The translations under genes were made by a program, and so were the position numbers. Source: Candidatus Doudnabacteria bacterium (GTDB lineage: Bacteria; Patescibacteriota; Doudnabacteria; UBA920). Taken from it: a DNA stretch of 64,000 bases. This document shows positions 1 through 64,000 of this stretch, piece by piece (within the stretch, counting starts at the first letter, position 1; the number at the start of each line of letters is the position of its first letter). The notes beneath the pieces are model-generated. The model ran no database searches. It worked only from the letters and a program-made list of their open reading frames with translations, and had not been told where the DNA came from. Location of the stretch: positions 11,915 through 75,914 of the forward strand of contig CAWINB010000001.1 of NCBI GenBank assembly GCA_963837465.1. The letters run 5' to 3'.

Positions 1-1
1 G

Positions 2-292
2 TCCAACCGCGTGCGGACGCTTCTGGAGCACCACTTCGCCCTGGAGAAGGCGTTCCCGGTCAAGAAGCGGCGTGCCCAGGACATCGTCAAGGCGGTGGCC
101 AACCGCGCGGGGATCACCAAGGACGTGAGCCCGCACGTGCTTCGGCATACCTTCGCCACGACAGCCTTGCAGAAGGGCATCAGCCTGGCGACGGTCCAGA
201 AGATCCTGGGCCACGACCGGCTCCAGACGACGGCCATCTACCTCAATTTCACCGACACCCACATCCAGGAGGAGTTCGAGCGGAAGTGGTGA
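2..292 (+). CDS. Tyrosine site-specific recombinase, C-terminal part (5' end off-window). Possibly the TnpI-like resolvase of the transposon.
   Basis: Reading frame open from window start. Motifs HVLRHTFAT and GHDRLQTTAIYLNF (catalytic Tyr region). Confidence 0.7.
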   Translation, partial: SNRVRTLLEHHFALEKAFPVKKRRAQDIVKAVANRAGITKDVSPHVLRHTFATTALQKGISLATVQKILGHDRLQTTAIYLNFTDTHIQEEFERKW

Positions 293-382
293 GGACGAAC
301 CGGAGGAGCGGCCGTCCAGCAAACTCGATGGCCCCGGGTCTGTTATCCGCTCCGTTGCTACCGGAACCGCGAAGGAGCCCGG

Positions 383-3300
383 ATGCCCGTCGATTTTCTG
401 ACCGCGGAGCAGCAGAGGAAGTACGGCCGCTACGCCGGCGAACCCTCGCCCGCCCAACTCGGTCGCTACTTCCATCTCGACGACGCCGATCGCGCGGTGT
501 TGACGACGCGGCGTGGCGATCACAACCGGCTGGGCTTTGCCCTGCAACTGGGAACGGTCCGGTTCCTGGGGACGTTCCTCGACAATCCCACCGAGGTCCC
601 TGGCGCCGTCGTCGCCCATGTCGCCAGGCAGTTGGCGATCACCGACCTGACGTGCCTGAGACGCTACGGCGTCGGCGAGACCCACTGGGACCATGTCAAT
701 GAGATCAAGGCGGCCTATGGTTACCGAGATTTCTCCGACCAGCCCGGCCATTCCCGGCTGATCCGCTGGCTCTATGCCCGCGCCTGGGTCAGCGCCGAGC
801 GGCCCAGCCTGCTGTTCGACCTGGCGACGGCCTGGCTGGTCGAGCGCAAGGTCTTGCTGCCGGGCGTCACCGTCCTGGCACGCGAGGTCGCCCAGGCACG
901 TGATCGGGCGGCGGCCCGCCTCTGGCGTGTCCTCGCCAACGCCCCCAACGCCGGGCAGCGCGAACGGCTGGAGGCGTTGCTGGTCGTGCCCGAAGGTGCC
1001 CGCCAGAGCCATCTGGACCGGCTTCGCCGTGCGCCGACCCGGGTGAGCGGTCCGAGTCTGGTCGCCGCCCTGAGGCGGCTCGAAGAGATCCGCGCCCTGG
1101 GCGTCGCGGAACTCGACCTGTCGCGGGTACCCGCGGGTCGGCTCAAAGCCCTGGCCCGTCATGCCGCCACGTCCTGGGCGGCGGTGATCGCGCGGATGCC
1201 CTCGGACCGGCGGGTCGCCACCCTGCTGGCCTTTGCCCGGGCCTTCGAGGCGACGGCGTTGGACGACGCCTTGGACCTGCTGGACCTGATCATCACGGAT
1301 CTGCTGGCCCAGGCCAAGCTCGCCGGAGAAAAGGAACGACTTCGCACGCTCGGCGATCTGGATACGGCCGCTTTGCAACTCCGCGACGTCTGCACCGTCC
1401 TGCTCGACGAGGCTTGTAGCTCAGCCCGGGTGCGATCCTTGGCCTTCGCACGCGTCCCCAGGCCCCAACTCGCGGAGGCGGTGGCCCTGGTCGAGAGGCT
1501 GGCGCGGCCCCCGGAAGACGACTACCAGAGCGAACTGCTCGATCGTTACCGTCGCGTCCGCCGCTTTTGGCCCTACCTGCTCCGGACCGTCACGTTTCAG
1601 GGCACCCAAGCCGGCCGGCCGCTGACGCACGCGCTGAGCGTCCTGGCCGCTTGGGAGGACCAACGCGAGCCCGATCTCTCCCAAGCCCCCTTGGACGTGG
1701 TGTCGCGTGCCTGGCGGCGATTCGTGATCGGTCCGGACCGGACGATCGACCGCCGCGCCTACACCCTATGCGTGCTGCAGCGGCTCCAGGACGGCCTCCG
1801 CCGTCGCGACGTGTTCGTCGAACGTAGCGAACGCTGGGGCGACCCTCGGGCCAAGCTCTTGCAGGGGACGGAGTGGGAAGCGGCCCGGTCCCAGGTCTGT
1901 CTCAGTTTGGGTCGCCAGGCGACCGCCGCCGCCGAACTGGAATCACTCCGCCGCCAGCTCGACGACGCCTATCGACGGACCGCCGACAATCTCCCGGCCA
2001 ACGAGGCCGTCCGCATCGAGGTCGTCGCGGGGCGCGACTCGCTGACACTGACCCCGCTGGACAAACTGGACGAACCCGCCGGCCTGCGGACGCTCCGCCA
2101 GGCGGTGGCCGATTTGCTCCCACGCGTGGACCTGCCGGACGTCCTCCTGGAAATCCAGGCCAGGACCAACTTCGCCGAGGCGTTCACCCACGTCAGCGAG
2201 GCCGAGGCCCGCGTGACCGATCTGGCGGTCAGCGTTTGCGCGGTGCTGCTGGCCGAGGCCTGCAACATCGGGTTGGAGCCGCTGACCCGCCCCGAGGTCC
2301 CGGCCCTGACCCGCGGTCGACTCGCCTGGGTCCAGCAGAACTACATCCGGGCCGAGACCTTGATCCGCGCCAACGCCCTCCTGGTCGATGCCCAAACCAA
2401 AGATCCCGCTGGCGGGGGCCTGGGGCGGGGGAGAGGTCGCCTCGGCCGACGGCCTGCGTTTCGTGGTACCGGTCCGCACCGTCAACGCCGGGCCCAACAG
2501 CAAGTACTTCGGGGCCGGCCGAGGGATCACCTATTACAACTTCACCTCCGACCAGTTCACCGGGTTCCACGGCATCGTGATCCCCGGCACGCTCCGCGAC
2601 TCGCTGTTCATTCTGGAAGGCTTGTTGGAACAACAGACGAGCCTGCGTCCTCTGGAAATCATGAGCGATACGGCGGGGGCCAGCGACGTGGTCTTCGGCC
2701 TGTTCTGGCTTCTGGGCTACCAGTTCAGCCCCAGGCTGGCCGACGTCGGCGAGGCCCGGTTCTGGCGCATGGACCCCGCCGCCAACCACGGGGCGATGAA
2801 CGGTCTGGCGCGGCACCGAGTCAACACCGAGCTGATCGCCCGGAACTGGGACGACATGCTACGGGTGGCGGGGTCGTTGGCTCGGGGGACCATCAGCGCC
2901 TCGGAGTTGATCGGCTCGCTGCTGCGGAGCAGCCGTCCCTCGACCCTGACGCGGGCGATCGGCGAGTTGGGGCGGGTGGCCAAGACGCTCTACCTGCTGT
3001 CCTACCTCGACGACGAGACTTACCGCCGGCGCATCCTCACGCAGTTGAACCGCGGGGAGAGTCGCCACGGCGTGGCCCGGGCGATCTTCCACGGCCAGCG
3101 CGGCGAAGTCCGCCAACGCTATCGCGAGGGCCAGGAAGACCAACTCGGGGCGTTGGGACTGGTCGTCAACGTGGTGGTGCTCTGGAACACCCTGTACATG
3201 GACGCGGCGCTCGCCCATCTGCGCCGCCAGGACGTCGAGACGAAACCCGAGGATGTCGCCCGCCTCTCCCCCTTGGGGCACGAGAACATCAACTTCTTGG

Positions 3301-3404
3301 GAAGATACTCATTCGCGTTGTCGGAATCCGTCGCCCGCGGCGAGTTGCGACCGTTCCACAACCCGGAGGACGCAGGGAGCCAGGTCGGGCCGAACGCGGC
3401 TTAA
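383..3404 (+). CDS. tnpA: Tn3-family transposase TnpA, split by an apparent 1-bp frameshift near 2395-2405 (N-part 383..~2400, C-part in ORF 2388..3404).
   Basis: N-terminal ~670 aa reads as Tn3 TnpA. C-terminal 338 aa ([22 protein letters not shown] ... YYNFTSDQF ... DDE region) is in the +1 frame. Stop sits immediately before the terminal IR. Confidence 0.85.
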
Positions 3405-3439
3405 CCCGACTTTCTGTTCCGATGATTGTCGGACCCCCC
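3400..3439. repeat. Tn3-family terminal inverted repeat, 40 bp (inner end CTTAAC, outer end a C/G run).
   Basis: Read from the outer end it is GGGGGGTCCGACAATCATCGGAACAGAAAGTCGGGTTAAG, matching the GGGG...TAAG Tn3-family IR pattern. It overlaps the tnpA stop codon. Confidence 0.6.
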
Positions 3440-3540
3440 TGATGGGCCACGAGTCGCTGGAAACCACCCGCCGCTACATCCAGCCCGGCCACGACGACCT
3501 GGCCGCGGCCGTCGAGCGCATCGCCGGCGGGGAGGAGTGA
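3440..3540 (+). pseudogene. 3' remnant (~32 aa) of a second tyrosine recombinase gene, apparently interrupted by the transposon insertion.
   Basis: [33 protein letters not shown] directly abuts the IR. It contains the conserved H-x-x-R...Y C-terminal motif of tyrosine recombinases with no upstream part. Confidence 0.5.
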
Positions 3541-3964
3541 GCGGCGCACGGCGAAACCTTGCGCTAACGACACAACCTCACCTCTGCCGCCCAGGGCCAA
3601 GGGTAGCCAGCGAGGCGCGGAAGCAGCGAACTCGCGAAGAGTTTGTCCATCGCCCTGCGGCATCGCTGCGGCCCTCAACACCCAGGACCACAAGACCCGT
3701 CGCGATTGACCTTAGCTCGCCCGGTAATATTCGACTGGCTTGTGCTCGATACCGGCCCGCCCGCCGGCATCGGTTTCAACACCACCGACCCGACCGTCCC
3801 GGCGCCGATCGCCGCCACGAACCCGCCCCGACCGGCCGGATTCGGCCACCCGGCTCCCGATCGAAGGCCGACGAGCCCACGACGGGCCGGAAACGACCGT
3901 CTGAACCGTTCGGATGAGCTCGCAAGTCGCAAATCGCGCCGACCCGACCCGAAAATCCGGTCGG

Positions 3965-4035
3965 GGCGGTAACGCCTAAAAATGGAGCTTGACCCCATTC
4001 GTTACGCATACTAAAATGCGTAGATTACGCAAATT
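3965..4035. promoter_or_regulatory. AT-rich island with TTACGCA direct/inverted repeats (iteron/operator-like) upstream of the Rep-like gene.
   Basis: TTACGCA at 4002 and 4025, inverted TGCGTAG at 4017, related GTAACGCC at 3969. Low-GC patch inside ~70% GC DNA. Confidence 0.4.
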
Positions 4036-4375
4036 TCCGCAGCGGCGCGGTAGATTAAGACGGCAGAGTCCCGTCAGCAAGCTTAAAAACCCAGAAGTCC
4101 GGGCCGGGCGGATCGTCCCACGAACCCCTTGCATCTGAGCCACCATCACGAGACGATGGGAGGGCACAAACGGAAACGGCCAGGAGCCATCAACTCCCAG
4201 CCGCTCTTGACTCGGTTTCGACCTCATGGGGAGGCCGGCCGATCGCCGTGCGCCCTTAACAGCAGAAGGGACGCAATCGATGACCATCATACACCGCGGG
4301 CCGTCCCCGGGGAAGGGGACGGCCGTTGGGGTTTGCGCACTCAGGCCGGGACTCACCGGCCGGGGAGGTGCACCA

Positions 4376-5086
4376 TGAGTGCATCGGCCCTCTTCGCCAA
4401 GAACGGCGACTTCTACATCCCCGTCACCGTCCAGCTCGCACAGATCCCACGGGGCGACCGCACCGCTGCCTGGCTGGTCTACTCCGCACTGGTCGACAAC
4501 CTCCGGCCCGGACAGACCGTCCTCGGCGAGCGGTTCACCGACCGGGTCCTCCGCCAAAGCCCCTGGCTGCATGGGTACAGTTACCGGTTCGTCCAGAAGG
4601 GGCTCCACGTCCTCGAGCAGTGGGGGATCATCAAACGGGAACGCGGGCACGGCCGACGGATCATCACCTTCACCGGCCGCCTCAGGCCCTCGGGCAAGAC
4701 CGCCAGACCCGAGCCCAAATCCCCCGACAAGCCCAAGCCCAAGCCCAAGCCCGGACCCGCACCAGGACCGGACAGCACGCCCCTGACTCCCGAGCAGATC
4801 GCCGCCGCCGACAGGGCCCTCCAGCAGAAGTATGCCCAGGCCCAGGCCGAGGCTGACGACGACCCCGAGATCCAGGCCCAGGCCGACCAGTGGCGACAGC
4901 GCGGCGCCGAGCTCGCACGAAATGCGCAGCGAGAAGGCCAAAGCCAAGCAGGCCAAGCTCGAGGACCAGGCCCCCAAGAATCCAGAGGCCACCCGGGCCG
5001 AGGTCCAGGCACTCATCGCCGGACTGGCCGCCGCCATGAGGCCTCCCGAGGACCACGGCAAGCCACACGACCCCTCCGGACCCTGA
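4376..5086 (+). CDS. Putative winged-helix DNA-binding protein, possibly a plasmid replication initiator, with Pro/Lys-rich linker and acidic/Gln-rich C-terminus. Possible frameshift near 4920.
   Basis: N-terminal ~100 aa (AAWLVYSALVDNL...YRFVQKGLHVLEQWGIIKRER) looks like a wHTH. The C-terminal part continues in the ORF 4832..5086 frame (EKAKAKQAKLEDQ...). Confidence 0.4.
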
Positions 5087-5289
5087 CCCTCAGGACCAAC
5101 GGGCGATCACCCGAAACGCGACGGCCGCCCACCCCGTAGACGCTAACGCCGAGCCAGCCTGACCGACGTGCACCTATCCGCACGGTCGGTCTTGGTGCCG
5201 CACTCCACTCATGCACACCACCAAACCGCGGTCAACCCATCAACAAATCCATGTTCTTTTCTTTACGACCCATGCTATCGCACCGACGA

Positions 5290-5337
5290 ACGATTGCACC
5301 CACATCAGGGCGCAGGTGCAATCGCACCACGGTGCGG
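5290..5337. promoter_or_regulatory. Inverted repeats GATTGCACC/GGTGCAATC and CGCACC/GGTGCG in a lower-GC patch (candidate operator/origin element).
   Basis: 9-bp perfect IR separated by 15 bp, followed by a second short palindrome. Lies between the Rep-like gene and the par locus. Confidence 0.35.
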
Positions 5338-5879
5338 TTTTCTTAATGGAGTCTATAGCGCAAGACTAAAACCTCACGTCGGCTTGAGGCGGCCTATGGC
5401 CTGCCGACGTGGCGCAGGAGGGAGTCGCGCGAACACCTGGCGAGATGGCGGCAGCCCAGGAAACCCCCGGCCGTCGTGCATCCACGCAATCATGGAAACC
5501 ACTCCCCTGCCCTTCGCCGCCGGCCTGGTTTCCGACGGCCGCGCCCGGCGGCTCCCCAGCCCCGTCCTGGGCCGTGCGGGCGTCGGGCCGAGGGATCGGG
5601 CGGGCGGGCCGGCGGTCGCGGCAGAGACGGGCGGGGAGGGCCATTCCGGAGACGGGACGGCAACGCACCGGAGATCCCCCCTGCCCTGTCTCACCTCGGA
5701 TGGAGTAATGCCGAGTTTCTCGGACCCGGCCGGCCGACACCTCAAACTTACGACGTCATCGGCCAGGGCGTCCCAGGCATATCGACGGCAGCCCGGCCCA
5801 TCATACTCAGAACCCAGAGGACCACGGTTCCATAGACCCTCGGGCCTCAGAGCACATGGGCTCCTGATACCCTGGTTCT

Positions 5880-6600
5880 CGGGACATATCGGCTCAGAGT
5901 TCCTGGAGCCTGAAAGCCTATGAAGCCGCGGGACTTCAGGCTCGGAGGCCTCCCGGCCCGTGAGATTTCAGCCCCATGGGCACGCGAGTCCCCAGGCTCG
6001 TGAGCCCGCGATACCCTGGCCCTCGAGAACGATGGGCTCAGAATTCTTGGAGGCTGAAGGCTCATGAAACCGCGGGATTTCAGGATCGTAAGTCTTTGGG
6101 CCTGCGACCATTTCGGGACCACGGGCGTTCGGGTTCGTGGGATTTCAGGTCCATAGGCCCGCGGCACCGAAGGCTCCAGGGTGAACAATCCCGCGGGCTT
6201 GCGGACTTCTGGGCTCGCAGATCTCTAGGCTCGCGACCCTCTAGGCTCGCGACCTTCTGAGCCCATAGCGCTTCGGGCCTGGGGACCTCTGGGCCCGTGA
6301 GCTTCCGAGCCCATGGGGCTTCGGGCCTGGGAACTTCCACGCCCGCGAGCTTTCAGGACCGTAGACCTTCAGGACCGCAGCCTTCTGGACCCACGAGCTT
6401 CCGAGACCGCAGCGCTTCGAGCCCGAGGACTTCCAGGTCCGCGAGCTTTCAGGACCGTAGACTTTTAGGACCGCAGCCTTCTGGGCTCACGAGTTTCCGG
6501 GACCGCAGAGCTTCGGGTCTGGAGCCTTCCAGGCCCGCGAGCTTCCGGGCCCGCAGCGCTTCGAGCCTGAAACCCCGCGGGCTCCCGGTCCTTCGATGCG
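5880..6600. repeat. Degenerate tandem-repeat array upstream of parA (centromere/parS-like or iteron array).
   Basis: Repeated 12-20 nt submotifs (gagcttccgagc, cttcgggcctgg, ttcaggaccgtagac, ttctgggc). A ~96-bp higher-order unit repeats 2.3x from ~6340 to 6570. A ~140-bp unit occurs at 5891 and 6034. Confidence 0.75.
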
Positions 6601-6659
6601 GAAAGCCTCAAGGCTTGCGGGGTCATAGCCGATGAGGAGACACAGCAGGGAGGTAGGGC

Positions 6660-7478
6660 ATGCGTTCCATCGCGCTGGTGTCCGAAAAAGGCGGGTGCGG
6701 CAAGTCAACGACGGTCCTCAACACGGCGGCCTGCATGGCAGCCGGTGGGCTCCGGGTCCTCGTGGTGGACACGGACCCCCAGGCGAATTCCAGCTACGTC
6801 CTCCTCCGCGGGGAGAAGCCACGCCGGCCGGCGCTCCTGGAGGTTCTCGCGGCCGAGGCGGAGGCCCGGGAGGCCATCGTCCCATCCCCATCCTTCGCAG
6901 GCGTGGACCTCCTGCCGGCGGACCCGACGCTGGCGGACGCCACGGTCATGCTGGCGAACGAGGTGGGACGGGAACGACGCCTCCGCGTGGCGCTCGAGGA
7001 GATCGGGGACGACTACGACATCATCCTCGTGGACACGGCCCCCACGCGGTCGCTCATCACGACGAACGTTCTGAACTTCGCGGAGGAGATCCTGGTCCCG
7101 ATCGCTCCGGGACTCTTCGGCGTCCTCGGCCTCGGCCAGCTCCAGGCGGACGTCGCCCAGGTCCGGCGGTTCCTGGACAACAAGGCCCTCCGCATCGGCG
7201 GGATCCTGCTGACGATGGTGGAGAAGAACAACGTGGCCAAGGACCTCGAAGGGCAGCTCCGCCAGCTCTTCGGCGAGCTCGTCTTCCGGACCAAGATCCC
7301 GCGATCCATCAAGCTCGAAGAGGCGCACTTCCGCCACGAGTCCATTCTGGCCTACGCCCCCCGGAGCGTCGGGGCGGAGGCCTACAAGGCCCTCACGCAG
7401 GAGATCCTGGACCATGGCCGAGAAGAAAACCGGATTGACGGTACCCGCGGGAATCCTTCAACCCACCACGCCGCTTGA
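6660..7478 (+). CDS. parA: ParA/Soj-family partition ATPase.
   Basis: Deviant Walker A VSEKGGCGKST, ParA-like body, 272 aa. 4-nt overlap with the downstream RHH gene. Confidence 0.9.
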   Translation: MRSIALVSEKGGCGKSTTVLNTAACMAAGGLRVLVVDTDPQANSSYVLLRGEKPRRPALLEVLAAEAEAREAIVPSPSFAGVDLLPADPTLADATVMLANEVGRERRLRVALEEIGDDYDIILVDTAPTRSLITTNVLNFAEEILVPIAPGLFGVLGLGQLQADVAQVRRFLDNKALRIGGILLTMVEKNNVAKDLEGQLRQLFGELVFRTKIPRSIKLEEAHFRHESILAYAPRSVGAEAYKALTQEILDHGREENRIDGTRGNPSTHHAA

Positions 7479-7746
7479 AGACCCATCGGCCGAGGAAGGG
7501 CAGGGGGACGGCCCCGCCCGGGACGAGGGCCAGGAATCCCGAGCGGCCTCCAAGGCGGCCCGGAAAAATAAGGTCACGGACAAGGCCAGCTCCGGGAAGG
7601 TCGAAGGGCGGCGGCTCTACCTGTCGGAAGGCGTCCACTTCCGGCTCCGGCTTTATGCCTACCAGCGCGGTCAGAAACTCTCCGACGCGGCGGAGGAACT
7701 CCTCGACCGGTCCTTGCCGAAATGGGACGTCAGCCGGGTAGGGTAG
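7414..7746 (+). CDS. Ribbon-helix-helix (CopG/ParG-like) small DNA-binding protein, probable centromere-binding partner of ParA.
   Basis: Disordered acidic/basic N-terminus then an RHH-type C-terminal domain (GRRLYLSEGVHFRLRLYAYQRGQKLSDAAEELLDRSLP). Start overlaps parA 3' end. Confidence 0.65.
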   Translation: MAEKKTGLTVPAGILQPTTPLEDPSAEEGQGDGPARDEGQESRAASKAARKNKVTDKASSGKVEGRRLYLSEGVHFRLRLYAYQRGQKLSDAAEELLDRSLPKWDVSRVG

Positions 7747-7855
7747 GGCGGGGGGAGAACCCCCTCCTCAGAACCGGCATCACCCGGAGAGTCGGGCGAG
7801 GCCGGAACGCCGTAGGGCAGGGGAGGCTGCCAAGGACAACCCAGGAGGCCGCGTG

Positions 7856-8303
7856 ATGAGCAAGCGGGACGAATCGAGGAAAGCCTCTCGGGAGGTCGCT
7901 TTGGAGTCGATGGGATGTCCCCAGGCCGTCGTCAACGAGAAGGGCAAGGGCCGCAAGCTGACGCTGCCCGACAGCGTCTTCGACCGGCTGGTGCTCACGG
8001 CGATCCAGCGCGGGTACACCGCCTCGGCGATCGCCGCGGAGATCCTCGACCGGAACCTGCCAGGCTCCGAATCGCCAGCGATGAATAAGCCAGGGCCGAG
8101 AAAGCTTCAGCGCAGCCAGGCGCATCCGGGGCCGGACGATCTACCTGCCGGACGACCTGTTCGAGCGGATCCTGGTCCAGGCCCATCGCCGCGACCGGAC
8201 CATCAGCGAGTACATCGCCGGCATCCTCGAGCGCCAGGTCCCCGACCACCGGATCGCCCGCGCCGAGCCGGCCAGCGAGTCGACCGAGGCCGGGACGGCG
8301 TAG
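7856..8303 (+). CDS. Protein with two tandem RHH domains, paralogous to the ParG-like protein. Apparent 1-bp frameshift near 8135 (ccggggcc run).
   Basis: RHH1 = GRKLTLPDSVFDRLVLTAIQRGYTASAIAAEILDRNLP. RHH2 = GRTIYLPDDLFERILVQAHRRDRTISEYIAGILERQVP in the -1 frame. Both align to the ParG RHH. Confidence 0.5.
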
Positions 8304-8436
8304 GTCCTGTGGGGCAGGGGAGGGCCCTGATGGTCGAGAATGCGTGCTATTGGAGTTCATTTTTTTCGTTGCAGTTCCCCACAAGACGTGCAATAATCCC
8401 TCGGTAGTTCTTGTTATTCACCGAGGAATCATTGCA

Positions 8437-9045
8437 ATGGCCGAGCCGGCCACCAAGATGAAAGCGGCGTTGGAGCTGGTCCGCGAGCAAGGGATGCTCC
8501 GGCCCCGCGACCTGTCCCGGCGCGACATCCCGCCCGACTACCTGGACCGCCTCTACCGGCTCGGGCGGGTCAACCGCGTCGCGCGGGGCCTCTACGCCTG
8601 GCCGGATGCCGAGGTGGGCGAGCACCATAGCCTCGCCGAGGCCGCGCGCCTCGTCCCCGCGGGGGTTGTCTGCCTCCTGTCGGCGCTGCGGTTCCACCGG
8701 CTGACCACCCAGTCACCCCGCGAGGTGTGGCTCACCCTCCCGAGCAAGGCGTGGGCCCCGAAGCTCGAGTACCCGAGGCTCCGGATCATCCGGGCCGGCG
8801 GCCCGGCGCTGACGGCGATGGTCGAGGAACACCGGATCGAAGGGGTCCCCGTGCGGATCTACGCGCCGGCCAAGACGGTGGCCGATTGCTTCAAGCATCG
8901 CAGCAAGGTCGGGCTGGACGTGGCCCTCGAAGCCCTCCGCGACGCCTTCCGGGGACGGAAGGCGACGATGGACGAGCTGTGGGCCGCGGCCCGCGTCTGC
9001 CGGATGGAGAACGTGATGCGGCCCTACCTGGAGTCCCTGGTATGA
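8437..9045 (+). CDS. abiEi: AbiEi-family antitoxin / transcriptional regulator (type IV TA system).
   Basis: LLSALRFHRLTTQSP...RIYAPAKTVADCFKHRSKVGLDVALEAL pattern typical of AbiEi. ATGA overlap with the downstream nucleotidyltransferase gene. Confidence 0.8.
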   Translation: MAEPATKMKAALELVREQGMLRPRDLSRRDIPPDYLDRLYRLGRVNRVARGLYAWPDAEVGEHHSLAEAARLVPAGVVCLLSALRFHRLTTQSPREVWLTLPSKAWAPKLEYPRLRIIRAGGPALTAMVEEHRIEGVPVRIYAPAKTVADCFKHRSKVGLDVALEALRDAFRGRKATMDELWAAARVCRMENVMRPYLESLV

Positions 9046-9963
9046 CGCGGGGGAATCCGAAGGACATGGCGGCCTCGGTGCGACAGCGGCTGCTCAACCT
9101 CAGCCGCCAATCGGGGGAGGACTTCCAGCGGCTGCTGACCCGGTATGGGATGGAGCGGTTCCTCGACCGGCTGTCCCGCTCGGAGCACGCCCCGCGGTTC
9201 GTGCTCAAAGGGGCCCTGCTGTTCGCGCTCTGGACGGGCGAGCTCCTCCGGCCGACGCGGGACCTCGATCTGCTGGGATTCGGCGACAGCAGCGCCGAGG
9301 GCATCGCCGAGGTCTTCCGATCGCTCTGCGCCTGGAAGTGGCGGACGACGGGCTGGTGTTCTCCGCCGAGACGGTGTCCGTCGAGCCGATCCGCGAGGAT
9401 CAGGAATACGGCGGCCAGCGGGTGAAATTCGAGGCGCGCTCGGGCAAGCCCGGATCGACCTCCAGGTCGACATCGGCTTCGGGGACGCGATCACGCCGGG
9501 GGCGGAGTCCGTCGCATACCCGACGCTGCTGGGCATGGAACCGCCGCGGCTCCGCGCCTACCCGCGCGAGACGGTGGTGGCGGAGAAGCTCGAGGCGCTG
9601 GTGAAGTTGGGGATGGCCAACAGCCGGATGAAGGACTTCTTCGACCTGGCCGTCCTGGGCCGGTCGTTCGCGTTCCAGGGCCCGGTCCTACGGGATGCGA
9701 TCGTCGCGACGTTCCGGCGCCGGGGGACGGCGGTCCCGACGGAGCTGCCGATCGCCCTGGGCGATGCCTTCGCCAAGGATGGGGCGAAGCTGGTGCAATG
9801 GAAGGCGTTCGTGAGCCGCAATGGCCTGGAGGGGAGGGCAGGGGATCTGGGGCAGGTGGTTGGCGAACTGGTCGGGTTCCTCGGCCCGCCGCTGATCGCG
9901 GCAGCGAAGGGAGAGGGGTTCGAGTGGCGGTGGGAACCGGCCGGTCCGTGGCAGCGGGCATGA
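9042..9963 (+). pseudogene. abiEii: AbiEii/AbiGii-family nucleotidyltransferase toxin (DUF1814), split across three frames by two 1-bp indels (~9335 and ~9445).
   Basis: GMERFLDRLSRSEHAPRFVLKGALLFALWTGELLRPTRDLDLLGF... continues as LEVADDGLVFSAETVSVEPIRE... and then ARIDLQVDIGFGDAITPG...MKDFFDL in shifted frames. Confidence 0.8.
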
Positions 9964-10019
9964 ACGGTCCACAAGCACCCGGATAGTGAAGGCATCGCAT
10001 CCCCGCCGGCCCGGTTGGG

Positions 10020-10095
10020 ACATCGCGGCCCGTCCGTCAGCCGGGCAGGGGAACCCGTCCGGCCCGGGCTCGCTTCGTCACCCGGATCCGGGCCG
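10020..10095. repeat. ~75-bp direct repeat, copy 1 (module boundary; possible promoter/regulatory element).
   Basis: atcgcggcccgtccgtcagccgggcagggg...gtccggcccgggctcgcttcgtcacccggatccgggccgggccgcc recurs at 11297-11375. Confidence 0.6.
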
Positions 10096-10311
10096 GGCCG
10101 CCGCGGACGGAGCGGTCGCGGCCCCGGGCGATGTCGCCCCGCTCGTCCAGCGGGATGTTCCGTCGAGGCCCTTGAGATCAGGGGGATTTCCCGGGGAAAC
10201 ACCCAACGCGGGCCGTCCGGTGGGAGACGGTCTTGCGGGCCACGGCCGGATCGAACAGGATGGCTGTCAGGGCAGAAACCGCGGCCCCATTCCGGAGACG
10301 GAGCAAACCCC

Positions 10312-10965
10312 ATGTCCACGGCCACAACGACTCGACCGACAGTCTCATCCCCGCCCCCTGGACGCCGCCACTCCACCGGATCACCGTCGACGAGTACGAG
10401 CGGATCATCGAGGCGGGTGCGCTGGAAGATCCCGGCCGGGTCGAACTCATCGACGGCTAGATGGTGGACAAGATGGGGAAGAACGCGGAGCATCGCTACA
10501 CCACCAAGAAGATCCTCAAGGCGCTGGACGGCCGACTGCCGCCGGATGGACGTCGCGAAGGAGGAGCCGGTGCGGATCCCCGCCTATGACGAGCCGGAGC
10601 CGGACGTCGCGATCATCCGGGGCACCGACGCCGATTACGAACATCGGATCCCCACGGCCGCCGACGTGGCGCTGCTGGTCGAGGTCTCCGACTCGACGCT
10701 GGTCCAGGACCGCGGCAAGAGGCTCTCGGCCTATGCAAGGGGCAGGATCCCCGTCTACTGGATCGTCAACCTGGTCAACCGCCAGGTCGAGGTGTACTCC
10801 CGGCCGGGGAAGAGCGGTTACCGGTCTCACAAGATCTTCGCATCCGGCGAGCAAGTCCCGGTCACGATCGGCGGCCAGCAGCTCCGCCCGATCGCCGTCG
10901 ATAACCTGCTCCCCCGCCGCAAAGCCACCGAGGGCAAGGGCCGGCCCAAGGGTAACGGGGCATGA
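10312..10965 (+). pseudogene. Uma2-family (DUF820, PD-(D/E)XK-like) putative endonuclease, copy 1. Frameshift ~10340, in-frame TAG at 10458, net -2 deletion ~10535.
   Basis: MSTATTTRPTVS / LIPAPWTPPLHRITVDEYERIIEAGALEDPGRVELIDG*MVDKM... / EEPVRIPAYDEPEPDVAIIRG...VYWIVNLVNRQVEVYSRPG, pieced from three frames. Paralogous to copy 2. Confidence 0.75.
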
Positions 10966-10968
10966 CCG

Positions 10969-11392
10969 ATGCCCAAGCCCATCCCCAAGCCACCGCGTGC
11001 CGAGGAGGTCCTGGCGGCGGTCGCGGCCCGGTACCCGGCCGGCGCGACGGTCACGCGGTCGGATGATCGCCGAGGTCGGCGGCGTCAACCTGGCGACGGC
11101 GGGTCAGATCCGCCAGTGGGTACGGCGCATGGGCGATGGCCGTTCGCCGACGGCAAGGGGGAGCCCGACCCCGTCAGGTCCGGCCCATCGGCCCGTCGCT
11201 GACCGGGACGGATTGGTCATAGATCGCCGATCAACCGAGCGGTGCGTCCACTCGTCAGATGGGTCCAGTCGGGAGAGCTCCGGCGGCTCGGCGACGATCG
11301 CGGCCCGCCCGTCGGCCGGGCAGGGGGGCCGCCCGGCCGGGCCGGGCTCGCTTCGTCACCCGGATCCGGGCCGGGCCGCCGGAAGATGTTGA
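10969..11392 (+). CDS. Small conserved hypothetical protein, copy 1 (MPKPIPKPPRAEEVLAAVAARYPAGATVT...). Frameshifted after ~30 aa and longer C-terminal tail than copy 2.
   Basis: First 29 aa identical to the 61-aa ORF at 12124. MIAEVGGVNLATAGQIRQW continues in another frame. Confidence 0.4.
11297..11375. repeat. ~75-bp direct repeat, copy 2.
   Basis: Near-identical to 10020-10095 with a few indels. Confidence 0.6.
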
Positions 11393-11497
11393 CGTCCCCG
11401 GCCGGCCTGTGAGTCAATGGATGTATCGGCGAGTCATGCTGATCCGCGGACCATCACCGCCACGCAAGGAAGATGACACTCGGTCGGAGTGAATCCC

Positions 11498-12107
11498 ATG
11501 TCCACCCTCGCGTCGATGCCGACTCAACCGGCGGGCCCGATTCGGATCCCCTGGCCGCTCTACCGCATGACGCCTGGAGCAATACGAGTCGCTGATCGCC
11601 TCCGGCTTCTTCGCCAAGCAGGACGACGTCCACCTCATCAACGGATACGTGGTGAACCGAATGGCCGAATCGCCCTTGCACGGCGCCGTCTGCGAAGCGA
11701 TCCGCATGGCCATCGGGGCGATCCTGCTGGCCGGCTGGCATACCCGCAGCGAGAAGGGGCTGAGGATCCCCTCGCAGATCAGCATCCCGCGCCCGACCTC
11801 GCCGTCGTGCGCGGCGACTGCGCGGGATTACTTGACCCGGTACCCCGACGCGGCCGATGCCGCCCTGGTCGTCGAGGTGTCCGTCTCGAGCCTGGACGAA
11901 GACCGGGCGATGGCCGACATCTACGCGGCCGGCGGCATCCCGGTCTACTGGATCGTCAACGTGGACGACGGCCAGGTCGAGGTCTACTCCGACCCGGGTC
12001 CATCCGGCTACCAGTCGCACGAGGTCCTCGCGCCCGGCCATGTGCTGCCGGTCGTGATCGACGGCGTCGAGATCGGCGAGATCCCGGTGGCCGACATCCT
12101 GCCCTGA
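11498..12107 (+). pseudogene. Uma2-family putative endonuclease, copy 2. Frameshift ~11575 and two compensating indels ~11790-11835.
   Basis: MSTLASMPTQPAGPIRIPWPLYRMTP / EQYESLIASGFFAKQDDVHLINGYVVNRM... / ...PDAADAALVVEVSVSSLDEDRAMADIYAAGGIPVYWIVNVDDGQVEVYSDPG. Confidence 0.75.
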
Positions 12108-12123
12108 CGGGAGTTGACCGCCC

Positions 12124-12309
12124 ATGCCCAAGCCGATCCCCAAGCCACCGCGGGCCGAGGAGGTCCTGGCGGCGGTCGCGGCCCGGTACCCGGCCGGCGC
12201 GACGGTCACGCTGCCGATGATCGCCGAGGTCGGCGGCGTCAACCTGGCGACGGCGGGTCAGATCCGCCAGTGGGCGAGGGCGTGCAATTCATACCGTTCC
12301 GAGAAGTGA
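12124..12309 (+). CDS. Small conserved hypothetical protein, copy 2 (61 aa, intact).
   Basis: MPKPIPKPPRAEEVLAAVAARYPAGATVTLPMIAEVGGVNLATAGQIRQWARACNSYRSEK. Follows Uma2 copy 2 exactly as copy 1 follows Uma2 copy 1. Confidence 0.5.
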   Translation: MPKPIPKPPRAEEVLAAVAARYPAGATVTLPMIAEVGGVNLATAGQIRQWARACNSYRSEK

Positions 12310-12315
12310 CCCCAA

Positions 12316-13130
12316 CTAGAAATCACCATAAGTCTTCACGCGGCGGGTCAGGTCGGAGATCGCCTCTCTGTGGCTCATGTGTTCCTCTCGCCTGAGCATG
12401 TCGTAGACGACGACGAATCGTCTGATCAAACGCTTTTCGAAGCCTTTACGGCTGGTGGATCTCATGGTCTGAACCAGACCCTCGAGGATGTCTGTTGGCT
12501 TCGTTCCCTCCCGGTATAATTCCTGACTGGCGCTACGGCAGTTGATCCAGACGTCGAACACGTCTGCCTCGAAATAGCTCGTCGCCTCGACGAGAAGCAG
12601 TTCAAACTCCCGGCCGGGCGGCATTGTTGCAGCCATGTCCTCATAGAATTCGCGCATCGACTTTTGGGCCTTAGCGAGCGGTTCATAGTCTTTGGAGTCC
12701 TGTTCTTGCAGGGCGTTTCTCTCCCTGGCGCACCCATGAGAAACTTGGCCGCGTAATCAGGCATCTCGGGATGACGACGCTTCGGATCATAACCCCGAGA
12801 AAAACCAGCGAACCACAAACAGAGAGAAACAAAGCCGATCACCCCGGCCGAAATCCCACCCACCAAGACGAGGGTCTTCAGTCTTGAACTTGAAGCCTGT
12901 GCGTTCTTCGGCCTCCACGGTTCGGACTCAGGGCTACCCCTTTCCTCGTCGGTCGCAGGCCGTGTCAGTGCCGGGGGAATCGGCGGCGGAGAGTCACCTG
13001 ACTTCAATGTCAACGGGAACGGGACCACGACTCCCCATCCGCACGACGGACATTTCGACCGCCGGCCAGCGTATTCATCCTTCACGCTCAGATTCTTGCC
13101 GCACGATCCACACGAGAAGCTAATCGCCAT
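12316..13130 (-). CDS. Zinc-ribbon / Pro-rich linker / single-TM protein with C-terminal soluble domain. Apparent frameshift near 12735-12750.
   Basis: N-term MAISFSCGSCGKNLSVKDEYAGRRSKCPSCG (CxxC...CxxC). TM LVLVGGISAGVIGFVSLCLWFAGF. C-terminal domain continues in the ORF 12316..12657 frame. Lies in the ~50-55% GC island. Confidence 0.45.
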
Positions 13131-13757
13131 CGATCGGCCTCCACCTAACGGCCAACACGAACGGCCACGCTTGGATCATGATATCGTGCATTATGTAGTA
13201 TTCAAGACAATCGAGCCTCCTCAGACCCCGCCGGCCAGGCAGGGGCGCCCTTCGGTCGGGGCGTTGGGCAGACCGCTCACCTACTTGCGGTCTGGGCTTC
13301 CGGTCTCGGATCATCCTCGATAATTCACCGGGGACCCAGACGACGCCCTGGTCGAGCCAGGGGCAAAGCGGATTAGTGCACCAAGCTCGTACGCACCGAG
13401 CTCCCCGCCGGGATCAGTTAGGTCGCGCCGCTCCCAAACAATTCTGTAAGCAACCGGTGAGGTACGACAACGGGGACAGATCACGTCGGCCATCGAGTTA
13501 GGCTCCCAGCAGGCCGGGATGCACTCCATTGGCATCTCCGTGCCCACTTCACAGCCTAATGCCCCAGACCTCCTTGGCTGAAACGGCGGGCCATCTGGTG
13601 ACCAGATTCCCTAACGTTAAGCGACTCTCGGATGAAGTGATGGCAGACGATCCGCTCGCGGGAAAACCCACGCTCAGTCTATAATCCGCTTGACTGCCTT
13701 TTACTTCATGACGTAGGTCTCGCTGTAAGGTGTGAGTGCCCAATAAGTTCCGAATTG

Positions 13758-14063
13758 CTACAGAGTATCACCTCGAAGGGATTCCTCAATCTTGGCCTTC
13801 AGCTCATCGGGGCCATTCACGTGCATCTTGAGGTCCTTCAGATCGCTTCCGCTAAAACTCAAAGTAACTTTTGACAGGTTCTCGTGGCCGATCGCATCTG
13901 CGACTCGCTGGCGTGCGATTTCCTCCATCTTGCTCCCGATGGAATCCCGGTTCTCTCGGAGGTATTCGTCGAGCATATCTTCGCCGTCGAATTCGAAGGA
14001 CATGATGGCTTCCACCTTCCAAATCGCTGGGCTCGGGTACTCCGCAGCAAACGGCCGAAACAC
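13758..14063 (-). CDS. Hypothetical small acidic protein.
   Basis: ORF with balanced composition in the lower-GC island. Likely starts at internal Met (MSFEFDGEDMLDEY...). Confidence 0.35.
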   Translation of the reverse strand: MFRPFAAEYPSPAIWKVEAIMSFEFDGEDMLDEYLRENRDSIGSKMEEIARQRVADAIGHENLSKVTLSFSGSDLKDLKMHVNGPDELKAKIEESLRGDTL

Positions 14064-14339
14064 ACCAAGTTCGCCGTGTGATTGGGTAGATTATCTAAAC
14101 TAAAGTATACGCCATTTCGCCGTCGATCGCAACGTCGCTTGCCGTCGCGGCTCTTGGCCTTCACGTAGCAAATGGACAAAAAACAACGCTAAGGCCGGTC
14201 TTTCCCGAAACTCAGTGGCTCAAGCAGGCCTGGGGACGTTGATTCTGTGACGGGTAACGGAACGGCTTTGAGGGGCCTTTTCAGCGGGATTTCGGCTACC
14301 CTAGGGGAGAGTGCCGAAATTGCTCCATTTCGGGATTGA

Positions 14340-15257
14340 GTGAGTCGAAGACCGGAATCGACATGGATGCTCACGCGATGGCTGGTGTTCCATGTCGCGA
14401 GCGGCCAATCGTTCTTCACAGGCGCCGCCTGCCTGATTGTTGCGGTGTGTCTGACAGCCTTGAAAAAGCAGCGTCACATACGCATAGCTCGGAACGCTCT
14501 CGTCTGTCTCGGAGGCATATTCGTCTCCGTGTCCGCGACACCGTTGTCGCCTTGGTTCTATCTCCTCCTGCTCATCGCGTCACTGCTCTGGTTGGTGGGC
14601 GAAGCGTTTGGTGGGCGGGTCTCCGGCCCGACTCGTCCTCGGGTTGCGGGTCGCTGTCGCCATCGTGTGGGTAGCGGCGGTGCTCGTCGAATTGCCCTAC
14701 CACCTCTCGCCGAGGGTTCCTCAACTCGGCCATCCGATTCTCGGAATCATCGGCGATTCGGTAACGGCCGGGATGGGTGAGCAGAAGGCCGTTACCTGGC
14801 CCCGAATCTTCGCGGACCGCTACGGCGTCGTGGTCCACGACCATTCTCTGGCGGGGGCCAATGTCGCTTCCGCGTTGCGACAAGCGGCCTCTGTTTCCTC
14901 GGACGAGCGGCTCGTTTTGCTGGAGATCGGTGGGAATGACATCCTGGGGGAGACCACCCCCGCAGGGTTTGAGGCGGGGCTCGCGGGTTGCTCTCGGCGG
15001 TCTGCCGACCCGGCCGAGTTGTTGTCATGCTTGAGTTGCCGTTGCCGCCCACGTACAACGCTTACGGCCGCATTCAGCGTCGCCTGGCTCGGCAATACAA
15101 GACCCTCTTGGTTCCCAAGCGAGTTCTGCTCGGTGTCCTCCAACAGCAGGGCTCGACCCTCGACACGATTCATCTCACCCAAGAGGGTCACCAAGGCATG
15201 GCCGACGCCGTTTGGAATGTCGTGCGGGCTGCGTACGAAGACGAGAGGCGGCCTTAG
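14340..15257 (+). CDS. Membrane-anchored SGNH/GDSL-family hydrolase. At least two 1-bp frameshifts (~14615 and ~14995).
   Basis: Three predicted TM segments, then GIIGDSVTAGMG (block I), LLEIGGNDILG (block III), and C-terminal ...LDTIHLTQEGHQGMADAVW (block V) in successive frames. Confidence 0.65.
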
Positions 15258-15353
15258 CGTTGTTTTCTGTCCGTTTGCTACTGGAAGGCCCTCTTGAAGT
15301 TCCTCGGACCCCGCCGGCCCGTCCGTGGCCCGGCCCCCCGCCCACCCCCGGAG

Positions 15354-16187
15354 TGCCGGCATCGTGCCGGCCCGGGCGGTCGGGCCGTCGTGGCCCGCCC
15401 GCTGCTCGCGCCCGCCGGCCTGGTCCCGCTCGAGGCGCCCGCCCGCCGGCCGGGCCGGTCGGAGGGCCGGCATCCTGCCGGCCACCCGCGACGGCGACCG
15501 CGACCGCCGCGGCCGACGGCGACGCCGAGCTGGTCCGCCTGGACTGGACAGCCCGCCCGCCGGTGACCGCCCGGGCCGGCCCGGGCCACCATCGCCGGCG
15601 ACGGTGACGGCGACGTCGGCCGCGGTGACGCGCACGCTGACGACGCCCAGGCCGTTGACCAGCTCGGCGACGATCGCCGCGGCGATGGGGATCCTCGCCT
15701 GGCTTCCAGAGCCGCCGGCTACGCTCAAGCGGAGACTGACGCGTCAATCAGAGAAGGGAGGGCGTGCCGCCGGCAAAGACACGCTGACGCGGGCGGACGT
15801 TTCCCAGGCGGTAGCTCGCCAGGCTTCAGGGGAATCGGAGCCCTGTTGCTTCGTAAACGACCAGCCGTCAGCCGCTCCCGACACATGCCGTGCCAGGCGG
15901 CTCACTGCGTTCGGCCCTACGGGCTACCCGCCTGTCACGGCAATATGCAGGGTCCGCGGTTCACGGGCACGGCCGTCCTGGCTGGGTTCGGCGGGCATCC
16001 TGCCCCCGGGCTTCGGCCAACACCCCCCAAGAATACCGGGGGGGGTTTTGGCCTCCGCCGAACAAAAGGTGGTCGCTTCGCTCCGCGCTATCAGTTGGGG
16101 GTAAGGAGGAGGAGAGGAGGGGGGTCTCCCCCCGCGGCCGGCATCCTGTCCGGCCCGCCCCAAGGCCACGGCGGGCATCGTGCCCGC
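15354..16187. repeat. GC-rich noncoding block with five copies of a 17-bp palindrome GCCGGCATC(S)TGCCGGC / GCGGGCATC(S)TGCCCGC.
   Basis: Copies at 15354-15370, 15466-15482, 15992-16008 (imperfect), 16135-16152 (1-nt insertion), 16171-16187. The two variants keep dyad symmetry through compensating changes. Confidence 0.6.
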
Positions 16188-16503
16188 CGCTGCCGCTGTC
16201 GCGGTGCATCGCCCGCCCGCCGCTCGCCGGCCCGCTCGTTGGCGGGCGTCCGCCCCCCGGCCACATCGCCTCATCATTCGTTTATTAGTTCACTCTTGCA
16301 CGTATGTTTCCGGAAACGACACTAGTCGATTTTCCCGGGGAAAACCGCGATTTTCCCGGATTTTGGCTTATGACAGCCATAGTGTATTTTGGTACAATGG
16401 CGGTCCCGGGCCGGCATCGGGCCGGCCCGGGAAAGCAATGGCCCCGCGAGTGCTAGTAACACCCGCGGGGCCGAGTCCGCAAGCTTATTGGAGCTCGCGA
16501 ACC

Positions 16504-17150
16504 ATGGCCACTGTAGCAGCTCCGCCGCGCCCCGTCGGCGCGGCCCCGCCCCCCGTCCGTCACGGCATCTGCCGGCTCACCCTCCGGATCGGAGGCACCG
16601 AGTACCGCCTCCGGCCCATGCCCGCCCCAGCCCGGCTTCCGCGCCGTCTGGGTGCTCAGGAAACTCGATCCGCACGGCCCGGTCGTGCACTACTCCGTCG
16701 CCCAGCCCAAGGGCGAGCCCGCCGGTTGCACCTGCCCGGATCACGAACAGCGTGGTCCATATGCAAGCACATCATGGCGCTTGCGGCGCTGGGCCTCATC
16801 GCCCCGCCGAAGGCCGCCCGGCCGGCCAAGGCCCGCACCCGGCAGCTCCACGCCAAGAATGCCCGCCAGGCCATCGCCGAGGCCAAGGCCCTGCCGGTCG
16901 AGGCCCGCCGCCACCTGGCGGAGATCGCCCCGCGCCCAGGCCTGCCCGGAGGGCTGGCAGTCCCGGCGGCGCCGCACCCGTCCTTCGCCACCGGCTTCCG
17001 CCAGGCCGTTGCCGCCCACGTCGCCCGCATCCGGCCGCGGCGGCCTATGAGCCATCTGCGATGGCTGCGGCGCGGAATTCGACCCAGATCTCCGGCGATC
17101 CCGAATTTCTGCGAAGCATGCTTGCGCGAAGGAGGTGCGCATGAACAACA
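16504..17150 (+). CDS. SWIM-type zinc-finger protein (hypothetical). Reading frame broken at ~16625 and ~16760; 3' end uncertain.
   Basis: GEPAGCTCPDHEQRGP + ICKHIMALAALGLI gives the C-x-C-x(n)-C-x-H SWIM signature when two frames are joined. Confidence 0.35.
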
Positions 17151-17476
17151 CCGAACTTCTCACTTACGTCCAGGCCGAGATCCGGCGCTGGGGGCGCTGC
17201 GGCGGCCCATGCCGCGTTCGTCGCCGATCAGCTCGATCGCATCGCGCAGCTCATCGTCGTTCACCGGCGCGAGACAGCCCGAGCAATTCGACGCGGATCG
17301 CGTGCAACGAGGAAGGCGTCAAGGAGGAAGCACTTCGAGCCGCGGCTACCGAGGGTCGGGAATCCGCACCTCCTGTCCATCTGAGCGGCCGTGCACCAAT
17401 TAGCCCGCCCCCCGCCCCACGGCCCGCCCCGCCCGTCCCGGGCGGGTCGGGCCTGCTCCCATCAGGAGATCACACC

Positions 17477-17731
17477 ATGGCGAAGAAACGACGCAAGAAG
17501 CTCACGAAGGCGGAGGCCGGCCGCATGGGCGGCAAGGCCACCGTGCGGAAGTACGGCCCCGAGCACATGCGACGATCGGCAAGGCCGGTTTCAGGCATCC
17601 GCCGGAAGTTCGGCTACATGGGCGGAGCCGCTGGCGCGATCCCGATGGCTGAAGAGGCAGGGGAAGATCCCCGAGCCTGGCCGACCCGCGACCCCGGAGA
17701 GCCGATCTTTCACGGCCTCTGGGAGCACTGA
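17477..17731 (+). CDS. Small basic protein with KGG-like repeat (MGGKATVRKYGPEHM...). Probably frameshifted.
   Basis: MAKKRRKKLTKAEAGRMGGKATVRKYGPEHM resembles KGG stress-protein repeats. Downstream repeat units appear in another frame. Confidence 0.25.
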   Translation: MAKKRRKKLTKAEAGRMGGKATVRKYGPEHMRRSARPVSGIRRKFGYMGGAAGAIPMAEEAGEDPRAWPTRDPGEPIFHGLWEH

Positions 17732-18589
17732 CGCCCGGCCCGACGAGCCCGAGGAGCCCGGTCATCGCGCAGATCCTGGCGTCGATCCGGCCGCCACCCA
17801 TCCACCGCACGACGAGAGGGATCTTCGGCTTCACGGCCGCACAGCGTGCGCCATCGCCCGAGCGACACGGGAGGATGACCCGTCATGACCAACGCCGAAC
17901 GCAAAGAGCCGCAGGGAGGCGGCGCTGAAGGCCGCCAGGACCCGCGCGGCGAAGCAGGCCACGGCCCCGGCCGAGCCCGAGGTGCCCACGCGCCCGGGAG
18001 ATCCTCGAGCGAGCCCGCGCCCTGGGCATCCACCGGGAGCGCGGCATCTACCGCTGGGCGCACGAGCTCAAGGCCGGCCATCACCCCAGGACTGGCCCTG
18101 GATGGTCCGGCAGGCCCTCCTCGGCGCCCTCGAAGTCTGGGAGGGGAAGCCGATGATCGTCCGACTTCGAGCAAGTCAACGCCCGCGGCGAGGCCTCCCG
18201 GCCGCGGGTCGATCTGAACGCCCTGGGCGCGCTCCTGGACCGCGCCGCCCTGGGCGTCGAGATGCTGCGCGGCCGGCTCCAGGCCGCCGGAGAGATCCCC
18301 GGCCCCGAGGCCAAGGCCCTGGAAACAGACCTCATCGCCGCGCTGCGGGAAGTCCGGTCGGTCCGGACCCGATCGCGGCGCCGCACCCCATGCACCAGGA
18401 GATGAGACATGCCCCGACCGAAGAAGAGCACCGACGGCCACGGGAAGGGAATCCCGCTGATCCCCTTCGAGGAGGTTGAACGCACCGGAAACCGACCTCT
18501 CGCAAGTCCCGGTCGAAGACCTGATGGACGAGCTCGCCATCGCGGGTTCCTCGTGGCCAAGGCCGATGAGGGAAGGCCCGAGCCGGTCA

Positions 18590-19079
18590 ATATTTGGGCA
18601 GGGACAGGGTAAATATGCAGTTTGAGATGCCGCTTAATAATATTATTTTGGATTTCTACGACAAACTAAAATCCGTTTCCAGCGGTTACGCGTCTTTAAA
18701 TTACGATTTTATAGAGGAGCGGGTGGGGGATTTGGTTAAGGTGGATATTTTAGTGGCCGGCGAACCCGTAGCCGCGCTCTCGGCCATAATGCACCGCAGT
18801 GTCGCCCACACCGACGGCAAAGAGCTGGTGGAAAAACTCAAAACCCTGATTCCCCGCCACCAATTTGAAATAGCCATCCAGGCTACAATAGGCGGCAAAG
18901 TCGTCGCCCGCGAAACCATCTCCGCTCTCCGTAAAGACGTTACCGGATATTTATACGGCGGCGATGTTACGCGCAAAATGAAACTGTTGAATAAACAAAA
19001 AAAAGGCAAAAAAAGGATGAAGCAGATTGGAAGAGTAGAAATCCCGCAGGAAGCGTTTTTGGCGGTCTTAAAGAAATAA
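18590..19079 (+). pseudogene. lepA: Elongation factor 4 (LepA), 3' terminal ~155 codons only. The 5' ~450 codons are missing at the GC-content junction.
   Basis: [30 protein letters not shown]...[40 protein letters not shown] matches the LepA C-terminal domain. The upstream sequence switches to ~70% GC with no LepA homology. Confidence 0.85.
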
Positions 19080-19141
19080 AGTTATCCACTTGACAATTGG
19101 TGTACGATTGTATACTATAAATACAAATAATATAAACTGAA

Positions 19142-19648
19142 ATGAAAAAAGAAGAACTTTTAGAAAAAGCAACAAACTTCGCCAAGAACAATGGTTATGT
19201 TGATGTAGTTAAAATAGCCAATGAGGCCGGGATTGGCGTTTTTGCGGTTGAAGAAGATGATAATTTCAACGCAAAGATTATTTATGACAAAGAAAATGAT
19301 AAGTACAAACTCTATGTAAATGAGAATCACACTATTGAAAGGCAGAGATTTTCAGTGGCTCATGAACTGGCACATCGAGTACTTCACAACGCAGAGTTAG
19401 TTACCTTGGGAAAATTGGATAGGGATGGCGATTCTATAATGGAGGAAGATGCCGATACCTTAGCCGCCGAAATTTTAATGCCTAAAATACTTGTTGAAAA
19501 TTATTTTGAATCACAAGGGTTTAAGGAAAACAAAATTGACAAAGGGATTATTTCCAGTATTGCAAAAAAATTTAGAGTTTCAAAAAGTATGACAATTCTT
19601 CGCTTAAGAGACCTAGACTACTATGTCCCCTTTATTCAATTTTCGTAA
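19142..19648 (+). CDS. ImmA/IrrE-family zinc metallopeptidase (DUF955/COG2856-like).
   Basis: HEXXH motif VAHELAHRVLH followed by a conserved Glu-containing region (EEDADTLAAEILMP). Confidence 0.75.
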   Translation: MKKEELLEKATNFAKNNGYVDVVKIANEAGIGVFAVEEDDNFNAKIIYDKENDKYKLYVNENHTIERQRFSVAHELAHRVLHNAELVTLGKLDRDGDSIMEEDADTLAAEILMPKILVENYFESQGFKENKIDKGIISSIAKKFRVSKSMTILRLRDLDYYVPFIQFS

Positions 19649-19922
19649 GGAGCCAAAACAAATATATACGGACGATGGGCTTGAGCAACTTACCCAAAAT
19701 GACGGCTACTGGCGTGTTAAGTTGTTGCGTGACGTTATTACCTATGTGGCGTGCGGTCTGATAGTTTTATTTGCCGTGGCTATTATTTATGAATATATAT
19801 TTGACTTAGCTTTTAGAAACTTCGTTATCGGGGAAATCAAAGATAGTTTTGAAGGGATAGTGTTCTTTGTTTTGTCTATGATTGGTATAACCTATAACAT
19901 AAAAGGAAAAAATTTAAAATAA
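19623..19922 (+). CDS. Hypothetical small membrane protein.
   Basis: 99-aa ORF with one TM helix. Ends at a terminator hairpin. Confidence 0.35.
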   Translation: MSPLFNFRKEPKQIYTDDGLEQLTQNDGYWRVKLLRDVITYVACGLIVLFAVAIIYEYIFDLAFRNFVIGEIKDSFEGIVFFVLSMIGITYNIKGKNLK

Positions 19923-19927
19923 AAAAA

Positions 19928-19952
19928 AATCGGCAAAATGCCGATTTTTTGG
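19928..19952 (+). terminator. Rho-independent terminator.
   Basis: atcggcaaaatgccgat hairpin followed by a T run. Confidence 0.6.
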
Positions 19953-19964
19953 TATAGTTTAACT

Positions 19965-21368
19965 ATGAACCAATATAAAGTTGGTTTCCAAAGCCAGGAT
20001 AAGGAAACAAGCAAATCTGAGCTAAAAATAGAAGGACAAATCCCGCAATGGCTAACAGGGACTTTGTTTCGGAATGGGCCGGCTAAGTTTGAGGCGGGGG
20101 ATCAGAAGTTAAACCATTGGTTTGACGGCTTTTCTATGTTGCATGCTTTTAGGTTCAAAAATGGGCAAATAAGCTACCAAAGCAAATTTTTAAACAGCCA
20201 CGCCTACGGAAAATCAAAAGCTAACGGTAGATTGCAGTATCGGGAATTTGCCACAGACCCGTGTAAATCTATTTTCGCCAAAGTTTTTACGGACTTTCAA
20301 AATAGTCTTACTGATAATGCCAATGTCAACATTAGCCGCTATGCCAAAGATTATGTCGCCCTTACCGAAACCACTTTGCCGGTTATTTTTGACCCACAAA
20401 CTTTGGAGGCAGCCGGGGTTTATGATTTTAAGGATAAAATCAAAGGCCAGGTTACTACGGCTCATCCGCATTACGATGCCCGAACCGGGGAATTTTTTAA
20501 TTACGTCGTAAAATTTTCCGCCAAAAGCGTTTACCGAATATACAAAGGGAACAGTGAAGCCAAAAGAGAATTATTGTGCGAAATTCCGGTAAAAAATCCA
20601 AGCTACATGCACAGCTTCGGCTTGAGCGAAAATTATATAATTTTAACGCAATTTCCTTTGGTAATTAACCCGCTTAAGCTGATTTTTTCCGGCAAGCCCT
20701 TTATAGAAAATTATCAATGGCGACCGGAATTGGGAACCGTTGTGACATTAATTAACAGAAGCTCCGGCGAAGTGGATGCCAATATTAAAACCGAAAGCTT
20801 TTTTGCTTTTCATCATATAAATTCCTACGAAAAAGACGGCGAAGTAATTGTAGACTTATGCGCCTATTCTAATCCGGATGTAATTCGGGCGCTATACCTA
20901 AATAATTTGACTGGGGAAAATCCCAGCGAGTTTCCTATGCCACACTTGCATAGGCTTAGCTTAAATTTAAAGCAAAATTTATGTAGCAGTAAAAAAATCT
21001 CCAATGTCGGCATAGAACTTCCCAGAATTAATTACCAAAATTTTAATACCAGGCCTTACAAGTTTGCCTACGGAGCTGCTTTTAGTAACTCAGACAGTTT
21101 TATTAATCAGTTGGTAAAAGCTGATGTTACGTCCGGGCAGAACATTGTGTGGCGGCGACAAGGGACTTTTCCGGGAGAACCTGTATTTGTGGCAAAGCCC
21201 GGTTCTCCCAACGAAGATGAAGGCATAGTTTTATCCGTAGTCCTGGACTCCAAAAGCGACAACTCTTTTTTGCTGATTTTGGATGCGAGCAATTTTAAAG
21301 AACTCGCCCGCGCCCAAGTTTCAAACCGTATACCTTTTGGCTTCCACGGGCAGTTTTATAAATCGTAG
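19965..21368 (+). CDS. Carotenoid cleavage oxygenase family protein (RPE65/CCD/lignostilbene dioxygenase).
   Basis: 468-aa ORF with the four-His beta-propeller signature regions (HWFDG, FHHINSYE, ...). Confidence 0.85.
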   Translation: MNQYKVGFQSQDKETSKSELKIEGQIPQWLTGTLFRNGPAKFEAGDQKLNHWFDGFSMLHAFRFKNGQISYQSKFLNSHAYGKSKANGRLQYREFATDPCKSIFAKVFTDFQNSLTDNANVNISRYAKDYVALTETTLPVIFDPQTLEAAGVYDFKDKIKGQVTTAHPHYDARTGEFFNYVVKFSAKSVYRIYKGNSEAKRELLCEIPVKNPSYMHSFGLSENYIILTQFPLVINPLKLIFSGKPFIENYQWRPELGTVVTLINRSSGEVDANIKTESFFAFHHINSYEKDGEVIVDLCAYSNPDVIRALYLNNLTGENPSEFPMPHLHRLSLNLKQNLCSSKKISNVGIELPRINYQNFNTRPYKFAYGAAFSNSDSFINQLVKADVTSGQNIVWRRQGTFPGEPVFVAKPGSPNEDEGIVLSVVLDSKSDNSFLLILDASNFKELARAQVSNRIPFGFHGQFYKS

Positions 21369-21377
21369 ATATTATTT

Positions 21378-21936
21378 ATGGCATTAAACGCGTTCATTTT
21401 TCACGGCACAGCGGGACATCCGCAAGAAAACTGGTTTCCCTGGATAAGGGAAAAATTAGAGGCCAGAGGACTTGAGGTTTTTGTGCCGCGGTTTCCTACG
21501 CCGGAGGGACAATCTTTAGAAGCTTGGCTTAAGGTTTTGGAACATCTTCGCGGTAAAATAAACCGGGACACAATAATTATCGGCCATAGTTTGGGCGGTA
21601 TGTTTGCCCTTAAGCTTCTTGAACTTTTAGAGCAGTCTGTAAAGCTTGCGGTTTTTGTCGCAACTCCAATTGGAGTTGGGGAAATAAAAAATTATGATGC
21701 CGATAAGGCTTTTGCCGGCTTTGATTTTGACTGGGAGAAAATTAAAGCAAACTCCAAAAATTTTATTGTCTACCATTCCGACAACGACCCCTACGTTTCC
21801 CTGGAAAACGGCCAGGAACTTGCAAAGCATTCTAGGAATTGAATTAACCTTTATCCCAAACGCCGGACACTTTAACAAAGCCGCGGGTTATTTAACTTTT
21901 GAAGATCTTTTGGAAAAAATCACGCCCCTACTTTAA
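21378..21936 (+). CDS. Alpha/beta hydrolase of the YdeN/RBBP9-like serine hydrolase family. Apparent 1-bp frameshift ~21830.
   Basis: FIFHGTAGHPQENWFPWI, GHSLGG nucleophile elbow. The C-terminal NAGHFN motif is in the +1 frame (ORF 21694..21936). Confidence 0.65.
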
Positions 21937-21983
21937 ATCACGAGTGCTTATTCGTACGAATAAGCACTGTAGCTTTAACAATC

Positions 21984-22005
21984 GGCAAACAGCCGATTTT
22001 TTGTT
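21984..22005 (+). terminator. Rho-independent terminator.
   Basis: atcggcaaacagccgat hairpin + T run, same motif as at 19928. Confidence 0.5.
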
Positions 22006-22069
22006 ATAATTGGGGAAGGTAATTAATCTTTTTATTATGTATAAAACAAAAGCGCGTAAGGATTGCGAT

Positions 22070-22690
22070 ATGCCGGGGGATAGCGAGCTTAAGGTTTTGG
22101 TGCTTAATGCGTCTTTAAAACATAAAGGCGGCGAGATTTCCAATACGGAAGAGGTGGCACAGATGGTTTTGGACAACATGCGGGGGAAAATCAGTTCGGA
22201 AATTATCAGGCTCGCGGACAAGAATATTCCGGTCGGTTTGGGTTTTAGGGAAAGTCCGGATGACGAATGGCCGGGGATTGTGGAAAAAATCAAGGCCGCG
22301 GACATTGTAATTTTCGCCACGCCAATTTGGTGGGGCGGTCGGTCCAGCTTAATGCAAAGAGTTATAGAAAGAATGGACGCCCTGGACGAAGAATACCGCG
22401 CCGACGGCAGAAGCGCGCTTTACAACAAAGTCGCGGGCATTTGCATAACCGGCAGCGAGGATGGCGCGCTTAGTGTTATGGGAAGCATTATGATGGTCTT
22501 AACCTGGATGGGTTTTACCCTGCCGCCGGAATGCTGCGCTTACTGGATAGGCGAAGTCGGCCAACCCGTTGCCACGGACCGCGAACGCAGACTTAAAAAC
22601 CAGGCCACCAAACATATGGCTATGAATATGGCCCGCAATCTGGTTTACTACGCGCAATTACTGAAGACACATCCGTTAAACCCTAAATAA
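22070..22690 (+). CDS. NAD(P)H-dependent FMN reductase / flavodoxin-like fold oxidoreductase.
   Basis: LKVLVLNASLKHKGGEIS... IVIFATPIWWGGRS pattern typical of the NADPH-dependent FMN reductase family. Confidence 0.75.
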   Translation: MPGDSELKVLVLNASLKHKGGEISNTEEVAQMVLDNMRGKISSEIIRLADKNIPVGLGFRESPDDEWPGIVEKIKAADIVIFATPIWWGGRSSLMQRVIERMDALDEEYRADGRSALYNKVAGICITGSEDGALSVMGSIMMVLTWMGFTLPPECCAYWIGEVGQPVATDRERRLKNQATKHMAMNMARNLVYYAQLLKTHPLNPK

Positions 22691-22697
22691 TTTTTTT

Positions 22698-22922
22698 GTG
22701 AATTTACCATTTTATATTTTAGTCCTGGATGCCAGGTCAAAAAGCGTCAACCCGCGAATCTTAATCCTGCGAAATTTCCGGGTTAAGGTTGTGGATATCC
22801 ATAATTTTGGCTGGTCGCAATTTCAGGACCTGCAAAAAACCTATGCCGCGGACAATTTCCATCCCAACGATTTAGGCTATCAAAACTGGGCAAGCGCCTT
22901 TATAAGCCAAATATCCCAATAA
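22698..22922 (+). pseudogene. Possible C-terminal remnant of an SGNH/GDSL hydrolase gene.
   Basis: Ends ...DNFHPNDLGYQNWASAFISQI, resembling SGNH block V (D-x-x-H-P-N...G). No upstream catalytic blocks. Confidence 0.3.
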
Positions 22923-23058
22923 TCCCGCTTATTTATAAGCCCTTGACACACCCATAATTACCTGTCATACTTGTTTGGCAGATACTTATGTCTAGAAAGT
23001 AGTCGAATTTCCCAATCATATTTAAATTTGCGATTTTATTATCTAAACTATCAATTCC

Positions 23059-23256
23059 ATGACTGGTGTAATTAAGAAAAAGACCGATAAAGGTTTTGGC
23101 TTTATTACCGTACAAGGCCAAGACAAAGATTTGTTTTTTCACAGCAAGTCTTTAGTCGGCGTAACCTTTGATGAACTCAACGAAGGTGACACGGTTAGCT
23201 TTGATGTCGAAGAATCCCCCAAGGGTCCTAACGCCGTCAACGTAAAAAGAGCTTAA
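23059..23256 (+). CDS. cspA: Cold-shock protein (CspA family).
   Basis: KGFGFI (RNP1) and VFFHS-like (RNP2) motifs, 65 aa. Confidence 0.9.
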   Translation: MTGVIKKKTDKGFGFITVQGQDKDLFFHSKSLVGVTFDELNEGDTVSFDVEESPKGPNAVNVKRA

Positions 23257-23261
23257 AGCTT

Positions 23262-23296
23262 TTAAAAACTCCCCTGCGAAGGGGAGTTTTTTGTTG
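23262..23296 (+). terminator. Rho-independent terminator.
   Basis: ctcccctgcgaaggggag hairpin + TTTTTTG. Confidence 0.6.
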
Positions 23297-23535
23297 GCTG
23301 TTTTTGTTTCGATCAGATTTTGATATTTGGCGGATTTTTGTTATAATTTAAACGTCTGTAATTTACCAGCTTATTTAAACTTACGGCTGAAATGATTAAA
23401 AACAGGAAAAAACTCGAAAAAATTATGGCCATTGTCATGGCTCTGGTAATACTCAGTATGATAGCGGCCCTGTTTGGCGGCTCATTTATTAACACAAACC
23501 ACTAAAGATAAAAATTATGGCCCATAAATTTTAAT

Positions 23536-24021
23536 ATGTTCAAGTTTGATTTGCTGGAAAATGAAGTGGTTAATAATATTTACCGCCAGAACGAGGTTAT
23601 CCTGTTTAAGCCTGTCCTGGTAGTCTTTGTTTCAATTTACTGCCCCTGGTATTTTTTGCTTAAGTATGACCTTGTCCTGACTTACGACCGACTGCTGTTT
23701 TTTTGGACCACCCTGGTTTTTTTATACGCCCTGAACAAATACCTGCTCTGGCTGGCTAATGTCTATATGGTCACAAGCAAGCGGCTTGTTTGCGTTCATT
23801 ACAAAAACCTGCTCAGTAAAAAAGTTTTGGAAGCTCCTCTGGACAAAATTTTAAATATCAGTTTTTCCAAGCACGGGTTTTGGCGCACGCTGTTTGATTT
23901 TGGCTCGGTGCAAGTTCAGGCGCCAGGCCTTCCGGAACCTTTGTTGTTAAAAGATGTCAGTCATCCGTCCCAGGTCAAGGATTTGCTTTGGAAGCTGCTC
24001 CAAAAAGTCCATTCCGGCTGA
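23536..24021 (+). CDS. Bacterial PH-domain (bPH_2/YdbT-like) membrane protein.
   Basis: Two N-terminal TM helices followed by a PH-like beta-rich domain (KRLVCVHYKNLLSKKVLEAPLDKI...). Confidence 0.55.
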   Translation: MFKFDLLENEVVNNIYRQNEVILFKPVLVVFVSIYCPWYFLLKYDLVLTYDRLLFFWTTLVFLYALNKYLLWLANVYMVTSKRLVCVHYKNLLSKKVLEAPLDKILNISFSKHGFWRTLFDFGSVQVQAPGLPEPLLLKDVSHPSQVKDLLWKLLQKVHSG

Positions 24022-24175
24022 CACCCGTAATTTTATCCACTTGCCATAAAAATTTTTCCCGCTTGGTTCTGCCGCTATCGGCTCAAACAGGGAATCTACG
24101 GCCGAAATGCAAAAATTTTGGAATAATGTATAATTAAGCAGGAATCTGTTTTTAAAATAAACTCCAGGTATCAAG

Positions 24176-24541
24176 ATGCCGTCAAAGCAAATTCTTTCTT
24201 CAACAGTCGGCCTTATAGCACTAACTCTGCTGCTGCTGTTTTTGGGAGATTTAAAATTCCGCCAGTACCAAAGCCAGAAGATTGTGGAAGCTCAAACCCA
24301 AAGTCTCCAGCAGCAGGCCGACGCGTTACAGAAGCAAAATGACCAGCTCAACCAGTCTCTTCAATATTTAAATTCTCCTGATTTTAAAGAGCAGGTGGCC
24401 AGGCAGCAGCTTAATTATAAAAGGCAGGGGGAAGTTGTGTATGGGTTTTCGGGCTCCGGGACTCAGGCAATCCAAAGCCAGCAGGCGGCCCCGGCGGAAA
24501 GCGACAGCCAAAAATGGTGGAATTATTTTTTCGCCGATTAA
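24176..24541 (+). CDS. FtsB/DivIC-like septum-formation initiator family protein.
   Basis: N-terminal TM, Gln/Leu-rich coiled coil, conserved C-terminal region (ARQQLNYKRQGEVVY). Confidence 0.6.
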   Translation: MPSKQILSSTVGLIALTLLLLFLGDLKFRQYQSQKIVEAQTQSLQQQADALQKQNDQLNQSLQYLNSPDFKEQVARQQLNYKRQGEVVYGFSGSGTQAIQSQQAAPAESDSQKWWNYFFAD

Positions 24542-24609
24542 AATAGGTTTATAATTATTAACAGTATTAAATCCGCAAGTCCCTTGGGTTTAAAAATTAA
24601 ATTTTTAAT

Positions 24610-26430
24610 ATGATAGACCAGGAACTGACAGACTATATCATGGCCGCCCAAAAGCACGGGTTGCCCGAGTTGCAAATTAAGCAAAATCTTTTGGCCGCTG
24701 GCTGGGACGCGGCTATGGTGGAAGAAAATTTTGTCCACTCTAAAGTTCTGGAAAATCAAAGACAGCCAGCCCAGGGCCATTCCGGCCAAAGCAGTCCGGT
24801 GTTTGCCCCCGCGGTTTTTACCAGTCCAAACAGTCAACCCCCCGACTCTGCTGGCCCGGCTTTGGGTTTAAGCGGTAACAATCCCCAAAGGCCAGCTTCC
24901 GGCAAATCTTTTTTTAAGCGGCCTTTGTTTTGGCTGATTGCGGCAGTAATTATAATTGCCTCGGGCAGCGCTTACGGTTATTACGCCTACGCTTATATGA
25001 CGCCTGCCAAGGCGCTGCAAAATTTAACCGCCGTGAAAAGTTCCTACCCCAAAACCGTCCAGGATGCGTATTCTTTTTCTTATACCGATAACTCGCTGCC
25101 CGGAGAGAACTTGTCCGCTTCGGTAAACGGAACCAGTTCAGTGGACAGTTCCAGCGCGGCTAATTTAAAAGTAAGCAACAACGCCCAGGTAAATGTGGGC
25201 GCTTATGGCTTTAGTTACAACATTCCCGTGGATGAACTGATAATCGGGAATGCTTTTTATATTAATTTGGGTAAAATTGACCAGCTCAAACCCTTTTTGG
25301 CGGGCCAAAACATAGAGTGGGTCAAACTGGATTTAAACCAGCTTCAGCAATATATCGGTCAGCAATCCGCCTCCGGCGCCAATAAATTTTCCCAGGCGAT
25401 TATTAACAACCCCCAACTCAAGGCCGGGCTGGCAAAAATTTGGTCCGGCGGAAATTTCCTTAGCCCGGGTACTTTTTTCGCGCGAGAAAGCATTAACGGC
25501 ACAGCTGTGTATCATATAAAACCTGTGATCAACACAGCTGAAATTATTCCGGCTTTGGAAAGTTCGCTGCAACTTATCAATTCGGCCGAAGGCAGCAGTT
25601 CGCCGGTTACTTTTACCCCGGATGACAATAAAATCCTGACGGCGGTCGTCAATAAGTTCCAGGTTAAAAGTTTGGATTTATGGGTAGGCCAAAAGGATTC
25701 TTTGTTATATAAAGTCAGCTTGGTCATGAATGCTCCCGGAGCGGCTGATTTTGCCAGTTCTTCGGCCATAGCCAGCGCGGGACCGTTGGGCGCGGCGCAA
25801 AGCAAATCCAGGGATGCCCTGCGTTTAAACGATATAAGGCAAATACAAACCGCTCTCCAGCTTTATCACAGCGATTTTGGCGGCTATCCCCAAAGCTTAA
25901 ACGGGCAGCCCCAAAATATGCAAAGCGGCGGCTACTTAGCCAGCTTCCCAACCGCGCCCGAACCTGCCGACGGCGCCTGTACCGACTATTTTAACGGCTA
26001 CTGGTACAAAGCCGCGGGAAAACCAAAAGTTGTGAAAGACCAAAATGTTTACCCTTCCTACACCCTGACTTTTTGTTTGGGAGCGGATACCGGCGGCTAC
26101 AAAGCGGGTATTGGAATGGTAACTCCAGGCGGAATAGAGGGTGATATTGCCTGCCCGGCCACCCCGGATAAATGTGTTGGTAATTCAACAATCGATTCGT
26201 CGTCCCAGGACCAGGCTATAATCAACGCCGTAAACAAAATGACGTTCAGCGGCCAACTCTCGGTCAATGTAACGTATTCGGATTACGGCAAGCCCGCTAA
26301 CATCCAAGCCCCGGCCTCGTCCACGGATTTAATGAGCTTGATAAAGCAGGCCATCCCAAGCTTTGGCTCGGCATCGTCATCGGCCCCTCAAGCAACACTG
26401 CAAATGAACGGCGGGAACGCGGGGCAATAA
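24610..26430 (+). CDS. Large membrane-anchored Ser/Ala/Gln-rich hypothetical protein with an internal pilin-like segment.
   Basis: N-terminal soluble region, TM (LFWLIAAVIIIASGSAYGYYAY), and at ~aa 390-420 RDALRLNDIRQIQTALQLYHSDFGGYP resembling the N-domain of type IV pilin-like proteins. Confidence 0.5.
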   Translation: MIDQELTDYIMAAQKHGLPELQIKQNLLAAGWDAAMVEENFVHSKVLENQRQPAQGHSGQSSPVFAPAVFTSPNSQPPDSAGPALGLSGNNPQRPASGKSFFKRPLFWLIAAVIIIASGSAYGYYAYAYMTPAKALQNLTAVKSSYPKTVQDAYSFSYTDNSLPGENLSASVNGTSSVDSSSAANLKVSNNAQVNVGAYGFSYNIPVDELIIGNAFYINLGKIDQLKPFLAGQNIEWVKLDLNQLQQYIGQQSASGANKFSQAIINNPQLKAGLAKIWSGGNFLSPGTFFARESINGTAVYHIKPVINTAEIIPALESSLQLINSAEGSSSPVTFTPDDNKILTAVVNKFQVKSLDLWVGQKDSLLYKVSLVMNAPGAADFASSSAIASAGPLGAAQSKSRDALRLNDIRQIQTALQLYHSDFGGYPQSLNGQPQNMQSGGYLASFPTAPEPADGACTDYFNGYWYKAAGKPKVVKDQNVYPSYTLTFCLGADTGGYKAGIGMVTPGGIEGDIACPATPDKCVGNSTIDSSSQDQAIINAVNKMTFSGQLSVNVTYSDYGKPANIQAPASSTDLMSLIKQAIPSFGSASSSAPQATLQMNGGNAGQ

Positions 26431-26472
26431 TCCGGAGAGCGCTAATTTAAAAGTTTTGGTTCGAATATCCTT

Positions 26473-27267
26473 ATGAAAATCGGCATTTTTGATTCCGGCT
26501 TGGGCGGCCTTGTTATAGCCAAGTCCATATTTAAGCGATTGCCGAAATATGATTACGTTTATTTGGGCGACACCAAAAATCTGCCCTACGGCAATAAGAA
26601 CCAGCGGCAAATTTACAATTTTACCAAACAAGCCTTGGTGTACCTGTTTGGGCAGGACTGCAAGCTGGTTATTATTGCCTGCAATACTTCTTCGGCCAAA
26701 GCTTTAAGGAAAATCCAAAGGGAATTTTTGCCCGAATTTTACCCGGACAGAAAGGTTTTGGGAGTGATAGTGCCGACTTTGGAAGCCGTACCGGGAAATT
26801 TAAAACGCGTGGGCGTCTTGGCTACTTTAAGCGCGGCCAAATCCCACGCTTATAAAAGGGAGCTAAAAAAGCTTAAGCCCGCAATAGAAGTCTATGAGCA
26901 GGCCGCTCCCCGGCTGGCCACTTTAATAGAAAAAAACGCTTTACAGGAAGGCAAAAAAAGCCTAAGATTGTACTTGGGGCCGCTTCAAAAAAAGCAGATT
27001 GAAGCGCTGGTTTTGGGTTGCACCCATTACCCGATTTTAAAAAATGAGGTGGAAAAAATAATGGGGCCCCGGGTAAAAATAATTTCCCAATCCGATATAA
27101 TCCCTCCCAAGTTGGCGGATTATTTAAGGCACCATCCGGAAACAGCGTCGCGGCTTTCAAAAAACGGCGCCAGTATTTTTGAAGTCACAAAGATCAACAA
27201 AGGTTTTCAGGAAGCGGCTGGCAGGCTGTTTGGGAAAAAACTAACATTCAAAGTTGTGAGCCTGTAG
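26473..27267 (+). CDS. murI: Glutamate racemase.
   Basis: IGIFDSGLGGL, ACNTSS, GCTHYP motifs. Confidence 0.9.
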   Translation: MKIGIFDSGLGGLVIAKSIFKRLPKYDYVYLGDTKNLPYGNKNQRQIYNFTKQALVYLFGQDCKLVIIACNTSSAKALRKIQREFLPEFYPDRKVLGVIVPTLEAVPGNLKRVGVLATLSAAKSHAYKRELKKLKPAIEVYEQAAPRLATLIEKNALQEGKKSLRLYLGPLQKKQIEALVLGCTHYPILKNEVEKIMGPRVKIISQSDIIPPKLADYLRHHPETASRLSKNGASIFEVTKINKGFQEAAGRLFGKKLTFKVVSL

Positions 27268-27308
27268 CCTGTTAATTGCCAATCATTATCCGTTCGCAGT
27301 TTCCCCGG

Positions 27309-27384
27309 GCCGGCTTAGCTCATCTGGCAGAGCGGCGGTATCGTAAACCGCAGGTGGTCGGTTCAAGTCCGACAGCCGGCTCCA
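27309..27384 (+). tRNA. tRNA-Thr (anticodon CGU).
   Basis: Cloverleaf: acceptor GCCGGCT/AGCCGGC, anticodon loop ATCGTAA, T-loop TTCAAGT, CCA encoded. Confidence 0.85.
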
Positions 27385-27444
27385 TTTTTTATCAACGGCA
27401 CCAAGGGCAACATAACCGCCAAACTTCTTTAACGATTCTAAAGC

Positions 27445-27993
27445 ATGAAAAAGTTTTTTTTAATCCCCGTTTTTATTTTATTGGCTTCGGGCTGTTCCCA
27501 ATCAGGCCAAAGTACTTTGACCGCGAAAGTTCCGCCGGCAGCCGACCAGCCGGCTACGAGTTTCCAGCCTTCGACACCTTCCATTCCAAAACAGAGACCC
27601 ATCGCGCTTTTGGCCACGATTAATGTCTCCGGTTCCACAAACACGCTTCCTTATAGCTTAAGTATTTACTCCGATGGCAGTATAGTCGCGGCTGCGCGGA
27701 ATGAAAAAAGCCCCGGCTTTCCCGCAAAAACAGCCGATGCCGGCGAGTTGCTTGGCTTATTGGATAAGGCAGGCAACATTACTAATGTTAAAAGCAGCGG
27801 AGAATGCGCCAAATCCGCTTCCTTTGGGACTGTTACAACCTTAACTTACAACGGCCAAACCAGCGGCGACCTGCAGTGCGTTTACGGCAACCCGCCATCC
27901 CAGTACAAAAACTTGGCTGATTTTATAAACTCCATTGTTAACAAAGCCGGCATTCGCGCTATGCGTAACCCGGTAACAATCCCCGGAACTTAA
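27445..27993 (+). CDS. Lipoprotein (hypothetical).
   Basis: Lipobox LLASGC after a signal peptide. Ser/Thr/Pro-rich linker. Confidence 0.6.
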   Translation: MKKFFLIPVFILLASGCSQSGQSTLTAKVPPAADQPATSFQPSTPSIPKQRPIALLATINVSGSTNTLPYSLSIYSDGSIVAAARNEKSPGFPAKTADAGELLGLLDKAGNITNVKSSGECAKSASFGTVTTLTYNGQTSGDLQCVYGNPPSQYKNLADFINSIVNKAGIRAMRNPVTIPGT

Positions 27994-28119
27994 AATTTAT
28001 TTAAAAATTCATTTTGGCCGTAATTTAAAAGCCCGTTTTAAACGGCAATTTATTAAAATAAAAAATTAACTCTTAGCGGTTTTTTAACGTTTTGTCAAGG
28101 CCGGCAAAAAATGCCGCTC

Positions 28120-28148
28120 TTGACAAATTGTGGTATTTTTCCTAATAT
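28120..28148 (+). promoter_or_regulatory. Sigma70-like promoter of the atp operon (TTGACA -17- TAATAT), preceded by a palindrome.
   Basis: TTGACA at 28120-28125, TAATAT at 28143-28148. Upstream IR ttgtcaag...cttgacaa (28091-28127). Confidence 0.5.
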
Positions 28149-28166
28149 TTAAGCGGAAATTCAGAT

Positions 28167-28427
28167 ATGGATGAAAATAAGCAACCCTATGATAACAACA
28201 AGGCAAAGGAAAAACAAAGAACCGTTGGTTTGCTTATGCTGGAAGCGGGCACTGAATTCGCCTTTTTGATAGCTGTGCCGTTAATAGCCGGAATTTTAGC
28301 GGGTAACTGGCTGGATAGTAAGTACAAACATCATTTTTTTATTATTATAGGAATTTTGCTTGGGATAACCATAACCTCAGTGGCGGTTTACTCCAGGGTA
28401 AAAGACTATAAGAAGATGCTCAAATAA
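28167..28427 (+). CDS. AtpZ/AtpI-like small membrane protein preceding atpB.
   Basis: 86 aa, two TM helices, located immediately upstream of atpB. Confidence 0.5.
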   Translation: MDENKQPYDNNKAKEKQRTVGLLMLEAGTEFAFLIAVPLIAGILAGNWLDSKYKHHFFIIIGILLGITITSVAVYSRVKDYKKMLK

Positions 28428-28428
28428 T

Positions 28429-29262
28429 ATGCTGTCACTCCCGCCGCTCGCGGCTGAACGAATTTTTAATATAGCTTCACTGCCCGTGACCAACACTATG
28501 ATTAACGCTTGGATCGCGACGATTTTTTTCGCCGTGTTCGCGTTTTTCTTAAATCTGGGCATAAAAAAATATTACCTGAACGACAGGGCGCCAAAGGGAG
28601 TGGTTAATTTTTTTGAAAGTATTTTGGAAGTATTTTTAAAACAGATTGATAACGTAACCAAGGACCGCCAAAAGACCTTAAAGTTTTTGCCGATCGTCGG
28701 CGGCATTTTTTTGTTTATTTTGGTCTGTAACTGGATGAGCCAAATCCCGGGGACGGGAAGCTTTGGATTATTCCGGGGAACAGACTTTATTCCCATTCTG
28801 CGGCCGGCCACCAGTGATTTGAACCTGACTCTTGCCATGGCCGTGTTCGTAGTCGTCCTTTCCCATATAGTCGGCGTGGCTACCATTGGATTTTTCAGGT
28901 ACGCCAACAAGTTTATTAAACTCGGGGATCTTTACCAGGCTGTTAAGTCTTTAAGTCCGTTAAAAATTTTTGTGGCTATGATTGAATTTTTTGTGGGGCT
29001 TCTGGAAATTATTTCCGAAGTTGCCAAAATGGTTTCGCTGTCTCTGCGTTTGTTCGGCAATATTTTTGCCGGCGAAGTTTTGTTAACGGTTATCGGGTCC
29101 CTTGTCGCGCTGTTTGTGCCGCTCCCGTTTTTGGCTTTGGAATTATTGGTGGGCATTGTCCAGGCTATGGTTTTTTCCCTGTTGACTCTGGTATACTTAA
29201 CCATAGCCACCACGCCGGCGCATCATACCGAAATACACGGGGTGGAGATGGAAGAAGCGTAA
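28429..29262 (+). CDS. atpB: F0F1 ATP synthase subunit a.
   Basis: LSLRLFGNIFAGE motif and multi-TM profile. Confidence 0.9.
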   Translation: MLSLPPLAAERIFNIASLPVTNTMINAWIATIFFAVFAFFLNLGIKKYYLNDRAPKGVVNFFESILEVFLKQIDNVTKDRQKTLKFLPIVGGIFLFILVCNWMSQIPGTGSFGLFRGTDFIPILRPATSDLNLTLAMAVFVVVLSHIVGVATIGFFRYANKFIKLGDLYQAVKSLSPLKIFVAMIEFFVGLLEIISEVAKMVSLSLRLFGNIFAGEVLLTVIGSLVALFVPLPFLALELLVGIVQAMVFSLLTLVYLTIATTPAHHTEIHGVEMEEA

Positions 29263-29267
29263 ATAAA

Positions 29268-29395
29268 TTGAACAAAATTAAATAAAATTGCCCAAAATTG
29301 AACATAATTAAGCTGCAGTCTAATTTTGTCAATTTTGGTCAATTATGCTCAATTTTGTCAATAATTAATCCCTCTTTGCAGGCAATAAGCAAACT
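29268..29395. repeat. Imperfect palindromic array of AAAATTGAAC / GTCAATTTT motifs in the atpB-atpE spacer.
   Basis: Left arm aaattgaacaaaatt...cccaaaattgaacat. Right arm gtcaattttggtcaattatgctcaattttgtcaataatt. Dyad axis near 29315. Confidence 0.4.
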
Positions 29396-29477
29396 ATCAT
29401 GCCTCTACTTGCAAGGCGGAAAAAAGGTGGTGTAGCGTGCCTATTTACGGGCTGCCCTGAAAAGATCCGGCCGGTAA

Positions 29478-29744
<267 letters not shown>

Positions 29745-29828
29745 GTTTTGGATTGGTATCCCGTAGCGCGACCAACTTATTGGGCGCGCTACGGGCTCCG
29801 CATTTGAAACTTAAAATAATAATTTAAG

Positions 29829-30383
29829 ATGATATTCCTCCAGCATATTTTTACCTCGGTTGCCTTTGCCCAAAGCGCGGCGGCGCAATCAAGCTCTCCG
29901 GTCGCGGTTTTGGGTTTGAACGCCAAATTATTCATCGCCCAGTTAATCAACTTCGCGGTTGTCCTGTTTATTTTATGGAAATGGGTGTTTACGCCGGTAG
30001 CCAAAAAACTCCAGGAGCGCACCGACCGCATAGAAAAGGCCATGAATGACGCCGACCGCGTTGCCAAAGAAAAAGCCGAATTTGAAAAGTGGCGGCAGGA
30101 ACAAATGGGTCAGGCGCGGCAGGAAGCGTCGGTCATCATCACTAAAGCCGAAGTTGATGCCGGAAAAGTAAAAGACGACATGCTCCGCCAAGCCAAACAA
30201 GAACAGCAAAAATTGACAGACCAGGCCAAAAAGCAAATGGCGCGGGAAAAAGAACAGACAATGAACAGCGCCAAATCCGAACTGGCCGACTTAATTACCA
30301 ACGCCACGGAAAAAATTTTGCGCCATAAGCTGGATGACAAAAAGGACGCGGAGCTGGTTAAGGAGAGTTTAAAAAGTATGTAG
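29829..30383 (+). CDS. atpF: F0F1 ATP synthase subunit b.
   Basis: N-terminal TM then long charged coiled coil, position in operon. Confidence 0.85.
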   Translation: MIFLQHIFTSVAFAQSAAAQSSSPVAVLGLNAKLFIAQLINFAVVLFILWKWVFTPVAKKLQERTDRIEKAMNDADRVAKEKAEFEKWRQEQMGQARQEASVIITKAEVDAGKVKDDMLRQAKQEQQKLTDQAKKQMAREKEQTMNSAKSELADLITNATEKILRHKLDDKKDAELVKESLKSM

Positions 30384-30454
30384 CATGTGGCGTCATCCCG
30401 GAAATTTTGAGCGCATCCGAAAAATTGTCCGGGATCCATACTCAAGCGAAACGG

Positions 30455-30500
30455 TGTCATTCCGAGGAGGAGCGCGCCCGACGGCGAAGCAGTCTTTTTC
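30455..30500. repeat. Half copy (left arm) of the palindromic element family.
   Basis: gtcattccgaggaggagcgcgcccgacggcgaagcagtct matches the left arm GTCATTGCGAGGAG...CGACGAAGCAATCT. No right arm. Confidence 0.5.
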
Positions 30501-30506
30501 AGCTTA

Positions 30507-30802
30507 TGCTTAGCAAGACTTACTGTGTTTGCATCCTAACGAATTTTAATAACGCTGTTCTCTATACTGAAGTTACAAATGACCTGGTGCGCAGAGTTTA
30601 TGAGCATAAAAGTCATCTCATTAAAGGGTTTACCGACAAGTATAATGTGATGAAATTAGTATGTTTTGAGTCTGCGGATGAAATCGAAGGCGCCATACTG
30701 AGAGAAAAACAAATTAAAGGCGGCTCCCGTCGGAAGAATATTGATTTAATTAATTCTAAAAATCCCGCTTGGAAAGATTTATATAATGAAATCGCCGGAT
30801 AA
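30507..30802 (+). CDS. GIY-YIG nuclease family protein (YhbQ/UPF0213-like, ~98 aa).
   Basis: AVLYTEVTNDLVRRVYEHKS...GFTDKYNVMKLVCFESADEIEGAILREKQIKGGSRRKNIDLI matches the GIY-YIG fold order. Sits between atpF and atpH, flanked by element copies. Confidence 0.8.
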
Positions 30803-30905
30803 GTGTCACCGCGGGGAAGCGCATTCGACCGAAGCGATCTTATCTGGAATTAAATAAGGATTGCTTCGTCGGCCAGCCAAAGCCCTGGCCTCCTCGCGAT
30901 GACAC
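30803..30905. repeat. Full palindromic element (103 bp), intergenic, inverted orientation relative to the in-frame copies.
   Basis: GTGTCACCGCGGGGAAGCGCATTCGACCGAAGCGATCT ... GGATTGCTTCGTCGGCCAGCC...CCTCCTCGCGATGACAC. Termini GTGTCA/TGACAC, inner CGAAGCRATC pair. Confidence 0.65.
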
Positions 30906-30915
30906 TCACCATATT

Positions 30916-31305
30916 ATGCCTAAACTCACCCCAACCCAATACGCCCAGGCGCTTTACGACGCGGTCTTGGAAACCAAGGATCACGACGTGGTTTTGAACA
31001 ACTTCGTCAAGATTTTGGCGCAAAACGGCGACTTGGCCAAACACGACGAAATCCAGGAAGAATACCGCAAAATTGATATGAAAGCCAAAGGCATTAAAGA
31101 AGTCCAAACCACCTTTGCCCACGACCTGCATAACAACCATCAAATAGTAGAAGAACTCAACAAAGTGGTAAAAGGCAAAGCTGAATTTAAATCCAAAATA
31201 GACGAAAACATTATCGGCGGAGTGGTGATAAGGGTGGACGACACGCTGATTGACGCGAGCGTGAAGACGCAGTTGAGGAATTTGAATAAGTCTTTAAAAT
31301 TTTAG
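30916..31305 (+). CDS. atpH: F0F1 ATP synthase subunit delta (OSCP). Short at 129 aa, possibly N-terminally shortened.
   Basis: C-terminal IIGGVVIRVDDTLIDASVKTQLRNL typical of delta. Start is 10 nt after the palindromic element. Confidence 0.7.
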   Translation: MPKLTPTQYAQALYDAVLETKDHDVVLNNFVKILAQNGDLAKHDEIQEEYRKIDMKAKGIKEVQTTFAHDLHNNHQIVEELNKVVKGKAEFKSKIDENIIGGVVIRVDDTLIDASVKTQLRNLNKSLKF

Positions 31306-31309
31306 GTTT

Positions 31310-31606
31310 ATGAAAATTTTTGAAAGGATTATTGGAGCTATAGGAATTTTAGGGTTATTTTATTCAATTTATTTGCTTGTATTTTTGAAAGGGTTTCAAG
31401 GCCTGGGAGCGCTAATCACGCTGCCCTTAAGTTTAGTACTCTCAATATTCTTTTTTAACAGTTTTTTAAAAAAGCCAATAAAAAATTCAGGGTCTGCCAT
31501 AGCGACAACTAATAGATTCTCCCCGATAGTTGTCCTAGGAATACTAATTATAATAGCTATTTTAATTATTTTAATATATTTTCAAGTTTTAAATCCTAAA
31601 TCTTAA
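31310..31606 (+). CDS. Hypothetical small membrane protein inserted between atpH and atpA.
   Basis: 98 aa, three hydrophobic segments. Confidence 0.4.
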   Translation: MKIFERIIGAIGILGLFYSIYLLVFLKGFQGLGALITLPLSLVLSIFFFNSFLKKPIKNSGSAIATTNRFSPIVVLGILIIIAILIILIYFQVLNPKS

Positions 31607-31615
31607 ATCCAACTT

Positions 31616-33118
31616 ATGGCTCAAAATATCGTACAACAGCTTAAAGATAAAATTTTAGAATTCCAGCCTACTGCCAAAGTGGAAAAGGTTGGGACGGTTT
31701 TGGAGGTGGGGGATGGCGTGGCGCGGGTGAGTGGGTTGACCGAAGCTGGAAGTATGGAGATGTTGGATTTTGGCAATAATGTTACCGGAGTTGCTTTAAA
31801 CTTGGAAGAAAATTTGGTGGGTTCCATTATTCTTGGAGATTATACCGGCATTAAGGTTGGTGATACCGTACGGTCGACCGGGAAAATCCTTTCCGTACCT
31901 GTCGGTGAAAATTTAATTGGCCGCACGGTTAGCGCTTTGGGTTTGCCGATTGACGGCAAGGGTGATATTAAAGAAAATGCTTTTTACCCGGTGGAAAAAA
32001 TCGCTCCGGGAGTTATTACCAGGCAATCGGTCAAACAGCCGGTGCAAACGGGAGTTAAAGCCATTGACGCGCTCATTCCAATTGGCCGCGGACAGCGTGA
32101 ATTGATTATCGGCGACCGCCAAACCGGCAAGACCGCCGTGGCCATAGACACCATCATCAACCAAAAAGGCCAGAATATGATTTGTATTTACGTGGCTATT
32201 GGGCAAAAAGAAAGCAAAGTTGCCAAAATTGTGGCGTCGCTGGAAAAAGCGGACGCGATGGAATACACAATTGTCGTGGTTTCGGGAGCCAGCGAACCAG
32301 CCGCGCTTTCTTACATTGCGCCGTACTCCGGTTGCGCTATGGGCGAATATTTTCTTGACCAGGGTAAAGATGTTTTAATCGTATACGATGATTTATCCAA
32401 GCAGGCCGTAGCTTACCGCGAAATTTCCTTACTGCTCCGTCGCCCGCCAGGACGCGAAGCTTATCCGGGGGATGTGTTTTATTTGCACTCCAGATTACTG
32501 GAACGCGCCTGCAAATTAAATCCTGATTTTGGCGGCGGCTCTATAACAGCGCTACCAATCATCGAAACCCAGGCCGGCGACATTTCCGCCTACATTCCGA
32601 CCAACGTTATTTCCATTACCGATGGACAGATATTTTTGGAAACAGATTTGTTTTACAAAGGCATTCGCCCGGCGCTTAACGTCGGCATTTCTGTTTCGCG
32701 CGTAGGCAGCGCCGCCCAAACCAAAGCCATGAAAAAAGTGGCCGGCAAACTTAAACTTTCCCTGGCCCAATTCCGTGAAATGGAAGCCTTCGCGCAATTC
32801 GGCTCGGACTTGGACGCGGAGACAAAACGAACTCTGGATTTAGGCCGCCGCCAAACCGAAATCCTCAAACAACCGCAATACGCTCCGGTATCTTTGGAAA
32901 AACAAGTCACAATTTTGTACGCCGTAAACAACGGCTATATGAACGAAATCCCGGTGGAAAAAATGGCGGAGACGGAAAGCCGATTTCATAAATTTATGGA
33001 AGTGAATGGAAAAGAGATATTAACTGAAATTAGGGATACTAAGGATATTAGCGAGAAAGCGGAGGCTAAATTGAAGGAAGCTATTCAACAGTTTTTGCAA
33101 AGCATTAAGGGGAATTAG
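31616..33118 (+). CDS. atpA: F0F1 ATP synthase subunit alpha.
   Basis: Walker A GDRQTGKT, 500 aa, full-length conservation. Confidence 0.95.
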
Positions 33119-33123
33119 GAATT

Positions 33124-33531
33124 ATGAATCAGGAATTAGGAAAGGGAACTGTGAAAAGCCCGATTAAGTCGTTTACGGATTTGGATGCTTGGAAGGAAGG
33201 ACATAAATTGGTTTTGGAAATTTACGAACTTACAAAATCTTTTCCAAAAGAGGAAATGTTTGGCCTCACAAGCCAGATTCGGAGAGCTGTTGTTTCTATT
33301 ACTTCTAATATCGCGGAAGGTTTTAGCAGGCAAACTTATAAAGACAAGCTTCATTTTTACTGCATGTCCCTGGGTTCGCTGACAGAAGTCCAAAACCAAT
33401 TGCTGATAGCCCGCGACTTAAAATATATTCCTACTGAAGATTTTAATGCAACTTCTGAGCAAACAATAAAAGTAAGTAAAATCTTCAATGGTCTAATAAA
33501 GAGCACTAAGTCCCTAATTCATAACTCCTAA
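33124..33531 (+). CDS. Four-helix-bundle protein (TIGR02436, 23S rRNA IVS-protein family), inserted between atpA and atpG.
   Basis: KSFPKEEMFGLTSQIRRAVVSITSNIAEGFSR...LGSLTEVQNQLLIA pattern of the family. Confidence 0.7.
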   Translation: MNQELGKGTVKSPIKSFTDLDAWKEGHKLVLEIYELTKSFPKEEMFGLTSQIRRAVVSITSNIAEGFSRQTYKDKLHFYCMSLGSLTEVQNQLLIARDLKYIPTEDFNATSEQTIKVSKIFNGLIKSTKSLIHNS

Positions 33532-33551
33532 CTCATAATTCATTCTCTCCC

Positions 33552-34568
33552 ATGCCAGGAATTAAAGAGCTCAAAACCAGAATAAAATCCATCGGCAGCA
33601 CGCGCAAGATTACACGCGCGATGCAGATGGTTAGTGCTGCCAAAATGCGCAGGGCCCAGCAGGCGGCTTTGAATTCGAGGACGTACGCGGAGCTGGCTTG
33701 GGAGTTGATTGGCAAGTTGACGGGTGGCGCTAACGGTGTCATTGCGAGGAGGAGTGCGTCCGACGACGAAGCAATCTCTCCGCCAGACGAAAAGATTGCT
33801 TCGGCTGCACTCGCAATGACAGACACGCCGTTACTCCTGCAATCCTTCCCCAAAGCCACCAAAACCGGCATTATCGTAATTACGACGAATACCGGTTTGG
33901 TCGGCGGGTTTAACAGTAATGTTTTAAATATTGCAAATAAAATACAAACAGCCGATGTTGTGGCCGAGCTGTTTGTCATGGGCCGTAAGGCCAAAGACTA
34001 TGCCGTGCGTTTTAATAAAAATTTAAAGGCGGATTTCCAAAAATATGACACGCGAATTAGCATAGAAGCTATTTACCCGCTGGCGAGAATGATTGAAGAT
34101 TTGTACGCGACAGGGGAGTATAAAAACATTTCCATAGTTTACAATAAATTTATTTCCACCTTGAGCCAGAAGCCGACGGTAAAGCAGTTGTTGCCGTTTC
34201 AGCAAGCTTCTTCGGGTGTCATAGCGAGGAGGAGCGCATCCGACGACGAAGCAATCTCATCTCAAGATAAAAAGATTGCGCCGGACGCGCTCGCAATGAC
34301 ACACAAGAGCGCCGACTACCTCTTTGAACCCACCCCCGCCTTCGTCTTAAACAGCCTCCTGCCCCGCATTATAGAATCCCAAATCTACCAAGCCGTGCTG
34401 GAAAGCGACGCCGGCGAACACTCCGCCCGCATGGTCACAATGAAAAACGCCACCGAAGCCGCGGGGGACCTGATTTCAGATTTGACATTAACCTACAATC
34501 AATTAAGACAAAACAAGATAACCACCGAGCTCGCGGAAATTACCGCGGGTAGGATCGCGTTGGAGTAA
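33552..34568 (+). CDS. atpG: F0F1 ATP synthase subunit gamma carrying two in-frame ~28-30 aa insertions encoded by palindromic elements.
   Basis: 338 aa versus ~285 typical. Conserved MQMVSAAKMRRAQ N-terminus and LTYNQLRQNKITTELAEI C-terminus. Inserts VIARRSASDDEAISPPDEKIASAALAMTDT and VIARRSASDDEAISSQDKKIAPDALAMTHK. Confidence 0.9.
   Translation: MPGIKELKTRIKSIGSTRKITRAMQMVSAAKMRRAQQAALNSRTYAELAWELIGKLTGGANGVIARRSASDDEAISPPDEKIASAALAMTDTPLLLQSFPKATKTGIIVITTNTGLVGGFNSNVLNIANKIQTADVVAELFVMGRKAKDYAVRFNKNLKADFQKYDTRISIEAIYPLARMIEDLYATGEYKNISIVYNKFISTLSQKPTVKQLLPFQQASSGVIARRSASDDEAISSQDKKIAPDALAMTHKSADYLFEPTPAFVLNSLLPRIIESQIYQAVLESDAGEHSARMVTMKNATEAAGDLISDLTLTYNQLRQNKITTELAEITAGRIALE
33737..33819. 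repeat. Palindromic element copy (83 bp) inside atpG, in frame.
   Basis: GTCATTGCGAG-gaggagtgcgtccgacgac-GAAGCAATCT-ctccgccagacgaaa-AGATTGCTTC-ggctgcac-CTCGCAATGAC. Perfect 11-bp terminal IR and 10-bp inner IR. Confidence 0.8.
34218..34300. repeat. Palindromic element copy (83 bp) inside atpG, in frame, same orientation.
   Basis: GTCATAGCGAGGAGGAGCGCATCCGACGACGAAGCAATCT...AAAAGATTGCGCCGGACGCGCTCGCAATGAC. Confidence 0.8.
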
Positions 34569-34569
34569 A

Positions 34570-34932
34570 ATGGATATCTACCCAGAATTTGGATCACTGC
34601 TCGAGAGACAAGAAGCTTTAAATAGATTATACGCCCTCAGAGAAGCCCAGGAATCTTTTGAAAACTACGCGGATCCCAAATTAAAAGAATACAAATTGAG
34701 TTCCGGTATCGAAAACAATAGTTTTGACACCGTTACACAACTAAAATTTAGAATAGCTAACCAGACAGATCAGATAGAAAGATTAATTTCTTTATTTACC
34801 GGGGGCAAAGAAGGAGAAGCCACGGTGACAATTAATCAGCTTATTTCAAATCATTTGGAGATCATAGGTCAATACCACTCGTGTCCGGTTAATTTTACCA
34901 TAATTGAGCCTGGTTCTGAGTTTGTGTGTTAG
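34570..34932 (+). CDS. Hypothetical protein between atpG and the IS transposase.
   Basis: 120-aa ORF with balanced composition. 3' end overlaps a 16-bp hairpin (34905-34950) and the transposase 3' end. Confidence 0.35.
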   Translation: MDIYPEFGSLLERQEALNRLYALREAQESFENYADPKLKEYKLSSGIENNSFDTVTQLKFRIANQTDQIERLISLFTGGKEGEATVTINQLISNHLEIIGQYHSCPVNFTIIEPGSEFVC

Positions 34933-36061
34933 TTTCTGGTAACACAAACTCGGAAACCAGCTTAGCTAAAGGAGTTTTATCAAACATGGAAACACTTAAT
35001 ATCTGTAGAATTTCGTAAGAGTTGCGGTTAATGTTCAGCTTCTTTTTTAAAATGGCAACCAGCAGGTAAGCGCAGAGCGCGATACAAATTTGGGTCTTAA
35101 CCGCGTTCTCAGACCGGCCCCAGAAACTCTTAATGCTCAAATGCTGTTTAATCCATTTAAAAAATAATTCAATCTGCCATCTGTACTTGTAGAGCAGGGC
35201 CACAGTTCCCGCGGATAGATTAAAGTTATTAGTCAGAAACACGTAAGTGGAATTGGTTTCGGCATCGTGGTATTTAATCCGTCTCAGCTTTTCCGGATAA
35301 TCTTTAGCGGCATAGTAGTTACTTAGCCGGATTATTTGATCGCAGATGACACCGCTAGTTTTATCAACGGGGCCGGAATACAACCTTTTGTAGGCCATAT
35401 TGTCCTTGGCTCTGGTGACAAAGAACGCGTTGGCCTGATGAATTCTGTAAAGCCTTTCAAAGTCAATGTAGCCCCGATCCATAATGTAGTAAGCGCCGGC
35501 TTCGTAGACTAATAAATCCAGAAAGTCTAAATCATGGGTTTTTCCCGAGGAAATATGGAAAAAAGCCGGAATACTGCCTTTGAGTTCCATCGCCAGATGC
35601 AGTTTAACCGCCGCCCTTACTGTCTTGAGTTTCGCCCAGGGAAAAAGATTCAGACAAAGCTCAATGGTCGTGGAATCGATGACATAGACTGTGCCGCCAA
35701 GTTCCAGATTAAAAGTTTTGTCTGTTACATACAATTTTCTGGCCTCATTAATCAGCACTTGGGCGTAATCCCAATAAATGCGCCAGTCACGATGTTCGTT
35801 GGCATCGGCTAAAGTGGTACGGGTAACTGCCGAACAAAAACCTAAGTGGTAAAGTTTCTCATGCTGAGCGTTTAAGCAGACCACGATGTCACGCAAACTT
35901 TCTCTAAAGGATAGCTGGCCAAAGGCCATAGCCAGAAATTGTTCCCAGCAGGAGAAGTTTTTAACCCGATACTCGCCCCTGTACCTGGCAACACATTTAT
36001 TGAATTTGTAACGAACTACTTGTTCCATAATCTGTGAAAAAACATACTTTCCTTGGTTCAT
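34895..36061 (-). CDS. IS4-family DDE transposase, antisense to the atp operon, between atpG and atpD.
   Basis: DDE_Tnp_1-like motifs: VIDSTTIELCL (D1), YYIMDRGYIDF (D2), YKYRWQIELFFKWIKQHL (Y-R-E-K signature). Confidence 0.8.
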   Translation of the reverse strand: MNQGKYVFSQIMEQVVRYKFNKCVARYRGEYRVKNFSCWEQFLAMAFGQLSFRESLRDIVVCLNAQHEKLYHLGFCSAVTRTTLADANEHRDWRIYWDYAQVLINEARKLYVTDKTFNLELGGTVYVIDSTTIELCLNLFPWAKLKTVRAAVKLHLAMELKGSIPAFFHISSGKTHDLDFLDLLVYEAGAYYIMDRGYIDFERLYRIHQANAFFVTRAKDNMAYKRLYSGPVDKTSGVICDQIIRLSNYYAAKDYPEKLRRIKYHDAETNSTYVFLTNNFNLSAGTVALLYKYRWQIELFFKWIKQHLSIKSFWGRSENAVKTQICIALCAYLLVAILKKKLNINRNSYEILQILSVSMFDKTPLAKLVSEFVLPETNTQTQNQAQLW

Positions 36062-36234
36062 AAAGATAATCAAAGGTTAATTCCCTTAATTATCCCATAG
36101 CCCAAATTCAAATCGAAAAATATGTTTTTGTCAGATTACGGCTCAATTAAAATCATTTTAAACTTTTATTAAAAATTAACCGGACACGAGTGAGGTCAAT
36201 ACAATAGAATTTTTAGTGACAAGTATACAACTAA

Positions 36235-37698
<1,464 letters not shown>

Positions 37699-37708
37699 TA
37701 GCGGCTAG

Positions 37709-37783
37709 CGTTTAGTGATTAGCGTTTAGCGTTTAGAAGCCGCTATGCTAAACGCTAAACGCTATACGCTAAACCCTAATCAC
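37709..37783. repeat. Long near-perfect hairpin built from CGTTTAG/CTAAACG repeats between atpD and atpC.
   Basis: ggctagcgtttagtgattagcgtttagcgtttag aagccgctatg ctaaacgctaaacgctatacgctaaaccctaatcacc, ~33-bp stem. Confidence 0.6.
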
Positions 37784-37785
37784 CT

Positions 37786-38235
37786 ATGACCCTAGATTTT
37801 CAACTCGTTACCCCCGAAAAAACCGTTTTGTCCCAAGAACTGGTGTCTTTAACCTGCCCGACCAACCTTGGCTACATTACTATTTTACCAGGCCATGAGC
37901 CTCTAGTGGCGACTTTGGCGCCAGGGGAAATCCATACAAGGTCATCTGCCGGACAAGACTCTTATATTTTTGTTTCCGGCGGATTTGCGCAGGTAAACCC
38001 CGGCAGCCAGGTTATTGTATTGGCCGATCAGGCCGAGCACCATTACGAAATAGACGAACAAAAGGCCGAGGAGGCAAAGCAGAAGGCGCAAAAGGAGCTG
38101 GCCGAGCGCGGAATGTCTTCGGAAGAATACGCTTCGGTTTCAGCCTCACTTGAAAAAAGTCTGGCGAGGCTGGATGTAAAGCGCAGGCGTTCCGGCCGGC
38201 GCTCTCAGATAATCCAGCCGGATAATTTGGAATAA
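37786..38235 (+). CDS. atpC: F0F1 ATP synthase subunit epsilon (with basic C-terminal extension).
   Basis: N-terminal beta-sandwich (LVTPEKTVLSQELVSL...ILPGHEPL) then helical hairpin. Operon position. Confidence 0.85.
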   Translation: MTLDFQLVTPEKTVLSQELVSLTCPTNLGYITILPGHEPLVATLAPGEIHTRSSAGQDSYIFVSGGFAQVNPGSQVIVLADQAEHHYEIDEQKAEEAKQKAQKELAERGMSSEEYASVSASLEKSLARLDVKRRRSGRRSQIIQPDNLE

Positions 38236-38279
38236 TAACCGCAAGGAACGGCGATAAGCCGCTCCTTTTAACTTCAAGC

Positions 38280-38990
38280 ATGGAAATGCCGTACCGCCCC
38301 AAATCTTTTTTGGAAAAATTTGGATTTAAAGTTTATGATTTGCTTGTGGACAACTTTCCGCGAACTTTTTTTGTCGGCGGCACGGCGCGAGACATATTGC
38401 TTAAAAGAAAAGTAACTGATATTGACATTGCCACCGCTGCCGCTCCGGATGAAGTCCTTAACATACTAAAGTCGGCGGGCCTGAAAACCGGCCTTAACGG
38501 AAGACCGTTTGGGGTCATTGCGGCGGAAAAGGGGGCCATGACGGTTGAAGTCGCGTCTTTCAGGACCGAAGCTTACCGGGGGTCCCGTTATCCTGAAATT
38601 CGCTTTATAACAAACCCAAAGGTTGACAGCAAACGTCGGGACTTAACGGTTAATTCCTTATATTTTAGCCCGAAATTAAATAAAATATTGGATTTCCACG
38701 GCGGCCAAAACGACTTAAAATCAAACAGGCTAAAATTTATAGGGGATCCCGTCAAGCGGATAAAAGAGGATCCCCTGCGTATTATCCGGACGCTCAGGTT
38801 TTCTTTGTCGCTTGATTTTAAAATTGACGCCGGAAGCTTTAAGGCAATAAAAAAGAATATGGGTTTGTTGAAAAATATTTCGGAAAATAAAAAACTCGGC
38901 GAAATAAATAAGTTAAAAAATAAAAGGCAAAAATTAATTTTGGAACGGATTATCAGCGACCCTTTATTGCTTGACAAATATTTTAAATAG
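38280..38990 (+). CDS. tRNA nucleotidyltransferase (CCA-adding enzyme) / poly(A) polymerase head-domain protein, minimal form.
   Basis: FFVGGTARDILL...DIDIAT Pol-beta-like motif, RRDLTVNSLYF, DPLRIIRTLRF. Confidence 0.75.
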   Translation: MEMPYRPKSFLEKFGFKVYDLLVDNFPRTFFVGGTARDILLKRKVTDIDIATAAAPDEVLNILKSAGLKTGLNGRPFGVIAAEKGAMTVEVASFRTEAYRGSRYPEIRFITNPKVDSKRRDLTVNSLYFSPKLNKILDFHGGQNDLKSNRLKFIGDPVKRIKEDPLRIIRTLRFSLSLDFKIDAGSFKAIKKNMGLLKNISENKKLGEINKLKNKRQKLILERIISDPLLLDKYFK

Positions 38991-39173
38991 CCGTAAAATA
39001 AAAGCAGATAAAAATATTGTCTTTAAAAAAATAAAGGCGCGCGGATATCGGAAACGAAAATTAAACAAGACAGGAAGAAAAGTATTACCTAACTACCTCT
39101 CCGTTAAAAACGGAAAGTAGAAAATTAAGAAAGCTTGGCCAAAATTCAGTCGGGCTTTCAGGAGATTAGCCCA

Positions 39174-39242
39174 ATGGCTATGAAGAAAAAGAAAAAGGTT
39201 GTAAAAAAGAAAAAAGGCGGCGCGAAAAATAAGAAGAGATAG
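39174..39242 (+). CDS. Possible 22-aa Lys-rich micro-protein (MAMKKKKKVVKKKKGGAKNKKR).
   Basis: GGAG RBS 8 nt upstream. Followed by a hairpin terminator (39272-39310). Could be spurious. Confidence 0.25.
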   Translation: MAMKKKKKVVKKKKGGAKNKKR

Positions 39243-39373
39243 TCGCCTCCAACCTTTTCCGCTAAACACGGAAACAAAACCATCCTCAAAATTAGGATGG
39301 TTTTGTTTTAGGCCTGTTCTGAAAAGCTTGCTTTTTTACATTAGTTTTTGTATAATATAAAAGGTTTAAATAT

Positions 39374-39449
39374 CGCGGGATAGAGCAATTGGCAGCTCGC
39401 AAGGCTCATAACCTTGAGGTTCCCGGTTCGAGTCCGGGTCCCGCAACCA
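39374..39449 (+). tRNA. tRNA-Met (CAU), likely initiator tRNA-fMet.
   Basis: CGCGGGA...TCCCGCAACCA with C1xA72 mismatch as in bacterial initiators. Anticodon loop CTCATAA. Confidence 0.8.
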
Positions 39450-39583
39450 AGCTAGTTTTGTATAAGCATAGAAAATTAGCTTGGTTAAAACCTGAAAATC
39501 GTGACAGATTTTGTGGCTCTCTGTCCGAGAGCTTTTTGCTTGCCTGATAACCTGTTAAAAGCCGACGGTCGGCTAAATCATCT

Positions 39584-39660
39584 GCCGGGGTAGCTCAGTT
39601 AGTTAGAGCGTGGGACTCATAAGCCCAAGGTCAGAGGTGCAATTCCTCTCCTCGGCACCA
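39584..39660 (+). tRNA. tRNA with CAU anticodon (elongator Met or Ile2/lysidine).
   Basis: Acceptor GCCGGGG/CCTCGGC fully paired, anticodon loop CTCATAA, T-loop TGCAATT, CCA encoded. Confidence 0.75.
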
Positions 39661-39738
39661 AAAATTAGTTAAAAGTTGAAAGTGTAAAGTCAAAAGTCGC
39701 GATACTTTTAACTTTCAACTCCTAAATTTAAACTTACA

Positions 39739-39816
39739 CGGACTGGTAGCTCAGTTGGTTAGAGCGCTCCCCTGTCACGGGAGAGGTCGCGGGTTCGAGT
39801 CCCGTTCAGTCCGCCA
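39739..39816 (+). tRNA. tRNA-Asp (GUC).
   Basis: GGACTGG acceptor, anticodon loop CTGTCAC, T-loop TTCGAGT, CCA encoded. Confidence 0.85.
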
Positions 39817-39970
39817 TCGTAAAAATTTCCACTTTTAACCAGTCTGTCAAAGGGCTGGTTTAGTGTTAAACTGAGGACTTGTTGTCTTCTATAGTAAAGT
39901 TCAATTTGCCCCAATCTGGAGAAAATTGCCGTAATTTCGCCGGAAGATTATTTTAAAAGACGACTATCCC

Positions 39971-39999
39971 TTGACAGCAGGTATTATATCTGCTAATAT
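39971..39999 (+). promoter_or_regulatory. Consensus sigma70-like promoter partly inside IRL, driving the transposase gene.
   Basis: TTGACA (39971-39976), 17 nt, TAATAT (39994-39999). Confidence 0.5.
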
Positions 40000-40029
40000 T
40001 ACTGTATAACCAGTAAATAAAGGGATTTT

Positions 40030-40899
40030 ATGACAAAATACACAATAAAGGATTTTAATAAGCAGTTTCCTAACGATAACGCCTGTTTAGAGAATATGTT
40101 TCTGTCTAGGTATGAGGGAAAGACGTGTCCGTTCTGCAATAAGCAAACTAACTTTTATAAACTTACTAACCGCAAGGCGTATTGTTGCCAAAATTGCGGC
40201 GATAGTATTTATCCTTTGGCTAATACCATTTTCCATAAATCTGAAACTTCTTTAAAGTCTTGGTATTACGCAATTTTCTTAATGAGCCAGTCTAGGAACG
40301 GCGTATCAGCTATGGAATTACAGAGGCACTTGGGCGTAACTTACAAGACGGCTTGGAGAATGGGAAAGCAAATCAGAATTTTAATGTCGCAGGAAAATGC
40401 AAAACTTAAAGGGACTGTTGAGGCTGATGAAACTTATGTCGGCGGTAAAGGCAAAAATAACAAGCGTGGCCGTGGAGCTGAACATAAGACAGCGGTATTC
40501 GGAATGGTAGAGCGTAAAGGATCTGTAGTTAGTAAGGTAGTGGAAAATGTTAAATCTTCAACTGTAATGCCGATTATGCGGTCTAGCGTGGCTTTAGGTA
40601 GTAATGTAATGACTGATGAGTTTCCTATTTACAACAGCGTTAGGAAAAGCGGTTACAATCACGGCGTAGTCAATCACGGGCAGAAACAATATGTTATCGG
40701 TAGCAAGCACACTAACACTATTGAGGGCTTTTGGTCGCAGTTAAAGCGAAGTATTGACGGCACTTATCACGCTGTTAGTCCGAAGTATTTGCAGTCTTAT
40801 GTGAACGAGTTTGTTTATCGGTATAATCAGCGTCTTGGTCTTTCCCCTTTGTTTTCGGTTCTGCTTGGACGGGTTGCGAAGCTCGCTTCAGCAGATTAA
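40030..40899 (+). CDS. IS1595-family transposase (ISXO2-like DDE).
   Basis: N-terminal zinc ribbon (CPFCN...CCQNCG), HTH (GVSAMELQRHLGVTYKTAWRM), DDE domain (EADETYVGGK...NTIEGFWSQLKR). Confidence 0.85.
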   Translation: MTKYTIKDFNKQFPNDNACLENMFLSRYEGKTCPFCNKQTNFYKLTNRKAYCCQNCGDSIYPLANTIFHKSETSLKSWYYAIFLMSQSRNGVSAMELQRHLGVTYKTAWRMGKQIRILMSQENAKLKGTVEADETYVGGKGKNNKRGRGAEHKTAVFGMVERKGSVVSKVVENVKSSTVMPIMRSSVALGSNVMTDEFPIYNSVRKSGYNHGVVNHGQKQYVIGSKHTNTIEGFWSQLKRSIDGTYHAVSPKYLQSYVNEFVYRYNQRLGLSPLFSVLLGRVAKLASAD

Positions 40900-40922
40900 A
40901 GAAGTGATTTTTATCGGTTATG

Positions 40923-41162
40923 TTATTTTGATTTTTGATCATTTAATTGAATTGTTTGTAATTGTATAAGGCTATCTATCTTTGCATTTTCTATCGTTAC
41001 TTGTTGAACTAAATTATTGCTAGTTGTAGTAATAAATTGAATATAGGCAAATATTAATCCTAGTAAAGCTAAGCCCATTACGATTACTACACCGAACAGA
41101 AATCTATAAAGTCTTTCTATTTCTGCTACTTGGCCTGTATTTGATAAATTTTCTTTAGCCAT
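40923..41162 (-). CDS. Passenger gene 2: small single-TM protein (79 aa).
   Basis: Inside the IS boundaries. TM LFGVVIVMGLALLGLIFAYIQFI. Confidence 0.45.
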   Translation of the reverse strand: MAKENLSNTGQVAEIERLYRFLFGVVIVMGLALLGLIFAYIQFITTTSNNLVQQVTIENAKIDSLIQLQTIQLNDQKSK

Positions 41163-41173
41163 TATTTTATTCT

Positions 41174-41518
41174 CTATAAGGGGAAACCAGACAAATTAGA
41201 AAATTTTTCAAATTCTGAAATAGGAAAAATCTTAATTTCTTTTGTTCTAGTATTTATAAATCCTTTTAAGATAACTCCAGAATTTTGATAAAAATTAGCG
41301 TTTGATTTATTGTGATAGTCTACCATCATTAATGCCAAAGTCCCCTCTACCTCATCCCAAGTATCAGGCTTTGAAGATGAAGCAGACAAGCTCTTATGCA
41401 AAGCCGCACTTTCACCATTTAGCTCGATAATTTTCACATCAATTTTAGCTTGGTCTATCATAGATATTCCCATTATACCACAAAACCATCGCCACAATCT
41501 TTTAAACATTAATTCCAC
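41174..41518 (-). CDS. Passenger gene 1: hypothetical soluble protein (114 aa).
   Basis: Inside the IS boundaries, immediately upstream of the TM protein gene with a 11-nt gap. No recognisable motif. Confidence 0.45.
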   Translation of the reverse strand: MELMFKRLWRWFCGIMGISMIDQAKIDVKIIELNGESAALHKSLSASSSKPDTWDEVEGTLALMMVDYHNKSNANFYQNSGVILKGFINTRTKEIKIFPISEFEKFSNLSGFPL

Positions 41519-41780
41519 CCCCTCTCATTGTAGCGGGCAAAACACCTGCTGTCAAGGGATAGTCGCCTTTTAAAAATAGGTTACAAATAGTTTGAGAAAA
41601 ACGGGGCAGCTCGATGTTCAATATAGCTGGCTTTTCCCGAAAATCAGCAAAATGGTATAATAAAAGCAGAGATTTATATACACTATTGCCCTGAATCTGA
41701 AGATTCGATCCCCGCGGAATTGCGCCAGGCAACTGATTAACGAAAGGTATTATTTAAGAACCCATTTTAAAAATAGTCTT

Positions 41781-42089
41781 ATGAGCAGTAAAAAAATTCC
41801 CGCGGGAACAGCGCATAAGTTACCGCCCGATTTAAAGAAGACTCTTGCTTCCGACAAGCAGGCTTTGGCGGCGTGGCGGGGTTTGACGCCTTTGGCGCGC
41901 AATGAGTGGATCTGCTGGGTTACGTTCGTCAAAAAGGCGGAGACCAGAAAGCAACATGTACACAGAGTGCGAACCGAGCTTAAAGAAGGCATGAGGAGGC
42001 CGTGCTGCTGGCTGGGCTGTATGCATCGAAAAGATAAAGCAATAAGCCCTTCTGTGCAATATGCGCTGGACAGGCGATCTAAAAAATAA
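41781..42089 (+). CDS. YdeI/OmpD-associated family protein (DUF1801-like).
   Basis: LKKTLASDKQALAAWRGLTPLARNEWICWVTFVKKAETRKQHVHRV pattern. Confidence 0.55.
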   Translation: MSSKKIPAGTAHKLPPDLKKTLASDKQALAAWRGLTPLARNEWICWVTFVKKAETRKQHVHRVRTELKEGMRRPCCWLGCMHRKDKAISPSVQYALDRRSKK

Positions 42090-42110
42090 CGTGTTCCAAA
42101 CTCATGTGGC

Positions 42111-42539
42111 ATGAAAATTAATTCCTCTCTCAAACAGCTTCAGCCGTTTATCGGCGAATGGGACACGGCGCTCTCAAATGCGTCTTTCCTTCCCGATCCG
42201 CAAACTGTTGTCCATGGACGGGTTGCGTTTGAATGGATTGAAGACGGGGCGTATTTTGTCATGCGCCAAGGCAAGGAAGCCACATGGCTTATCAGCCGCG
42301 ACGAAAAGGCCGGGGATTTTACCATCCTTTATTTTGACGCCCGCGGCGTCTCCAGGGTCTATGAAATGAGCTTAAAAAATAACGTTTGGAAAATATGGCG
42401 CAATTCAAAGGGTTTCTCGCAGCGATACTCAGGCAGAGCGAGTAAAGACAAAAAGACGATCATCGCCCATTGGGAAAAATCGTTTGACGGCAGGAAATGG
42501 GAACACGATTTCGATATGAAATTCACAAAATTGAAATAA
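42111..42539 (+). CDS. Hypothetical protein (DUF1579/lipocalin-like).
   Basis: 142-aa ORF, beta-rich. Weak resemblance to DUF1579. Confidence 0.45.
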   Translation: MKINSSLKQLQPFIGEWDTALSNASFLPDPQTVVHGRVAFEWIEDGAYFVMRQGKEATWLISRDEKAGDFTILYFDARGVSRVYEMSLKNNVWKIWRNSKGFSQRYSGRASKDKKTIIAHWEKSFDGRKWEHDFDMKFTKLK

Positions 42540-42560
42540 CAGGCAATTGATTATAAAACC

Positions 42561-43532
42561 ATGCCTTTAATAGACATAAAAAATCTGACAAAAAAATTCG
42601 ATGATTTTACCGCCGTGGATAATCTGTCTTTGGAAATAAGCGAGGGGGAAATTTTTGGGCTTTTGGGCCCGAATGGAGCGGGAAAAACGACCACGCTTTC
42701 CATGCTGGCCACTCTTTTGCCGCCAACCAGCGGCAGCGCGGTAATTAACGGTTTTGACGTTATAAAGCATCCGACGCAGGTCCGGCGATGCGTCGGGTTT
42801 GTTTTTCAGGACCCAAGCTCGGACGATCTTTTAACGGGGAGAGAAAATCTTTATCTTCACGCCTTAATGTACGGGGTCAAGCCCGGCGGGATTAACAAAA
42901 AAATCGAAGAAGGGCTTAAACTGGTTGATTTGACGGACAAGCAAAACGTAAGAATGAGAAAGTATTCGGGCGGCATGCGCAGAAGGCTTGAGCTCGCCAG
43001 AGGTTTTTTGCACAGCCCGAAAATATTATTTTTGGACGAACCGACGGTGGGTCTAGACCCCCAGACCAGGGAAAATCTTTGGGCGTATATTAAAAAACTG
43101 TCGGCGGAAAATAAAATAACCATCATCTTAACCACTCATTATATGGAAGAAGCCGACAAGCTGTGCGACCGGATAGCCATAATCGACCACGGCAAAGTAA
43201 TAGCGTTAGATACTCCGGCTGACTTTAAAAAAAGTCTCGGCGGTGACTTGGTGACTATAAAAACCAAAAATCCGGAAATATCCGAGCTGGAAAAAATGGA
43301 TTATATCAAACGCGCGCGGTTTAAAGATGGTTTACTTAACCTGACTGTCAACGACGCTAGCTCCCACTTGCAGAAAATTTTGGAAAAAGTCGGCCAGGCG
43401 GAAGATGTTGAACTCCATTCGCCGACATTGCACGATGTATTTTTAAAATTAACGGGCAGGCAAATCAGGGAAGGTACGGAAGAAGCGGAAGGCGGCTGGA
43501 TGACCAGATCTATGCGTTCGGGAAATAAATAA
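42561..43532 (+). CDS. ABC transporter ATP-binding protein (ABC-2/DrrA-like).
   Basis: Walker A GPNGAGKTT, signature YSGGMRRRL, Walker B ILFLDEPT. Confidence 0.9.
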   Translation: MPLIDIKNLTKKFDDFTAVDNLSLEISEGEIFGLLGPNGAGKTTTLSMLATLLPPTSGSAVINGFDVIKHPTQVRRCVGFVFQDPSSDDLLTGRENLYLHALMYGVKPGGINKKIEEGLKLVDLTDKQNVRMRKYSGGMRRRLELARGFLHSPKILFLDEPTVGLDPQTRENLWAYIKKLSAENKITIILTTHYMEEADKLCDRIAIIDHGKVIALDTPADFKKSLGGDLVTIKTKNPEISELEKMDYIKRARFKDGLLNLTVNDASSHLQKILEKVGQAEDVELHSPTLHDVFLKLTGRQIREGTEEAEGGWMTRSMRSGNK

Positions 43533-43542
43533 TTTTTAAAAC

Positions 43543-44322
43543 ATGTCGAATCTGAACGTAACATCGGAACTAAAAGGCCTGTACGCGATTTGGTATCGGG
43601 AGCTTCTGGTTTTTACCAGGGAGCCCTCAAGGCTGGTTGGCGCGATCATTCAGCCGCTTCTGTGGCTGGTAATTTTTGGAACCGGACTGGGATCAATAAT
43701 AGAACCCGGAGCGGTCAGCGGCGCCAATTACCAGCAATTTTTATTTCCCGGAATCCTGGTCATGACCGTTTTATTCGGCTCGTTATTTTTTGGCTTGTAT
43801 ATCATATTGGACAAGCGCGTGGACTTTTTAAAAGAGGTGCTGGTCGCGCCGTTAAATAAAAGCACGATGTTTTTCGGCAAAGCCCTGGGAGGTTCGACCG
43901 ACGGATTGCTGCAAATAATTATTTTGCTGATTCTTGGGGCAATATTTTTTGGAATCCGCTTTAACTTATTGACCGTGATTTTAACCTTTGTTATTATAAT
44001 TTTGCTGCTTATCGCGGTTACAAGCCTTGGATTGGCGATTGGTTCGGTTATGGAAAGTCTGGAAGGGTTCGGCTTAATCTCCAGCTTTGTTGCTTTCCCG
44101 CTGTTTTTCTTAAGCGGCGCGTTATTCCCGGTCACCAAATTGCCTTTTTGGCTTAAAATAATTGTGATGATAAATCCGGTATCTTACGCTGTTGACGCTC
44201 TCCGGTCGGTTATTTTGGGAATAACAAGTTATGGTTTATTTCTTGATTTTACGGTGTTGGTTGCCTTTGCGGTTATAATGCTGATTGTCGGGACATGGGC
44301 ATTCAAAAGAATCAAGCTTTAA
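43543..44322 (+). CDS. ABC-2 family transporter permease.
   Basis: Six TM segments, ABC-2 fold. Adjacent to the ATPase gene. Confidence 0.85.
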   Translation: MSNLNVTSELKGLYAIWYRELLVFTREPSRLVGAIIQPLLWLVIFGTGLGSIIEPGAVSGANYQQFLFPGILVMTVLFGSLFFGLYIILDKRVDFLKEVLVAPLNKSTMFFGKALGGSTDGLLQIIILLILGAIFFGIRFNLLTVILTFVIIILLLIAVTSLGLAIGSVMESLEGFGLISSFVAFPLFFLSGALFPVTKLPFWLKIIVMINPVSYAVDALRSVILGITSYGLFLDFTVLVAFAVIMLIVGTWAFKRIKL

Positions 44323-44359
44323 TTATTAACCAGCCACAGCTGGCGAAAGGAAAAATATT

Positions 44360-44764
44360 ATGAAACTTAGCTATATTGCGATAAGAGTAATGGATTTGGA
44401 TAAATCCTTAAAATTCTATACCGAAGACCTTGGTTTAAAAGTTGTTGAAAAGCGCAGCCCTATTCCGGGAGAAGATGTTGTAAGTTTAATTGATGAGGAG
44501 TCGGGACAAAAGTTAGTTCTGATGTATTACGCGGAAGACTGCAAACTCTACACCCCGTGGAAAATGGACGGTGTCGAGCTGGATCACCTGTCCTTTGAAG
44601 TGGAAGATGCCAAGAAAACTTACGGGGAATTCATAAAAAATGGAGCGCCTGCCGCAACGGAATTAATGGAGAGGAAGACTGACGATGGAGATTTTGCAAT
44701 GGGATTCGTTAAAGATCCCAACGGAATCTGGGTAGGATTTAGGAGCCTGACCAAAAACAAGTAA
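44360..44764 (+). CDS. VOC-family protein (glyoxalase/bleomycin-resistance/dioxygenase fold).
   Basis: LSYIAIRVMDLDKSLKFYTEDLGL N-terminal beta-alpha-beta-beta-beta module. Confidence 0.75.
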   Translation: MKLSYIAIRVMDLDKSLKFYTEDLGLKVVEKRSPIPGEDVVSLIDEESGQKLVLMYYAEDCKLYTPWKMDGVELDHLSFEVEDAKKTYGEFIKNGAPAATELMERKTDDGDFAMGFVKDPNGIWVGFRSLTKNK

Positions 44765-44797
44765 GATCCATCCCGATAGCGGAGTTTCCAAATACAA

Positions 44798-45424
44798 ATG
44801 ACACGGGTGAATATGCGTAAAGTTATTGTCCTGACATTTATAACATTAGACGGTATCATGCAGGCCCCGGGCGGACCGCAAGAAGACACCTCCGGCGGTT
44901 TTGCCTTTGGCGGCTGGTCGTTTCCCTATGCTGACGAGTTTTCCGGCAAACTGATGAGCCGCCAAATGAGCAAACCGTTTGACTTGTTGCTCGGCAGAAA
45001 AACCTACGAAATATTCAGCGCTTATTGGCCGCGCCAAGCTGAGGCGGTAAACCCTGTGGCAAAAGCCTTCAATAAAGCGAAAAAGTACGTCGCGTCACAT
45101 TCGGCGCTGCGGCTCGATTGGAAAAATTCCGAATTGCTTACCGGGGATGTTGCCGAGGCCGTGCGCAAACTTAAAGAAAGCGACGGCGTAGATTTGCAGG
45201 TGCATGGCAGCGGCAACCTCATTCAGACTTTGCTCAGGAACGACCTCGTGGATGAGCTTTGGTTAAAAATTCATCCGCTGACCTTGGGCAGCGGCAAACG
45301 CTTGTTCGCGGAAGGCGCAATCCCGGCTGCTTTTACCCTGCTCGAAGCAAAGGTCACGCCCACCGGAGTAATTTTTGCCGATTATCGGCGCGCACCCGGA
45401 CAGATTAAGACGGGAAGCTTTTAA
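44798..45424 (+). CDS. Dihydrofolate-reductase-family protein (RibD C-terminal domain-like).
   Basis: MRKVIVLTFITLDGIMQAPGGP...LLLGRKTYEIF pattern. Alternative start at 44813. Confidence 0.75.
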   Translation: MTRVNMRKVIVLTFITLDGIMQAPGGPQEDTSGGFAFGGWSFPYADEFSGKLMSRQMSKPFDLLLGRKTYEIFSAYWPRQAEAVNPVAKAFNKAKKYVASHSALRLDWKNSELLTGDVAEAVRKLKESDGVDLQVHGSGNLIQTLLRNDLVDELWLKIHPLTLGSGKRLFAEGAIPAAFTLLEAKVTPTGVIFADYRRAPGQIKTGSF

Positions 45425-45463
45425 AAACTTCCATTTGTCCCGTTGCGGCGGTTACAAAATACA

Positions 45464-45485
45464 GTTTGACCCAATAAACTCAGCC
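45464..45485. repeat. Recurring motif GTTTGACCCAATAAACTCAGCC (copy 1 of 3).
   Basis: Shared core TTGACCCRATAAA with copies at 50663 and 52942. Confidence 0.55.
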
Positions 45486-45547
45486 ATTTCAATGGGTTTT
45501 GCAACCATCTTAAAGGTCGGAGTATTTAATTAACCAAATTAAAAAAC

Positions 45548-45712
45548 ATGGTAAAAGGAAATTTTATCGGCGCGGCTATTGTTGCGATAATTTACACGGT
45601 CTATATTTTAATGAATCCCGGCGCGGCGAAATCAAAACCGGCATTCATTTTCATATTGGTGATTCTTAATGCTTTAACCATCGTGCTTTTGTCTTTCGCG
45701 TTCAGGAAATAA
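45548..45712 (+). CDS. Possible 54-aa two-TM micro-protein.
   Basis: MVKGNFIGAAIVAIIYTVYILMNPGAAKSKPAFIFILVILNALTIVLLSFAFRK. Not in the supplied ORF track (<60 aa). Confidence 0.3.
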   Translation: MVKGNFIGAAIVAIIYTVYILMNPGAAKSKPAFIFILVILNALTIVLLSFAFRK

Positions 45713-45800
45713 AGGAAATCATAAAAAATGGCTCCCGACCCCGTTTTATTTATTTGGGTAGAAAGCGGCTGCCGACCCCGTTTTGTGCTAAAATAAGGTT

Positions 45801-46316
45801 ATGTCTATTTTCGGCCTGATTCTCATTATTCTTTGGCTAATATTCTGGCTCTACTGGGCTGTTTCCGCGTTCGGAACAAAGAAGGTCTTAAAGCGCGCCA
45901 ACTCAAAGGCGCGGTATTTCGGTATTATTTTGGTTATTGCCGTTATTTTAATATCACAGGGGATGGATTTTAATGCCCAATTAATTCCCCACAACAAAGC
46001 GGTTTTGATTGCGGGGACAATCCTTTGCGCCTTGGGCCTGGCTTTTGCCGTTTGGGCCAGGCGGCACTTGGGCAAAAATTGGAACATTGAGCCCTCTATC
46101 CAGCAGGATCACGAACTGGTAACCTCCGGCCCTTATCGGTTTGTGCGCCATCCAATCTACACCGGATTATTGATCGCGTTCCTGGGCTCGGCTCTGGTGG
46201 GAGGATTGTCCTGGATTATAATTTTTATTTTCACGGCAGGCCTATTTATATGGCGGATTCACGCCGAAGAAAATTTTACTGATGCAGTTGTTTCCGCAGG
46301 CCTATCCGGAATATAA
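45801..46316 (+). CDS. Isoprenylcysteine carboxyl methyltransferase (ICMT)/phospholipid methyltransferase family membrane protein.
   Basis: LVTSGPYRFVRHPIYTGLLIAFLGSAL and EE...F C-terminal motif. Preceded by two direct repeats GGCTSCCGACCCCGTTTT (45720-45790). Confidence 0.8.
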   Translation: MSIFGLILIILWLIFWLYWAVSAFGTKKVLKRANSKARYFGIILVIAVILISQGMDFNAQLIPHNKAVLIAGTILCALGLAFAVWARRHLGKNWNIEPSIQQDHELVTSGPYRFVRHPIYTGLLIAFLGSALVGGLSWIIIFIFTAGLFIWRIHAEENFTDAVVSAGLSGI

Positions 46317-46377
46317 AAAGCGGACCAAGGCATTATTGCCGTTTATCTGGTAATTCTTAAAGGGGCTGAAATATAAA

Positions 46378-47085
46378 ATGAATCCAAACAAAAAGACGGC
46401 AAGGATTGCCGGTGTGCTCTACCTGCTTGTCGGCATCTTCGGCGGCTTCGCGGAAGGGTTTGTGGATCCAAAAATGTATGTCGCGGGCAATGCGGCTGCC
46501 ACAGCCGGCAATGTAATGGCAAACCCAGGTCTTGTACGCGTGGGAGTTGTAGCGCATCTGTCAGACGGAACATTTTTTGTCTTTTTGGCCATGGCGCTCT
46601 ATGGCCTGCTCCAGCCCGTAAACAAGAGCGTGGCGAGGTCAATGTTAGTCCTGGTCGTGCTGGCGACGGGCATTATTTGTATGAACGCGGTTTTTGAGTT
46701 TGAGGCTTTGCGGGTGGCAACCGGCGCGGTCAATATGGGCGCCTTAGGAGTCGCGGGTTCTAATGCCCTGGTGCTGCTCTTGCTTGATACCCAGCATTAC
46801 GGAACCTTAATCGCCCAGGTCTTTTTTGGGCTGTGGCTGGTACCGCTGGGATATCTGGCTTATAAATCCGGGATGTTCCCAAAGTGGCTGGGTGTTGTGC
46901 TGATTGTCGGTGGCATATGTTACCTTATTGACCTGCTGACGGCATTTTTGGCGCCGGGCCGCGGCCAAAATATCCATACCTTTGTTATAATCCCTTCAGC
47001 GGCCGCAGAAATTTCCATGGTCCTGTATCTGCTTATAATTGGCGCAAGGAACCCAAAGCCAGGGCAGCAGCATGCTCCCGGATAG
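46378..47085 (+). CDS. DUF4386-like integral membrane protein.
   Basis: ARIAGVLYLLVGIFGGFAEGFV N-terminus and multi-TM profile. Confidence 0.6.
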   Translation: MNPNKKTARIAGVLYLLVGIFGGFAEGFVDPKMYVAGNAAATAGNVMANPGLVRVGVVAHLSDGTFFVFLAMALYGLLQPVNKSVARSMLVLVVLATGIICMNAVFEFEALRVATGAVNMGALGVAGSNALVLLLLDTQHYGTLIAQVFFGLWLVPLGYLAYKSGMFPKWLGVVLIVGGICYLIDLLTAFLAPGRGQNIHTFVIIPSAAAEISMVLYLLIIGARNPKPGQQHAPG

Positions 47086-47130
47086 CCGCAGGATTATTAA
47101 AGCGCTAACAGCGGGCAATAGAAGAGGTAT

Positions 47131-47679
47131 ATGAACAGCTTTATTCAGCCAGCCCAACCATGGTGGGTAAACCTTCTGGTTTTAGCGCCTTTTGCGGCCT
47201 GCTATTTTTTTAAAAAGCAACAGTTGGTTATGGCAAAAACCCAGCTGTTATTTTTAGCGGGCTTTGGTATCGCTTTTGGCTTTATGGAAGCCGCTACGGT
47301 AGTTTATCTCCGTACTGCTTTGGGCTTCCCCGTTAACTACACCCCTGTTATGTTTCAGCAAGCGCGGCTGCTTACCGGTTTGCCGCGGACTTTATTAACA
47401 ATTGAATTTTTTCGCGAATTGGCAACTTTGGCAATGCTGCTGAGTATTTCTTTGGCTGCCGCTCGGAAGCTTAAAGAACGTTGGGCGGTATTTTTATGGA
47501 TATTTGCTTTTTGGGACCTGTTTTATTACCTGGGCCTGTGGCTGACAGTCCGCTGGCCAAGTTCGCTTATCACGCCTGACGTGCTGTTCTTAATCCCTGT
47601 TCCCTGGCACGCCCAGGTCTGGTTTCCTGTTTTAGTCAGTGTGTTAAGTATTGGCGCTGTAGCCACGGCGGCCTGTTAA
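47131..47679 (+). CDS. Hypothetical integral membrane protein.
   Basis: 182 aa, 5-6 TM segments. Confidence 0.5.
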   Translation: MNSFIQPAQPWWVNLLVLAPFAACYFFKKQQLVMAKTQLLFLAGFGIAFGFMEAATVVYLRTALGFPVNYTPVMFQQARLLTGLPRTLLTIEFFRELATLAMLLSISLAAARKLKERWAVFLWIFAFWDLFYYLGLWLTVRWPSSLITPDVLFLIPVPWHAQVWFPVLVSVLSIGAVATAAC

Positions 47680-47690
47680 TTATAAATTAT

Positions 47691-48233
47691 ATGAATCCGC
47701 GTCCAATCTTCGTGCGTTTCCCAATCGCGTTATTGACGCTGTATACTTTATGCGAGCTGTTACGGTTTAAAATAATCAAACAGCAGCCGACTTGGTTTTA
47801 CCTGAAAGCTGTTTTGGTTATTTGCGGCACCGCGGGAGCGACAGCCGCGATTTTAACGGGTGATGGCGCGAAGAGGGCGGTATTAACAGGTCTAATAAAC
47901 GCCCAAGTTGCCAACCCCAGGATGGTAATCAGTTTACACGAAACCTGGGCCAAAGGCGCCTCTTTGGTTTATTTGCTGCTGGCCGCCGGTTACGCGGCCG
48001 CGTGGCTGAACCGGTTTAACATTATTGATAAACTGGCGGGCAAAACGCTTAAACGGGTTTGGCAGCTTGCCACAAAAATACAAAAGCTGCTCATAGAAAC
48101 GAATTTGGTTGTTATTTTATCCATTATTGGTTTAATCGCCATTACCATCGCGGGAGCTTTGGGCGGATCCATAATTTACGGCCCGAATACCGACCCGGTA
48201 GTCCGGTTTATTTATAAGGTTATCGCGCGATAA
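47691..48233 (+). CDS. Hypothetical integral membrane protein.
   Basis: 180 aa, 4 TM segments. Confidence 0.5.
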   Translation: MNPRPIFVRFPIALLTLYTLCELLRFKIIKQQPTWFYLKAVLVICGTAGATAAILTGDGAKRAVLTGLINAQVANPRMVISLHETWAKGASLVYLLLAAGYAAAWLNRFNIIDKLAGKTLKRVWQLATKIQKLLIETNLVVILSIIGLIAITIAGALGGSIIYGPNTDPVVRFIYKVIAR

Positions 48234-48289
48234 TACGGAACACTCTTTTCTTCATGCTGGCTTCATGACAAGACTTTACATTTCAACCT

Positions 48290-48961
48290 ATGAAGATTTT
48301 GCTGGTTGAAGATAACCAAAAGTTATCGGCTTCCGTAAAAAAAGGTTTGGCACAGGAAGGCTACAGTGTGGATTGCTTGTTTGACGGTGAGACCGCCGAA
48401 AGGCGGCTTTTCGGCCGCCCGCTGGATTATGATCTGGTTGTTTTAGACGTTATGCTTCCGGGCAAAAATGGCCTGGAAGTATGCGGAGCCTGGCGCGGCC
48501 AGAATATTACCGCGCCAATTTTAATGCTGACCGCCAAAGACACCACCTCCGATAAAGTCATGGGACTGGACGCGGGAGGGGACGATTACCTGATCAAGCC
48601 GTTTGCTTTTGAAGAATTGCTGGCCCGGGTCCGGGCTTTGCTCAGGCGTCCGAAAGAATCAATGCCCAATATATTATCGGCCCGCGGTATTATTTTAAAC
48701 AGCAGCGGCAAACTGCTTACGGTCGCTGGCCGTGAAGTGCCGCTGACTCTGCGCGAGTTTTCCATACTGGAACATTTTTTGCGGAATCCAAACCAAGTTT
48801 TGACCCGCGAACAGATAGTGGCGCATGTCTGGGAATTTTCTTTTGACCCTCTGAGTAATGTGGTCGACGTGCACGTAAAAAATTTAAGGAAAAAACTGGG
48901 ATCTGATTATGGCCGACATTTACAAACGCTGCGAGGCCTGGGTTATCGCTTTACAGTCTGA
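48290..48961 (+). CDS. OmpR-family response regulator.
   Basis: Receiver domain (LLVEDN...DLVVLDVMLPG...K) plus winged-helix trans_reg_C (LTLREFSILEHFL...GLGYRF). Confidence 0.9.
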   Translation: MKILLVEDNQKLSASVKKGLAQEGYSVDCLFDGETAERRLFGRPLDYDLVVLDVMLPGKNGLEVCGAWRGQNITAPILMLTAKDTTSDKVMGLDAGGDDYLIKPFAFEELLARVRALLRRPKESMPNILSARGIILNSSGKLLTVAGREVPLTLREFSILEHFLRNPNQVLTREQIVAHVWEFSFDPLSNVVDVHVKNLRKKLGSDYGRHLQTLRGLGYRFTV

Positions 48962-49934
48962 TATTTTCAACTGGGCAAAGATAAAGCTGACCGGGCTTTA
49001 TCTTATTGTTATAGTTGTCATACTGGCTGTTTTTAGTTTCGCGCTGCGCGCCAACCTTGCCCATCATTTGCGAACGGACTTGAACATAAGGCGCGCAATT
49101 GAATCCAGGGACGCTGACGGCGATGGAATTGACGATGCCCCGCGAAGAATTGACGCTGTTATTGGCGCCACTGATATTGCTGTTCTGCTTATCGCGGGCG
49201 GATTTAGTTACTGGCTGGCCGGCTACACGCTTAAACCTATCCGTAAAGCGCTGGACGCGCAGAGCCGCTTTAGCGCTGAAGCCTCGCACGAATTGCGCAC
49301 GCCTTTGGCCGTTATGCTTACAAGTATCGAAGTCCTGTTGCGAAGCAGCCACGCTTTGCCGCGGGAAGCCAGGGATGTTTTGGAAAGCAATCTGGAGGAG
49401 ATCAAATCAATGTCAAAGATGACCGAACAGCTGCTGGAACTGTCCCGGGGCAGGAATTTTATGCCGGAGAAGCTGGAGCGGTTAAATTTAACGGATGTGG
49501 TTCGGGGCATGATTGAAAAATTAAACAAGCTGGCCGCCAGGAAGGGGATACTGCTGATTTCAGGAGAGTCTGCCGGTGTTTTCGTAAACGGCAAAACGGA
49601 TGATCTGGAAAGAATATTAAAAAACATCATTACCAATTCCATAACTTATACTCCGCGGGGCGGGATCATAACTGTTTCAGTTTTTAATAAACGGGGCCGC
49701 GCGGAGATTTTGGTTGCGGACACCGGCATTGGCATAGCCCCGAAAGACTTGCCGCACATTTTTAAAGCTTTTTATAAAGCCGACCAATCCCGCGCCGCTG
49801 TGGACAACCAGTCGGGAGCCGGCTTGGGCTTGGCTATTGTAAAGCAGATTGTTGAGCAGCATCGCGGCGCTATAGAAGTAAAAAGCCTCGTGAATAAAGG
49901 CACTATGGTTATTGTTCGCATACCTTCAAAATAA
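48909..49934 (+). CDS. Sensor histidine kinase (HisKA + HATPase_c).
   Basis: H-box SHELRTPLAV. N, G1, G2 boxes (ITNSITYT..., DTGIGI, GAGLGLAIV). Confidence 0.85.
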   Translation: MADIYKRCEAWVIALQSDIFNWAKIKLTGLYLIVIVVILAVFSFALRANLAHHLRTDLNIRRAIESRDADGDGIDDAPRRIDAVIGATDIAVLLIAGGFSYWLAGYTLKPIRKALDAQSRFSAEASHELRTPLAVMLTSIEVLLRSSHALPREARDVLESNLEEIKSMSKMTEQLLELSRGRNFMPEKLERLNLTDVVRGMIEKLNKLAARKGILLISGESAGVFVNGKTDDLERILKNIITNSITYTPRGGIITVSVFNKRGRAEILVADTGIGIAPKDLPHIFKAFYKADQSRAAVDNQSGAGLGLAIVKQIVEQHRGAIEVKSLVNKGTMVIVRIPSK

Positions 49935-50223
49935 TTTGCCGCCTTTTTTCCGGGCTTCACGGGAGCTTCATTCAACGGAAGTATAGTTTATTGGCGGGCT
50001 GGTGTTGCGTAGGTTTAATTTTGGCCGCCAAGCTGTCTGTCCTTAGAGACTGTCTGAAAAGATCCGTTTCTGCCGCGATTTCAGAATTTAGCGGCGAGAG
50101 GACTTTCCGGACAGCTTCTTAAATAATTGGTAAAAAGCGCGAATAACATGCCGGAACTAGTTGTTTACGGCGCCAGGGGATGAGACCTCGTAAAAATAAT
50201 TATCAGCACGGTTGATTTTTTAT

Positions 50224-50643
50224 ATGACGAAAAAGATTATAATTTCTTCGGCAGTTGCCATAATGATTTTAATCTACGCGGCCTGCCAGCACTACGGAGG
50301 TCATAAGGTTACCGCGCCAAATATAAGCCAAATTGAGCCGCGCCTGAATGTTGGTTATAAAGATGGCTCCTATAACGGGAGCGTTACGGACGCTTTTTAT
50401 GGCAATGTCCAAGTGCAGGTCGTCATTAGCAACGACAAGTTAACCGACGTGATTTTTTTGCAATATCCCAGTGACCGCTCAACTTCCAGAAGCATCAACA
50501 GCCAGGCCATGCCATATTTGCGACAGGAAGCCATTGCGGCTCAAACTGCCCAGGTGGACGTGGTCTCAGGCGCCACGCAAACCAGCCAAGCTTTTACTCG
50601 ATCGCTGGAGTCGGCATTGTCGCAAGCTCAAACCCAGGCATAA
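50224..50643 (+). CDS. FMN-binding domain protein.
   Basis: N-terminal TM, then VDVVSGATQTSQAFTRSLESAL characteristic of FMN_bind. Confidence 0.65.
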   Translation: MTKKIIISSAVAIMILIYAACQHYGGHKVTAPNISQIEPRLNVGYKDGSYNGSVTDAFYGNVQVQVVISNDKLTDVIFLQYPSDRSTSRSINSQAMPYLRQEAIAAQTAQVDVVSGATQTSQAFTRSLESALSQAQTQA

Positions 50644-50662
50644 ACTTATTACGCGGCGTTAC

Positions 50663-50684
50663 GCTTGACCCAATAAAATCGGCC
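50663..50684. repeat. Recurring motif GCTTGACCCAATAAAATCGGCC (copy 2 of 3).
   Basis: Shares the TTGACCCRATAAA core with copies 1 and 3. Followed by two aatcggccgcc direct repeats. Confidence 0.55.
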
Positions 50685-50781
50685 GCCCCAACGTGTTTTG
50701 TGGTTATTTGTAAATATAAGAATCGGCCGCCGATAAATTTTAGCCAAAACCGATTTTAAATAAAGTGGATATGGATAAAAT

Positions 50782-51588
50782 ATGAAAGAATTCAATGTTT
50801 TAAGCTGGAATGTGCAGGGTCAGCGGTACAGGGGAACAGCGCTGCCGTTTGAAAAAATACTGCCCGCTTTGTCCTCGAGTACGGCGGATATTATCTGCCT
50901 GCAGGAAATGCCGGATGCCAAAAGCAAGCTTTTGGGTCTTCCCGATTTCGATTCCTATCACACATTTATTTCCGAACTGAACAAGAACAGCGACCAAGGC
51001 ACCCACGGCTATAATCACAATGTTTTACTGAGCAAATATCCAATTATTACGGCCGGGGATTTGGTCTTTCCCAGGTTTTCCAAAAAGCTTTTGGCTTTTG
51101 AAAGCGCGGTCAGGGCCGATATTGAAATTATGGGCGTTGCGGTAAGATTATATATTTGCCATTTCATGGTCGGCGGGGCCGGAATGGTTGCCAGATTAAA
51201 GCAGATTGAGTTTATTCTTGCCGACGCGGCCGACTGCTTAAGCCCCGTTATTATTTGCGGCGACATGAACGTGGCCATGCCGGCAAACAGTCTGGTAAAA
51301 AAAATATTCAAGTGGTGGCACCGCTGGCCCGCCGAGGATATGCGTTTGGACGAGCGGAAGCTAAAGGTTTCGGAAAAACAGATTTTTCATGAGAAAGTCA
51401 CCAAATACGGATTTCGGGAAGCGCTGGACATTAATCTTCCCACTTGGTCCCCGTTCCGCGGCTACGGCTGGGAACTGTTTAAGCTGAAACTTGATTGGTT
51501 TTTGGTCAGAAATATTCAAACCGTGGAAGTTAAGCTCGGTGATTATATTTCCGACCATAGGTCCGTGTACGTACGTTGCCGGCTATGA
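50782..51588 (+). CDS. Endonuclease/exonuclease/phosphatase (EEP) family protein.
   Basis: NVLSWNVQG, ICLQEM, ...GDMN..., SDHRSV motifs of the EEP fold. Confidence 0.8.
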   Translation: MKEFNVLSWNVQGQRYRGTALPFEKILPALSSSTADIICLQEMPDAKSKLLGLPDFDSYHTFISELNKNSDQGTHGYNHNVLLSKYPIITAGDLVFPRFSKKLLAFESAVRADIEIMGVAVRLYICHFMVGGAGMVARLKQIEFILADAADCLSPVIICGDMNVAMPANSLVKKIFKWWHRWPAEDMRLDERKLKVSEKQIFHEKVTKYGFREALDINLPTWSPFRGYGWELFKLKLDWFLVRNIQTVEVKLGDYISDHRSVYVRCRL

Positions 51589-51795
51589 CAACAATATGAA
51601 TTTTCTCCAGCCTATATTGGGTTTTTTAAGTTTTTCCCGCTATGTCATATTGTCGCCGGCGTGACGCTTGGCTTACGCTATATAAATAAGTATCTGATAA
51701 AAAAGAATTAGACGGTTTTAAAATTATCAAAAGCGTTTTATTCGCGGGCGTAAGAGCGGGAGAAATTAAATAGCTTGCTGTTTAATTTCCGAGCC

Positions 51796-51912
51796 GAAGG
51801 AGTCTTAATACAGGTTCAATACCGCGGAGCTCCGCTCCGAAATGATAGCCGCTCCCGCGTTAATACCTCGTCAGCTCTGCCGCGGGGAACCTTTATTTAT
51901 TGGGGTTTTAGG
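51796..51912 (+). ncRNA. Structured noncoding element, copy A (longer form with an extra internal hairpin). Function unknown.
   Basis: AAGGAGTCTTAATACAGGTTCAATA...TCAGCTCTGCCGCGGGGAACCTTTATTTATTGGGGTTTTAGG. Conserved pairing AGGTTC/GAACCT. Aligns to 53595-53660. Confidence 0.4.
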
Positions 51913-52289
51913 AGTTTTGAAACCGTCACAATCACTGTATTAGTTAAGGGGTTAATTAACTGTTTAACCATCCATATTATCCGCAAACGGCCCGGAAAGA
52001 GCGCTAGAAGTGGATAACTAATCAGCCAGCTATATACAGGAGTTGCAATGGAGAGTAGGCTTAAGTTGTGTCAGTAAATCTGTAAAAGGCCTAAGTCCCA
52101 TGATCGGCTAAGTTAAGGCAGGGCTTACTTTTTCATCCTTGGTGTCATCCAAAACGACCCGTAAAAGCGTTTTAGGATGAGCCCGGGCCGGAAGGCGGTG
52201 GAATCCCGCTCCGGCCTGTTTGAGTTTCCCCGGATAGTTTTTGGGCCGGGATGATTCTTTGCGGCATTAATAATTGTAATAGAAACTTT

Positions 52290-52595
52290 ATGCTTACCGA
52301 CAAGCAAATCACAAAAATCCGCGGAGCCTTTAACGGCACAGACCAGAGAGTGATTTTTAAAATACTCGGCGACACCAACCGCTACCGCATTTTTGAGATG
52401 CTGGGCGGACAGCCGCGGATTTCCGTCAGCGATATTGCCAAAATTCTTAAAATATCAATTCCGCTGGCGTCCCAGCACCTTAAAATTTTGGAACAGGCAA
52501 AAATTCTGGAAAAGGAAAAGATCGGCCAAAAAGTCTACTACAAACTCAGGGCCGATAACCGGATTGCCAGGTCTATTTCGGAAGGTGTTCTTTAA
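52290..52595 (+). CDS. ArsR/SmtB-family transcriptional regulator.
   Basis: FKILGDTNRYRIFEMLGGQPRISVSDIAKILKISIPLASQHLKILEQAKIL winged HTH. Confidence 0.75.
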   Translation: MLTDKQITKIRGAFNGTDQRVIFKILGDTNRYRIFEMLGGQPRISVSDIAKILKISIPLASQHLKILEQAKILEKEKIGQKVYYKLRADNRIARSISEGVL

Positions 52596-52941
52596 AGCCC
52601 GGTTAAAAAAATAATTTATCATTAAAGTCAGTAAGAAGCCGTTTAAAAAGTCATTTGGGCTGCGATTTCAGAATGTTTGGCGTCTTGCCCGGAAAAATTT
52701 TCTCCGCTCAGCTTTGGTTAAGCGTCAAAAATTGTTTCTGCCAATCCGCGCGAAATTCCGCAATTCCGCCTGCGAAGCGCTTTTTAAAATATCTTCTGAA
52801 AAAACAATATGGACTCATATAACTCACCCAGCACCAAACCTCTGTACCGCGGAACTCAAATTGTTTGGTATATCACCGGCCTTCTTGAAGCGCTTTTGGC
52901 CTTTCGTGCGGATAATATTAAGCGGCGGTTATAAAACCATA

Positions 52942-52963
52942 GTTTGACCCGATAAAATCAGCG
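52942..52963. repeat. Recurring motif GTTTGACCCGATAAAATCAGCG (copy 3 of 3).
   Basis: Same core as copies 1 and 2. ~75 nt upstream of the GlsB/YeaQ gene. Confidence 0.55.
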
Positions 52964-53038
52964 TATGACTTTAACGAAAACTTTTACTTTAATGATAATT
53001 AAACTTGCCAAACATAACGGCAAAATATGGGAGAATAA

Positions 53039-53281
53039 ATGGGAATAATACTTTGGATTATTTTTGGGGCTTTGGTAGGATGGATTGCCTCGTCAATTAT
53101 GAGGACCAACGATGGCTTGTTAATGAATATTGTCATCGGGATTGTAGGCGCCGTAATCGGCGGCTGGCTTATGAGTTTTTTCGGGCAAAACGGCATAACC
53201 GGTTTTAACCTTTACAGTTTTTTGGTCGCGCTGGTGGGCGCGGTGGTGCTGATTATGATAGTGCGGTTTTTACGCCGATGA
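53039..53281 (+). CDS. GlsB/YeaQ/YmgE-family (transglycosylase-associated) small membrane protein.
   Basis: MGIILWIIFGALVGWIASSIM...IVIGIVGAVIGGWL pattern. Confidence 0.8.
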   Translation: MGIILWIIFGALVGWIASSIMRTNDGLLMNIVIGIVGAVIGGWLMSFFGQNGITGFNLYSFLVALVGAVVLIMIVRFLRR

Positions 53282-53302
53282 CATAATAAACGTATTTTAA
53301 AA

Positions 53303-53521
53303 ATGAACAAAGACGAGGTAATAATTTTAGCCAGGGAATTGTTTAAAATCAGGATAAGCTCTTCCAACGAAGGCTTGGCCCAGGACGACGGAGTCCATAA
53401 AATGAAAATTAAGGGCATTACTTCCTATGATTTTAGCGTAATTGAAAAATGGTACATGGAAGCCATAAAAACCGCGGAAATTATTATCGTGCTCGAAGAT
53501 CAGTACTTAAATGGGAATTGA
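53303..53521 (+). CDS. Hypothetical small protein.
   Basis: 72-aa ORF, no recognisable motif. Confidence 0.3.
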   Translation: MNKDEVIILARELFKIRISSSNEGLAQDDGVHKMKIKGITSYDFSVIEKWYMEAIKTAEIIIVLEDQYLNGN

Positions 53522-53594
53522 CACCCTGTGTTTAACTGTTTGTGTTTATTAGCTAAGTAGGCGAGCCTGTCCGGCTGGAGCAGCAAGCGAGTCC

Positions 53595-53660
53595 AAGGAG
53601 TCTAACGCAGGTTAAATAAGTCCTCAGGTCTGCTGCGAGGAACCTTTATCGGCGTTTTAG
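53595..53660 (+). ncRNA. Structured noncoding element, copy B (short form), ~85 nt upstream of the cyclase-family gene.
   Basis: CAAGGAGTCTAACGCAGGTTAAATAAGTCCTCAGGTCTGCTGCGAGGAACCTTTATCGGCGTTTTAG aligns to copy A with AGGTT/AACCT pairing retained. Confidence 0.4.
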
Positions 53661-53745
53661 TTTCCAAAAAATTCTGCTATGCTAAAAGCATAATAATAAT
53701 AGCTGCCCCGGTTTTTTACGGTTTTTCTGGGAATGAAAAGGGGAT

Positions 53746-54438
53746 ATGGCCTATTCCATGAATAAAGAATATAAAATTATCGACCTGACCCACTCGCTTT
53801 CCAGCGATATTCCCTCGTGGGATGATGGTTCCAGCTTTGAGCTATCTATCTCTACTGATTACACAGATTGCGCTCCGCCACATTTATTCCGGATGCAGAA
53901 GATAAAATCCTCCGCCAGCATGGGTACTCATATGGATTCACCGTCGCACGTAATTCCGGGAGGTAGAACAATAGACCAACTTAATTTAGAGGAACTTGTC
54001 GTTGACTGCGTTGTTGTTGATGTCAGTCAGCAAGTGGATGAGAATTATTTGGTCATGCCGGAAGTTTTAGAAAAGTTTGAAAAACAGTATGGAAAAATAC
54101 AGGCAGCTTCTTTCGTAATTTTTTATACCGGCTGGGATAAGCGCTGGCACAAACCAGCGGAGTATCGTAATAATTACAAATTTCCCAGTGTGGACATCTC
54201 CACGGCGGAAATTCTTGTTCAGAGAAATATCGCGGGTTTGGGTACCGACACTTTATCGTCCGACACAGGCCAAGCCGGTTTTCCAGCGCGCCGAGCCATT
54301 CTAGGAGCCAATAAATATCTTGTGGAAAACATCGCTAACGCTAACTTGCTGCCCCCAACCGGATCTAAAATTTTTATTCTGCCCACAAAAATAAAAAACG
54401 CCACGGAAGCCCCGGTTCGCTTAATCGCTTTGATATAA
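53746..54438 (+). CDS. Cyclase-family protein (kynurenine formamidase/arylformamidase-like).
   Basis: IIDLTHSL...MGTHMDSPSHV...D conserved His/Asp pattern of the cyclase family. Confidence 0.8.
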   Translation: MAYSMNKEYKIIDLTHSLSSDIPSWDDGSSFELSISTDYTDCAPPHLFRMQKIKSSASMGTHMDSPSHVIPGGRTIDQLNLEELVVDCVVVDVSQQVDENYLVMPEVLEKFEKQYGKIQAASFVIFYTGWDKRWHKPAEYRNNYKFPSVDISTAEILVQRNIAGLGTDTLSSDTGQAGFPARRAILGANKYLVENIANANLLPPTGSKIFILPTKIKNATEAPVRLIALI

Positions 54439-54530
54439 CCGTTTTCCAACCGTTGTTCATTTGTTTTTCCACTCTATCTTCATCCGTTTCCAAAATTTTG
54501 CCCCTTATTTTTAAAATACGTCTCTATATA

Positions 54531-54567
54531 AAACCCCCTTTAAGGGAGCTTTCAAGGGGGTTTTATA
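54531..54567. terminator. Bidirectional rho-independent terminator between convergent genes.
   Basis: aaaccccctttaagggagctttcaagggggtttt. Confidence 0.55.
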
Positions 54568-54598
54568 GAATTATTTTTGGGATAATGTAAAACAAAAA

Positions 54599-57500
54599 TT
54601 ATATCTTCGTCTTTGACCTGTAAAATAAAGTCGGCAGCAATACCAGCGTCAGCAGCAGGGCAAAGGCCAGGCCGAACATAACGGTAAAGGCCAGAGGCGC
54701 GAATGTGCCGCCTTCCAGTTCCAGAGGAACCATACCGATTACGGTGGTGATGGTGGTCAGCAAAATCGGACGCAATCTTCCCAATGCCGCCTCCAGGGTA
54801 ATATCCATTTTGGATTTCTCGGGTTCCGCCTCCCTTTTATGGACCAGGGAATCCGTAAGAATAATCGCGTGGTTAACTATAACCCCTCCTAAGGCGATAA
54901 ATCCCAGGAAAACGGGGAATGATAAAGTTTGTCCGGTCAGGGTCAATCCGCACAAAACCCCGATTAAAGACAGCGGCACAATAAACAGAAGATGCAAAGT
55001 GTCGTGCAGCGAATTGAAAGCCAGAACCAGAATCATAAACATCATTAAGAATCCGATAAGCAGGCAAAAAAACAACTGGCCAAATGACTGGCTGATGGCC
55101 TGCTGGTCGCCGCCGTAAGTTACAAAAACACCGGTCGGCAAATTAAGCTGCTTAAGCTTTTTCTGAAAATTGGCCACAATCACGCTGGGCGTTCCGTTGC
55201 CGACGGGGTAAGCCGAAATCGTTTCAATGCGTTGTTCGTTAAGATGCGATATCGTAGCGTTGCTGCTGTCCAGGGAACTGGTCAGAATTGAACCCAAAAG
55301 TACCGGCCCATTGGGAGTCTGGATGGACAGGTCCTCTATGCTGTCCAGCGTGGTGGCGGAAGTATCCGCGGGATCGGTAAAGTTTTCGTTTAAATTAAGT
55401 TTGACCACCACATTAATATTCTGCAAAGGCTCTTCAATCGTAGTGGCTATGGTCCCATTAATAGCGGCGCGCAAAGTTTCCGCCACCTCCTGCGCGGTCA
55501 GCCCCAAAGCCGTGGCTTTGGCGCGGTCTATGGAAAGCACGAACTCGGTGCCGTTGTTTTTGGTGGTGGTGGTAATATTGGAGGCGCCTGGGATGGTAGA
55601 CAGCAGTTGGGCTCCGGCATCCGCGGCCGTTACCAAATCGTTAAGATTGTTGCCGGTAAACTGAATCTGAATCGGAGCTCCACTGCCCGGCCCGCTGGTA
55701 GGTTGCAATACTTGAATAGAGGCGTCTTTTACCGGCGATAAAAGCCGTTCCAGTTCCGCCTGAACCTGGAAGCTGGTTTTTTTGTGGCCCGGCTGCAAGT
55801 TGACGGTAATGTTGGCGTAATTGCTGGAAGCGGAGCCGCTGCCGCTGAAGGCCGAGGTGGCGCCGACCGTGGTAACAAACGAAGCTGTGTCGGGATCGGT
55901 ATATAAAATTTCTTCCACTTCGCGGGCTGTTAAATCGGTTTGGTCGAGCGTTGTGCCCGGCGGCTTTTGGATATCGACATAAACATAGTCCTGGTTGGTT
56001 TGGGGGAAAAAACTGGTTTGAATAAGGCCTTTAAAAGGCAGCGCCAGGGCTATAACAAACAAGACGCACAGAGCCGCGAGAAAAATATTTTGGGCGGTCC
56101 TGTTTTTCAGAAACGCGCGTAGATGTTTTATGTACCAGGCGCGTGCGTTATCCGTAAACTCTTCCTGCTTTTTTTCCAGACGGTTGCGTTCCAGGTTGGT
56201 AAAAGCAATGGCAACCAGGGGCACAACAGCCAGCGCCACAAAGATGGACGCGATCAGCACAATAATAATGGTCACGGGCACATTGGATATGAACCTGCCC
56301 GTTGTGCCGGTCAGGTATATCAACGGAATAAACACCGCGATGGTTGAAGCGGTGCCCGCGATTAATGGCCAAGCATATTCTTTTAAAGAAGCCCGGGCGG
56401 CATCAAGCGTGTTGCCGTAAATTTTCATGCGGGCGTGGATGGCCTCGGTGACCACAATGCCGGAATCCACCAAAATACCTACGCCTAAAATCAGCGCGAA
56501 CAGGCTAATGAGATTCAGGGTGTTGCCGGTTTCGTAAAGGCCGATAAAGGCAATCAAAAACGACAACGGTATGGACAGAGCCGCTACAATGGATTCACGC
56601 CAGCCGATGGTTAAAAACAGCACGGCAATTATCAAAATAATCGTTTCCAAACCGGTGCGCACCAGTTCGCCCAGCTGTTCGGAAACCTGGAACCCCTGGT
56701 CGGTAGATGGAGGTACCAGTACCGTAAGTCCCTGCAGGCTTGTTTGGCTGAGGCTGCTTAGTTCGGCCTTTACGCCATTGGTCACCTGGGTCACATTGGC
56801 TCCCGTTTGCTCGTAAACCAAAAGCGTCATGGACTGGTTTGCCGGCTGGCCGCCGACGGATGCCCGCGAATAGGTAGTTGCCGGCGCCAAGCCGTCCGAT
56901 ATCAGCGCTATGTCCCGCAGATAAACAGTAGCGCCGTGGTTGTTGGCTATGGCAATGTCGCCAAGGTCGGAAGGGTCCGCTATGTTGCCCTGAAAATCAA
57001 CGTCATAATTGACGCCGTTTATGGTAATGTTGCCTGCCGGCAGAGAAGCGTTGCTGTTGGCAATAGCCGTGATAACATCCGTTAAACGCAGGCCCTGCGC
57101 CGCGAGCTTATCTTTATTTACCACAACATCAACTTCACGGATCGGGATTCCGGATACGTTTACTTCGGAAACGCCCGGCACGCTTTCAAGGTCATTGGTC
57201 AGAGTCTGGCCAAGGTCGGAAAATTCCGTTTGCGGCAAATCCCCGGAAATTGAAACCGAGATTACCGGCCGGTTATTGTAGTTGACTTGCGAGACCACTG
57301 GAGTGTTGGCCTGGGAAGGCAGCTGGGAAATGGTTTTGGAAACGGCGTCGCGGAGGTTCTGAAGCGCCTGGTCAATATCGGCATTGGCGTCAAACTGCAC
57401 TCTTATGGAAGAGACTCCTTCCTGGGAATTGGATGTCAGCGTATCAATGTCGCCGATGTTGACGATTTGTTCTTCCAGCGGGTTGGTAATCAACGATTCC

Positions 57501-57679
57501 ACGTCCTCGGCCGAAGCTCCGGGGAAAGTTGTGGTTACCGTGCCTACGGGAATATTAATGGCAGGCTCGGCCTCTTTTGGGATTTGATAGACGCAGTAAA
57601 ACCCGAACAGTACCAAAACAAGGACTAAAATTGTGCTGAATTCTCTTTTTCTGAGAAAAAAATTCCAAAATGGGTACAT
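54599..57679 (-). CDS. RND-family efflux transporter permease (AcrB/HAE-type).
   Basis: 1026 aa, 12 TM segments with two large periplasmic loops, conserved TM4/TM10 regions. Confidence 0.9.
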   Translation of the reverse strand: MYPFWNFFLRKREFSTILVLVLVLFGFYCVYQIPKEAEPAINIPVGTVTTTFPGASAEDVESLITNPLEEQIVNIGDIDTLTSNSQEGVSSIRVQFDANADIDQALQNLRDAVSKTISQLPSQANTPVVSQVNYNNRPVISVSISGDLPQTEFSDLGQTLTNDLESVPGVSEVNVSGIPIREVDVVVNKDKLAAQGLRLTDVITAIANSNASLPAGNITINGVNYDVDFQGNIADPSDLGDIAIANNHGATVYLRDIALISDGLAPATTYSRASVGGQPANQSMTLLVYEQTGANVTQVTNGVKAELSSLSQTSLQGLTVLVPPSTDQGFQVSEQLGELVRTGLETIILIIAVLFLTIGWRESIVAALSIPLSFLIAFIGLYETGNTLNLISLFALILGVGILVDSGIVVTEAIHARMKIYGNTLDAARASLKEYAWPLIAGTASTIAVFIPLIYLTGTTGRFISNVPVTIIIVLIASIFVALAVVPLVAIAFTNLERNRLEKKQEEFTDNARAWYIKHLRAFLKNRTAQNIFLAALCVLFVIALALPFKGLIQTSFFPQTNQDYVYVDIQKPPGTTLDQTDLTAREVEEILYTDPDTASFVTTVGATSAFSGSGSASSNYANITVNLQPGHKKTSFQVQAELERLLSPVKDASIQVLQPTSGPGSGAPIQIQFTGNNLNDLVTAADAGAQLLSTIPGASNITTTTKNNGTEFVLSIDRAKATALGLTAQEVAETLRAAINGTIATTIEEPLQNINVVVKLNLNENFTDPADTSATTLDSIEDLSIQTPNGPVLLGSILTSSLDSSNATISHLNEQRIETISAYPVGNGTPSVIVANFQKKLKQLNLPTGVFVTYGGDQQAISQSFGQLFFCLLIGFLMMFMILVLAFNSLHDTLHLLFIVPLSLIGVLCGLTLTGQTLSFPVFLGFIALGGVIVNHAIILTDSLVHKREAEPEKSKMDITLEAALGRLRPILLTTITTVIGMVPLELEGGTFAPLAFTVMFGLAFALLLTLVLLPTLFYRSKTKI

Positions 57680-57908
57680 GGATGGGATTAGAAAATTTTA
57701 GGATTTCCGCACCTGACTGTTTGACTGCAGGCTAGAAGTAGCCGGATAAATTTGTTTTGACTCACGTCTTGCCCCGCGTGGGTTTAACTACTATCTACAT
57801 TATTACCAGGCAAGGCGAAGGCAAAAAAATTTTCCAGCTGCCTCTGGCCTTGAATGTGGCCGGTAGATTTTAATTATTTTTCAGATAGGTTCTCGTTAGC
57901 CCTGCCTG

Positions 57909-59426
57909 TTATTGCTTAACGCTAACCTTTTCTCCGCTAGTCAGCCCACGGGCATCGGTCACTATAACCATATTTGGAGACAGGCCGCTTAAAACAATAA
58001 TATTGTCGCCGAGAATGGATCCAATTTGAACGGAGTGAGAGACCAGAGTTTTTGTGGCGCTGTCCACGGTAAAGACTACCGGGCCGGAGGGGGTAATTTT
58101 TAAAGCCACGATGGGGATGGTGTTGGAGCCGGTGGTGGAAATGTCCCGGGCAGGCGAAATTTCCGTCCTGGTTAAATCAACTGTCACGGAATCGCCGTCG
58201 GTTAGACCCGATCCATCCGGCAGCCCTACTTCCACCTCAATAGCGCCTGTTTTTGGATCTATAGTTTGTGTAACCTGGGTTAAACTGCCGGATATGGTAT
58301 TGTTTACCGTGGCTTTGTTGCCTACGGCAATGGTTTGGGCATCATCCGGAGTTACGTAAGCCACTACTTTAAGCGCCTTGGGATTGGAAACTTCCGCCAC
58401 TTCGGCCGAAGATGATATGTAATCGCCGCCGGTTACGGGCAGGTTAATAATGGTTCCTGAAATCGGACTTGTTATTATGGTTTTTTCCAAAGCCGATTTT
58501 GCCACGTCAAGAGCGCCGAGTGATTCTTCGGCATTGGCCTGGGCCTGAAGCAGCGCTGCGTTGGCGCTGGAAACCTGCGACTGGGACGCGCTTATTTGAG
58601 CGTCGCTGGTTTTTAAAGCCGTCTGGTAAGCGTTGGAGTTTGCCACGTAAACGGCCGCGGAAGTGTTGGGGATGTTTACGGTCCAGGTGTCGGAGGGCGA
58701 TACATTCATACTGCTAAACTGGATAAACAAACCGTTGCTTCCCAAAGCTACCGGCTGAGTTTTAACTTCGCCGGTGGCTTTTTCCAATCCCTGGGTCTGG
58801 AACTCCAAACCATTGCCCGTACTGTACAGGCTGATATTATAAAACCCATCATCCGTGCCGGTATAGGTGCCGCTAATGGTAGCTGTAACGTTATCGTTGC
58901 TCGGGCCGGGAATGGCCGCGATGGAACCGTTTAACAATGTAGTGCTGGCGTTTTGGACCGCGGTCATCTGTTGGGCTTGGGTATTGTTTAAGGCCGCGTT
59001 GGCATTGTTTAAGCTAACCTGCGAAGCGGCCACGGCCGCCTGGGCCGCCGCGTAAGCTCCCCGCGCTTGCGATACCGAGGCCTGCTCGCTGCTGTTTTCC
59101 AGGGTCGCGATAACTTCACCGGCGGAAACATAATCACCCAGCTGTTTGTTCAGGGTCACTATTTCACCCGAGTCCTGGGAAAGAATTGTGGCATCGTCCT
59201 GGGAAGTCACGGTTCCAATGACCGAAAGAGGCGCGTTCCCCGGGGAAAGGCTGCCGACGGCGGCGACGCTAACCTGCTCCGACGCGGGCCGGGCCGCCTT
59301 GGCTACCGGCTGTTTTTTACGCGTTAAAAAATAACCGGCGGCGCCACCTATTATTAATATAATAATTACTACTATTAAAAGTCTCCGCGGCCAGCGTTTT
59401 TTTGAATCAGCCGAAGTTGTTTTCAT
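57909..59426 (-). CDS. Efflux RND periplasmic adaptor (HlyD/membrane-fusion family) with an expanded Ser/Ala/Asn/Gln-rich central region.
   Basis: N-terminal TM anchor, biotinyl/lipoyl-like hairpin segments (GDYVSAGEVIATLE ... SPISGTIINLPV), C-terminal beta-barrel. Directly upstream of the RND permease. Confidence 0.7.
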   Translation of the reverse strand: MKTTSADSKKRWPRRLLIVVIIILIIGGAAGYFLTRKKQPVAKAARPASEQVSVAAVGSLSPGNAPLSVIGTVTSQDDATILSQDSGEIVTLNKQLGDYVSAGEVIATLENSSEQASVSQARGAYAAAQAAVAASQVSLNNANAALNNTQAQQMTAVQNASTTLLNGSIAAIPGPSNDNVTATISGTYTGTDDGFYNISLYSTGNGLEFQTQGLEKATGEVKTQPVALGSNGLFIQFSSMNVSPSDTWTVNIPNTSAAVYVANSNAYQTALKTSDAQISASQSQVSSANAALLQAQANAEESLGALDVAKSALEKTIITSPISGTIINLPVTGGDYISSSAEVAEVSNPKALKVVAYVTPDDAQTIAVGNKATVNNTISGSLTQVTQTIDPKTGAIEVEVGLPDGSGLTDGDSVTVDLTRTEISPARDISTTGSNTIPIVALKITPSGPVVFTVDSATKTLVSHSVQIGSILGDNIIVLSGLSPNMVIVTDARGLTSGEKVSVKQ

Positions 59427-59691
59427 ATTCTGTGTTTAATTGTCGATTGTATAAAATTCAGACACGTTATAATTATACAGCATTTGTTCTTATGCTAGGC
59501 CGTATACTTGTGGAAATTAAGGCAACCTCCCATAACTTTGAAAAAAATTAAAAACCAAACTTTAAACATTATACGAGCCTCCCCTTAAATTTGGCGCATA
59601 TAAACTTGGTTTAAAGTTCGCCCCCGAAAATTTATTGACAAACTATACTGGTTGTGTTCTAAGCGATTATTGTATAATATTATGGAAACCA

Positions 59692-60619
59692 ATGACAAAT
59701 TTACTTGAAGTCAATAACCTGGTTAAAAATTACGGTTCCTTCCGCGCCGTGGACGGAATATCTTTTGTTGTGCCAGAAGGGCAGATTGTGGGACTTTTGG
59801 GCCCAAACGGAGCCGGTAAAACCACCACTATCCATATGCTGCTCGGAATAGTCAGTACCGATGGCGGCGGCATCAAATATTTTGGCAAGGATTTCGCTTC
59901 AAACCGCCGGGAGTGCCTGCGGCGGATTAATTTCGCCTCTTCTTTTAACACTTTGCAGGGCAGGATTTCGGTCTGGGAAAATTTACTGGTGTTTGGCGGG
60001 ACTGTACAGCCTGAAAAATCCGGATAAAAAAATCAGGGAGCTGGCGGAATATTTTGAAGTTACCGACTTGCTGGATAAAAGGTTTTGGGATCTCTCGGCC
60101 GGACAAAAAACCCGGGTTAATTTAATAAAATCTTTGCTCAATGAACCGGCAATCATCCTTATGGATGAGCCGACCGCTTCGCTTGACCCGGATATTGCCG
60201 ACAAAACCCTAAGTCTTATTGAACAGCTCAATAAATCCAAGGGCCTGTCTATTTTGTATACCAGCCACAATATGAATGAGGTAACCAGAATCTGCCGGCA
60301 GGTTATTTTTCTTGACCACGGTAAAATAGTGGCCCATGACACCCCGGTTGGCTTAACCAAGCGTATCGGCAAAGCGGAACTGCGCCTGACTTTTGACGGC
60401 GACAAAAAACAGCTCCAGGTTTTGCTCGAGGGTAATAATAATAAATTCAGTTTCCCCAATGATTATTCGGTCATTATTCAGGCTGAGGATAATCTTATGC
60501 CGCAAATTATTGCCCGGCTCCACCAGGCCGGCGCCCGGATAACCGATATGGAAATCAATAAGCCAACGCTGGACGATGTGTTTTTAAATATAGCGAGAGG
60601 GGGCAAAAATGTCGTTTAG
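59692..60619 (+). CDS. ABC transporter ATP-binding protein. Apparent 1-bp frameshift ~59985.
   Basis: Walker A GPNGAGKTT in frame 1. Signature LSAGQKTRV, Walker B ILMDEPT, H-loop in the +1 frame (ORF 59861..60619). Confidence 0.8.
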
Positions 60620-61370
60620 CAGAATCAGGGCAATTTTGCTCCAGGAATTTTACATTACCAAGCGTTCGCTGGAAGTTATCATCGATACTTTTTTCTTTTC
60701 CGCCATATCAATTATAGTCTTCAGCTTTATGGCGATTTTTATTTCCAAAACCGCGGGTCGGCTGGCCGCGCGTGAGGTGCTGGTCGGGGTATTGTTGTGG
60801 GAAATTATCCGCATCACCCAGTACTCTTTGTCCGTGGGCAGCCTGTGGAATATTTGGTCAAGAAATTTAAGCAATATGTTCATTACGCCGCTTTCACTGA
60901 CGGAATATATGCTGGCCGGAATATTTTCCGGCCTGGCCAAAGCCCTGATAAATTTTGGCATTATAGCCCTGATTGCCGGGCTGATTTTTAGGTTTAATGT
61001 TTTTAATCTGGGAACCGGCAATCTTGTCCTCTATTTTATAAACCTGAGTATTTTTGCCTGGTCAACGGGCTTTGCCATTGTGGGCGTTATCATGTGTTAC
61101 GGCACGCGCGTACAGGCCCTGGCTTGGGGCGCGGTGTTTTTATTCCAGCCTCTGACCGCGGCGTTTTTTCCGGGGCCTTGCTTATCTGTTTCCGGCCACT
61201 TATATTTTTGAAGCCGCCCGCGCGAATCTGGCCGGGCTCCCCGCCAACTGGCCATACCTGGCCTGGGCTTTTGCCGAAAATATTATTTATTTTATTCTGT
61301 CGGTCCGGTTTTTAAATTTTATGTTCAGCCGCTCCAAGCAAACCGGCCAGTTCGCCAGGAATGAGCAGTA
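60609..61370 (+). CDS. ABC-2 family transporter permease. Frameshift(s) ~61170-61200 in a T/G homopolymer region.
   Basis: Six TM segments. C-terminal YIFEAARANLAGLP...FMFSRSKQTGQFARNEQ in another frame. Confidence 0.7.
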
Positions 61371-61392
61371 ATTTACTGCCCCTGAAAATTTT

Positions 61393-61947
61393 GTGAAATT
61401 TGTAAAAGCTCATACCAAGGCTGGTAATTTAACCTCCATCCAACCCGACCCCGTAAGTCCGGATAAAAAATGGCCGGAAGATCCGAGTAAGGCTTCTCGA
61501 AATAAATTAATTTTTATGCCCAACAGGCAACTTGTAAAGGACACATTAAATATCTACGCCGCGGCCTGGCAGACGCGGGATTCAAACCTTATCCTGACTA
61601 TTTTTACGCCGGACGCCCGTTATCAGGAAGGGCCGTTCGCGAAGGCCATGGTTGGACATAGGGAAATCAAGGCTTACTGGGATAAAAAAGTCGTAAAGGA
61701 ACAAAAAAATATCAAGCCCGTTATAAAAAATTTTTTGATTGAGGGCGACCAGTGCGCGGTGGAATGGCACGCGGAATTTGACGATTTGGCGGCGGATCAG
61801 CGGATAAAAATGTACGAGGTAATGTTTTTAAAGTTCAGGGACGGGAAAATTTCTTCCCTGCGGGAAAGCTGGGTCATAGAGCGAAAGTGGGGCCCGGGCA
61901 GGTTTAAAAGGCTTGCTGAGCGAATAAGGCGTTTGGGGAAAATCTAG
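61393..61947 (+). CDS. SnoaL-like / NTF2-superfamily protein.
   Basis: IYAAAWQTRDSNLILTIFTPDARYQEGPF...WHAEF pattern of SnoaL_2 domains. Real start probably internal (~61519). Confidence 0.55.
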   Translation: MKFVKAHTKAGNLTSIQPDPVSPDKKWPEDPSKASRNKLIFMPNRQLVKDTLNIYAAAWQTRDSNLILTIFTPDARYQEGPFAKAMVGHREIKAYWDKKVVKEQKNIKPVIKNFLIEGDQCAVEWHAEFDDLAADQRIKMYEVMFLKFRDGKISSLRESWVIERKWGPGRFKRLAERIRRLGKI

Positions 61948-62045
61948 GATTTTTGGAATTCGGTTATTAAGTACCGGTTTGACCGGTACTTTTTAGTGGA
62001 TGATTTCGCTTTGTTTGGTTATAATCAAAGCAAGGAATAAATAAT

Positions 62046-63926
62046 ATGGCAGCCGGACCAAGGTTCGGAGCGGCAAGATCATTTAGCCGCGACTCATCGG
62101 TAACCAATCAAAAAATCCCGCCAGGCACCACCCGGCGTATTATCCGTTTCTCCAAACCCTGGCGGGGGATGCTGGTCGGGTTTTTTGCCCTGGTCGTAAT
62201 TGACGCTCTGTTTACCATTGCCAACCCGCTTATTTACCGAGAAATAATCGACAAGGGAATTTTAACCGGCAACACCGCGCTGATTATCCGGCTGGCTTTA
62301 CTTGTTGCCGGTATTGCCGTTTTGGATGCCGGCGAAACTTTGTGGCGCACCGGACTTTCGGCCAAAATCGGCGCGGCCATGGTTTATGATTTGCGGGTAA
62401 AAGTTTTTAGCCACATCCAAAATATGTCCCTGGCTTTTTTTACCCGCACCCAGACCGGCGCTTTGGTCAGCCGTTTAAATAATGATGTTACCGGAGTGCG
62501 CGACGCCTTTACCGATTTTTTAAACAATGTCGTGGGCAATGTTGTCAGCGTGACGCTTACGCTGGCCGCCATGTTTTTTTTGTCGTGGCGGCTTACAATT
62601 GTCGCGCTCATACTGCTGCCGGTATTTATTTTGCCCGCCCGCTACGTAGGCAAGCGCCTCCAGGAGCTGACCCGGGAAAATTACAATTTATTGTCCGACA
62701 TGAACAATATTATGATAGAGCGGTTTAACGTAGCCGGCGCGCAACTGGCAAAAATTTTCGGCCGTCCCGAAGCCGAAACTGCTTTTTTTGAAAAAAAGGC
62801 CGCCCGCGTCCGCGACATCGGCACGGCCATTACCGTTTACTCGCGGTTTTTCTTTATCGCCCTGGGCCTTACCGCTACCATTGCCGTGGCTTTTGTTTAC
62901 GGCTACGGCGGCGTGCTTACGGCGCGCCACGCTTTGGATGTCGGTACCTTGGTAGCCTTGGCCTCTTATTTAGCCAGGCTGTACGGCCCGCTGACATCAC
63001 TTTCCAATGTCCAGGTCGATGTATTGACAACCCTGGTTTCTTTTGACCGTGTGTTTGAAGTCCTGGATTTACAGCCGCAAATTATTGAGAAACCAAACGC
63101 AATTGAGCTAAAGCCAGGTCCGGCCAAAATTGAATTTAGAAATGTTAATTTCAGCTACCCCGCGGCCGGTGAAGTGTCCTTGGCATCGCTGGAGTCCGTG
63201 GCGACTTTAAGCAAAACCGTGGAAAAGCAGGTTTTGTTTGATGTCAGTTTTACGGCCGGGCCCGGGCAGCTGGTGGCGTTGGTCGGTCCTTCCGGCGCCG
63301 GCAAAACCACCATTACGCAATTGGTCGGCAGGTTTTACGATCCCCAGTCCGGCTCTGTCCGCATCAATAACATAGATATCCGTGACGCGAAGCTGGAATC
63401 CCTCCATTCCATAATCGGCACGGTGACTCAGGAAGCGCATATGTTCCATGATACAATCCGCGCCAACCTGCTTTACGCCAAACCCGACGCCACGGAAACG
63501 GAAATTACCAACGCCCTGCGCGCGGCGCGAATCCTACCGCTGGTGGAATCTTTGGCCGATAAGCTGGATACCATGGTGGGGGAGCGGGGTTATCGTTTAT
63601 CCGGCGGGGAAAAACAAAGGTTGGCCATCGCGCGCCTGCTGTTAAAAGCCCCTGACATTGTTATTTTAGATGAAGCTACGGCGCATTTGGATTCCGAATC
63701 CGAGCAGGCCATTCAAAAAGCTTTTGAAGTGGCTTTGGCCGGACGCGCTTCCCTGGTTATTGCCCACCGGCTGTCCACCATAATTAACGCCGATTTGATC
63801 CTGGTTGTGGAAAACGGACGCGTAGCGGAGCGCGGGCGGCACGAAGAACTTTTGGCGCAAAACGGGCTGTACGCGGAACTTTACGGGACGCAATTCGCGA
63901 ACAAAAAACAGCAGGGCCGTTTTTAA
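62046..63926 (+). CDS. ABC exporter, fused transmembrane and ATP-binding domains (MsbA/ABCB-like).
   Basis: Six N-terminal TM helices. Walker A GPSGAGKTT, signature LSGGEKQRL, Walker B ILDEATAHLD. Confidence 0.9.
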   Translation: MAAGPRFGAARSFSRDSSVTNQKIPPGTTRRIIRFSKPWRGMLVGFFALVVIDALFTIANPLIYREIIDKGILTGNTALIIRLALLVAGIAVLDAGETLWRTGLSAKIGAAMVYDLRVKVFSHIQNMSLAFFTRTQTGALVSRLNNDVTGVRDAFTDFLNNVVGNVVSVTLTLAAMFFLSWRLTIVALILLPVFILPARYVGKRLQELTRENYNLLSDMNNIMIERFNVAGAQLAKIFGRPEAETAFFEKKAARVRDIGTAITVYSRFFFIALGLTATIAVAFVYGYGGVLTARHALDVGTLVALASYLARLYGPLTSLSNVQVDVLTTLVSFDRVFEVLDLQPQIIEKPNAIELKPGPAKIEFRNVNFSYPAAGEVSLASLESVATLSKTVEKQVLFDVSFTAGPGQLVALVGPSGAGKTTITQLVGRFYDPQSGSVRINNIDIRDAKLESLHSIIGTVTQEAHMFHDTIRANLLYAKPDATETEITNALRAARILPLVESLADKLDTMVGERGYRLSGGEKQRLAIARLLLKAPDIVILDEATAHLDSESEQAIQKAFEVALAGRASLVIAHRLSTIINADLILVVENGRVAERGRHEELLAQNGLYAELYGTQFANKKQQGRF

Positions 63927-64000
63927 CATTAGCCCGCGAAAAACAAATCCTTATAGCTAAAACGCGGCGGTTTATCATGTCAAGATAAAATTTGTAACGG

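Follow-up and report, generated by a model that had tools for sequence, protein, structure and literature searches.

Type Ib plasmid partition systems use as centromeres arrays of 7-9-bp subsites 5' of parA, which are bound by dimers of tailed ribbon-helix-helix (RHH) proteins (PMC3130281, PMC3074162). The parH site of TP228 covers ~100 bp with 12 boxes and is accompanied by an 8-box O_F operator (PMC3130281), and the centromere of pCXC100 spans 81 bp (PMC3074162). For planctomycete plasmids, passages of a plasmidome survey give RPA as the usual initiator and report ParA in 19 plasmids and ParB (HTH) in only 12 (bioRxiv 10.1101/2024.01.22.576637).

We are fairly confident that positions 5808-7746 of the window, the 64,000-nucleotide stretch of DNA analysed here, are a type-Ib-like partition locus of an Isosphaeraceae-type planctomycete plasmid, that a neighbouring winged-helix gene is an accessory, and that two further RHH genes, RHH2 and RHH3, are paralogues from par loci. 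As in TP228 (ParF-ParG-parH), pSM19035 (delta-omega) and pCXC100 (ParA-ParB), a small ParA without an N-terminal HTH is followed directly 3' by the gene of a small RHH protein whose N-terminal tail is flexible (RHH1), and an uninterrupted array of short subsites, here the candidate centromere/operator, lies immediately upstream of parA. Unlike the ~100 bp of TP228 and the 81 bp of pCXC100, the array measures ~800 bp (~50 x 16 bp, ~100 half-sites), an exceptional length for such a centromere. Each 16-bp unit joins two unlike 8-bp half-units in strict register, and the array is GC-rich, whereas type Ib spacers are AT-rich. The ParA also differs in being Soj-like (nearest solved structure T. thermophilus Soj 1WCV, E 3.7e-40) at 272 aa, and RHH1, whose sequence shows no detectable kinship with ParG, omega or pCXC100 ParB, carries an N-terminal motif of its own, PAGILQPTTP.

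The repeat array upstream of parA

5808..6111, + strand: left sub-array, 19 x 16 bp; most 8-bp half-units are of the GCYCnnGA type; higher-order repeat of 144 bp (family D2, spacing 144)
6113..6608, + strand: right sub-array, proposed centromere/operator, 31 x 16 bp in perfect register, consensus YCRGGMCCGYRRNCYT

The non-coding array spans 5808-6610 and comprises ~50 phase-locked 16-bp units of two 8-bp half-units each, with stop codons in 6/6 frames. When the 16-mers were stacked, 31 consecutive units at 6113-6608 stood in perfect register, and a further 19 at 5808-6111 were offset from them by one base. Half-units of the right sub-array alternate between GGMCCGYR and RnCYTYCR, with higher-order repeats of 48 and 96 bp. 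TRF returned periods of 16, 32, 48 and 96, and autocorrelation peaked at each multiple of 16 up to 160 (against dinucleotide shuffles, z = 13-17 for lags 16-144 and ~6 for lags 8 and 24). The original prediction of a degenerate tandem array of ~750 bp at 5880-6600 thus held by TRF, autocorrelation and stacking, as did its position directly upstream of parA (the gap to the start at 6660 is 50 bp), but the true extent is larger. The nested periods that it gave as ~12-20, ~96 and ~140 were seen and take the values of a 16-bp unit with higher orders of 48, 96 and 144.

Degeneracy together with 48/96/144-bp higher-order duplications is typical of unequal crossing-over, and would fit an array that is satellite DNA without a function, or one that the assembly created by collapsing or expanding repeats. 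The window assembly does contain errors: it differs from a sibling ENA contig (97% identical) by several single-base indels, which makes fine sequence details uncertain, and it is chimeric or concatenated at 18588. Nevertheless, we regard this explanation as extremely unlikely. In the 6000-7000 alignment bins, where some three quarters of the array fall, the two assemblies show zero differences; the same period and position recur in three finished plasmids and several metagenome contigs; and not one indel interrupts the register of 31 units, implying that phase is under selection.

ParA, RHH1 and related plasmids

6660..7478, + strand: parA, small Soj-like Walker ATPase of 272 aa (Pfam AAA_31 2.7e-39, CbiA, MipZ)
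7414..7746, + strand: RHH1, proposed centromere-binding protein of 110 aa, with a C-terminal ribbon-helix-helix and a disordered N-terminal tail

The Pfam matches bear out the predicted ParA at 6660. Its product has the deviant Walker A motif SEKGGCGKST, and NCBIfam ParA_partition matches it below cutoff. A Shine-Dalgarno sequence, GGGAGG, lies at 6648-6653, and no parA promoter was recognised in the promoter scan. parA and the RHH1 gene share 65 nt, at the 3' end of parA. In the AF2 model of RHH1, residues 1-64 are disordered and helices occupy 72-85 and 89-100 (pLDDT 84-92), in agreement with the ParG-like RHH protein foreseen after parA. The best Foldseek matches were likewise RHH proteins (MatP RHH, CopG, FitA, Arc and AmrZ), at E > 1, not significant given the small size of the domain. 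Sequence and Pfam searches linked RHH1 significantly to no RHH family, ParG and omega included. Besides the conserved PAGILQPTTP motif the tail carries a basic patch. RHH1 homologues form 85 clusters, none of them annotated, and an RHH1-type gene follows ParA in every locus examined.

A search for ParA-RHH systems with similar repeats found arrays upstream of parA in pOJF2_2, pEP7_04, pEP7_03 and metagenome contigs. The three finished circular plasmids have ParA and an RHH1 homologue at position 1 and arrays of ~430-600 bp with 8/16-bp periodicity just upstream of ParA, at the record ends. ParA identity to the window is 71% in pOJF2_2, 64% in pEP7_04 and 67% in L020, and a PWM built from the 16-bp units of the window clusters only upstream of parA in these same three. 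Sister systems with other RHH beta-strand residues keep the array period and differ in motif: the L022 array has the motif TCCCGATnGCCAGCCn, and those of pEP7_03 and L011 each have their own. The tripartite array-parA-RHH layout is conserved in several plasmids, and plasmids whose RHH1 proteins are close relatives have the repeat motif in common. Not every such locus has an array upstream of parA: in L019, ParA-RHH1 stands only 90 bp beyond the RPA gene, and no array lies less than 10 kb away.

Across finished Isosphaeraceae plasmids and metagenome contigs, the ParA-RHH pair occurs with a 300-800-bp array of 8/16-bp period in the absence of the winged-helix gene, which was not found in the related plasmids that keep the array. 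For this reason the array at 5808-6610 is best read as a type-Ib-like centromere/operator rather than as iterons, and is most likely a plasmid centromere. This comparative evidence supports well the predicted assignment of ParA, ParG-like RHH protein and array to partition. Dimers of RHH1 would bind cooperatively to the ~100 consecutive 8-bp half-sites (50 x 16 bp), forming a very large partition complex, and in this position may also repress the par operon. The flexible N-terminal tail, with its conserved K/R-rich start and PAGILQPTTP, would contact the Soj-like ParA on the nucleoid and stimulate its ATPase, so that plasmid copies are moved apart.

The winged-helix cassette and the replication initiator

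3989..4031, + strand: promoter and operator; TTGACC-17-TAAAAT at 3989-4017, palindrome TACGCAT-N6-ATGCGTA at 4003-4022, half-site TTACGCA at 4025-4031
4032..4374, + strand: conserved leader of the winged-helix gene, ~340 nt, with hairpin GGCCAGGAG-N7-CTCCCAGCC at 4178-4202
4375..5086, + strand: orphan winged-helix gene; winged helix at about residues 15-105, Pro/Lys linker, helical C-terminal region
5270..5415, strand not assigned: non-coding block 3' of the winged-helix gene, conserved in L008 and L010

The gene upstream of the array belongs to a cassette that is separate from par and complete in itself: it has a promoter/operator of its own, a long leader and terminator-like hairpins. TTGACC-17-TAAAAT is the sole sigma-70-like site within 3500-8500. 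The predicted iteron-like TTACGCA repeats are present, but in only two direct copies (4002 and 4025) and one inverted copy (4016-4022), ~350 nt 5' of the ATG, and they look like a promoter-embedded operator, not iterons; the promoter and inverted-repeat arrangement is kept 5' of the homologues in L006 and L010. Alignment of the leader among the window, L006 and L010 revealed conserved blocks and a stem that is kept while its loop varies; an Rfam search of the leader gave no family above gathering score. Within the downstream block there are ATCGCACC-like boxes at 22-bp spacing, an AT-rich patch and terminator-like sites on both strands: a hairpin with a T-run at 5320-5349 on the + strand, and a long GC hairpin at 5375-5415 with a T-run after it on the minus strand. 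Pairing in the long hairpin survives four double changes, among three sequences only.

The reading frame is broken in the window by an extra C at 4930, and the intact 236-aa protein of the sibling contig (P0001) served as reference. AF2 confirmed the predicted winged-helix fold (pLDDT 80-93, residues 15-105). Foldseek gave generic matches only (ArsR/SrnR, TubR, BlaI and the pSK41 RepA N-terminal domain), all at E > 0.01; no match was found in Pfam, NCBIfam or PDB sequences, with no link to any Rep family, nor in 72,556 plasmids. The family comprises 97 clusters among 1.84 billion representatives, with weak Pfam matches to generic HTH only. KfrA of IncP plasmids has an N-terminal DNA-binding domain followed by a long helical tail, and kfrA, with its own promoter and palindromic operator, adjoins the partition region. 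The winged-helix protein resembles KfrA in architecture only, through its N-terminal DNA-binding domain, helical tail, own promoter with palindromic operator and nearness to par; it has no Pfam KfrA_N match and its tail is much shorter. Most likely it is an accessory protein that binds DNA, regulates its own gene and has a KfrA-like architecture; it is probably not the replication initiator.

The opposite view, that the protein is a novel initiator of a second replicon beside par, seems unlikely. The 16-bp array would then be its iterons/oriV, or else this role would fall to the ATCGCACC boxes at 22-bp spacing with the AT-rich patch at 5270-5375. As in iteron replicons (Rep plus 17-23-bp iterons), direct repeats adjoin the gene of a winged-helix DNA-binding protein. 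That gene lies in a plasmid backbone next to par, and the cassette (promoter/operator, structured leader, gene and downstream block) recurs at 43-53% protein identity. It can also occur without ParA or array (L010), as expected of a self-sufficient module. The fold is weakly like the N-terminal domain of pSK41/pTZ2162 RepA (4pql, 4pt7), and pOJF2_2, which has no RPA gene, indicates that other initiators must exist in such plasmids. However, it is ParA-RHH1, not the winged-helix gene, that the 16-bp array accompanies, and 50 contiguous units are unlike iterons. Two convergent terminators explain the downstream block equally well, and DnaA boxes were not found in it. Some 13 kb downstream on the sibling contig, moreover, lies the gene of a canonical RPA-family initiator, accompanied by 5.8 x 23-bp iterons, and RPA with iterons is also present in L019 and pEP7_04. 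We therefore assign initiation of this plasmid to an RPA-family gene with 23-bp iterons just past the end of the window's high-GC segment. Neither the Rep-like role first proposed for the winged-helix gene nor the replication half of a partition/replication module is supported.

A three-component segrosome was also considered, in which the winged-helix protein would occupy the left sub-array (5808-6111) and RHH1 the other, after the model of AspA-ParB-ParA of pNOB8 or of TubR-type winged-helix centromere binders. The sub-arrays do differ in unit composition and by the one-base offset, TubR and AspA are among the fold matches, and the order winged-helix gene, 900-bp gap, ParA and RHH is repeated on the P0005 contig at 43% identity. 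We still judge such a two-protein centromere very unlikely: the putative operator half-site TACGCA is missing from the array, related plasmids with similarly mixed half-units carry no winged-helix gene, and the cassette of L010 stands without ParA.

RHH2, RHH3 and the AbiE neighbours

7747..7826, + strand: 3'-end remnant of an RHH3-type gene, translating to a product that ends in SEPASPGESGEAGTP and a stop, then GGGCAGGGGAGG
7856..8088, + strand: RHH2, RHH protein of 77 aa; strong Shine-Dalgarno sequence (AGGAGG) at 7844-7849
8089..8303, + strand: RHH3, 5'-truncated RHH gene remnant without a start codon
8437..9045, + strand: AbiEi (context), Pfam AbiEi_4
9042..9963, + strand: AbiEii (context), Pfam AbiEii, frameshifted in the window and intact (307 aa) in the sibling contig

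The three RHH domains are paralogous, as predicted, with pairwise identities of 41-51% in alignment and tblastn E-values of 1e-5 to 9e-7. The expected single protein with two tandem RHH domains gave way to a 77-aa gene and a startless remnant, since RHH2 and RHH3 are in different frames in the window, and in the sibling contig RHH3 comes only after the RHH2 stop codon. RHH2 of the window has also lost its conserved C-terminus (RNLPRLRIASDE, then a stop) through a missing C at ~8062; the sibling contig has the 77-aa P0093, and the C-terminus of more than 15 homologues reads LPRLRIA(S/A)D(E/D). Full-length RHH2 relatives have 97-114 aa and an N-terminal MPAALIRPT motif, from which the N-terminus in the window differs, and are encoded 3' of a ParA (L023). 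Those of RHH3 have 100-130 aa and the N-terminal motif MAERRSGAGPRLSGVLERSTP, and are encoded 3' of a ParA that has a 16-bp array of its own (L022). The 12-mer GGGCAGGGGAGG is found again, exact, at 8312-8323, 3' of RHH3. On these sequence features, RHH2 and RHH3 read as paralogues, tail-less or truncated, of the proteins that bind the centromeres of sister par systems; recombination between par loci may have left them behind or preceded their recruitment. A role as extra regulators of the adjacent AbiE pair is unsupported, because the RHH2-RHH3 pair recurs beside other par operons without AbiE (L021, L023).

Implications for planctomycete plasmids

The plasmid shares with the planctomycete backbones described in passages of the plasmidome survey (bioRxiv 10.1101/2024.01.22.576637) RPA with iterons, ParA, a tyrosine recombinase, toxin-antitoxin modules and the host family Isosphaeraceae. 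Those passages describe neither an RHH partner nor centromere arrays, unlike what is seen here. The locus offers a candidate partner and a candidate centromere for planctomycete ParA-only plasmids.

Extent and reading frames of the plasmid segment

Over the first 18.6 kb of the window the GC content was 66-70%, and over the remainder about 45%. At 18588/18590 plasmid-like DNA of 67-70% GC gave way abruptly, without transition, to a 5'-truncated lepA gene from an organism of about 45% GC. A sibling contig of 54,855 bp (ENA metagenome ERZ25039522, contig_7010) was 97% identical to window 1-15092, remained homologous up to 18588, and then ran on in high-GC DNA. Because of this continuation the window is, on sequence comparison, a chimera or concatenation of contigs, of which only 1-18588 is part of the element under study. 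Judged by its DNA and protein matches, the element belongs among the plasmids of the Isosphaeraceae (Planctomycetota).

Single-base indels relative to the sibling contig break the window's Tn3 transposase, winged-helix gene (an extra C at 4930), RHH2 (a C missing at 8062), and AbiEii. The sibling versions of these genes were intact and agreed with more distant homologues, and the reading frames of the window therefore need caution. The sibling contig is itself frameshifted, its RPA gene being split by two frameshifts.

Between the two assemblies, the partition/AbiE backbone was far more conserved than the DNA flanking it. Divergence was about 0.3% in 4000-9500 and 5-10% in 10015-12310, a locally duplicated, highly divergent stretch with two Uma2-family endonuclease genes. 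At the other end, the stretch 383-3540 contains a Tn3-family transposase gene, whose frame is broken in the window and whose sibling version has 1006 aa; it lies alongside a tyrosine recombinase (11-292). Just 3' of the transposase gene, positions ~3400-3438 resemble, by eye, a Tn3-type terminal inverted repeat. The last 32 codons of the ORF just past it (3443-3540, MGHESLETTRRYIQ...) resemble the C-terminus of a second tyrosine recombinase.

A repeat array, parA, and a small downstream gene

The locus is made up as follows:
5808-6610, repeat array
6660-7478, parA, encoding a Soj-like protein of 272 aa with a deviant Walker A motif and no N-terminal HTH
7414-7746, RHH1, encoding 110 aa and overlapping parA by 65 nt

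Base-identity autocorrelation of 5808-6610 was 0.48-0.55 at lags 16, 32, 48, 96, and 144, compared to 0.27 in dinucleotide shuffles (z = 13-17), and 0.36-0.38 at lags 8 and 24 (z ~6). TRF returned periods of 16, 32, 48, and 96. When the sequence was stacked in rows of 16, 6113-6608 resolved into 31 consecutive 16-bp units in perfect register (consensus YCRGGMCCGYRRNCYT), each composed of two different 8-bp half-units, GGMCCGYR and RnCYTYCR. Another 19 units occupied 5808-6111; these are offset by one base and contain more of the first half-unit type. The higher-order repeats of 48, 96, and 144 bp were all multiples of 16. From the end of the array to the parA start codon, which is served by the ribosome-binding site GGGAGG, there are 50 bp. 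The two assemblies showed zero differences over the array in the 6000-7000 alignment bins. An array of short repeated subsites is established upstream of parA in its presence, position, and conservation.

Protein coding by the array was rejected on account of stops in every frame and the 16-bp period. A gene of 223 aa that was called over 5250-5920 in the sibling assembly looks spurious: there is no Pfam family on record for its product, and no gene was called in the corresponding gap of the JGI metagenome contig encoding protein P0005.

ParA carries KGGCGKST at residues 10-17 and matched Pfam AAA_31 (2.7e-39) and also CbiA; its closest structure was Soj 1WCV, with an alignment spanning residues 2-255. 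The RHH1 family comprised 85 clusters, all unannotated and free of Pfam domains. Its members share an N-terminal PAGILQPTTP, a basic patch, and a C-terminal block GR(R/K)LYL(S/P)E...F(R)L...LD(K/R)xLP. In the AF2 model of RHH1, residues 1-64 were disordered and 65-71 extended, followed by two helices with pLDDT 84-92. The best Foldseek matches were ribbon-helix-helix (RHH) domains (MatP, CopG, FitA, Arc, AmrZ), all with E > 1, values that are non-significant because the domain is so small (~35 residues). The predicted topology thus fits a flexible tail followed by a ribbon-helix-helix, at weak significance.

Sequence searches with RHH1 against Pfam, NCBIfam, and PDB returned nothing specific, and a profile of 41 homologues found no PDB sequence below E 0.6. 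Pfam RHH_5 was matched by one paralogue only, RHH3, at a sub-cutoff E of 3e-4. RHH1 therefore stands, as far as these searches go, outside the ParG family, and the earlier description of it as ParG-like is an analogy of role and fold. Scans of viral contigs for the RHH1 and winged-helix families gave no matches.

Co-occurrence of arrays with ParA-RHH pairs

An RHH1-type gene directly downstream of ParA was also found in three finished circular Isosphaeraceae plasmids (pOJF2_2 of Aquisphaera giovannonii, and pEP7_04 and pEP7_03 of Isosphaeraceae EP7), in the retrieved loci L019 and L020, and on the P0005 and P0030 metagenome contigs. Each of the three plasmid records opens with ParA and the RHH1 homologue and ends, that is, just upstream of parA, in a non-coding array of 430-600 bp with 8/16-bp periodicity. 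In pOJF2_2 and pEP7_04, a position weight matrix built solely from the window's array units formed clusters only within the last 500-640 bp; in L020 it clustered upstream of parA. None of these plasmids contains a homologue of the winged-helix gene. Sister systems that differ in the beta-strand residues presumed to read DNA had arrays of the same period and different motifs.

Table. Beta-strand residues and array motifs of ParA-RHH systems
System; beta-strand residues; array motif
RHH1 family; R/K-Y-S/P; YCRGGMCCGYRRNCYT
L022 system; T-Y-P; TCCCGATnGCCAGCCn
pEP7_03 system; K-H-P; its own

This co-occurrence, together with the motif differences, is what would be seen with an array that serves the RHH protein as its cognate centromere/operator. 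The array of ~50 16-bp units is accordingly predicted to be the centromere and operator of RHH1. The layout is common and not obligatory, since in L019 the ParA-RHH1 pair follows the RPA gene by only 90 bp and no repeat array was found within 10 kb.

The two EP7 plasmids, pEP7_03 (CP151670.1) and pEP7_04 (CP151671.1), come from the same strain, and each has a ParA-RHH pair and a long array of its own. In CP151670.1 (40257-40860 and 1-1090) the array has a strict 8-bp period and a motif unlike that of pEP7_04, and the RHH protein is only 37% identical to RHH1 of the window. The two plasmids look like a natural compatibility pair.

Variants of the arrangement were seen elsewhere. In L011 (2212-2975; Planctomycetaceae MAG CAWDND010000038.1) a ParA (51% identity) and an RHH1-like gene are preceded by two arrays of 8-bp units, which run in opposite orientation (TRTCRCGG / CRCGAYRC) and flank an extremely AT-rich region of 180 bp. 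L020, a 14.6-kb Logan ERR1598041 contig, has ParA-RHH1 with a ~300-bp array and also encodes an SU10-type major capsid protein; it may be a planctomycete phage-plasmid.

In established type Ib partition systems, RHH dimers with flexible tails cooperatively coat arrays of 7-9-bp subsites that lie upstream of parA (PMC3130281, PMC3074162). The present locus shares with them a small Walker-type ParA with a deviant Walker A motif and without an N-terminal HTH, and a gene for a putative centromere-binding protein directly 3' of parA in the same operon. It differs mainly in scale, with ~100 half-sites in 800 bp compared to 9-20 subsites in ~80-160 bp (PMC3130281, PMC3074162). The reading of the locus as a new, unannotated plasmid partition system of the ParA + RHH class is well supported. 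The locus is notable for its very long, phase-locked predicted centromere array and for a family-wide pattern in planctomycete plasmids. In its observations the original prediction was largely correct; its partition interpretation is well supported, and its readings of a replication function and of an AbiE regulator found no support.

The winged-helix gene and replication

The features considered here were:
4375-5086, winged-helix gene, interrupted in the window; its intact product on the sibling contig (P0001) has 236 aa
L004 2392-4106 (record ~20297-22011), replication module of the sibling contig, with 5.8 copies of a 23-bp iteron, TTTCCTCCCTGGAAGGTCGTGAG, upstream of an RPA/PF10134 gene

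The winged-helix protein had been taken as Rep-like and the TTACGCA repeats before its gene as iteron-like. In the AF2 model of P0001, a confident winged helix spans residues 15-105 and is followed by a Pro/Lys linker and a helical C-terminal region. Foldseek matches were generic only and all had E > 0.01; they included ArsR-type repressors, TubR, AspA, and the N-terminal domain of staphylococcal RepA. Neither the protein nor a profile of its homologues matched Pfam, NCBIfam, or PDB, so that no initiator family was hit. An exhaustive HMMER search delimited a family of 97 clusters, in which 68 members yielded nothing beyond weak generic HTH matches (GntR, Crp, HTH_36), and tblastn of the protein against 72,556 plasmids returned no match.

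TTACGCA is present in two direct copies and one inverted copy within the region's only sigma-70-like promoter, where the sites form a promoter palindrome. A promoter with an inverted repeat, a conserved leader of ~340 nt, and a conserved block downstream were found again at homologues in L006, L008, and L010. The downstream block has a terminator-like hairpin on each strand and a long hairpin whose pairing is kept through compensatory changes; Rfam on 3500-8500 gave nothing above gathering scores. As an origin, the block at 5270-5415 was rejected, convergent terminators explaining it equally well. A scan of the high-GC segment, the downstream block included, found no DnaA boxes.

The 16-bp array occurs with ParA-RHH1 in plasmids that lack the winged-helix gene, and is absent in L010, where the winged-helix cassette stands alone without ParA. 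On the P0005 contig the cassette precedes ParA-RHH, as in the window. In the sibling contig, which has 97% identity across the 15 kb in common, the RPA initiator and iterons lie ~1.7 kb past the end of the window's plasmid segment. RPA with iterons was also found in pEP7_04 and in L019 (2571-2650; 3.7 copies of a 22-bp iteron, CCGTGGTTTGAGGGGTAAATCG). A planctomycete plasmid survey reports this combination as standard for these plasmids (bioRxiv 10.1101/2024.01.22.576637).

Given the promoter/operator cassette, its solo occurrence in L010, and the RPA initiator on the sibling contig, we read the winged-helix protein as a probable autoregulated accessory DNA-binding protein. A minority reading makes it a novel initiator of a second replicon; candidate iteron-like boxes with 22-bp spacing are present at 5275-5330.

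RHH2, RHH3, and AbiE

The two further RHH paralogues had been described as a single protein with two tandem domains. This does not hold, as RHH3 is in the +1 frame relative to RHH2 in the window, where one base is lost at the 3' end of RHH2, and in the sibling contig, where the two share a frame, a TAA separates the domains. As assembled, RHH3 lacks any start codon. The sibling copy of RHH2 encodes 77 aa behind a strong ribosome-binding site and ends in ...RNLPRLRIASDE; more than 15 homologues have this C-terminal ending (...LPRLRIASDE) in common.

A profile search placed both RHH2 and RHH3 in a large unannotated family of 317 clusters. Full-length relatives have 97-130 aa and N-terminal motifs related to that of RHH1 (MPAALIRPT..., ...LSGVLERSTP), and in L022 and L023 they lie directly behind a ParA with its own array. 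Such tails are missing here: the N-terminus of RHH2 is unrelated, and RHH3 has lost ~55 N-terminal codons.

Between RHH1 and RHH2 the DNA retains coding sequence for an RHH3-type C-terminal tail, and the cassette is bracketed by two such ends:
7747-7826, RHH3-type 3' end (...EAGTP*), followed by GGGCAGGGGAGG
8296-8323, RHH3-type 3' end of RHH3 (...EAGTA*), followed by the same 12-mer

The duplicated 3' end and the shared 12-mer point to recombination between par loci, of which they may be the footprint, with genes for centromere-binding proteins being swapped.

Downstream of the cassette lie an AbiEi antitoxin (Pfam AbiEi_4, 6e-6) and an AbiEii nucleotidyltransferase (AbiEii, 5.7e-25; intact in the sibling contig, frameshifted in the window). 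The proposal that the extra RHH protein regulates AbiE is unsupported, as the RHH2-RHH3 pair is found again in L021, after a ParA-ParB(HTH) operon, and in L023, after ParA-RHH2, and at neither place does it adjoin AbiE.

Three readings of the tail-less proteins were considered. They may be debris, or they may be local regulators. By the third, which we hold to be improbable, they would be a weapon, coating the arrays of rival plasmids without activating ParA and so destabilizing them. In its favor, they are paralogues of the proteins that bind centromeres in sister planctomycete par systems, reduced to the predicted DNA-binding part; the full-length relatives in L022 and L023, behind their own ParA and 16-bp array, retain a predicted ParA-contacting N-terminal motif; and copies of the cassette follow unrelated par operons (L021, L023, and the present locus). 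The window's plasmid segment yielded no cognate array for RHH3, a result compatible with a target in trans. If true, RHH2-RHH3 would represent protein-mediated partition incompatibility used in plasmid-plasmid competition.

Significance for planctomycete plasmids

Planctomycete plasmids are barely characterized, and genetic tools for the phylum are scarce. A recent survey reports ParA in 19 planctomycete plasmids and a ParB partner in only 12 (bioRxiv 10.1101/2024.01.22.576637). The locus and its relatives offer a candidate missing partner and centromere for ParA plasmids without ParB: the unannotated RHH family of 85 clusters, sister families of ~300 clusters, and arrays of 300-800 bp with 8/16-bp periodicity. 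Together with the RPA-iteron module, these parts could serve in stable shuttle vectors. To our knowledge, the arrays are several times longer than any known RHH-type centromere, and several diverged versions of the system coexist in one host (pEP7_03 and pEP7_04). They therefore provide a natural case for studying how the beta-strand residues of RHH proteins and their repeat motifs co-evolve, keeping plasmids compatible.

Follow-up and report, generated by a model that had tools for sequence, protein, structure and literature searches.

What is the tandemly duplicated module at positions 9986-12310 of the window, the 64,000-nt stretch of DNA analysed here, and do the two genes that recur in it belong together? 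The initial annotation of this stretch had proposed two adjacent units, each made up of a ~75-bp repeat, a gene of the Uma2 family and a gene for a small protein, and our analysis recovers the same layout, with both small genes starting MPKPIPKPPRAEEVL and one copy of the repeat heading each unit. The repeats are somewhat longer than first thought, measuring 82 nt in unit 1 (10022-10103, plus strand) and 85 nt in unit 2 (11297-11381, plus strand). The Uma2 genes lie at 10260-10965 (copy 1) and 11498-12107 (copy 2), and the small-protein genes at 10969-11222 (copy 1) and 12124-12309 (copy 2), all on the plus strand. A Pfam profile search upheld the Uma2 assignment: scored as hand-repaired translations, the two copies reach 94 and 83.6 bits against PF05685, well above the cut-off of 27, and cover profile positions 2-163 and 2-160 of 172, respectively. 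They belong to different lineages. Copy 1 is of lineage B, with L007a as its nearest relative (88% nt identity), and copy 2 is of lineage A, with 89-91% nt identity to L001, L002 and L009. Since the two copies are only ~60% identical and thus differ at ~40% of their nucleotides, a collapsed or duplicated assembly artefact is excluded, and the same B-then-A order of units is found in L007, which comes from a different sample.

The proposed conservation of the pairing also held when gene neighbourhoods were compared. Across the 12 related loci compared, most of which are plasmid-like contigs of Isosphaeraceae, the short-form small gene always lies 3' of Uma2, adjacent and in the same orientation, and Uma2 was found directly upstream in every related locus whose upstream side is visible; the small ORF does, then, have Uma2 neighbours elsewhere. 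The order Uma2, short spacer, small gene occurs in L001, L002, L003, L004, L007 (three times), L008, L009, L010, L012 and L015, and arrays reach four units. Because the pairing recurs in this way, comparison of the loci supports a two-gene system well, and its nature may be that of a toxin/immunity, restriction-like or defence system. The repeat and the small gene are 85-97% identical whichever Uma2 lineage they accompany, and variation in the small protein does not track the lineage it follows. In L006, an apparently intact Uma2 gene is followed by a small gene deleted after ~15-20 codons, and a partner in cis is therefore not strictly needed.

Uma2/DUF820 is among the larger bacterial families without a demonstrated function, and its members are usually described as solo genes or as paralogue cassettes (PMC2701414, PMC1274311). 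Uma2/COG4636 has been described as a likely solo toxin with toxin-antitoxin links whose paralogues form such cassettes (PMC2701414), and COG4636 has been counted among the restriction endonucleases in defence cargo (PMC8649781). Neither toxicity nor nuclease action has been demonstrated experimentally for any Uma2 protein (PMC1274311, PMC3424549), and our search of an available literature library found no functional study of Uma2. The diverged tandem paralogue arrays described here follow a known habit of the family, exemplified by the cyanobacterial cassettes (PMC2701414), and the PD-(D/E)XK fold class is likewise shared, with 6OKH and 9Y1L as solved relatives (PMC3424549). What sets the present lineages apart is their fixed downstream partner and conserved upstream palindromic element, whereas the Uma2 genes of the literature are mostly solo and rarely antitoxin-linked; their host is Isosphaeraceae plasmid-like DNA rather than cyanobacteria or Thermus, and the copies in the window are broken. 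Lineages A and B share 57-60% nt identity and are only ~52% identical as protein, and in L007c the Uma2 protein is chimeric, its N-terminus being of type B and its C-terminus of type A. In alignments, lineage B (copy 1, L007c) retains EPEPD, VEVS and D..K, matching 6OKH. Lineage A retains PD and EVS, but in it Met or Leu stands where the Lys would be and the first Glu is a His; the Lys and Glu that it lacks are common to lineage B and other Uma2 proteins.

The small-protein family comprises 73 close members with a usual length of 84-86 aa; a scan of a genome collection gave 4 loci. Measured against these homologues, copy 2 cannot be called intact, as it had been at first: its 61-codon ORF is open, but homology to the family stops near nt 12282 (residue ~52, the end of helix 3), and ~9 unrelated codons then replace the wing and tail. 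The same truncated end, with the same junction, is present in L009. Copy 1 has the full family length and carries four indels (+1 near 11056, -1 near 11124, +2 near 11157 and -3 near 11199); the two genes are 96% identical over their first ~155 nt. Searches of the small protein against Pfam, NCBIfam and PADLOC gave no match, and an exact look-up of the 61-aa protein returned no record. An AlphaFold2 model (mean pLDDT 78) has helices at residues 11-21, 30-37 and 41-53 and a low-confidence tail, and the top Foldseek matches in the PDB are all winged-helix regulators, none of them significant (E ~1). The small protein is predicted from this model to consist of a three-helix, winged-helix-like DNA-binding domain followed by a disordered, conserved tail. 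The conserved tail (residues ~66-84) is specific to the Uma2-linked subfamily; distant relatives of the protein occur in prophage-like elements without Uma2.

The repeat offers a candidate site for such a protein. Its two copies are ~89-93% identical with one 3-nt indel, and a 38-mer common to both has exactly two occurrences in the window, where 100 shuffles give an expectation of 0. Copy 1 is followed by a beta-type flank, CGGACGGAGCGGTCGC. The repeat is present in L001-L003, L005-L009 and L011-L013, in plus orientation throughout and upstream of Uma2, with one more copy behind the final small gene of L001 and of L002; a metagenome scan with the repeat core gave 3 loci. Its 3' half is nearly invariant across loci and contains a perfect 12-bp palindrome, CCCGGATCCGGG (10081-10092 in copy 1, not assigned to a strand; 11359-11370 in copy 2), which is a candidate operator for the small protein. 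The exact palindrome is confined to the repeats, and with up to one mismatch ~0.18 matches would be expected by chance in the window. A structured RNA was considered for the repeat and rejected: alignment folding of 12 repeat copies gave no covariation (covariation term +0.62, compensatory pairs 1/24), and a DNA site is therefore favoured. Folding of single sequences gave z scores of +0.27, -0.86 and -0.27, with only the minus strand of copy 2 reaching -2.57, and an Rfam scan of the whole window at gathering score returned four tRNAs only, none of them in 9986-12310. Between the repeat and the Uma2 gene of unit 2 lies a conserved leader of lineage-A genes (11382-11497, plus strand; TTGACG at 11389-11394, GTCAAT at 11413-11418), which alignments show to be near-identical in L001, L002, L003, L007b, L008 and L009. 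It may act as a promoter or operator, but scans of 9900-12700 for sigma-70 promoters and terminators gave no matches.

The surroundings of the module are plasmid-like. A ParA-type partition ATPase gene, a marker of a plasmid-like backbone, lies at 6660-7478 (plus strand), and an AbiEi/AbiEii toxin-antitoxin pair at 8344-9963 (plus strand) directly precedes repeat copy 1; this AbiE cassette recurs in L005, flanked there by a small gene and a repeat, and by comparison with L005 the AbiEii gene of the window lacks single nucleotides near 9332 and 9439. In seven loci (the window, L001, L002, L003, L007, L008 and L009), parA and/or parB is found 0-4 kb upstream, and the module usually lies just downstream of the par genes, across two different ParA types. 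Its neighbours across loci include AbiE, ParE/YafQ, TIR and HEPN_AbiU2. No methylase is consistently adjacent to it. The unit is best explained as part of the maintenance region of Isosphaeraceae (Planctomycetota) plasmid-like elements, beside parA/parB, and thereby documents a backbone feature of these little-studied plasmids. In the window, this 18.6-kb high-GC segment meets a 45%-GC genome inside lepA, and the low-GC genes give full-length Pfam matches. The contig is thus probably chimeric, an error-rich Isosphaeraceae plasmid-like fragment misjoined to the genome of another organism, which calls for caution in reading its broken copies.

Taking the module as a whole, the best explanation, to which we give about an even chance of being right, is a plasmid operon that either resembles a toxin-antitoxin system or encodes a regulated nuclease, and whose copies in the window probably owe many of their lesions to consensus errors. 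Each unit runs from the ~85-nt element with its 12-bp palindrome through a leader, a Uma2 PD-(D/E)XK nuclease-like gene and a spacer to the gene for an 84-aa protein, and could be read as a toxin-first type II toxin-antitoxin-like module or as a regulated nuclease. The small protein would bind the palindrome and control transcription, its tail may restrain the Uma2 protein, and the module may in this way help to keep or defend the plasmid. Homologous recombination acting on the near-identical repeats and small genes would build up the arrays and mosaics, with the Uma2 genes diversifying meanwhile. The higBA, hicAB and mqsRA operons are toxin-first type II toxin-antitoxin operons, and the module is like them in its two short co-oriented genes, its short spacer and its upstream palindrome, in a second protein predicted to combine a DNA-binding domain with a disordered tail, and in its plasmid maintenance setting among toxin-antitoxin pairs. 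It is unlike them in that neither protein matches a validated toxin or antitoxin family by sequence or profile and that the partner does not follow the Uma2 lineage. We also count against this reading the absence of the Lys and the first Glu from lineage A, the fold matches at E ~1 and the partnerless Uma2 gene of L006. A lineage with the same predicted DNA-binding partner and a palindromic upstream element for every copy nevertheless provides a testable handle on Uma2, and raises the questions of whether the partner binds the palindrome, whether it binds Uma2 and whether Uma2 is toxic or protective.

The part of this explanation that concerns the lesions has the most serious competitor. Frameshifts had been reported in both Uma2 copies and in small-protein copy 1, and lesions are indeed present in all three; the claim does not extend to the start of Uma2 copy 1, where the family-typical ATG at 10312 (span 10312-10965) is out of the core frame (the ATG at 10260 is in frame), because L007a has the same offset, which is thus not a lesion specific to the window. 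The in-frame TAG of copy 1 (10458-10460) replaces a TAC and is private, as are two 1-nt deletions further on, near 10541 and 10557. Uma2 copy 2 has private +1 insertions near 11572 and 11817 and a -1 deletion near 11792 that is also found in L009 and L007b; between 11792 and 11817, the frame is shifted over eight codons that hold the PD motif. Neither Uma2 copy has an uninterrupted reading frame, and on these sequences neither unit in the window is functional as written. The competing view is that both copies are what is left of a selfish, multi-copy module in decay, and that the DNA truly contains the stop and the frameshifts. It is possible, though we lean away from it. The truncation of small-protein copy 2, shared with L009, and the start-frame offset of Uma2 copy 1, shared with L007a, are inherited, and the deletion near 11792, with its counterparts in L009 and L007b, possibly so. 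The module has ~10 indels in 2.3 kb, compared with 1 in 3 kb of the Tn3 transposase gene and none in parA, a density ~8-fold higher than in the adjacent Tn3 transposase, parA and abiE; together with the shared lesions, this argues that real decay contributes. Frameshifted C-termini of the small protein also recur across many metagenomes, JGI contigs included. Against this, in an alignment of seven sequences, unit 2 has two private 1-nt insertions and no private substitutions, a ratio unlike that of mutation and one which counts against real pseudogenes. Modules are intact in L003 and L012, the two contigs that resemble short-read assemblies (L003 from its NODE_ name, and L012, a 1.4-kb JGI contig, by inference). 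Related long-read contigs have frameshifts even within parA and parB; the junction with a foreign genome inside lepA points the same way. Many of the lesions, above all the private 1-2-nt indels, are therefore probably long-read consensus errors.

As for function, the closest rival to the favoured operon would make Uma2 a stand-alone anti-phage or anti-plasmid nuclease, with the small protein regulating transcription at the palindromic repeat and taking no part in neutralisation. We regard this as unlikely, yet worth taking seriously. In PADLOC, the Uma2 proteins of both lineages match the models of PDC-S03, a candidate single-gene defence family (E 1e-13 and 4e-8), and such a role would suit the placing of COG4636 among restriction endonucleases of defence cargo (PMC8649781), the toxin-antitoxin and defence genes next to the module (AbiE, ParE/YafQ, TIR and HEPN_AbiU2) and the distant small-protein relatives that do without Uma2 in prophage-like elements. 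The lack of co-variation bears on the same point: a near-identical small protein beside Uma2 proteins that are ~52% identical is unusual for a specific antitoxin, and a pure regulator fits better. However, PDC-S03 is a candidate by guilt by association only and is defined by a single gene, whereas the small partner found here has no PADLOC match. The conserved tail (~66-84) of the Uma2-linked subfamily would also be left unexplained, and a methylase is not consistently adjacent.

Two further proposals give recombination a larger share than the toxin-antitoxin-like or regulated-nuclease operon does. The first keeps an autoregulated pair of Uma2 nuclease and winged-helix protein and lets the repeats and small genes serve as recombination arms for swapping and stacking Uma2 alleles on plasmids; we think it rather improbable, but if true it would be a means of diversifying cassettes, in the service of plasmid maintenance or defence, for which a dedicated recombinase is unnecessary. 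The second, which is improbable, treats the repeat itself as a recombination site: Uma2 would promote gene conversion or the duplication or exchange of cassettes, and an array like that of an integron, but with no integrase, would result beside the par genes. Repeats do flank not only units but also unrelated cargo, namely AbiE (in the window and in L005) and ParE/YafQ (in L001), up to four units are stacked, the loci are mosaics with a variable centre between conserved flanks, as in the L007c chimera, and in L006 a deletion has brought the small gene up against the following repeat, the two being joined at 10 nt that both contain, TCGCGGCC(C/T)G. Ordinary homologous recombination between segments that are 85-97% identical would nevertheless produce the same patterns, a recombinase is not consistently adjacent, and the repeat has no attC-like structural covariation. 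The likeness to integron attC cassettes lies in ~85-nt direct repeats with inverted symmetry that separate units of one orientation; the repeat described here differs in that it precedes a leader instead of closing a promoterless cassette at the 3' end, and in that it is conserved in sequence rather than in structure. An integron-like attC array was rejected on the lack of an adjacent integrase and of a conserved folded structure: no integron integrase lies beside the arrays, and a partial Phage_integrase gene is found 4 kb away in L002 only.

A role of the repeats as centromere- or iteron-like sites, with the small protein as centromere-binding adaptor of a partition system, is highly improbable despite the position of the module just downstream of parA/parB of two ParA types and the palindrome within its direct repeats, and was set aside: the repeats stand 1.1-1.3 kb apart with one before each gene start, unlike clustered short repeats, the ParB loci already have an HTH_ParB protein, and the invariable Uma2 partner would go unexplained. 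An RPA replication initiator is present in L009.

Our analysis showed that the window carries two tandem units, each made up of a repeat, a Uma2 gene (PF05685) and a small gene, and that all of the elements claimed for this region in the initial annotation are present. The repeats (copy 1, 10022-10103, 82 nt; copy 2, 11297-11381, 85 nt) are about 89-93% identical to each other, and both a 38-mer common to the two and a 30-mer repeat pattern have exactly two occurrences in the 64 kb, where none would be expected by chance. The Uma2 genes 3′ of each repeat match the Pfam profile suggested as a check in that annotation, with scores of 94 and 83.6 bits (cut-off 27) on repaired translations of both genes; by profile they are ordinary family members, though broken in the window. 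A small gene starting MPKPIPKPPRAEEVLAAVAARYPAGATVT lies a few bases 3′ of each. An assembly duplication, previously raised as a possible origin of the two units, is excluded because the Uma2 copies are only ~60% identical in DNA, compared to up to 93% for the repeat and 96% for the first 156 nt of the small gene.

The proposed conservation of the Uma2/small-gene pairing is borne out by gene neighbourhoods. The short form of the small gene is found 3′ of Uma2, after a short spacer, in every related locus whose upstream side is visible (L001-L004, three modules of L007, L008-L010, L012 and L015), and the two genes thus form a conserved pair in an operon-like arrangement. The modules occupy a plasmid-like setting, in a context of plasmid maintenance: parA and/or parB lie 0-4 kb upstream in the window and in L001, L002, L003, L007, L008 and L009, the last of which also encodes an RPA replication initiator. 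The named genome records with modules are Isosphaeraceae metagenome-assembled genomes and one contig labelled Rhodospirillales. Directly 3′ of parB in L007, four modules occupy 6 kb (6586-12091) with their Uma2 lineages in the order B, A, B, A; the order in the window is B, then A. Several frame breaks are seen in the L007 array. Toxin-antitoxin and defence genes are interleaved with the modules, namely AbiEi/AbiEii (window, L005), ParE/YafQ (L001), TacA with an acetyltransferase (L008), TIR (L002) and HEPN_AbiU2 (L010). The AbiEi/AbiEii toxin-antitoxin pair of the window (8344-9963) is directly upstream of repeat copy 1, its AbiEii having two 1-nt deletions relative to the L005 version (92.5% identical), and in L005 (173-1794) this cassette has a small gene on one side and a repeat-Uma2 unit on the other, as though inserted into an array. 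The window ParA shares just 33% identity with ParA of the L001 type, and the region 3′ of it (7478-8344) encodes no ParB carrying an HTH_ParB domain. A short conserved stretch there (8115-8304) matches an 81-aa ORF after ParA in L008 (6730-6975); together with ParA, it may represent a different type of partition system.

Close relatives of the 61-aa product of the small gene number 73 in a set of 5.8 billion proteins, and all of them lack a Pfam domain. Full-length members are 84-86 aa long and have the C-terminal end ...GRWPFANGKGARPSQVRPIGPSRLTGTDWS. Small-gene copy 2, initially annotated as intact, is homologous to the family only up to about nt 12282 (residue ~52), and the codons from there to its end are unrelated. 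This truncation is inherited, since L009, which comes from another sample and is 93% identical over 11329-12708, has the identical junction and downstream genes. The segment 3′ of the truncated gene (12316-13236) is of lower GC content (~59%) and 93-95% identical to L009; it holds a minus-strand 113-aa ORF that matches no family and a 222-aa ORF whose zinc-ribbon-like matches are weak and all fall below threshold. Copy 1 (10969-11222) is of full family length but has +1, -1, +2 and -3 indels, in agreement with the frameshifts reported earlier. An AlphaFold2 model based on 24 family members (mean pLDDT 78) has confident helices at residues 11-21, 30-37 and 41-53 and a low-confidence C-terminal third; in the PDB, every one of its top fold matches is a winged-helix DNA-binding domain (MarR, GntR, CRP, DeoR), but none reaches significance (E ~1). 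Searching 1.84 billion representatives with a profile gave 106 proteins, the more distant ones being 95-135 aa long and keeping the helix-turn-helix core and an RWPY motif, with an added N-terminal extension; the tail past the RWPY motif is found only in the Uma2-linked short form. A two-domain relative in L015 is also 3′ of a Uma2 gene, and L016 and L017 (4001-4399) encode 132-aa distant relatives with the N-terminal extension in a prophage-like element (integrase, resolvase and capsid genes) without Uma2. Many metagenomic members, including P0003, P0007, P0014, P0046, P0047, P0074 and P0076, have C-terminal halves in an alternative frame (77-aa forms ending ...SGPSARRA), and one leaves the frame and then returns. 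Some of these members come from JGI contigs; the altered C-termini could reflect recurrent real frameshifts or systematic errors of a GC-rich stretch.

Across modules, the repeat and small gene are 85-97% identical regardless of the Uma2 lineage enclosed, while lineages A and B share 57-60% identity in DNA and ~52% in protein. The third L007 module encodes a Uma2 chimera, B-type at its N-terminus and A-type at its C-terminus. In L006 (5142-5292, 5989-6116), only the first 15-20 codons of the small gene are left, joined to the following repeat at a common 10-nt stretch, TCGCGGCC(C/T)G; this short-homology deletion leaves a Uma2 gene without a partner in cis. These mosaic patterns are consistent with the conserved segments frequently undergoing homologous recombination or gene conversion, and do not fit a partner co-evolving with its own Uma2.

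A profile built from the two window copies located the repeat in 11 fetched loci, always in gene orientation and, where Uma2 follows, roughly 70-210 nt from its start; L001 and L002 have an extra repeat 3′ of the last small gene. Mean column identity over 12 copies is 83%, with an almost invariant 3′ half (GGGCTCGCTYCGTCACCCGGATCCGGGCCGGGCC). This conserved upstream element includes a 12-bp perfect palindrome, CCCGGATCCGGG, exact copies of which are confined to the repeats in both the window and the loci. Covariation does not support the consensus fold (term +0.62; 1/24 compensatory pairs), single-sequence folds are mostly unremarkable and there is no Rfam match; the repeat is therefore conserved in sequence rather than structure. 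This type of conservation points to a protein-binding DNA site, for which we infer the adjacent winged-helix protein to be a candidate binder. Lineage-A units also have a conserved leader 3′ of the repeat with TTGACG and GTCAAT, in which a simple sigma-70 scan found no promoter. The small protein may bind the palindrome and regulate the operon, and it may touch Uma2 through its tail. The pair would serve to stabilise or defend the plasmid, either as a toxin-first module resembling a toxin-antitoxin system or as a regulated nuclease. Against a strict antitoxin role for the small protein, the partner does not co-vary with Uma2 lineage and the L006 Uma2 has none in cis.

Uma2/COG4636 is a predicted PD-(D/E)XK endonuclease of unknown function (PMC3424549, PMC1274311), described as a likely solo toxin linked to toxin-antitoxin systems, with paralogue cassettes and rare antitoxin linkage (PMC2701414). 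The tandem units of the window follow this known habit of the family, and PADLOC lists proteins related to the window Uma2 as defence candidate PDC-S03. In the literature and libraries searched, we found no description of the fixed Uma2 partnership with this small winged-helix-like protein, or of the conserved palindromic repeat.

The window copies are a poor exemplar of the module, and in our judgement both errors and real decay contribute to their lesions. It is fairly probable that most of the private 1-2-nt indels are assembly or sequencing errors. In an alignment of seven lineage-A units, private substitutions number 3-52 in the other sequences and zero in the window over ~980 nt, but the window has two 1-nt insertions of its own, near 11572 and near 11817. 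Intact modules occur in L003 (NODE_-named) and L012 (a 1.4-kb JGI contig), seemingly short-read assemblies, although for L012 the platform is presumed, and in related contigs with long-read-style names not even parA and parB are free of frame breaks. Genes outside the units are also affected: AbiEii is split twice and the Tn3-family transposase (DUF4158 and DDE_Tnp_Tn3; 383-3442) once, near 2400, with DDE profile positions 1-87 in one frame and 87-389 in another. Real decay is indicated by lesions common to other loci, namely the truncation of small copy 2 (L009), the start-frame offset of Uma2 copy 1 (first L007 module) and a -1 near 11792 (L009 and the second L007 module), and by an indel density in the module several-fold above that of neighbouring genes. 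The -1 near 11792 turns a C4 run into C3, and for that reason a recurrent systematic error could also account for it.

The end of the high-GC segment also bears on assembly quality. Within 18560-19079, GC content drops abruptly from ~68% (66-70%) to ~45% (42-50%) at ~18,590, and the low-GC side opens partway through lepA, of which just the last ~160 codons are present (EFG_C 40-76 and all of LepA_C), and goes on with housekeeping genes. Homologous plasmid-like contigs (L001, L009) extend beyond this point, and low-GC genes have end-to-end Pfam matches (RPE65, 1-468 of 469; AcrB, 2-1018 of 1021; ATP synthase alpha and beta). Together with the lesions, these observations suggest that the assembly is chimeric at this point and that its high-GC end is poorly supported; an insertion of the high-GC segment into lepA is a possible alternative. 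Further into the low-GC part lie three clustered tRNA genes (39374, 39584 and 39740) and, after them, an IS1595-family transposase (40030-40899).

Follow-up and report, generated by a model that had tools for sequence, protein, structure and literature searches.

Abrupt change of genome inside a truncated lepA gene: almost certainly an inter-phylum misassembly of an Isosphaeraceae-type plasmid and a Patescibacteria chromosome

The 64-kb stretch of DNA analyzed here (the “window”) passes within a few bases from high-GC to low-GC DNA, and its low-GC side opens in the middle of lepA, the gene for EF4. The question raised by this locus is whether the junction is a biological feature or a join between unrelated molecules that were never connected in a cell. 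A preliminary description of the window had proposed a non-natural chimeric join. This proposal is supported by the different phyla represented on the two sides, the interruption of a gene on each side, the independent continuations of both flanks, the blunt join and a change of consensus quality at the break. The features on which the analysis rests are listed below, where L082, L001 and L085 are contigs from other assemblies that match parts of the window.

1 to 18588, no strand assigned: high-GC (0.67) plasmid-like DNA of Isosphaeraceae (Planctomycetota) type with low consensus quality (Pfam matches, ParA, synteny with L082)
18409 to 18588, + strand: first 60 of the 92 codons of a conserved small plasmid gene, with two one-base indels (homology, L082)
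18409 to 18612, + strand: open reading frame of 67 codons that spans the junction, interpreted as an artefactual chimera (ORF list)
18589 to 19079, + strand: 3′ fragment of lepA (EF4), 162 codons, with the end of EFG_C and all of LepA_C (Pfam)
18589 to 64000, no strand assigned: low-GC (0.46) Patescibacteria (CPR) chromosome with high consensus quality (LepA, Pfam matches, L001 and L085)

The breakpoint was placed by homology of each flank and falls exactly at 18588/18589. The sequence reads ...GAGCCGGTC up to the break and AATATTTGGG... directly after it. The join is blunt, with 0 bases of microhomology and without filler or adapter; the base before the break differs from that of L001, and the base after the break differs from that of L082. 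GC content is 0.670 in positions 1 to 18588 versus 0.456 in positions 18589 to 64000, and is 0.72 for the last 60 bases on the left versus 0.35 for the first 60 on the right. A maximum-likelihood scan using GC alone gave a change point at 18586 to 18588. The abrupt switch that the preliminary description had located within 18575 to 18600 is thus real and sharp, and its direction was given correctly as a fall from ∼70% to ∼40% GC, but the left side is not uniformly 70% and the right side averages 46% rather than 40%. A tetranucleotide comparison of the two halves, which that description had also called for, yielded correlations of 0.83 to 0.96 within sides and −0.10 to 0.28 between sides (9-kb chunks), meaning that the profiles are uncorrelated across the break.

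Consistent with the same description, no notable inverted repeat, direct repeat or target-site duplication was found in the 1 kb flanking the junction on each side. Note that a target-site duplication would need a second junction, which would lie outside the window. Rfam and tRNA scans returned nothing near the junction. Exact scans gave zero matches for a 39-mer across the junction in species-representative genomes and JGI metagenome contigs, and zero matches for a 51-mer from the left flank in metagenome and viral contigs. The exact product of the 67-codon ORF was likewise absent from the protein collection.

The lepA frame in the window (18591 to 19079) matches EFG_C profile positions 40 to 76 and LepA_C positions 1 to 107 of 107 (E = 1e-47, Pfam). 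The copy thus falls short of the full LepA/EF4 domain set (GTP_EFTU, domain 2, EFG_C and LepA_C) and lacks at least the first 427 codons. The rest of lepA is absent from the whole 64-kb window, in agreement with the earlier statement that the high-GC side has no LepA homology. The truncation itself was also recognized correctly, although the fragment comprises 162 codons rather than the ∼155 first estimated. LepA is 83% to 86% identical to proteins from Patescibacteria metagenome-assembled genomes (labeled Doudnabacteria, Patescibacteria group or Saccharibacteria), and the lepA DNA of relatives aligns to the window from base 18589 exactly.

The continuation of the right flank in independent reads was found through the M78 peptidase gene at 19142 to 19648, which is present exactly on L001, a 4.5-kb Logan contig from run ERR10755945. 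Positions 1280 to 4514 of L001 correspond to window positions 18589 to 21824 at 99.94% identity (one mismatch and one gap in 3236 positions). Identity between the two sequences begins at window position 18589 and is absent before it: positions 1 to 1279 of L001 carry the remainder of lepA, which has no counterpart anywhere in the window. The lepA product of L001 is intact, with GTP_EFTU, D2, EFG_C and LepA_C. A second Logan contig from the same run, L085, is 100% identical to window positions 51870 to 58585 over 6716 nt. Because of this identity, the CPR strain of the window is present in run ERR10755945 also, with lepA intact there, although the run may represent a different sample from that of the source assembly.

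In other respects the right side has the appearance of a normal, intact chromosome, with a coding fraction of 87% and four tRNAs. Full-length Pfam matches were obtained for three ATP synthase subunits (alpha, gamma and beta), HlyD, an ABC transporter, a histidine kinase and RPE65, and AcrB matches profile positions 2 to 1018 of 1021. Several details of this side were recorded. Three of the tRNA genes (tRNA-Met, tRNA-Met and tRNA-Asp) are clustered at 39374 to 39816 in the sole long non-coding gap of the low-GC side, and a tRNA-Thr gene is located at 27309 to 27384. An IS4-type transposase (DDE_Tnp_1 and DUF4372, 392 amino acids) is encoded on the − strand at 34895 to 36073, between atpG and atpD; it is situated inside the F-type ATP synthase operon in the opposite orientation, with flanking genes at 33552 to 34568 and 36247 to 37698, and the end of its gene is overlapped by a 120-codon ORF (34570 to 34932). 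The RPE65-family carotenoid oxygenase is full length in the window (19938 to 21368, corresponding to L001 2629 to 3918). L001 is without one G (window position 21177), which shortens its RPE65 gene to 429 codons; the difference may be a variant within the population or a mistake of short-read assembly.

The left side has a different gene content. Pfam searches identified a tyrosine-recombinase fragment, a Tn3-family tnpA, ParA, AbiEi and AbiEii, Uma2, a GDSL lipase, a SWIM-finger protein and small conserved genes. Three of these are located as follows; the others are given below with their frameshifts.

2 to 292: tyrosine-recombinase (integrase) fragment, 18.3 kb from the junction
6660 to 7478: ParA
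8437 to 9045: AbiEi

The plasmids whose ParA is closest in tblastn searches are three from Isosphaeraceae (Aquisphaera giovannonii at 71% amino acid identity, strain EP7 at 64% and 48%), and all other plasmid matches are below 39%. When the whole left side was compared with plasmids by megablast, only the ParA region of an Aquisphaera plasmid was matched. Taken with the LepA relationships, gene-level taxonomy therefore differs across the break, and these sequence comparisons show that the two sides derive from unrelated genomes of different phyla.

A syntenic relative of the left side was found in L082 (ENA ERZ25039522, contig_94365), a 36-kb contig that carries ParA, ParB, Uma2, the same small genes and a RepA (PF10134) replication gene. 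Window positions 18153 to 18588 align with L082 9746 to 10180 at 90% identity, with agreement at 53 of the final 54 bases, and similarity ends at 18588. Past its position 10180, L082 continues with GAAGTCCCGG..., which supplies 32 more codons of a 92-codon gene, and then with a further gene and RepA. The ORF that begins at 18409 in the window shifts frame twice, as judged by third-position GC; after repair of the frame, its product matches proteins of 92 amino acids along the full length at 81% identity (E = 7e-22). This family gave no match in a tblastn search of PLSDB. Because L082 runs on with the remaining 32 codons, the left partner is also cut mid-gene, at codon 60 of 92. Independent assemblies thus continue each flank differently from the window: L001 into an intact lepA, and L082 into the rest of the 92-amino-acid gene and RepA.

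Within the left side, a stretch of 55% to 61% GC (∼12.2 to 15.2 kb) was considered as a second chimeric breakpoint and rejected, as its transitions are gradual. The portion from 12.2 to 13.2 kb is common to L082, and the remainder is bounded by Tn3-type inverted repeats. These repeats (14156 to 14197 and 15249 to 15290; 42 nt, 90% complementary) flank the GDSL lipase gene, and their inner ends read ...ACGCTAAG, as do Tn3-family terminal repeats. The lipase gene and its repeats look like a small Tn3-derived mobile cassette, judging from this arrangement. The segment from 13237 to 15309 around it has lower GC and is absent from L082. Similarity to L082 resumes at 15300 to 15600, where GC reaches 85% and frames are open on both strands, with no recognizable domain. 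The right terminal repeat of a Tn3-family transposon is located at 3398 to 3439 and ends in GGACCCCCC. L082 contains the identical 40-mer, plus a copy in inverted orientation (6010 to 6083 and 6383 to 6422), and the two surround an insert of ∼410 bp that is missing from the window; the arrangement points to a miniature derivative of this Tn3-family transposon without a transposase. A diverged tandem duplication of ∼1.2 kb that includes the Uma2 gene occupies 10022 to 11120 and 11297 to 12274, with ends that are 95% to 100% identical and a middle that is ∼74% identical. L082 itself, which has a “contig_N”-style name, appears to carry indel noise as well: its DegT/DnrJ/EryC1 aminotransferase gene (14501 to 15624) is broken into four consecutive ORFs.

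Consensus quality changes across the junction. On the left, at least 10 frame-breaking one-base indels were verified in ∼7.3 kb of recognizable coding sequence, and several further indels are likely. Two of those verified are in the gene at the junction, where they are visible base by base against L082. The remaining affected genes are as follows:

383 to 3442, + strand: Tn3-family tnpA with one indel near 2400 (DDE_Tnp_Tn3 positions 1 to 87 in frame 383 to 3442, positions 87 to 389 in frame 2364 to 3404)
9042 to 9963, + strand: AbiEii toxin gene with two indels (89 bits over positions 82 to 223, rising to 158.6 bits over positions 1 to 223 when three frames are joined)
11489 to 12107, + strand: Uma2-family endonuclease with two close indels (64.3 bits in Pfam, rising to 84.5 bits after repair)
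14608 to 15257, + strand: GDSL lipase with one indel near 14990 (Lipase_GDSL_2, 45 bits over positions 1 to 91, rising to 64 bits over positions 1 to 177 of 178)
16504 to 17139, + strand: SWIM zinc-finger protein with at least two indels (SWIM match in Pfam after repair only, 25.9 bits)

The APDLAVVRGD motif of Uma2 is in another frame, and this gene probably has a third indel at its 5′ end. The SWIM orthologue of L082 is intact (227 amino acids) and follows window frame 1 except for residues 43 to 84, which are in frame 2. The repaired left-side proteins contain no in-frame stops. Although the frameshifts could in principle represent natural decay of foreign DNA, a pattern composed of indels only points to a noisy consensus and not to gene decay.

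On the right, by comparison, no frameshifts were found in ∼15 kb of full-length Pfam-matched genes. Against the short-read contigs this side has one mismatch and one indel in 9952 nt, and at the indel it is the window that has the intact RPE65 reading frame. The chance of observing zero indels on the right at the left-side rate is ∼1e-9. From an indel-rich left side and a clean right side we infer a large difference in read depth, which would in turn place the two sides on separate molecules in the sample.

We consider it very probable that position 18588/18589 is a non-biological join in a deposited contig, between an Isosphaeraceae-type plasmid and a Patescibacteria chromosome. The CPR chromosome would have been sequenced at high depth, and the plasmid, a separate molecule, at low abundance and depth. 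The link may have come from a chimeric long read, such as one produced by blunt-end ligation during library preparation; alternatively, a long-read assembler may have mis-joined the two. In either case the error would then have been deposited. By-products of this misassembly would be the truncated lepA, the 67-codon ORF and the AbiE, Tn3 and ParA genes that a CPR genome seems to carry.

Contigs that merge different phyla are a documented error of long-read metagenome assemblers, and can be identified from abrupt changes of GC, of coverage and of the taxonomy of individual genes (bioRxiv 10.1101/2025.04.22.649783). The contigs described in that study resemble the present one in shifting GC and taxonomy at one point of a long contig, in merging different phyla and in having reading frames corrupted by unsupported indels. 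They differ in how they were diagnosed, which was by read clipping and coverage there, and by independent assemblies of each flank together with consensus quality here.

Chimeric reads can also arise in library preparation, through blunt-end ligation or amplification. Such chimeras, like the junction described here, are blunt, have no filler or microhomology, and connect unrelated molecules at arbitrary intragenic positions. Unlike the plasmid side of the window, a single raw read would bear more errors, and for this reason that side was probably backed by few reads or by one high-accuracy read.

It must also be asked at what stage the join was made. Nine low-GC proteins, ParA, AbiEi and a 154-amino-acid LepA fragment are on record (NCBI/ENA) as products of a 699,532-bp contig. 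The junction is therefore likely to be inside one public contig and not to have been made by cutting the window. Note that this claim depends on the shared figure of 699,532 and on the same sources being given for both sides. An alternative is an end-to-end join without a spacer, made after assembly between a CPR contig and a plasmid contig that had been mis-binned; it could date from scaffolding, bin curation or excision of the window from a multi-record file. We regard this as distinctly unlikely. Each side does stop mid-gene, as contig ends do, and there is zero overlap between them; yet ParA, AbiEi and the nine low-GC proteins all report one contig of the same length. Also against it, the 154-amino-acid LepA product on record starts at the internal ATG at 18615, whereas the edge-partial product (YLGRD...) expected had the record begun at 18589 is not on record. 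The absence of that product is weak evidence, as the edge-partial product of L001 was likewise not returned by homology search. A scaffolding-stage join made before deposition would be compatible with the evidence, and would still be an artefact.

A genuine event is still less likely. It would require that an Isosphaeraceae-type plasmid, or part of one, had integrated into lepA of the Patescibacteria chromosome by illegitimate recombination, in at least a subpopulation. Such an event is favored by the apparent presence of both sides on the one deposited 699,532-bp contig and by the mobile-element genes on the left (the tyrosine-recombinase fragment, the Tn3 transposase, and the partition and toxin–antitoxin genes). 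A blunt join without microhomology also fits rare illegitimate recombination. Moreover, lepA is dispensable in model bacteria, such as Escherichia coli under standard conditions, so that its disruption need not kill the cell. The preliminary description had argued from the essentiality of lepA that a natural insertion was improbable; this argument is weak because of that dispensability, and an insertion would leave lepA in two pieces instead of removing two-thirds of it.

When the missing LepA N-terminus (426 residues) was used in a homology search of 5.8 billion proteins, the best match was 92% identical, and the clusters closest to it held no member from the 699,532-bp contig. That contig thus has no complete called gene containing the 5′ part of lepA, which argues against a simple insertion with both halves of lepA present. 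Note that the 5′ part could still be located at the end of the contig, as edge-partial products seem to be unsearchable.

Other evidence also opposes genuine integration. The junction is neither a transposon end nor an att site and has no inverted repeat or target-site duplication; the right inverted repeat of the Tn3 element is near 3439, and more than 18 kb separate the integrase from the junction. A gene of the plasmid itself breaks off at codon 60 of 92, and independent reads show an intact lepA in a strain that matches the window at 100% elsewhere. Had the DNA been integrated, it would have the read depth and quality of its host, yet at least 10 indels, with no nonsense substitutions, are found on the high-GC side alone. 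GC content and tetranucleotide usage show no amelioration.

Tn3-family transposition or cointegrate formation resembles the present case in that mobile-element genes adjoin an interrupted housekeeping gene, and differs from it in that the junction is without a terminal inverted repeat or a 5-bp duplication and the mobile DNA is in turn cut off within a small, unrelated gene. The idea of a Tn3 end at this point was rejected because the Tn3 end is ∼15 kb away and there is no inverted repeat at the junction. Insertion of a transposon or IS element is inconsistent with the lack of inverted or direct repeats there and with a left flank that is the interior of the 92-amino-acid gene, and site-specific integration of an ICE or prophage with the lack of a junction repeat, an integrase fragment 18.3 kb away and a nearest tRNA gene at 27309.

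If the join were real, it would represent a CPR cell with at least 18.6 kb of unameliorated Isosphaeraceae plasmid recombined into lepA, which we consider extremely improbable. It would then be direct evidence of very recent transfer between phyla, possibly from a planctomycete host to its epibiont, and the frameshifts would stem from fast decay, or from low-depth sequencing of a rare subpopulation.

The junction is almost certainly not a biological feature but an inter-phylum misassembly. A literature search for the two accession numbers found nothing. The finding has no biological importance of its own, and its use lies in flagging contamination and misassembly in the public record, in which a 699.5-kb Patescibacteria contig appears to hold at least 18.6 kb of foreign, error-rich planctomycete plasmid. 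It also shows that a chimera can be diagnosed without reads, by finding an independent assembly for each flank and comparing the density of frameshifts across the break. Taken at face value, the contig would lead to false claims of loss or truncation of lepA, to a spurious fusion ORF, and to false claims of transfer into CPR bacteria and of AbiE, Tn3 and ParA being present in them.

Follow-up and report, generated by a model that had tools for sequence, protein, structure and literature searches.

An IS1595-family transporter insertion sequence carrying a conserved antisense gene pair in a Candidatus Doudnabacteria genome

Beside a tRNA cluster (tRNA-Met, tRNA-Met and tRNA-Asp at 39374-39816) in a Candidatus Doudnabacteria genome, as a preliminary description of the locus had noted, lies a transposase gene between inverted repeats (IRs), with two small open reading frames (ORFs) on the opposite strand. 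Is this a complete insertion sequence (IS), are the two antisense ORFs genes, and what would such genes do for an element of this kind? We analysed a 64,000-nt stretch of the genome, hereafter the window, in whose coordinates all positions are given. It is likely that the locus is explained as an intact, single-copy IS1595-family transporter IS (tIS) with the following features.

39951-39958, no strand: left copy of the assigned 8-bp target-site duplication (TSD), TTTTAAAA, abutting the left inverted repeat
39959-41567: element proper, 1609 bp, delimited by the end rule taken from relatives
39959-39982, plus strand: left inverted repeat (IRL), GACGACTATCCCTTGACAGCAGGT, with fainter complementarity out to 39995
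39971-39999, plus strand: putative inward sigma-70-like promoter of the transposase gene (consensus scan, 10/12)
40030-40899, plus strand: transposase gene, 289 aa, full length, IS1595 family
40923-41162, minus strand: gene B, 79 aa, single-pass membrane protein
41174-41509, minus strand: gene A, 111 aa, soluble protein; upstream, the reading frame continues without a stop to a GTG at 41518 (114 aa)
41527-41555, minus strand: putative inward sigma-70-like promoter of an A-B operon (consensus scan, 11/12)
41544-41567, minus strand: right inverted repeat (IRR), GGCGACTATCCCTTGACAGCAGGT
41568-41575, no strand: right copy of the assigned TSD, TTTTAAAA, abutting IRR

The transposase bears out the earlier reading of an intact IS1595-family element. 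The protein matches the ISXO2-like catalytic domain over the entire profile (Pfam DDE_Tnp_IS1595, PF12762; 4.4e-48, profile positions 1-153 of 153), a zinc ribbon at residues 14-58 (Pfam Zn_ribbon_IS1595, PF12760; 2.2e-6, 28.0 bits against a cut-off of 25.4) and the NCBIfam model transpos_IS1595 (NF033547; 1.1e-66, 224.8 bits against a cut-off of 75), and the alignments of relatives span its residues 1-284. An N-terminal zinc ribbon is present in every IS1595 group but IS1016. The DDE domain and zinc ribbon are thus found together with short IRs and an 8-bp TSD, the latter palindromic and placed by the end rule of relatives, as in other members of the family. The closest transposases reach at most 62% identity among 185,579 species-representative genomes, and those borne on plasmids at most 45%.

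The ends of the element are marked by two 45-nt arms (39951-39995 and 41531-41575) that are 87% complementary, in which the terminal IRs of 24 bp are identical at 23 of 24 positions. The core GACGACTATCCCTTGACAGCAGGT occurs in the window at 39959-39982 and, with one mismatch, on the minus strand at 41544-41567, and at no other site, while none of 100 shuffled windows gave a match. The IRs of relatives have the end motif GGnnAnTATCCCTTGAC in common, and in these elements the terminus lies 6 nt outside a TATCCC motif and is followed by an 8-nt target duplication, a rule under which 9 of 11 related elements, and later 33 relatives, proved to have perfect 8-bp duplications. The IR pair of the preliminary description therefore stands, but its dimensions (a 1625-bp unit with IRs of 32-35 bp) do not, since the outer 8 nt on each side belong to the TSD and the earlier length counted both copies. 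As TTTTAAAA is itself palindromic, it could also be read as an extension of the IRs; we assign it as the target-site duplication by its likeness to those of the relatives. The flanks joined through a single TTTTAAAA give GCCGGAAGATTATTTTAAAAATAGGTTACAAATAG, the form expected of an empty site. The element sits in the spacer that separates tRNA-Asp from an OmdA-like gene, where its target was an AT-rich palindromic 8-mer, and its base composition is foreign to its surroundings (36.9% GC against 45-47% in the flanks).

We take GACGACTATC to resemble the IR consensus of the ISSod11 group, and IRs of the GGnnAnTATCCCTTGAC type likewise seem similar to it. A published table of the family is said to give the ISSod11 group without passenger genes, and the ISPna2, ISNwi1 and ISNha5 groups reportedly carry them.

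The neighbouring tRNA cluster, a frequent site for genomic islands, would suit a reading in which the IR pair is a piece of a larger composite or nested structure. We judge this very improbable, as the IR is found only twice in the window and the transposase once, the 8-bp duplication sits flush against both IRs, and relatives with the same ends are delimited likewise. A composite transposon was dropped on these grounds, and the locus holds up as the self-contained unit first described; no second copy of the element or of its IRs was found in the 64,000-nt window, and the copies of the element known so far number one.

What such an element carries can be seen from its relatives, which were delimited by an IR identity of at least 13/20 together with a perfect 8-bp duplication (a calculated ∼0.003 chance matches per locus). 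All 33 elements delimited in this way, 1379-4556 bp in length, contain cargo of 0.5-3.7 kb each, and for this lineage the earlier statement that passengers are uncommon does not hold. Found mostly in metagenome-assembled genomes (MAGs) of Saccharibacteria/Patescibacteria, Verrucomicrobiota and Acidobacteriota, the lineage has, behind its transposase, a slot for variable cargo that includes defence and toxin genes. Cargo of a conflict type comprises PDC-S42, Shedu SduA, type I/II methyltransferases, SocA/Panacea, CdiA_C, SDH proteases and DUF3800; restriction-modification genes are also held by sister elements, and some of the sister cargo matches PADLOC defence models. Sister elements also carry genes of ordinary metabolism and transport (MFS, prephenate dehydratase, FAD-binding and APH proteins), so the slot is not specific to conflict genes. 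The duplications in the window and in these relatives suggest a model in which the transposase, with its DDE domain and N-terminal zinc ribbon, would recognise both GGnnAnTATCCCTTGAC ends and would move all DNA between them, cargo included, with the 8-bp duplication being made at the target.

Passenger-carrying tIS have already been described in two families, one of which is IS1595 (Siguier, Gagnevin and Chandler, 2009, Res Microbiol 160:232). The window's element shares with the IS1595 tIS the DDE_Tnp_IS1595 domain and zinc ribbon, the short IRs, the 8-bp duplication and passengers inside the IRs, with A and B, as real genes, lying between the IRs of an IS-like unit. It differs in that its passengers form a two-gene family not described before, and in a transposase no more than 62% (species representatives) or 45% (plasmids) identical to any other. 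As IS1595 elements with passengers are known, this one is another tIS, and the locus itself is ordinary.

The next question is whether the two antisense ORFs, which lie 11 nt apart, are genes at all. They could be chance ORFs in AT-rich DNA (A has 32% GC and B 27.5%), in which case the element would be a simple IS whose long tail is non-coding, and neither A nor B belongs to a family in Pfam, NCBIfam, PADLOC (E ≤ 0.01) or PHROGs. We find this barely credible. The proteins are conserved despite many synonymous changes (dS 0.64-1.0), with a dN/dS of 0.31 for A and, for B against its copy in the element L003, to which it is 83% identical, of 0.17. The A family comprises 21 clusters at E < 1e-3 among 1.84 billion representative proteins, its alignment contains conserved motifs, the A-B gene order is kept at seven loci, and a confident fold is predicted for A. 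The family, its motifs and the dN/dS values refute the spurious-ORF reading, and A and B, as first proposed, are genuine, conserved passengers under purifying selection. The search method matters here: a word-indexed homology search returned the window's own A and B and one relative of each, and the family was recovered only by exhaustive phmmer.

For gene A, the start is most likely the ATG at 41509 (111 aa) rather than the GTG at 41518, which falls within a Shine-Dalgarno-like run, GAGGGGGTGG; the N-terminal segment MFKRLWRWFCG that follows from this choice is also conserved in relatives. Public gene calls give a 95-aa version. Modelled by AlphaFold2 with the family alignment (pLDDT 85.7), A is predicted to have an N-terminal amphipathic helix with a hydrophobic moment of 0.77, a long helix and a four-stranded beta meander, while a single-sequence model (pLDDT 44) was useless. 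It has no transmembrane segment, no lipobox or signal peptide was found in it, and outside the N-terminal helix it is acidic (pI 5.6), with no DNA-binding motif or known antitoxin fold recognised. No structure in the PDB or BFVD was significantly similar to the model, a profile search of PDB sequences returned only coiled-coil noise at E = 0.13, and Pfam searches at E ≤ 10 across 22 family members pointed to no consistent family. By tblastn, A had no match in 50,697 phage records, and scans of IMG/VR and JGI metagenomes with the A-family pattern gave nothing new. Two leads were set aside: a PepSY or WG-repeat likeness (motif ...F.N..TGEIK.F...), backed by no test, and a 1607-aa match, P0016, that looks spurious as an A relative, its Pfam domains (Lon_C, DUF630) lying outside the A-matching stretch.

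Gene B encodes a protein with one transmembrane segment (residues ∼21-44; top Kyte-Doolittle 19-residue mean of 2.8) and a Q/N-rich C-terminal helix, and no known toxin domain was found in it. The sole B relative from the search adjoins an A gene, and proteins of the same architecture follow A at five further loci.

The passengers also travel with IS1595 elsewhere: the layout of IRR, A, B and a convergent transposase gene recurs in two other IS1595 elements, L003/L004 and L096, and further A-B pairs occur at L085, L086, L087 and L094. The transposases of these elements show 47% identity between the window and L003 and 78% between L003 and L096, and no match was detectable between the B of the window and that of L096. 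At the junction between the stop codons of B and the transposase gene, nucleotide identity falls from 0.9 to 0.42. Judging from these comparisons, A-B has been exchanged among unlike transposase backbones, and A persists alone in cassettes lacking a transposase. Two such A-only cassettes were found, L089/L090 (453/654 bp) and L095 (420 bp, IR-A-IR); in L089/L090, A is the only ORF within IRs of the form CACGTGTATCCCTT, flanked by a perfect 8-bp duplication, TGGTTATG. Mobile insertion cassettes (MICs) consist of IS-type IRs around passenger DNA, without a transposase. L089/L090, with their IRs and target duplication, are of this kind, and together with L095 they share with MIC231 of IS231 from Bacillus cereus the combination of IRs and a passenger, here A, without a transposase. 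They differ from it in having IS1595-type rather than IS4/IS231 ends, and they are candidates for trans-mobilisation only.

Both ends of the element carry a putative promoter. At the left end, a -35 hexamer TTGACA (39971-39976) within IRL is separated by a 17-nt spacer from a TG-extended -10 TAATAT (39994-39999), and TTGAC of this -35 hexamer is kept in the IRL of nearly all relatives. The preliminary description had taken this site to drive outward as well as inward transcription; the site is there and reads inward, but an outward promoter was rejected, as the sole outward-facing site is a weak 9/12 match. Overlooked at that time was the right-end site, which has the top promoter score in the region, with a -35 TTGACA (41555-41550) in IRR, a 17-nt spacer and a -10 TACAAT (41532-41527). 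Equivalent sites are present in L003 (TTTACA-17-TACAAT) and L096 (TTGTCA-17-TATGAT), so this promoter is retained in all three A-B-bearing elements. The left-end promoter, with its -35 inside the IR, would drive the transposase gene, while the stronger right-end promoter would drive A and then B as one operon convergent with the transposase gene. The stop codons of B and the transposase gene are 23 nt apart and the consensus scan predicted no terminator between them, so A-B transcripts would run antisense into the transposase gene, probably damping the transposase.

This arrangement raises the reading that A, with or without B, is not cargo and is instead an accessory or regulator of transposition, or the protein-coding component of a unit for antisense control. 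The convergent orientation of A-B and the transposase gene, between which no terminator is predicted, and the retained right-end promoter are consistent with it, as are the IS1595-type ends at 6 of the 9 distinct A loci examined and the two IR-A-IR cassettes in which A is the only gene left. A regulator of this kind might modulate the transposase or the ends. We nevertheless consider it quite unlikely, given that A and B are absent from all 80 related transposase loci (0/80), which implies that the transposase works without them, that A-B pairs exist where no IS ends were seen (L085, L086 and L087), and that A is acidic beyond its N-terminal helix with no recognisable DNA-binding motif.

Alternatively, A-B could be envelope cargo of an ordinary kind, either useful to the host or derived from a phage, that plays no part in retaining the element. 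Examples of such cargo are a remnant or relative of a phage lysis/spanin-type pair and a cell-envelope factor. The B-like protein of L086 matches an Rz-like spanin family (PHROG 1026) at 2.2e-5, all B-like proteins have a coiled tail after their transmembrane segment, one A cassette lies two genes upstream of a terminase small subunit gene, and sister elements hold plain metabolic and transport genes. For B only, there is a likeness to Rz-like i-spanins and to bitopic coiled-coil membrane proteins of the FtsB/FtsL type, in that a short N-terminal tail precedes the one transmembrane segment and the C-terminal tail is helical. However, the spanin match is limited to one distant B-like protein and may reflect merely a transmembrane segment plus coiled coil, the B of the window has no PHROG match, and no o-spanin partner, endolysin or holin lies near it. 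A is unmatched in the phage records and IMG/VR and lacks the lipobox or signal peptide needed for a spanin partner. On balance, envelope cargo seems an unlikely explanation.

Our best guess, offered tentatively, is that A-B is a membrane-acting selfish or conflict module. In such a module B would do the harm or act as the effector, the upstream A would serve as a cytoplasmic antidote or sensor, and either toxin/antidote addiction or exclusion of phages or other elements would favour retention of the element. The occurrence of A alone, and of the only B relative from the search next to an A gene, is consistent with an antidote role for A, and the conflict-type cargo of sister elements fits such a module. 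SpoIISA/SpoIISB and RexA/RexB are two-gene toxin/antidote or abortive-infection modules that pair a soluble with a membrane protein. A-B resembles them as small, co-oriented genes 11 nt apart that encode a soluble and a membrane protein on a mobile element, and in an upstream gene (here A) that can stand alone; it differs in having no similarity in sequence or fold to any module of this type and no PADLOC match. Searches for recognised systems gave no toxin or antitoxin family and no known anti-phage defence family (PADLOC, E ≤ 0.01) for A or B, and no structural neighbour for A.

In summary, the element is a tIS of an established type, with an A-B cargo family that was not previously described. 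It provides a clean and fully delimited example, in which both predicted promoters and the target duplication are mapped, it shows a whole IS1595 lineage with a variable cargo slot, and it defines a rare, unannotated two-gene family. The exchange between backbones, the solo retention of A in mobilisable mini-cassettes and the presence of one cassette within a phage genome also raise the more doubtful idea that A, usually with B, is, rather than incidental cargo, an element-adapted accessory module for addiction, exclusion or transposition control, expressed from the right-end promoter. If true, no accessory gene family would have been linked to ends of the IS1595 type before this one. Repeated linkage to IS1595 ends, exchange between backbones and survival in mini-cassettes together make A-B a reasonable candidate for a selfish role, in stabilisation or in exclusion.

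A pair of inverted repeats (IRs) is located at 39951–39995 and 41531–41575. A 24-nt core of the repeat, GACGACTATCCCTTGACAGCAGGT, occurs only twice in the 64-kb window, once per end in opposite orientation and with one mismatch, and had no match in any of 100 shuffled windows. Related elements share a conserved TATCCC that lies 6 nt inside the outer boundary of the IR, and the 8 nt just beyond that boundary are duplicated. This end rule gave perfect 8-bp duplications, stated in the literature to be a hallmark of the IS1595 family, in nine of the 11 elements initially examined, and a systematic search with it delimited 33 such elements in 80 related loci (calculated chance expectation, ~0.003 per locus). 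In the window it places the element at 39959–41567 (1609 bp), with TTTTAAAA at both flanks. The IR-bounded unit of the preliminary description is thus present, but its length of 1625 bp counts both copies of the duplication, which resemble an extension of the IRs because TTTTAAAA is a palindrome. Two target duplications are AT-only palindromes, TTTTAAAA (window 39951–39958 and 41568–41575) and ATATATAT (L055:2091–2098, a related locus), a possible sign that AT-rich or palindromic sites are favoured; the remaining duplications among the relatives are mixed.

Within the 64-kb window the element, its genes and its IR pair each occur once, so it is not part of a composite structure, and that reading was ruled out. 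With a GC content of 36.9% against 45–47% nearby, it is foreign to its surroundings. The adjoining tRNA cluster, as described before, consists of three genes (Met, Met, Asp) ending at 39816, 142 nt upstream. The window itself has two parts, with 66–70% GC at 1–18590 and 42–50% at 18594–64000, the latter starting mid-ORF (LepA/EF4 C-terminal-like, 18594–19079) as at a contig start; it is probably a join of two contigs or the product of chimeric assembly.

The element carries the following features:

39971–39999, inward: predicted left-end promoter TTGACA-17-TAATAT (10/12 positions, extended -10)
40030–40899, + strand: transposase ORF, 289 aa
40923–41162, - strand: passenger ORF B, 79 aa, 11 nt from ORF A
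41174–41518, - strand: passenger ORF A, 114 aa as an ORF
Right end, inward into A: predicted promoter TTGACA-17-TACAAT (11/12 positions)

This layout, a transposase plus two opposite-strand ORFs, agrees with the preliminary description, and the IS1595 assignment also holds: the 289-aa protein covers the entire Pfam profile DDE_Tnp_IS1595 (4.4e-48), matches Zn_ribbon_IS1595, and reaches three times the curated cut-off of NCBIfam transpos_IS1595 (1.1e-66). Relatives align over residues 1–284, and the transposase is therefore full length. Opposite the 3′ end of its gene, the minus strand has a 55-aa ORF (window 40775–40942) that resembles a 72-aa antisense ORF in the related locus L066 (common pattern ...DYTD.QT.SHKT..TSD). 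Each overlaps, in antisense, the region coding for the conserved transposase C-terminus, so the window ORF most likely mirrors conservation of the transposase and is not a gene. The promoter-like sequence noted in the left IR is present, but it is predicted to point inward, toward the transposase start 30 nt away; its -35 TTGAC falls inside the IR, and relatives conserve it. A transposase promoter embedded in the element end is the usual IS arrangement. The right-end site is the best in the entire region, with equivalents in the same place in two homologous elements (L003, TTTACA-17-TACAAT; L096, TTGTCA-17-TATGAT). The A-B operon and the transposase gene are convergent, their stop codons are 23 nt apart, and no terminator was predicted between them on either strand, an arrangement in which mutual antisense read-through would be likely.

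Exact-match look-up and a word-indexed search returned almost no homologues of A or B. The sole lead for B, an 83%-identical relative, pointed to metagenome contigs L003 and L004, where an IS1595-type right end, A, B and a convergent IS1595 transposase follow one another as in the window.

Divergence between the window element and the L003/L004 element
A: protein identity 55%, dS 1.0, dN/dS 0.31
B: protein identity 83%, dS 0.64, dN/dS 0.17
Transposase: protein identity 47%, dS saturated, dN/dS not calculable

When 1.84 billion representatives were searched exhaustively with phmmer (E<1e-3), A proved to belong to a family of 21 clusters, all but one 75–125 aa, with the common motifs DxxKIxAKIxELN, W.E[VI].G and F...G..[VL]K.F.N..TGEIK.FP. 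The conserved layout, the dN/dS values and this family rule out spurious ORFs and indicate that both passengers are real genes. A basic, aromatic N-terminal segment is common to many members, and its conservation supports a start at ATG 41509 (111 aa) over GTG 41518 and the 95-aa public gene call. AlphaFold2 with the family alignment gave a confident model of A (pLDDT 85.7), in which a short N-terminal amphipathic helix is followed by a long helix and a four-stranded beta meander; B has a single strong transmembrane segment.

Nine distinct A-family loci were compared. In three, namely the window, L003/L004 and L096, a complete IS1595 element carries A-B facing the transposase gene tail to tail; L094, a short contig, has an IS-type end upstream of A-B. 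The third A-B-bearing element (L096:1–1806) is inserted just upstream of mraZ, and its transposase frame breaks after ...KRSISG, by a frameshift or sequencing error. Two loci are transposase-less IR-A-IR cassettes. The first (L089:539–991, L090:285–938 and L091) has IS1595-type IRs, a perfect 8-bp duplication, TGGTTATG, and A as its only gene; it measures 453 bp, or 654 bp in L090, the two samples differing by a 201-bp internal indel, and sits two genes upstream of a terminase small subunit (phrog_51, 3.7e-10). Judged by these sequence features, it is an IS1595-type mobile insertion cassette (MIC) within a phage-like genome. The second (L095) is 420 bp long, without a duplication. L085, L086 and L087 contain an A-B pair, and no IS ends are visible there. 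The architecture of the A partner is constant (tail, one transmembrane segment, helical tail) despite just 19–27% identity to window B.

Module histories disagree. Window and L003 cargo are near-identical (B and A as tabulated) while the transposases are not, and nucleotide identity falls from 0.9 to 0.42 exactly at the facing stop codons of B and transposase; between L003 and L096, the transposases are 78% identical, the A proteins 39%, and the B proteins are without match. The A-B cargo has thus been swapped among transposase backbones.

The 80 related transposase loci, from species-representative genomes (best match 62% identical), belong for the most part to MAGs labelled Saccharibacteria/Patescibacteria, Verrucomicrobiota and Acidobacteriota. 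All 33 delimited elements (among L005–L081; ends GGnnAnTATCCCTTGAC) measure 1379–4556 bp, which leaves 0.5–3.7 kb of cargo beyond the transposase. Conflict-type cargo includes Shedu SduA, type I/II methyltransferases with an Eco57I-type enzyme, SocA/Panacea, CdiA_C, the defence candidate PDC-S42, ClpP-like SDH proteases, a proteasome-like protein and DUF3800; Replic_Relax proteins account for 8/67 ORFs, and ordinary cargo includes an MFS transporter, APH, prephenate dehydratase and an ArsR-type regulator. The nearest transposases on plasmids, a pair at 45% identity annotated ‘IS1595 family transposase’, likewise have convergent hypothetical genes downstream. Passengers, previously called uncommon, are therefore the norm in this lineage, and the window element is among the smallest. 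Four more distant, Acidobacteriota-type relatives have a lysine-rich antisense ORF of 47–55 aa at the downstream end of the cargo genes (L055:3076–3219, L072:4949–5092, L070:6038–6205, L080:4930–5094; loose pattern ...F.R...L.KV...PK...), adjoining the transposase gene in three and mid-cargo in L070.

Neither sequence libraries (Pfam, PHROGs, PADLOC, NCBIfam, PDB sequences) nor structure libraries (PDB, BFVD) returned a function for A-B, and three readings were ranked. Foremost, though tentatively, A-B may act at the membrane as a selfish or conflict module, with B as the putative effector or toxin and A as antidote or sensor; this is consistent with the gene order, the conflict-type cargo of sister elements, the repeated re-capture of A-B by IS backbones, and the occurrence of A on its own, whereas the single B relative recovered is next to an A gene. 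A less likely reading is ordinary envelope or phage-derived cargo. In its favour, one distant B-like protein, the partner in a chromosomal A-B pair (L086:4313–4642), matches Rz-like spanins (PHROG phrog_1026, 2.2e-5), while window B has no match to phrog_1026. A transposition accessory or regulator is more doubtful still, as A and B are absent from all 80 related transposase loci.

The IS1595 family is the one on which passenger-carrying ISs, or transporter ISs, were defined; they are reportedly confined to it and the IS66 family, and the window element resembles them in carrying passenger genes. MICs are known from IS231; both cassettes share with these IS-type ends and the lack of a transposase, but their ends are of IS1595 type. 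A full-text literature search returned no relevant paper linking IS1595 to Saccharibacteria or to defence cargo. The original observation is confirmed and its interpretation partly supported. Because transporter ISs and MICs are already known, the locus is another instance of an established element type. What it adds is small: the A-B cargo family, the linkage of that family to ISs, and MICs of IS1595 type.
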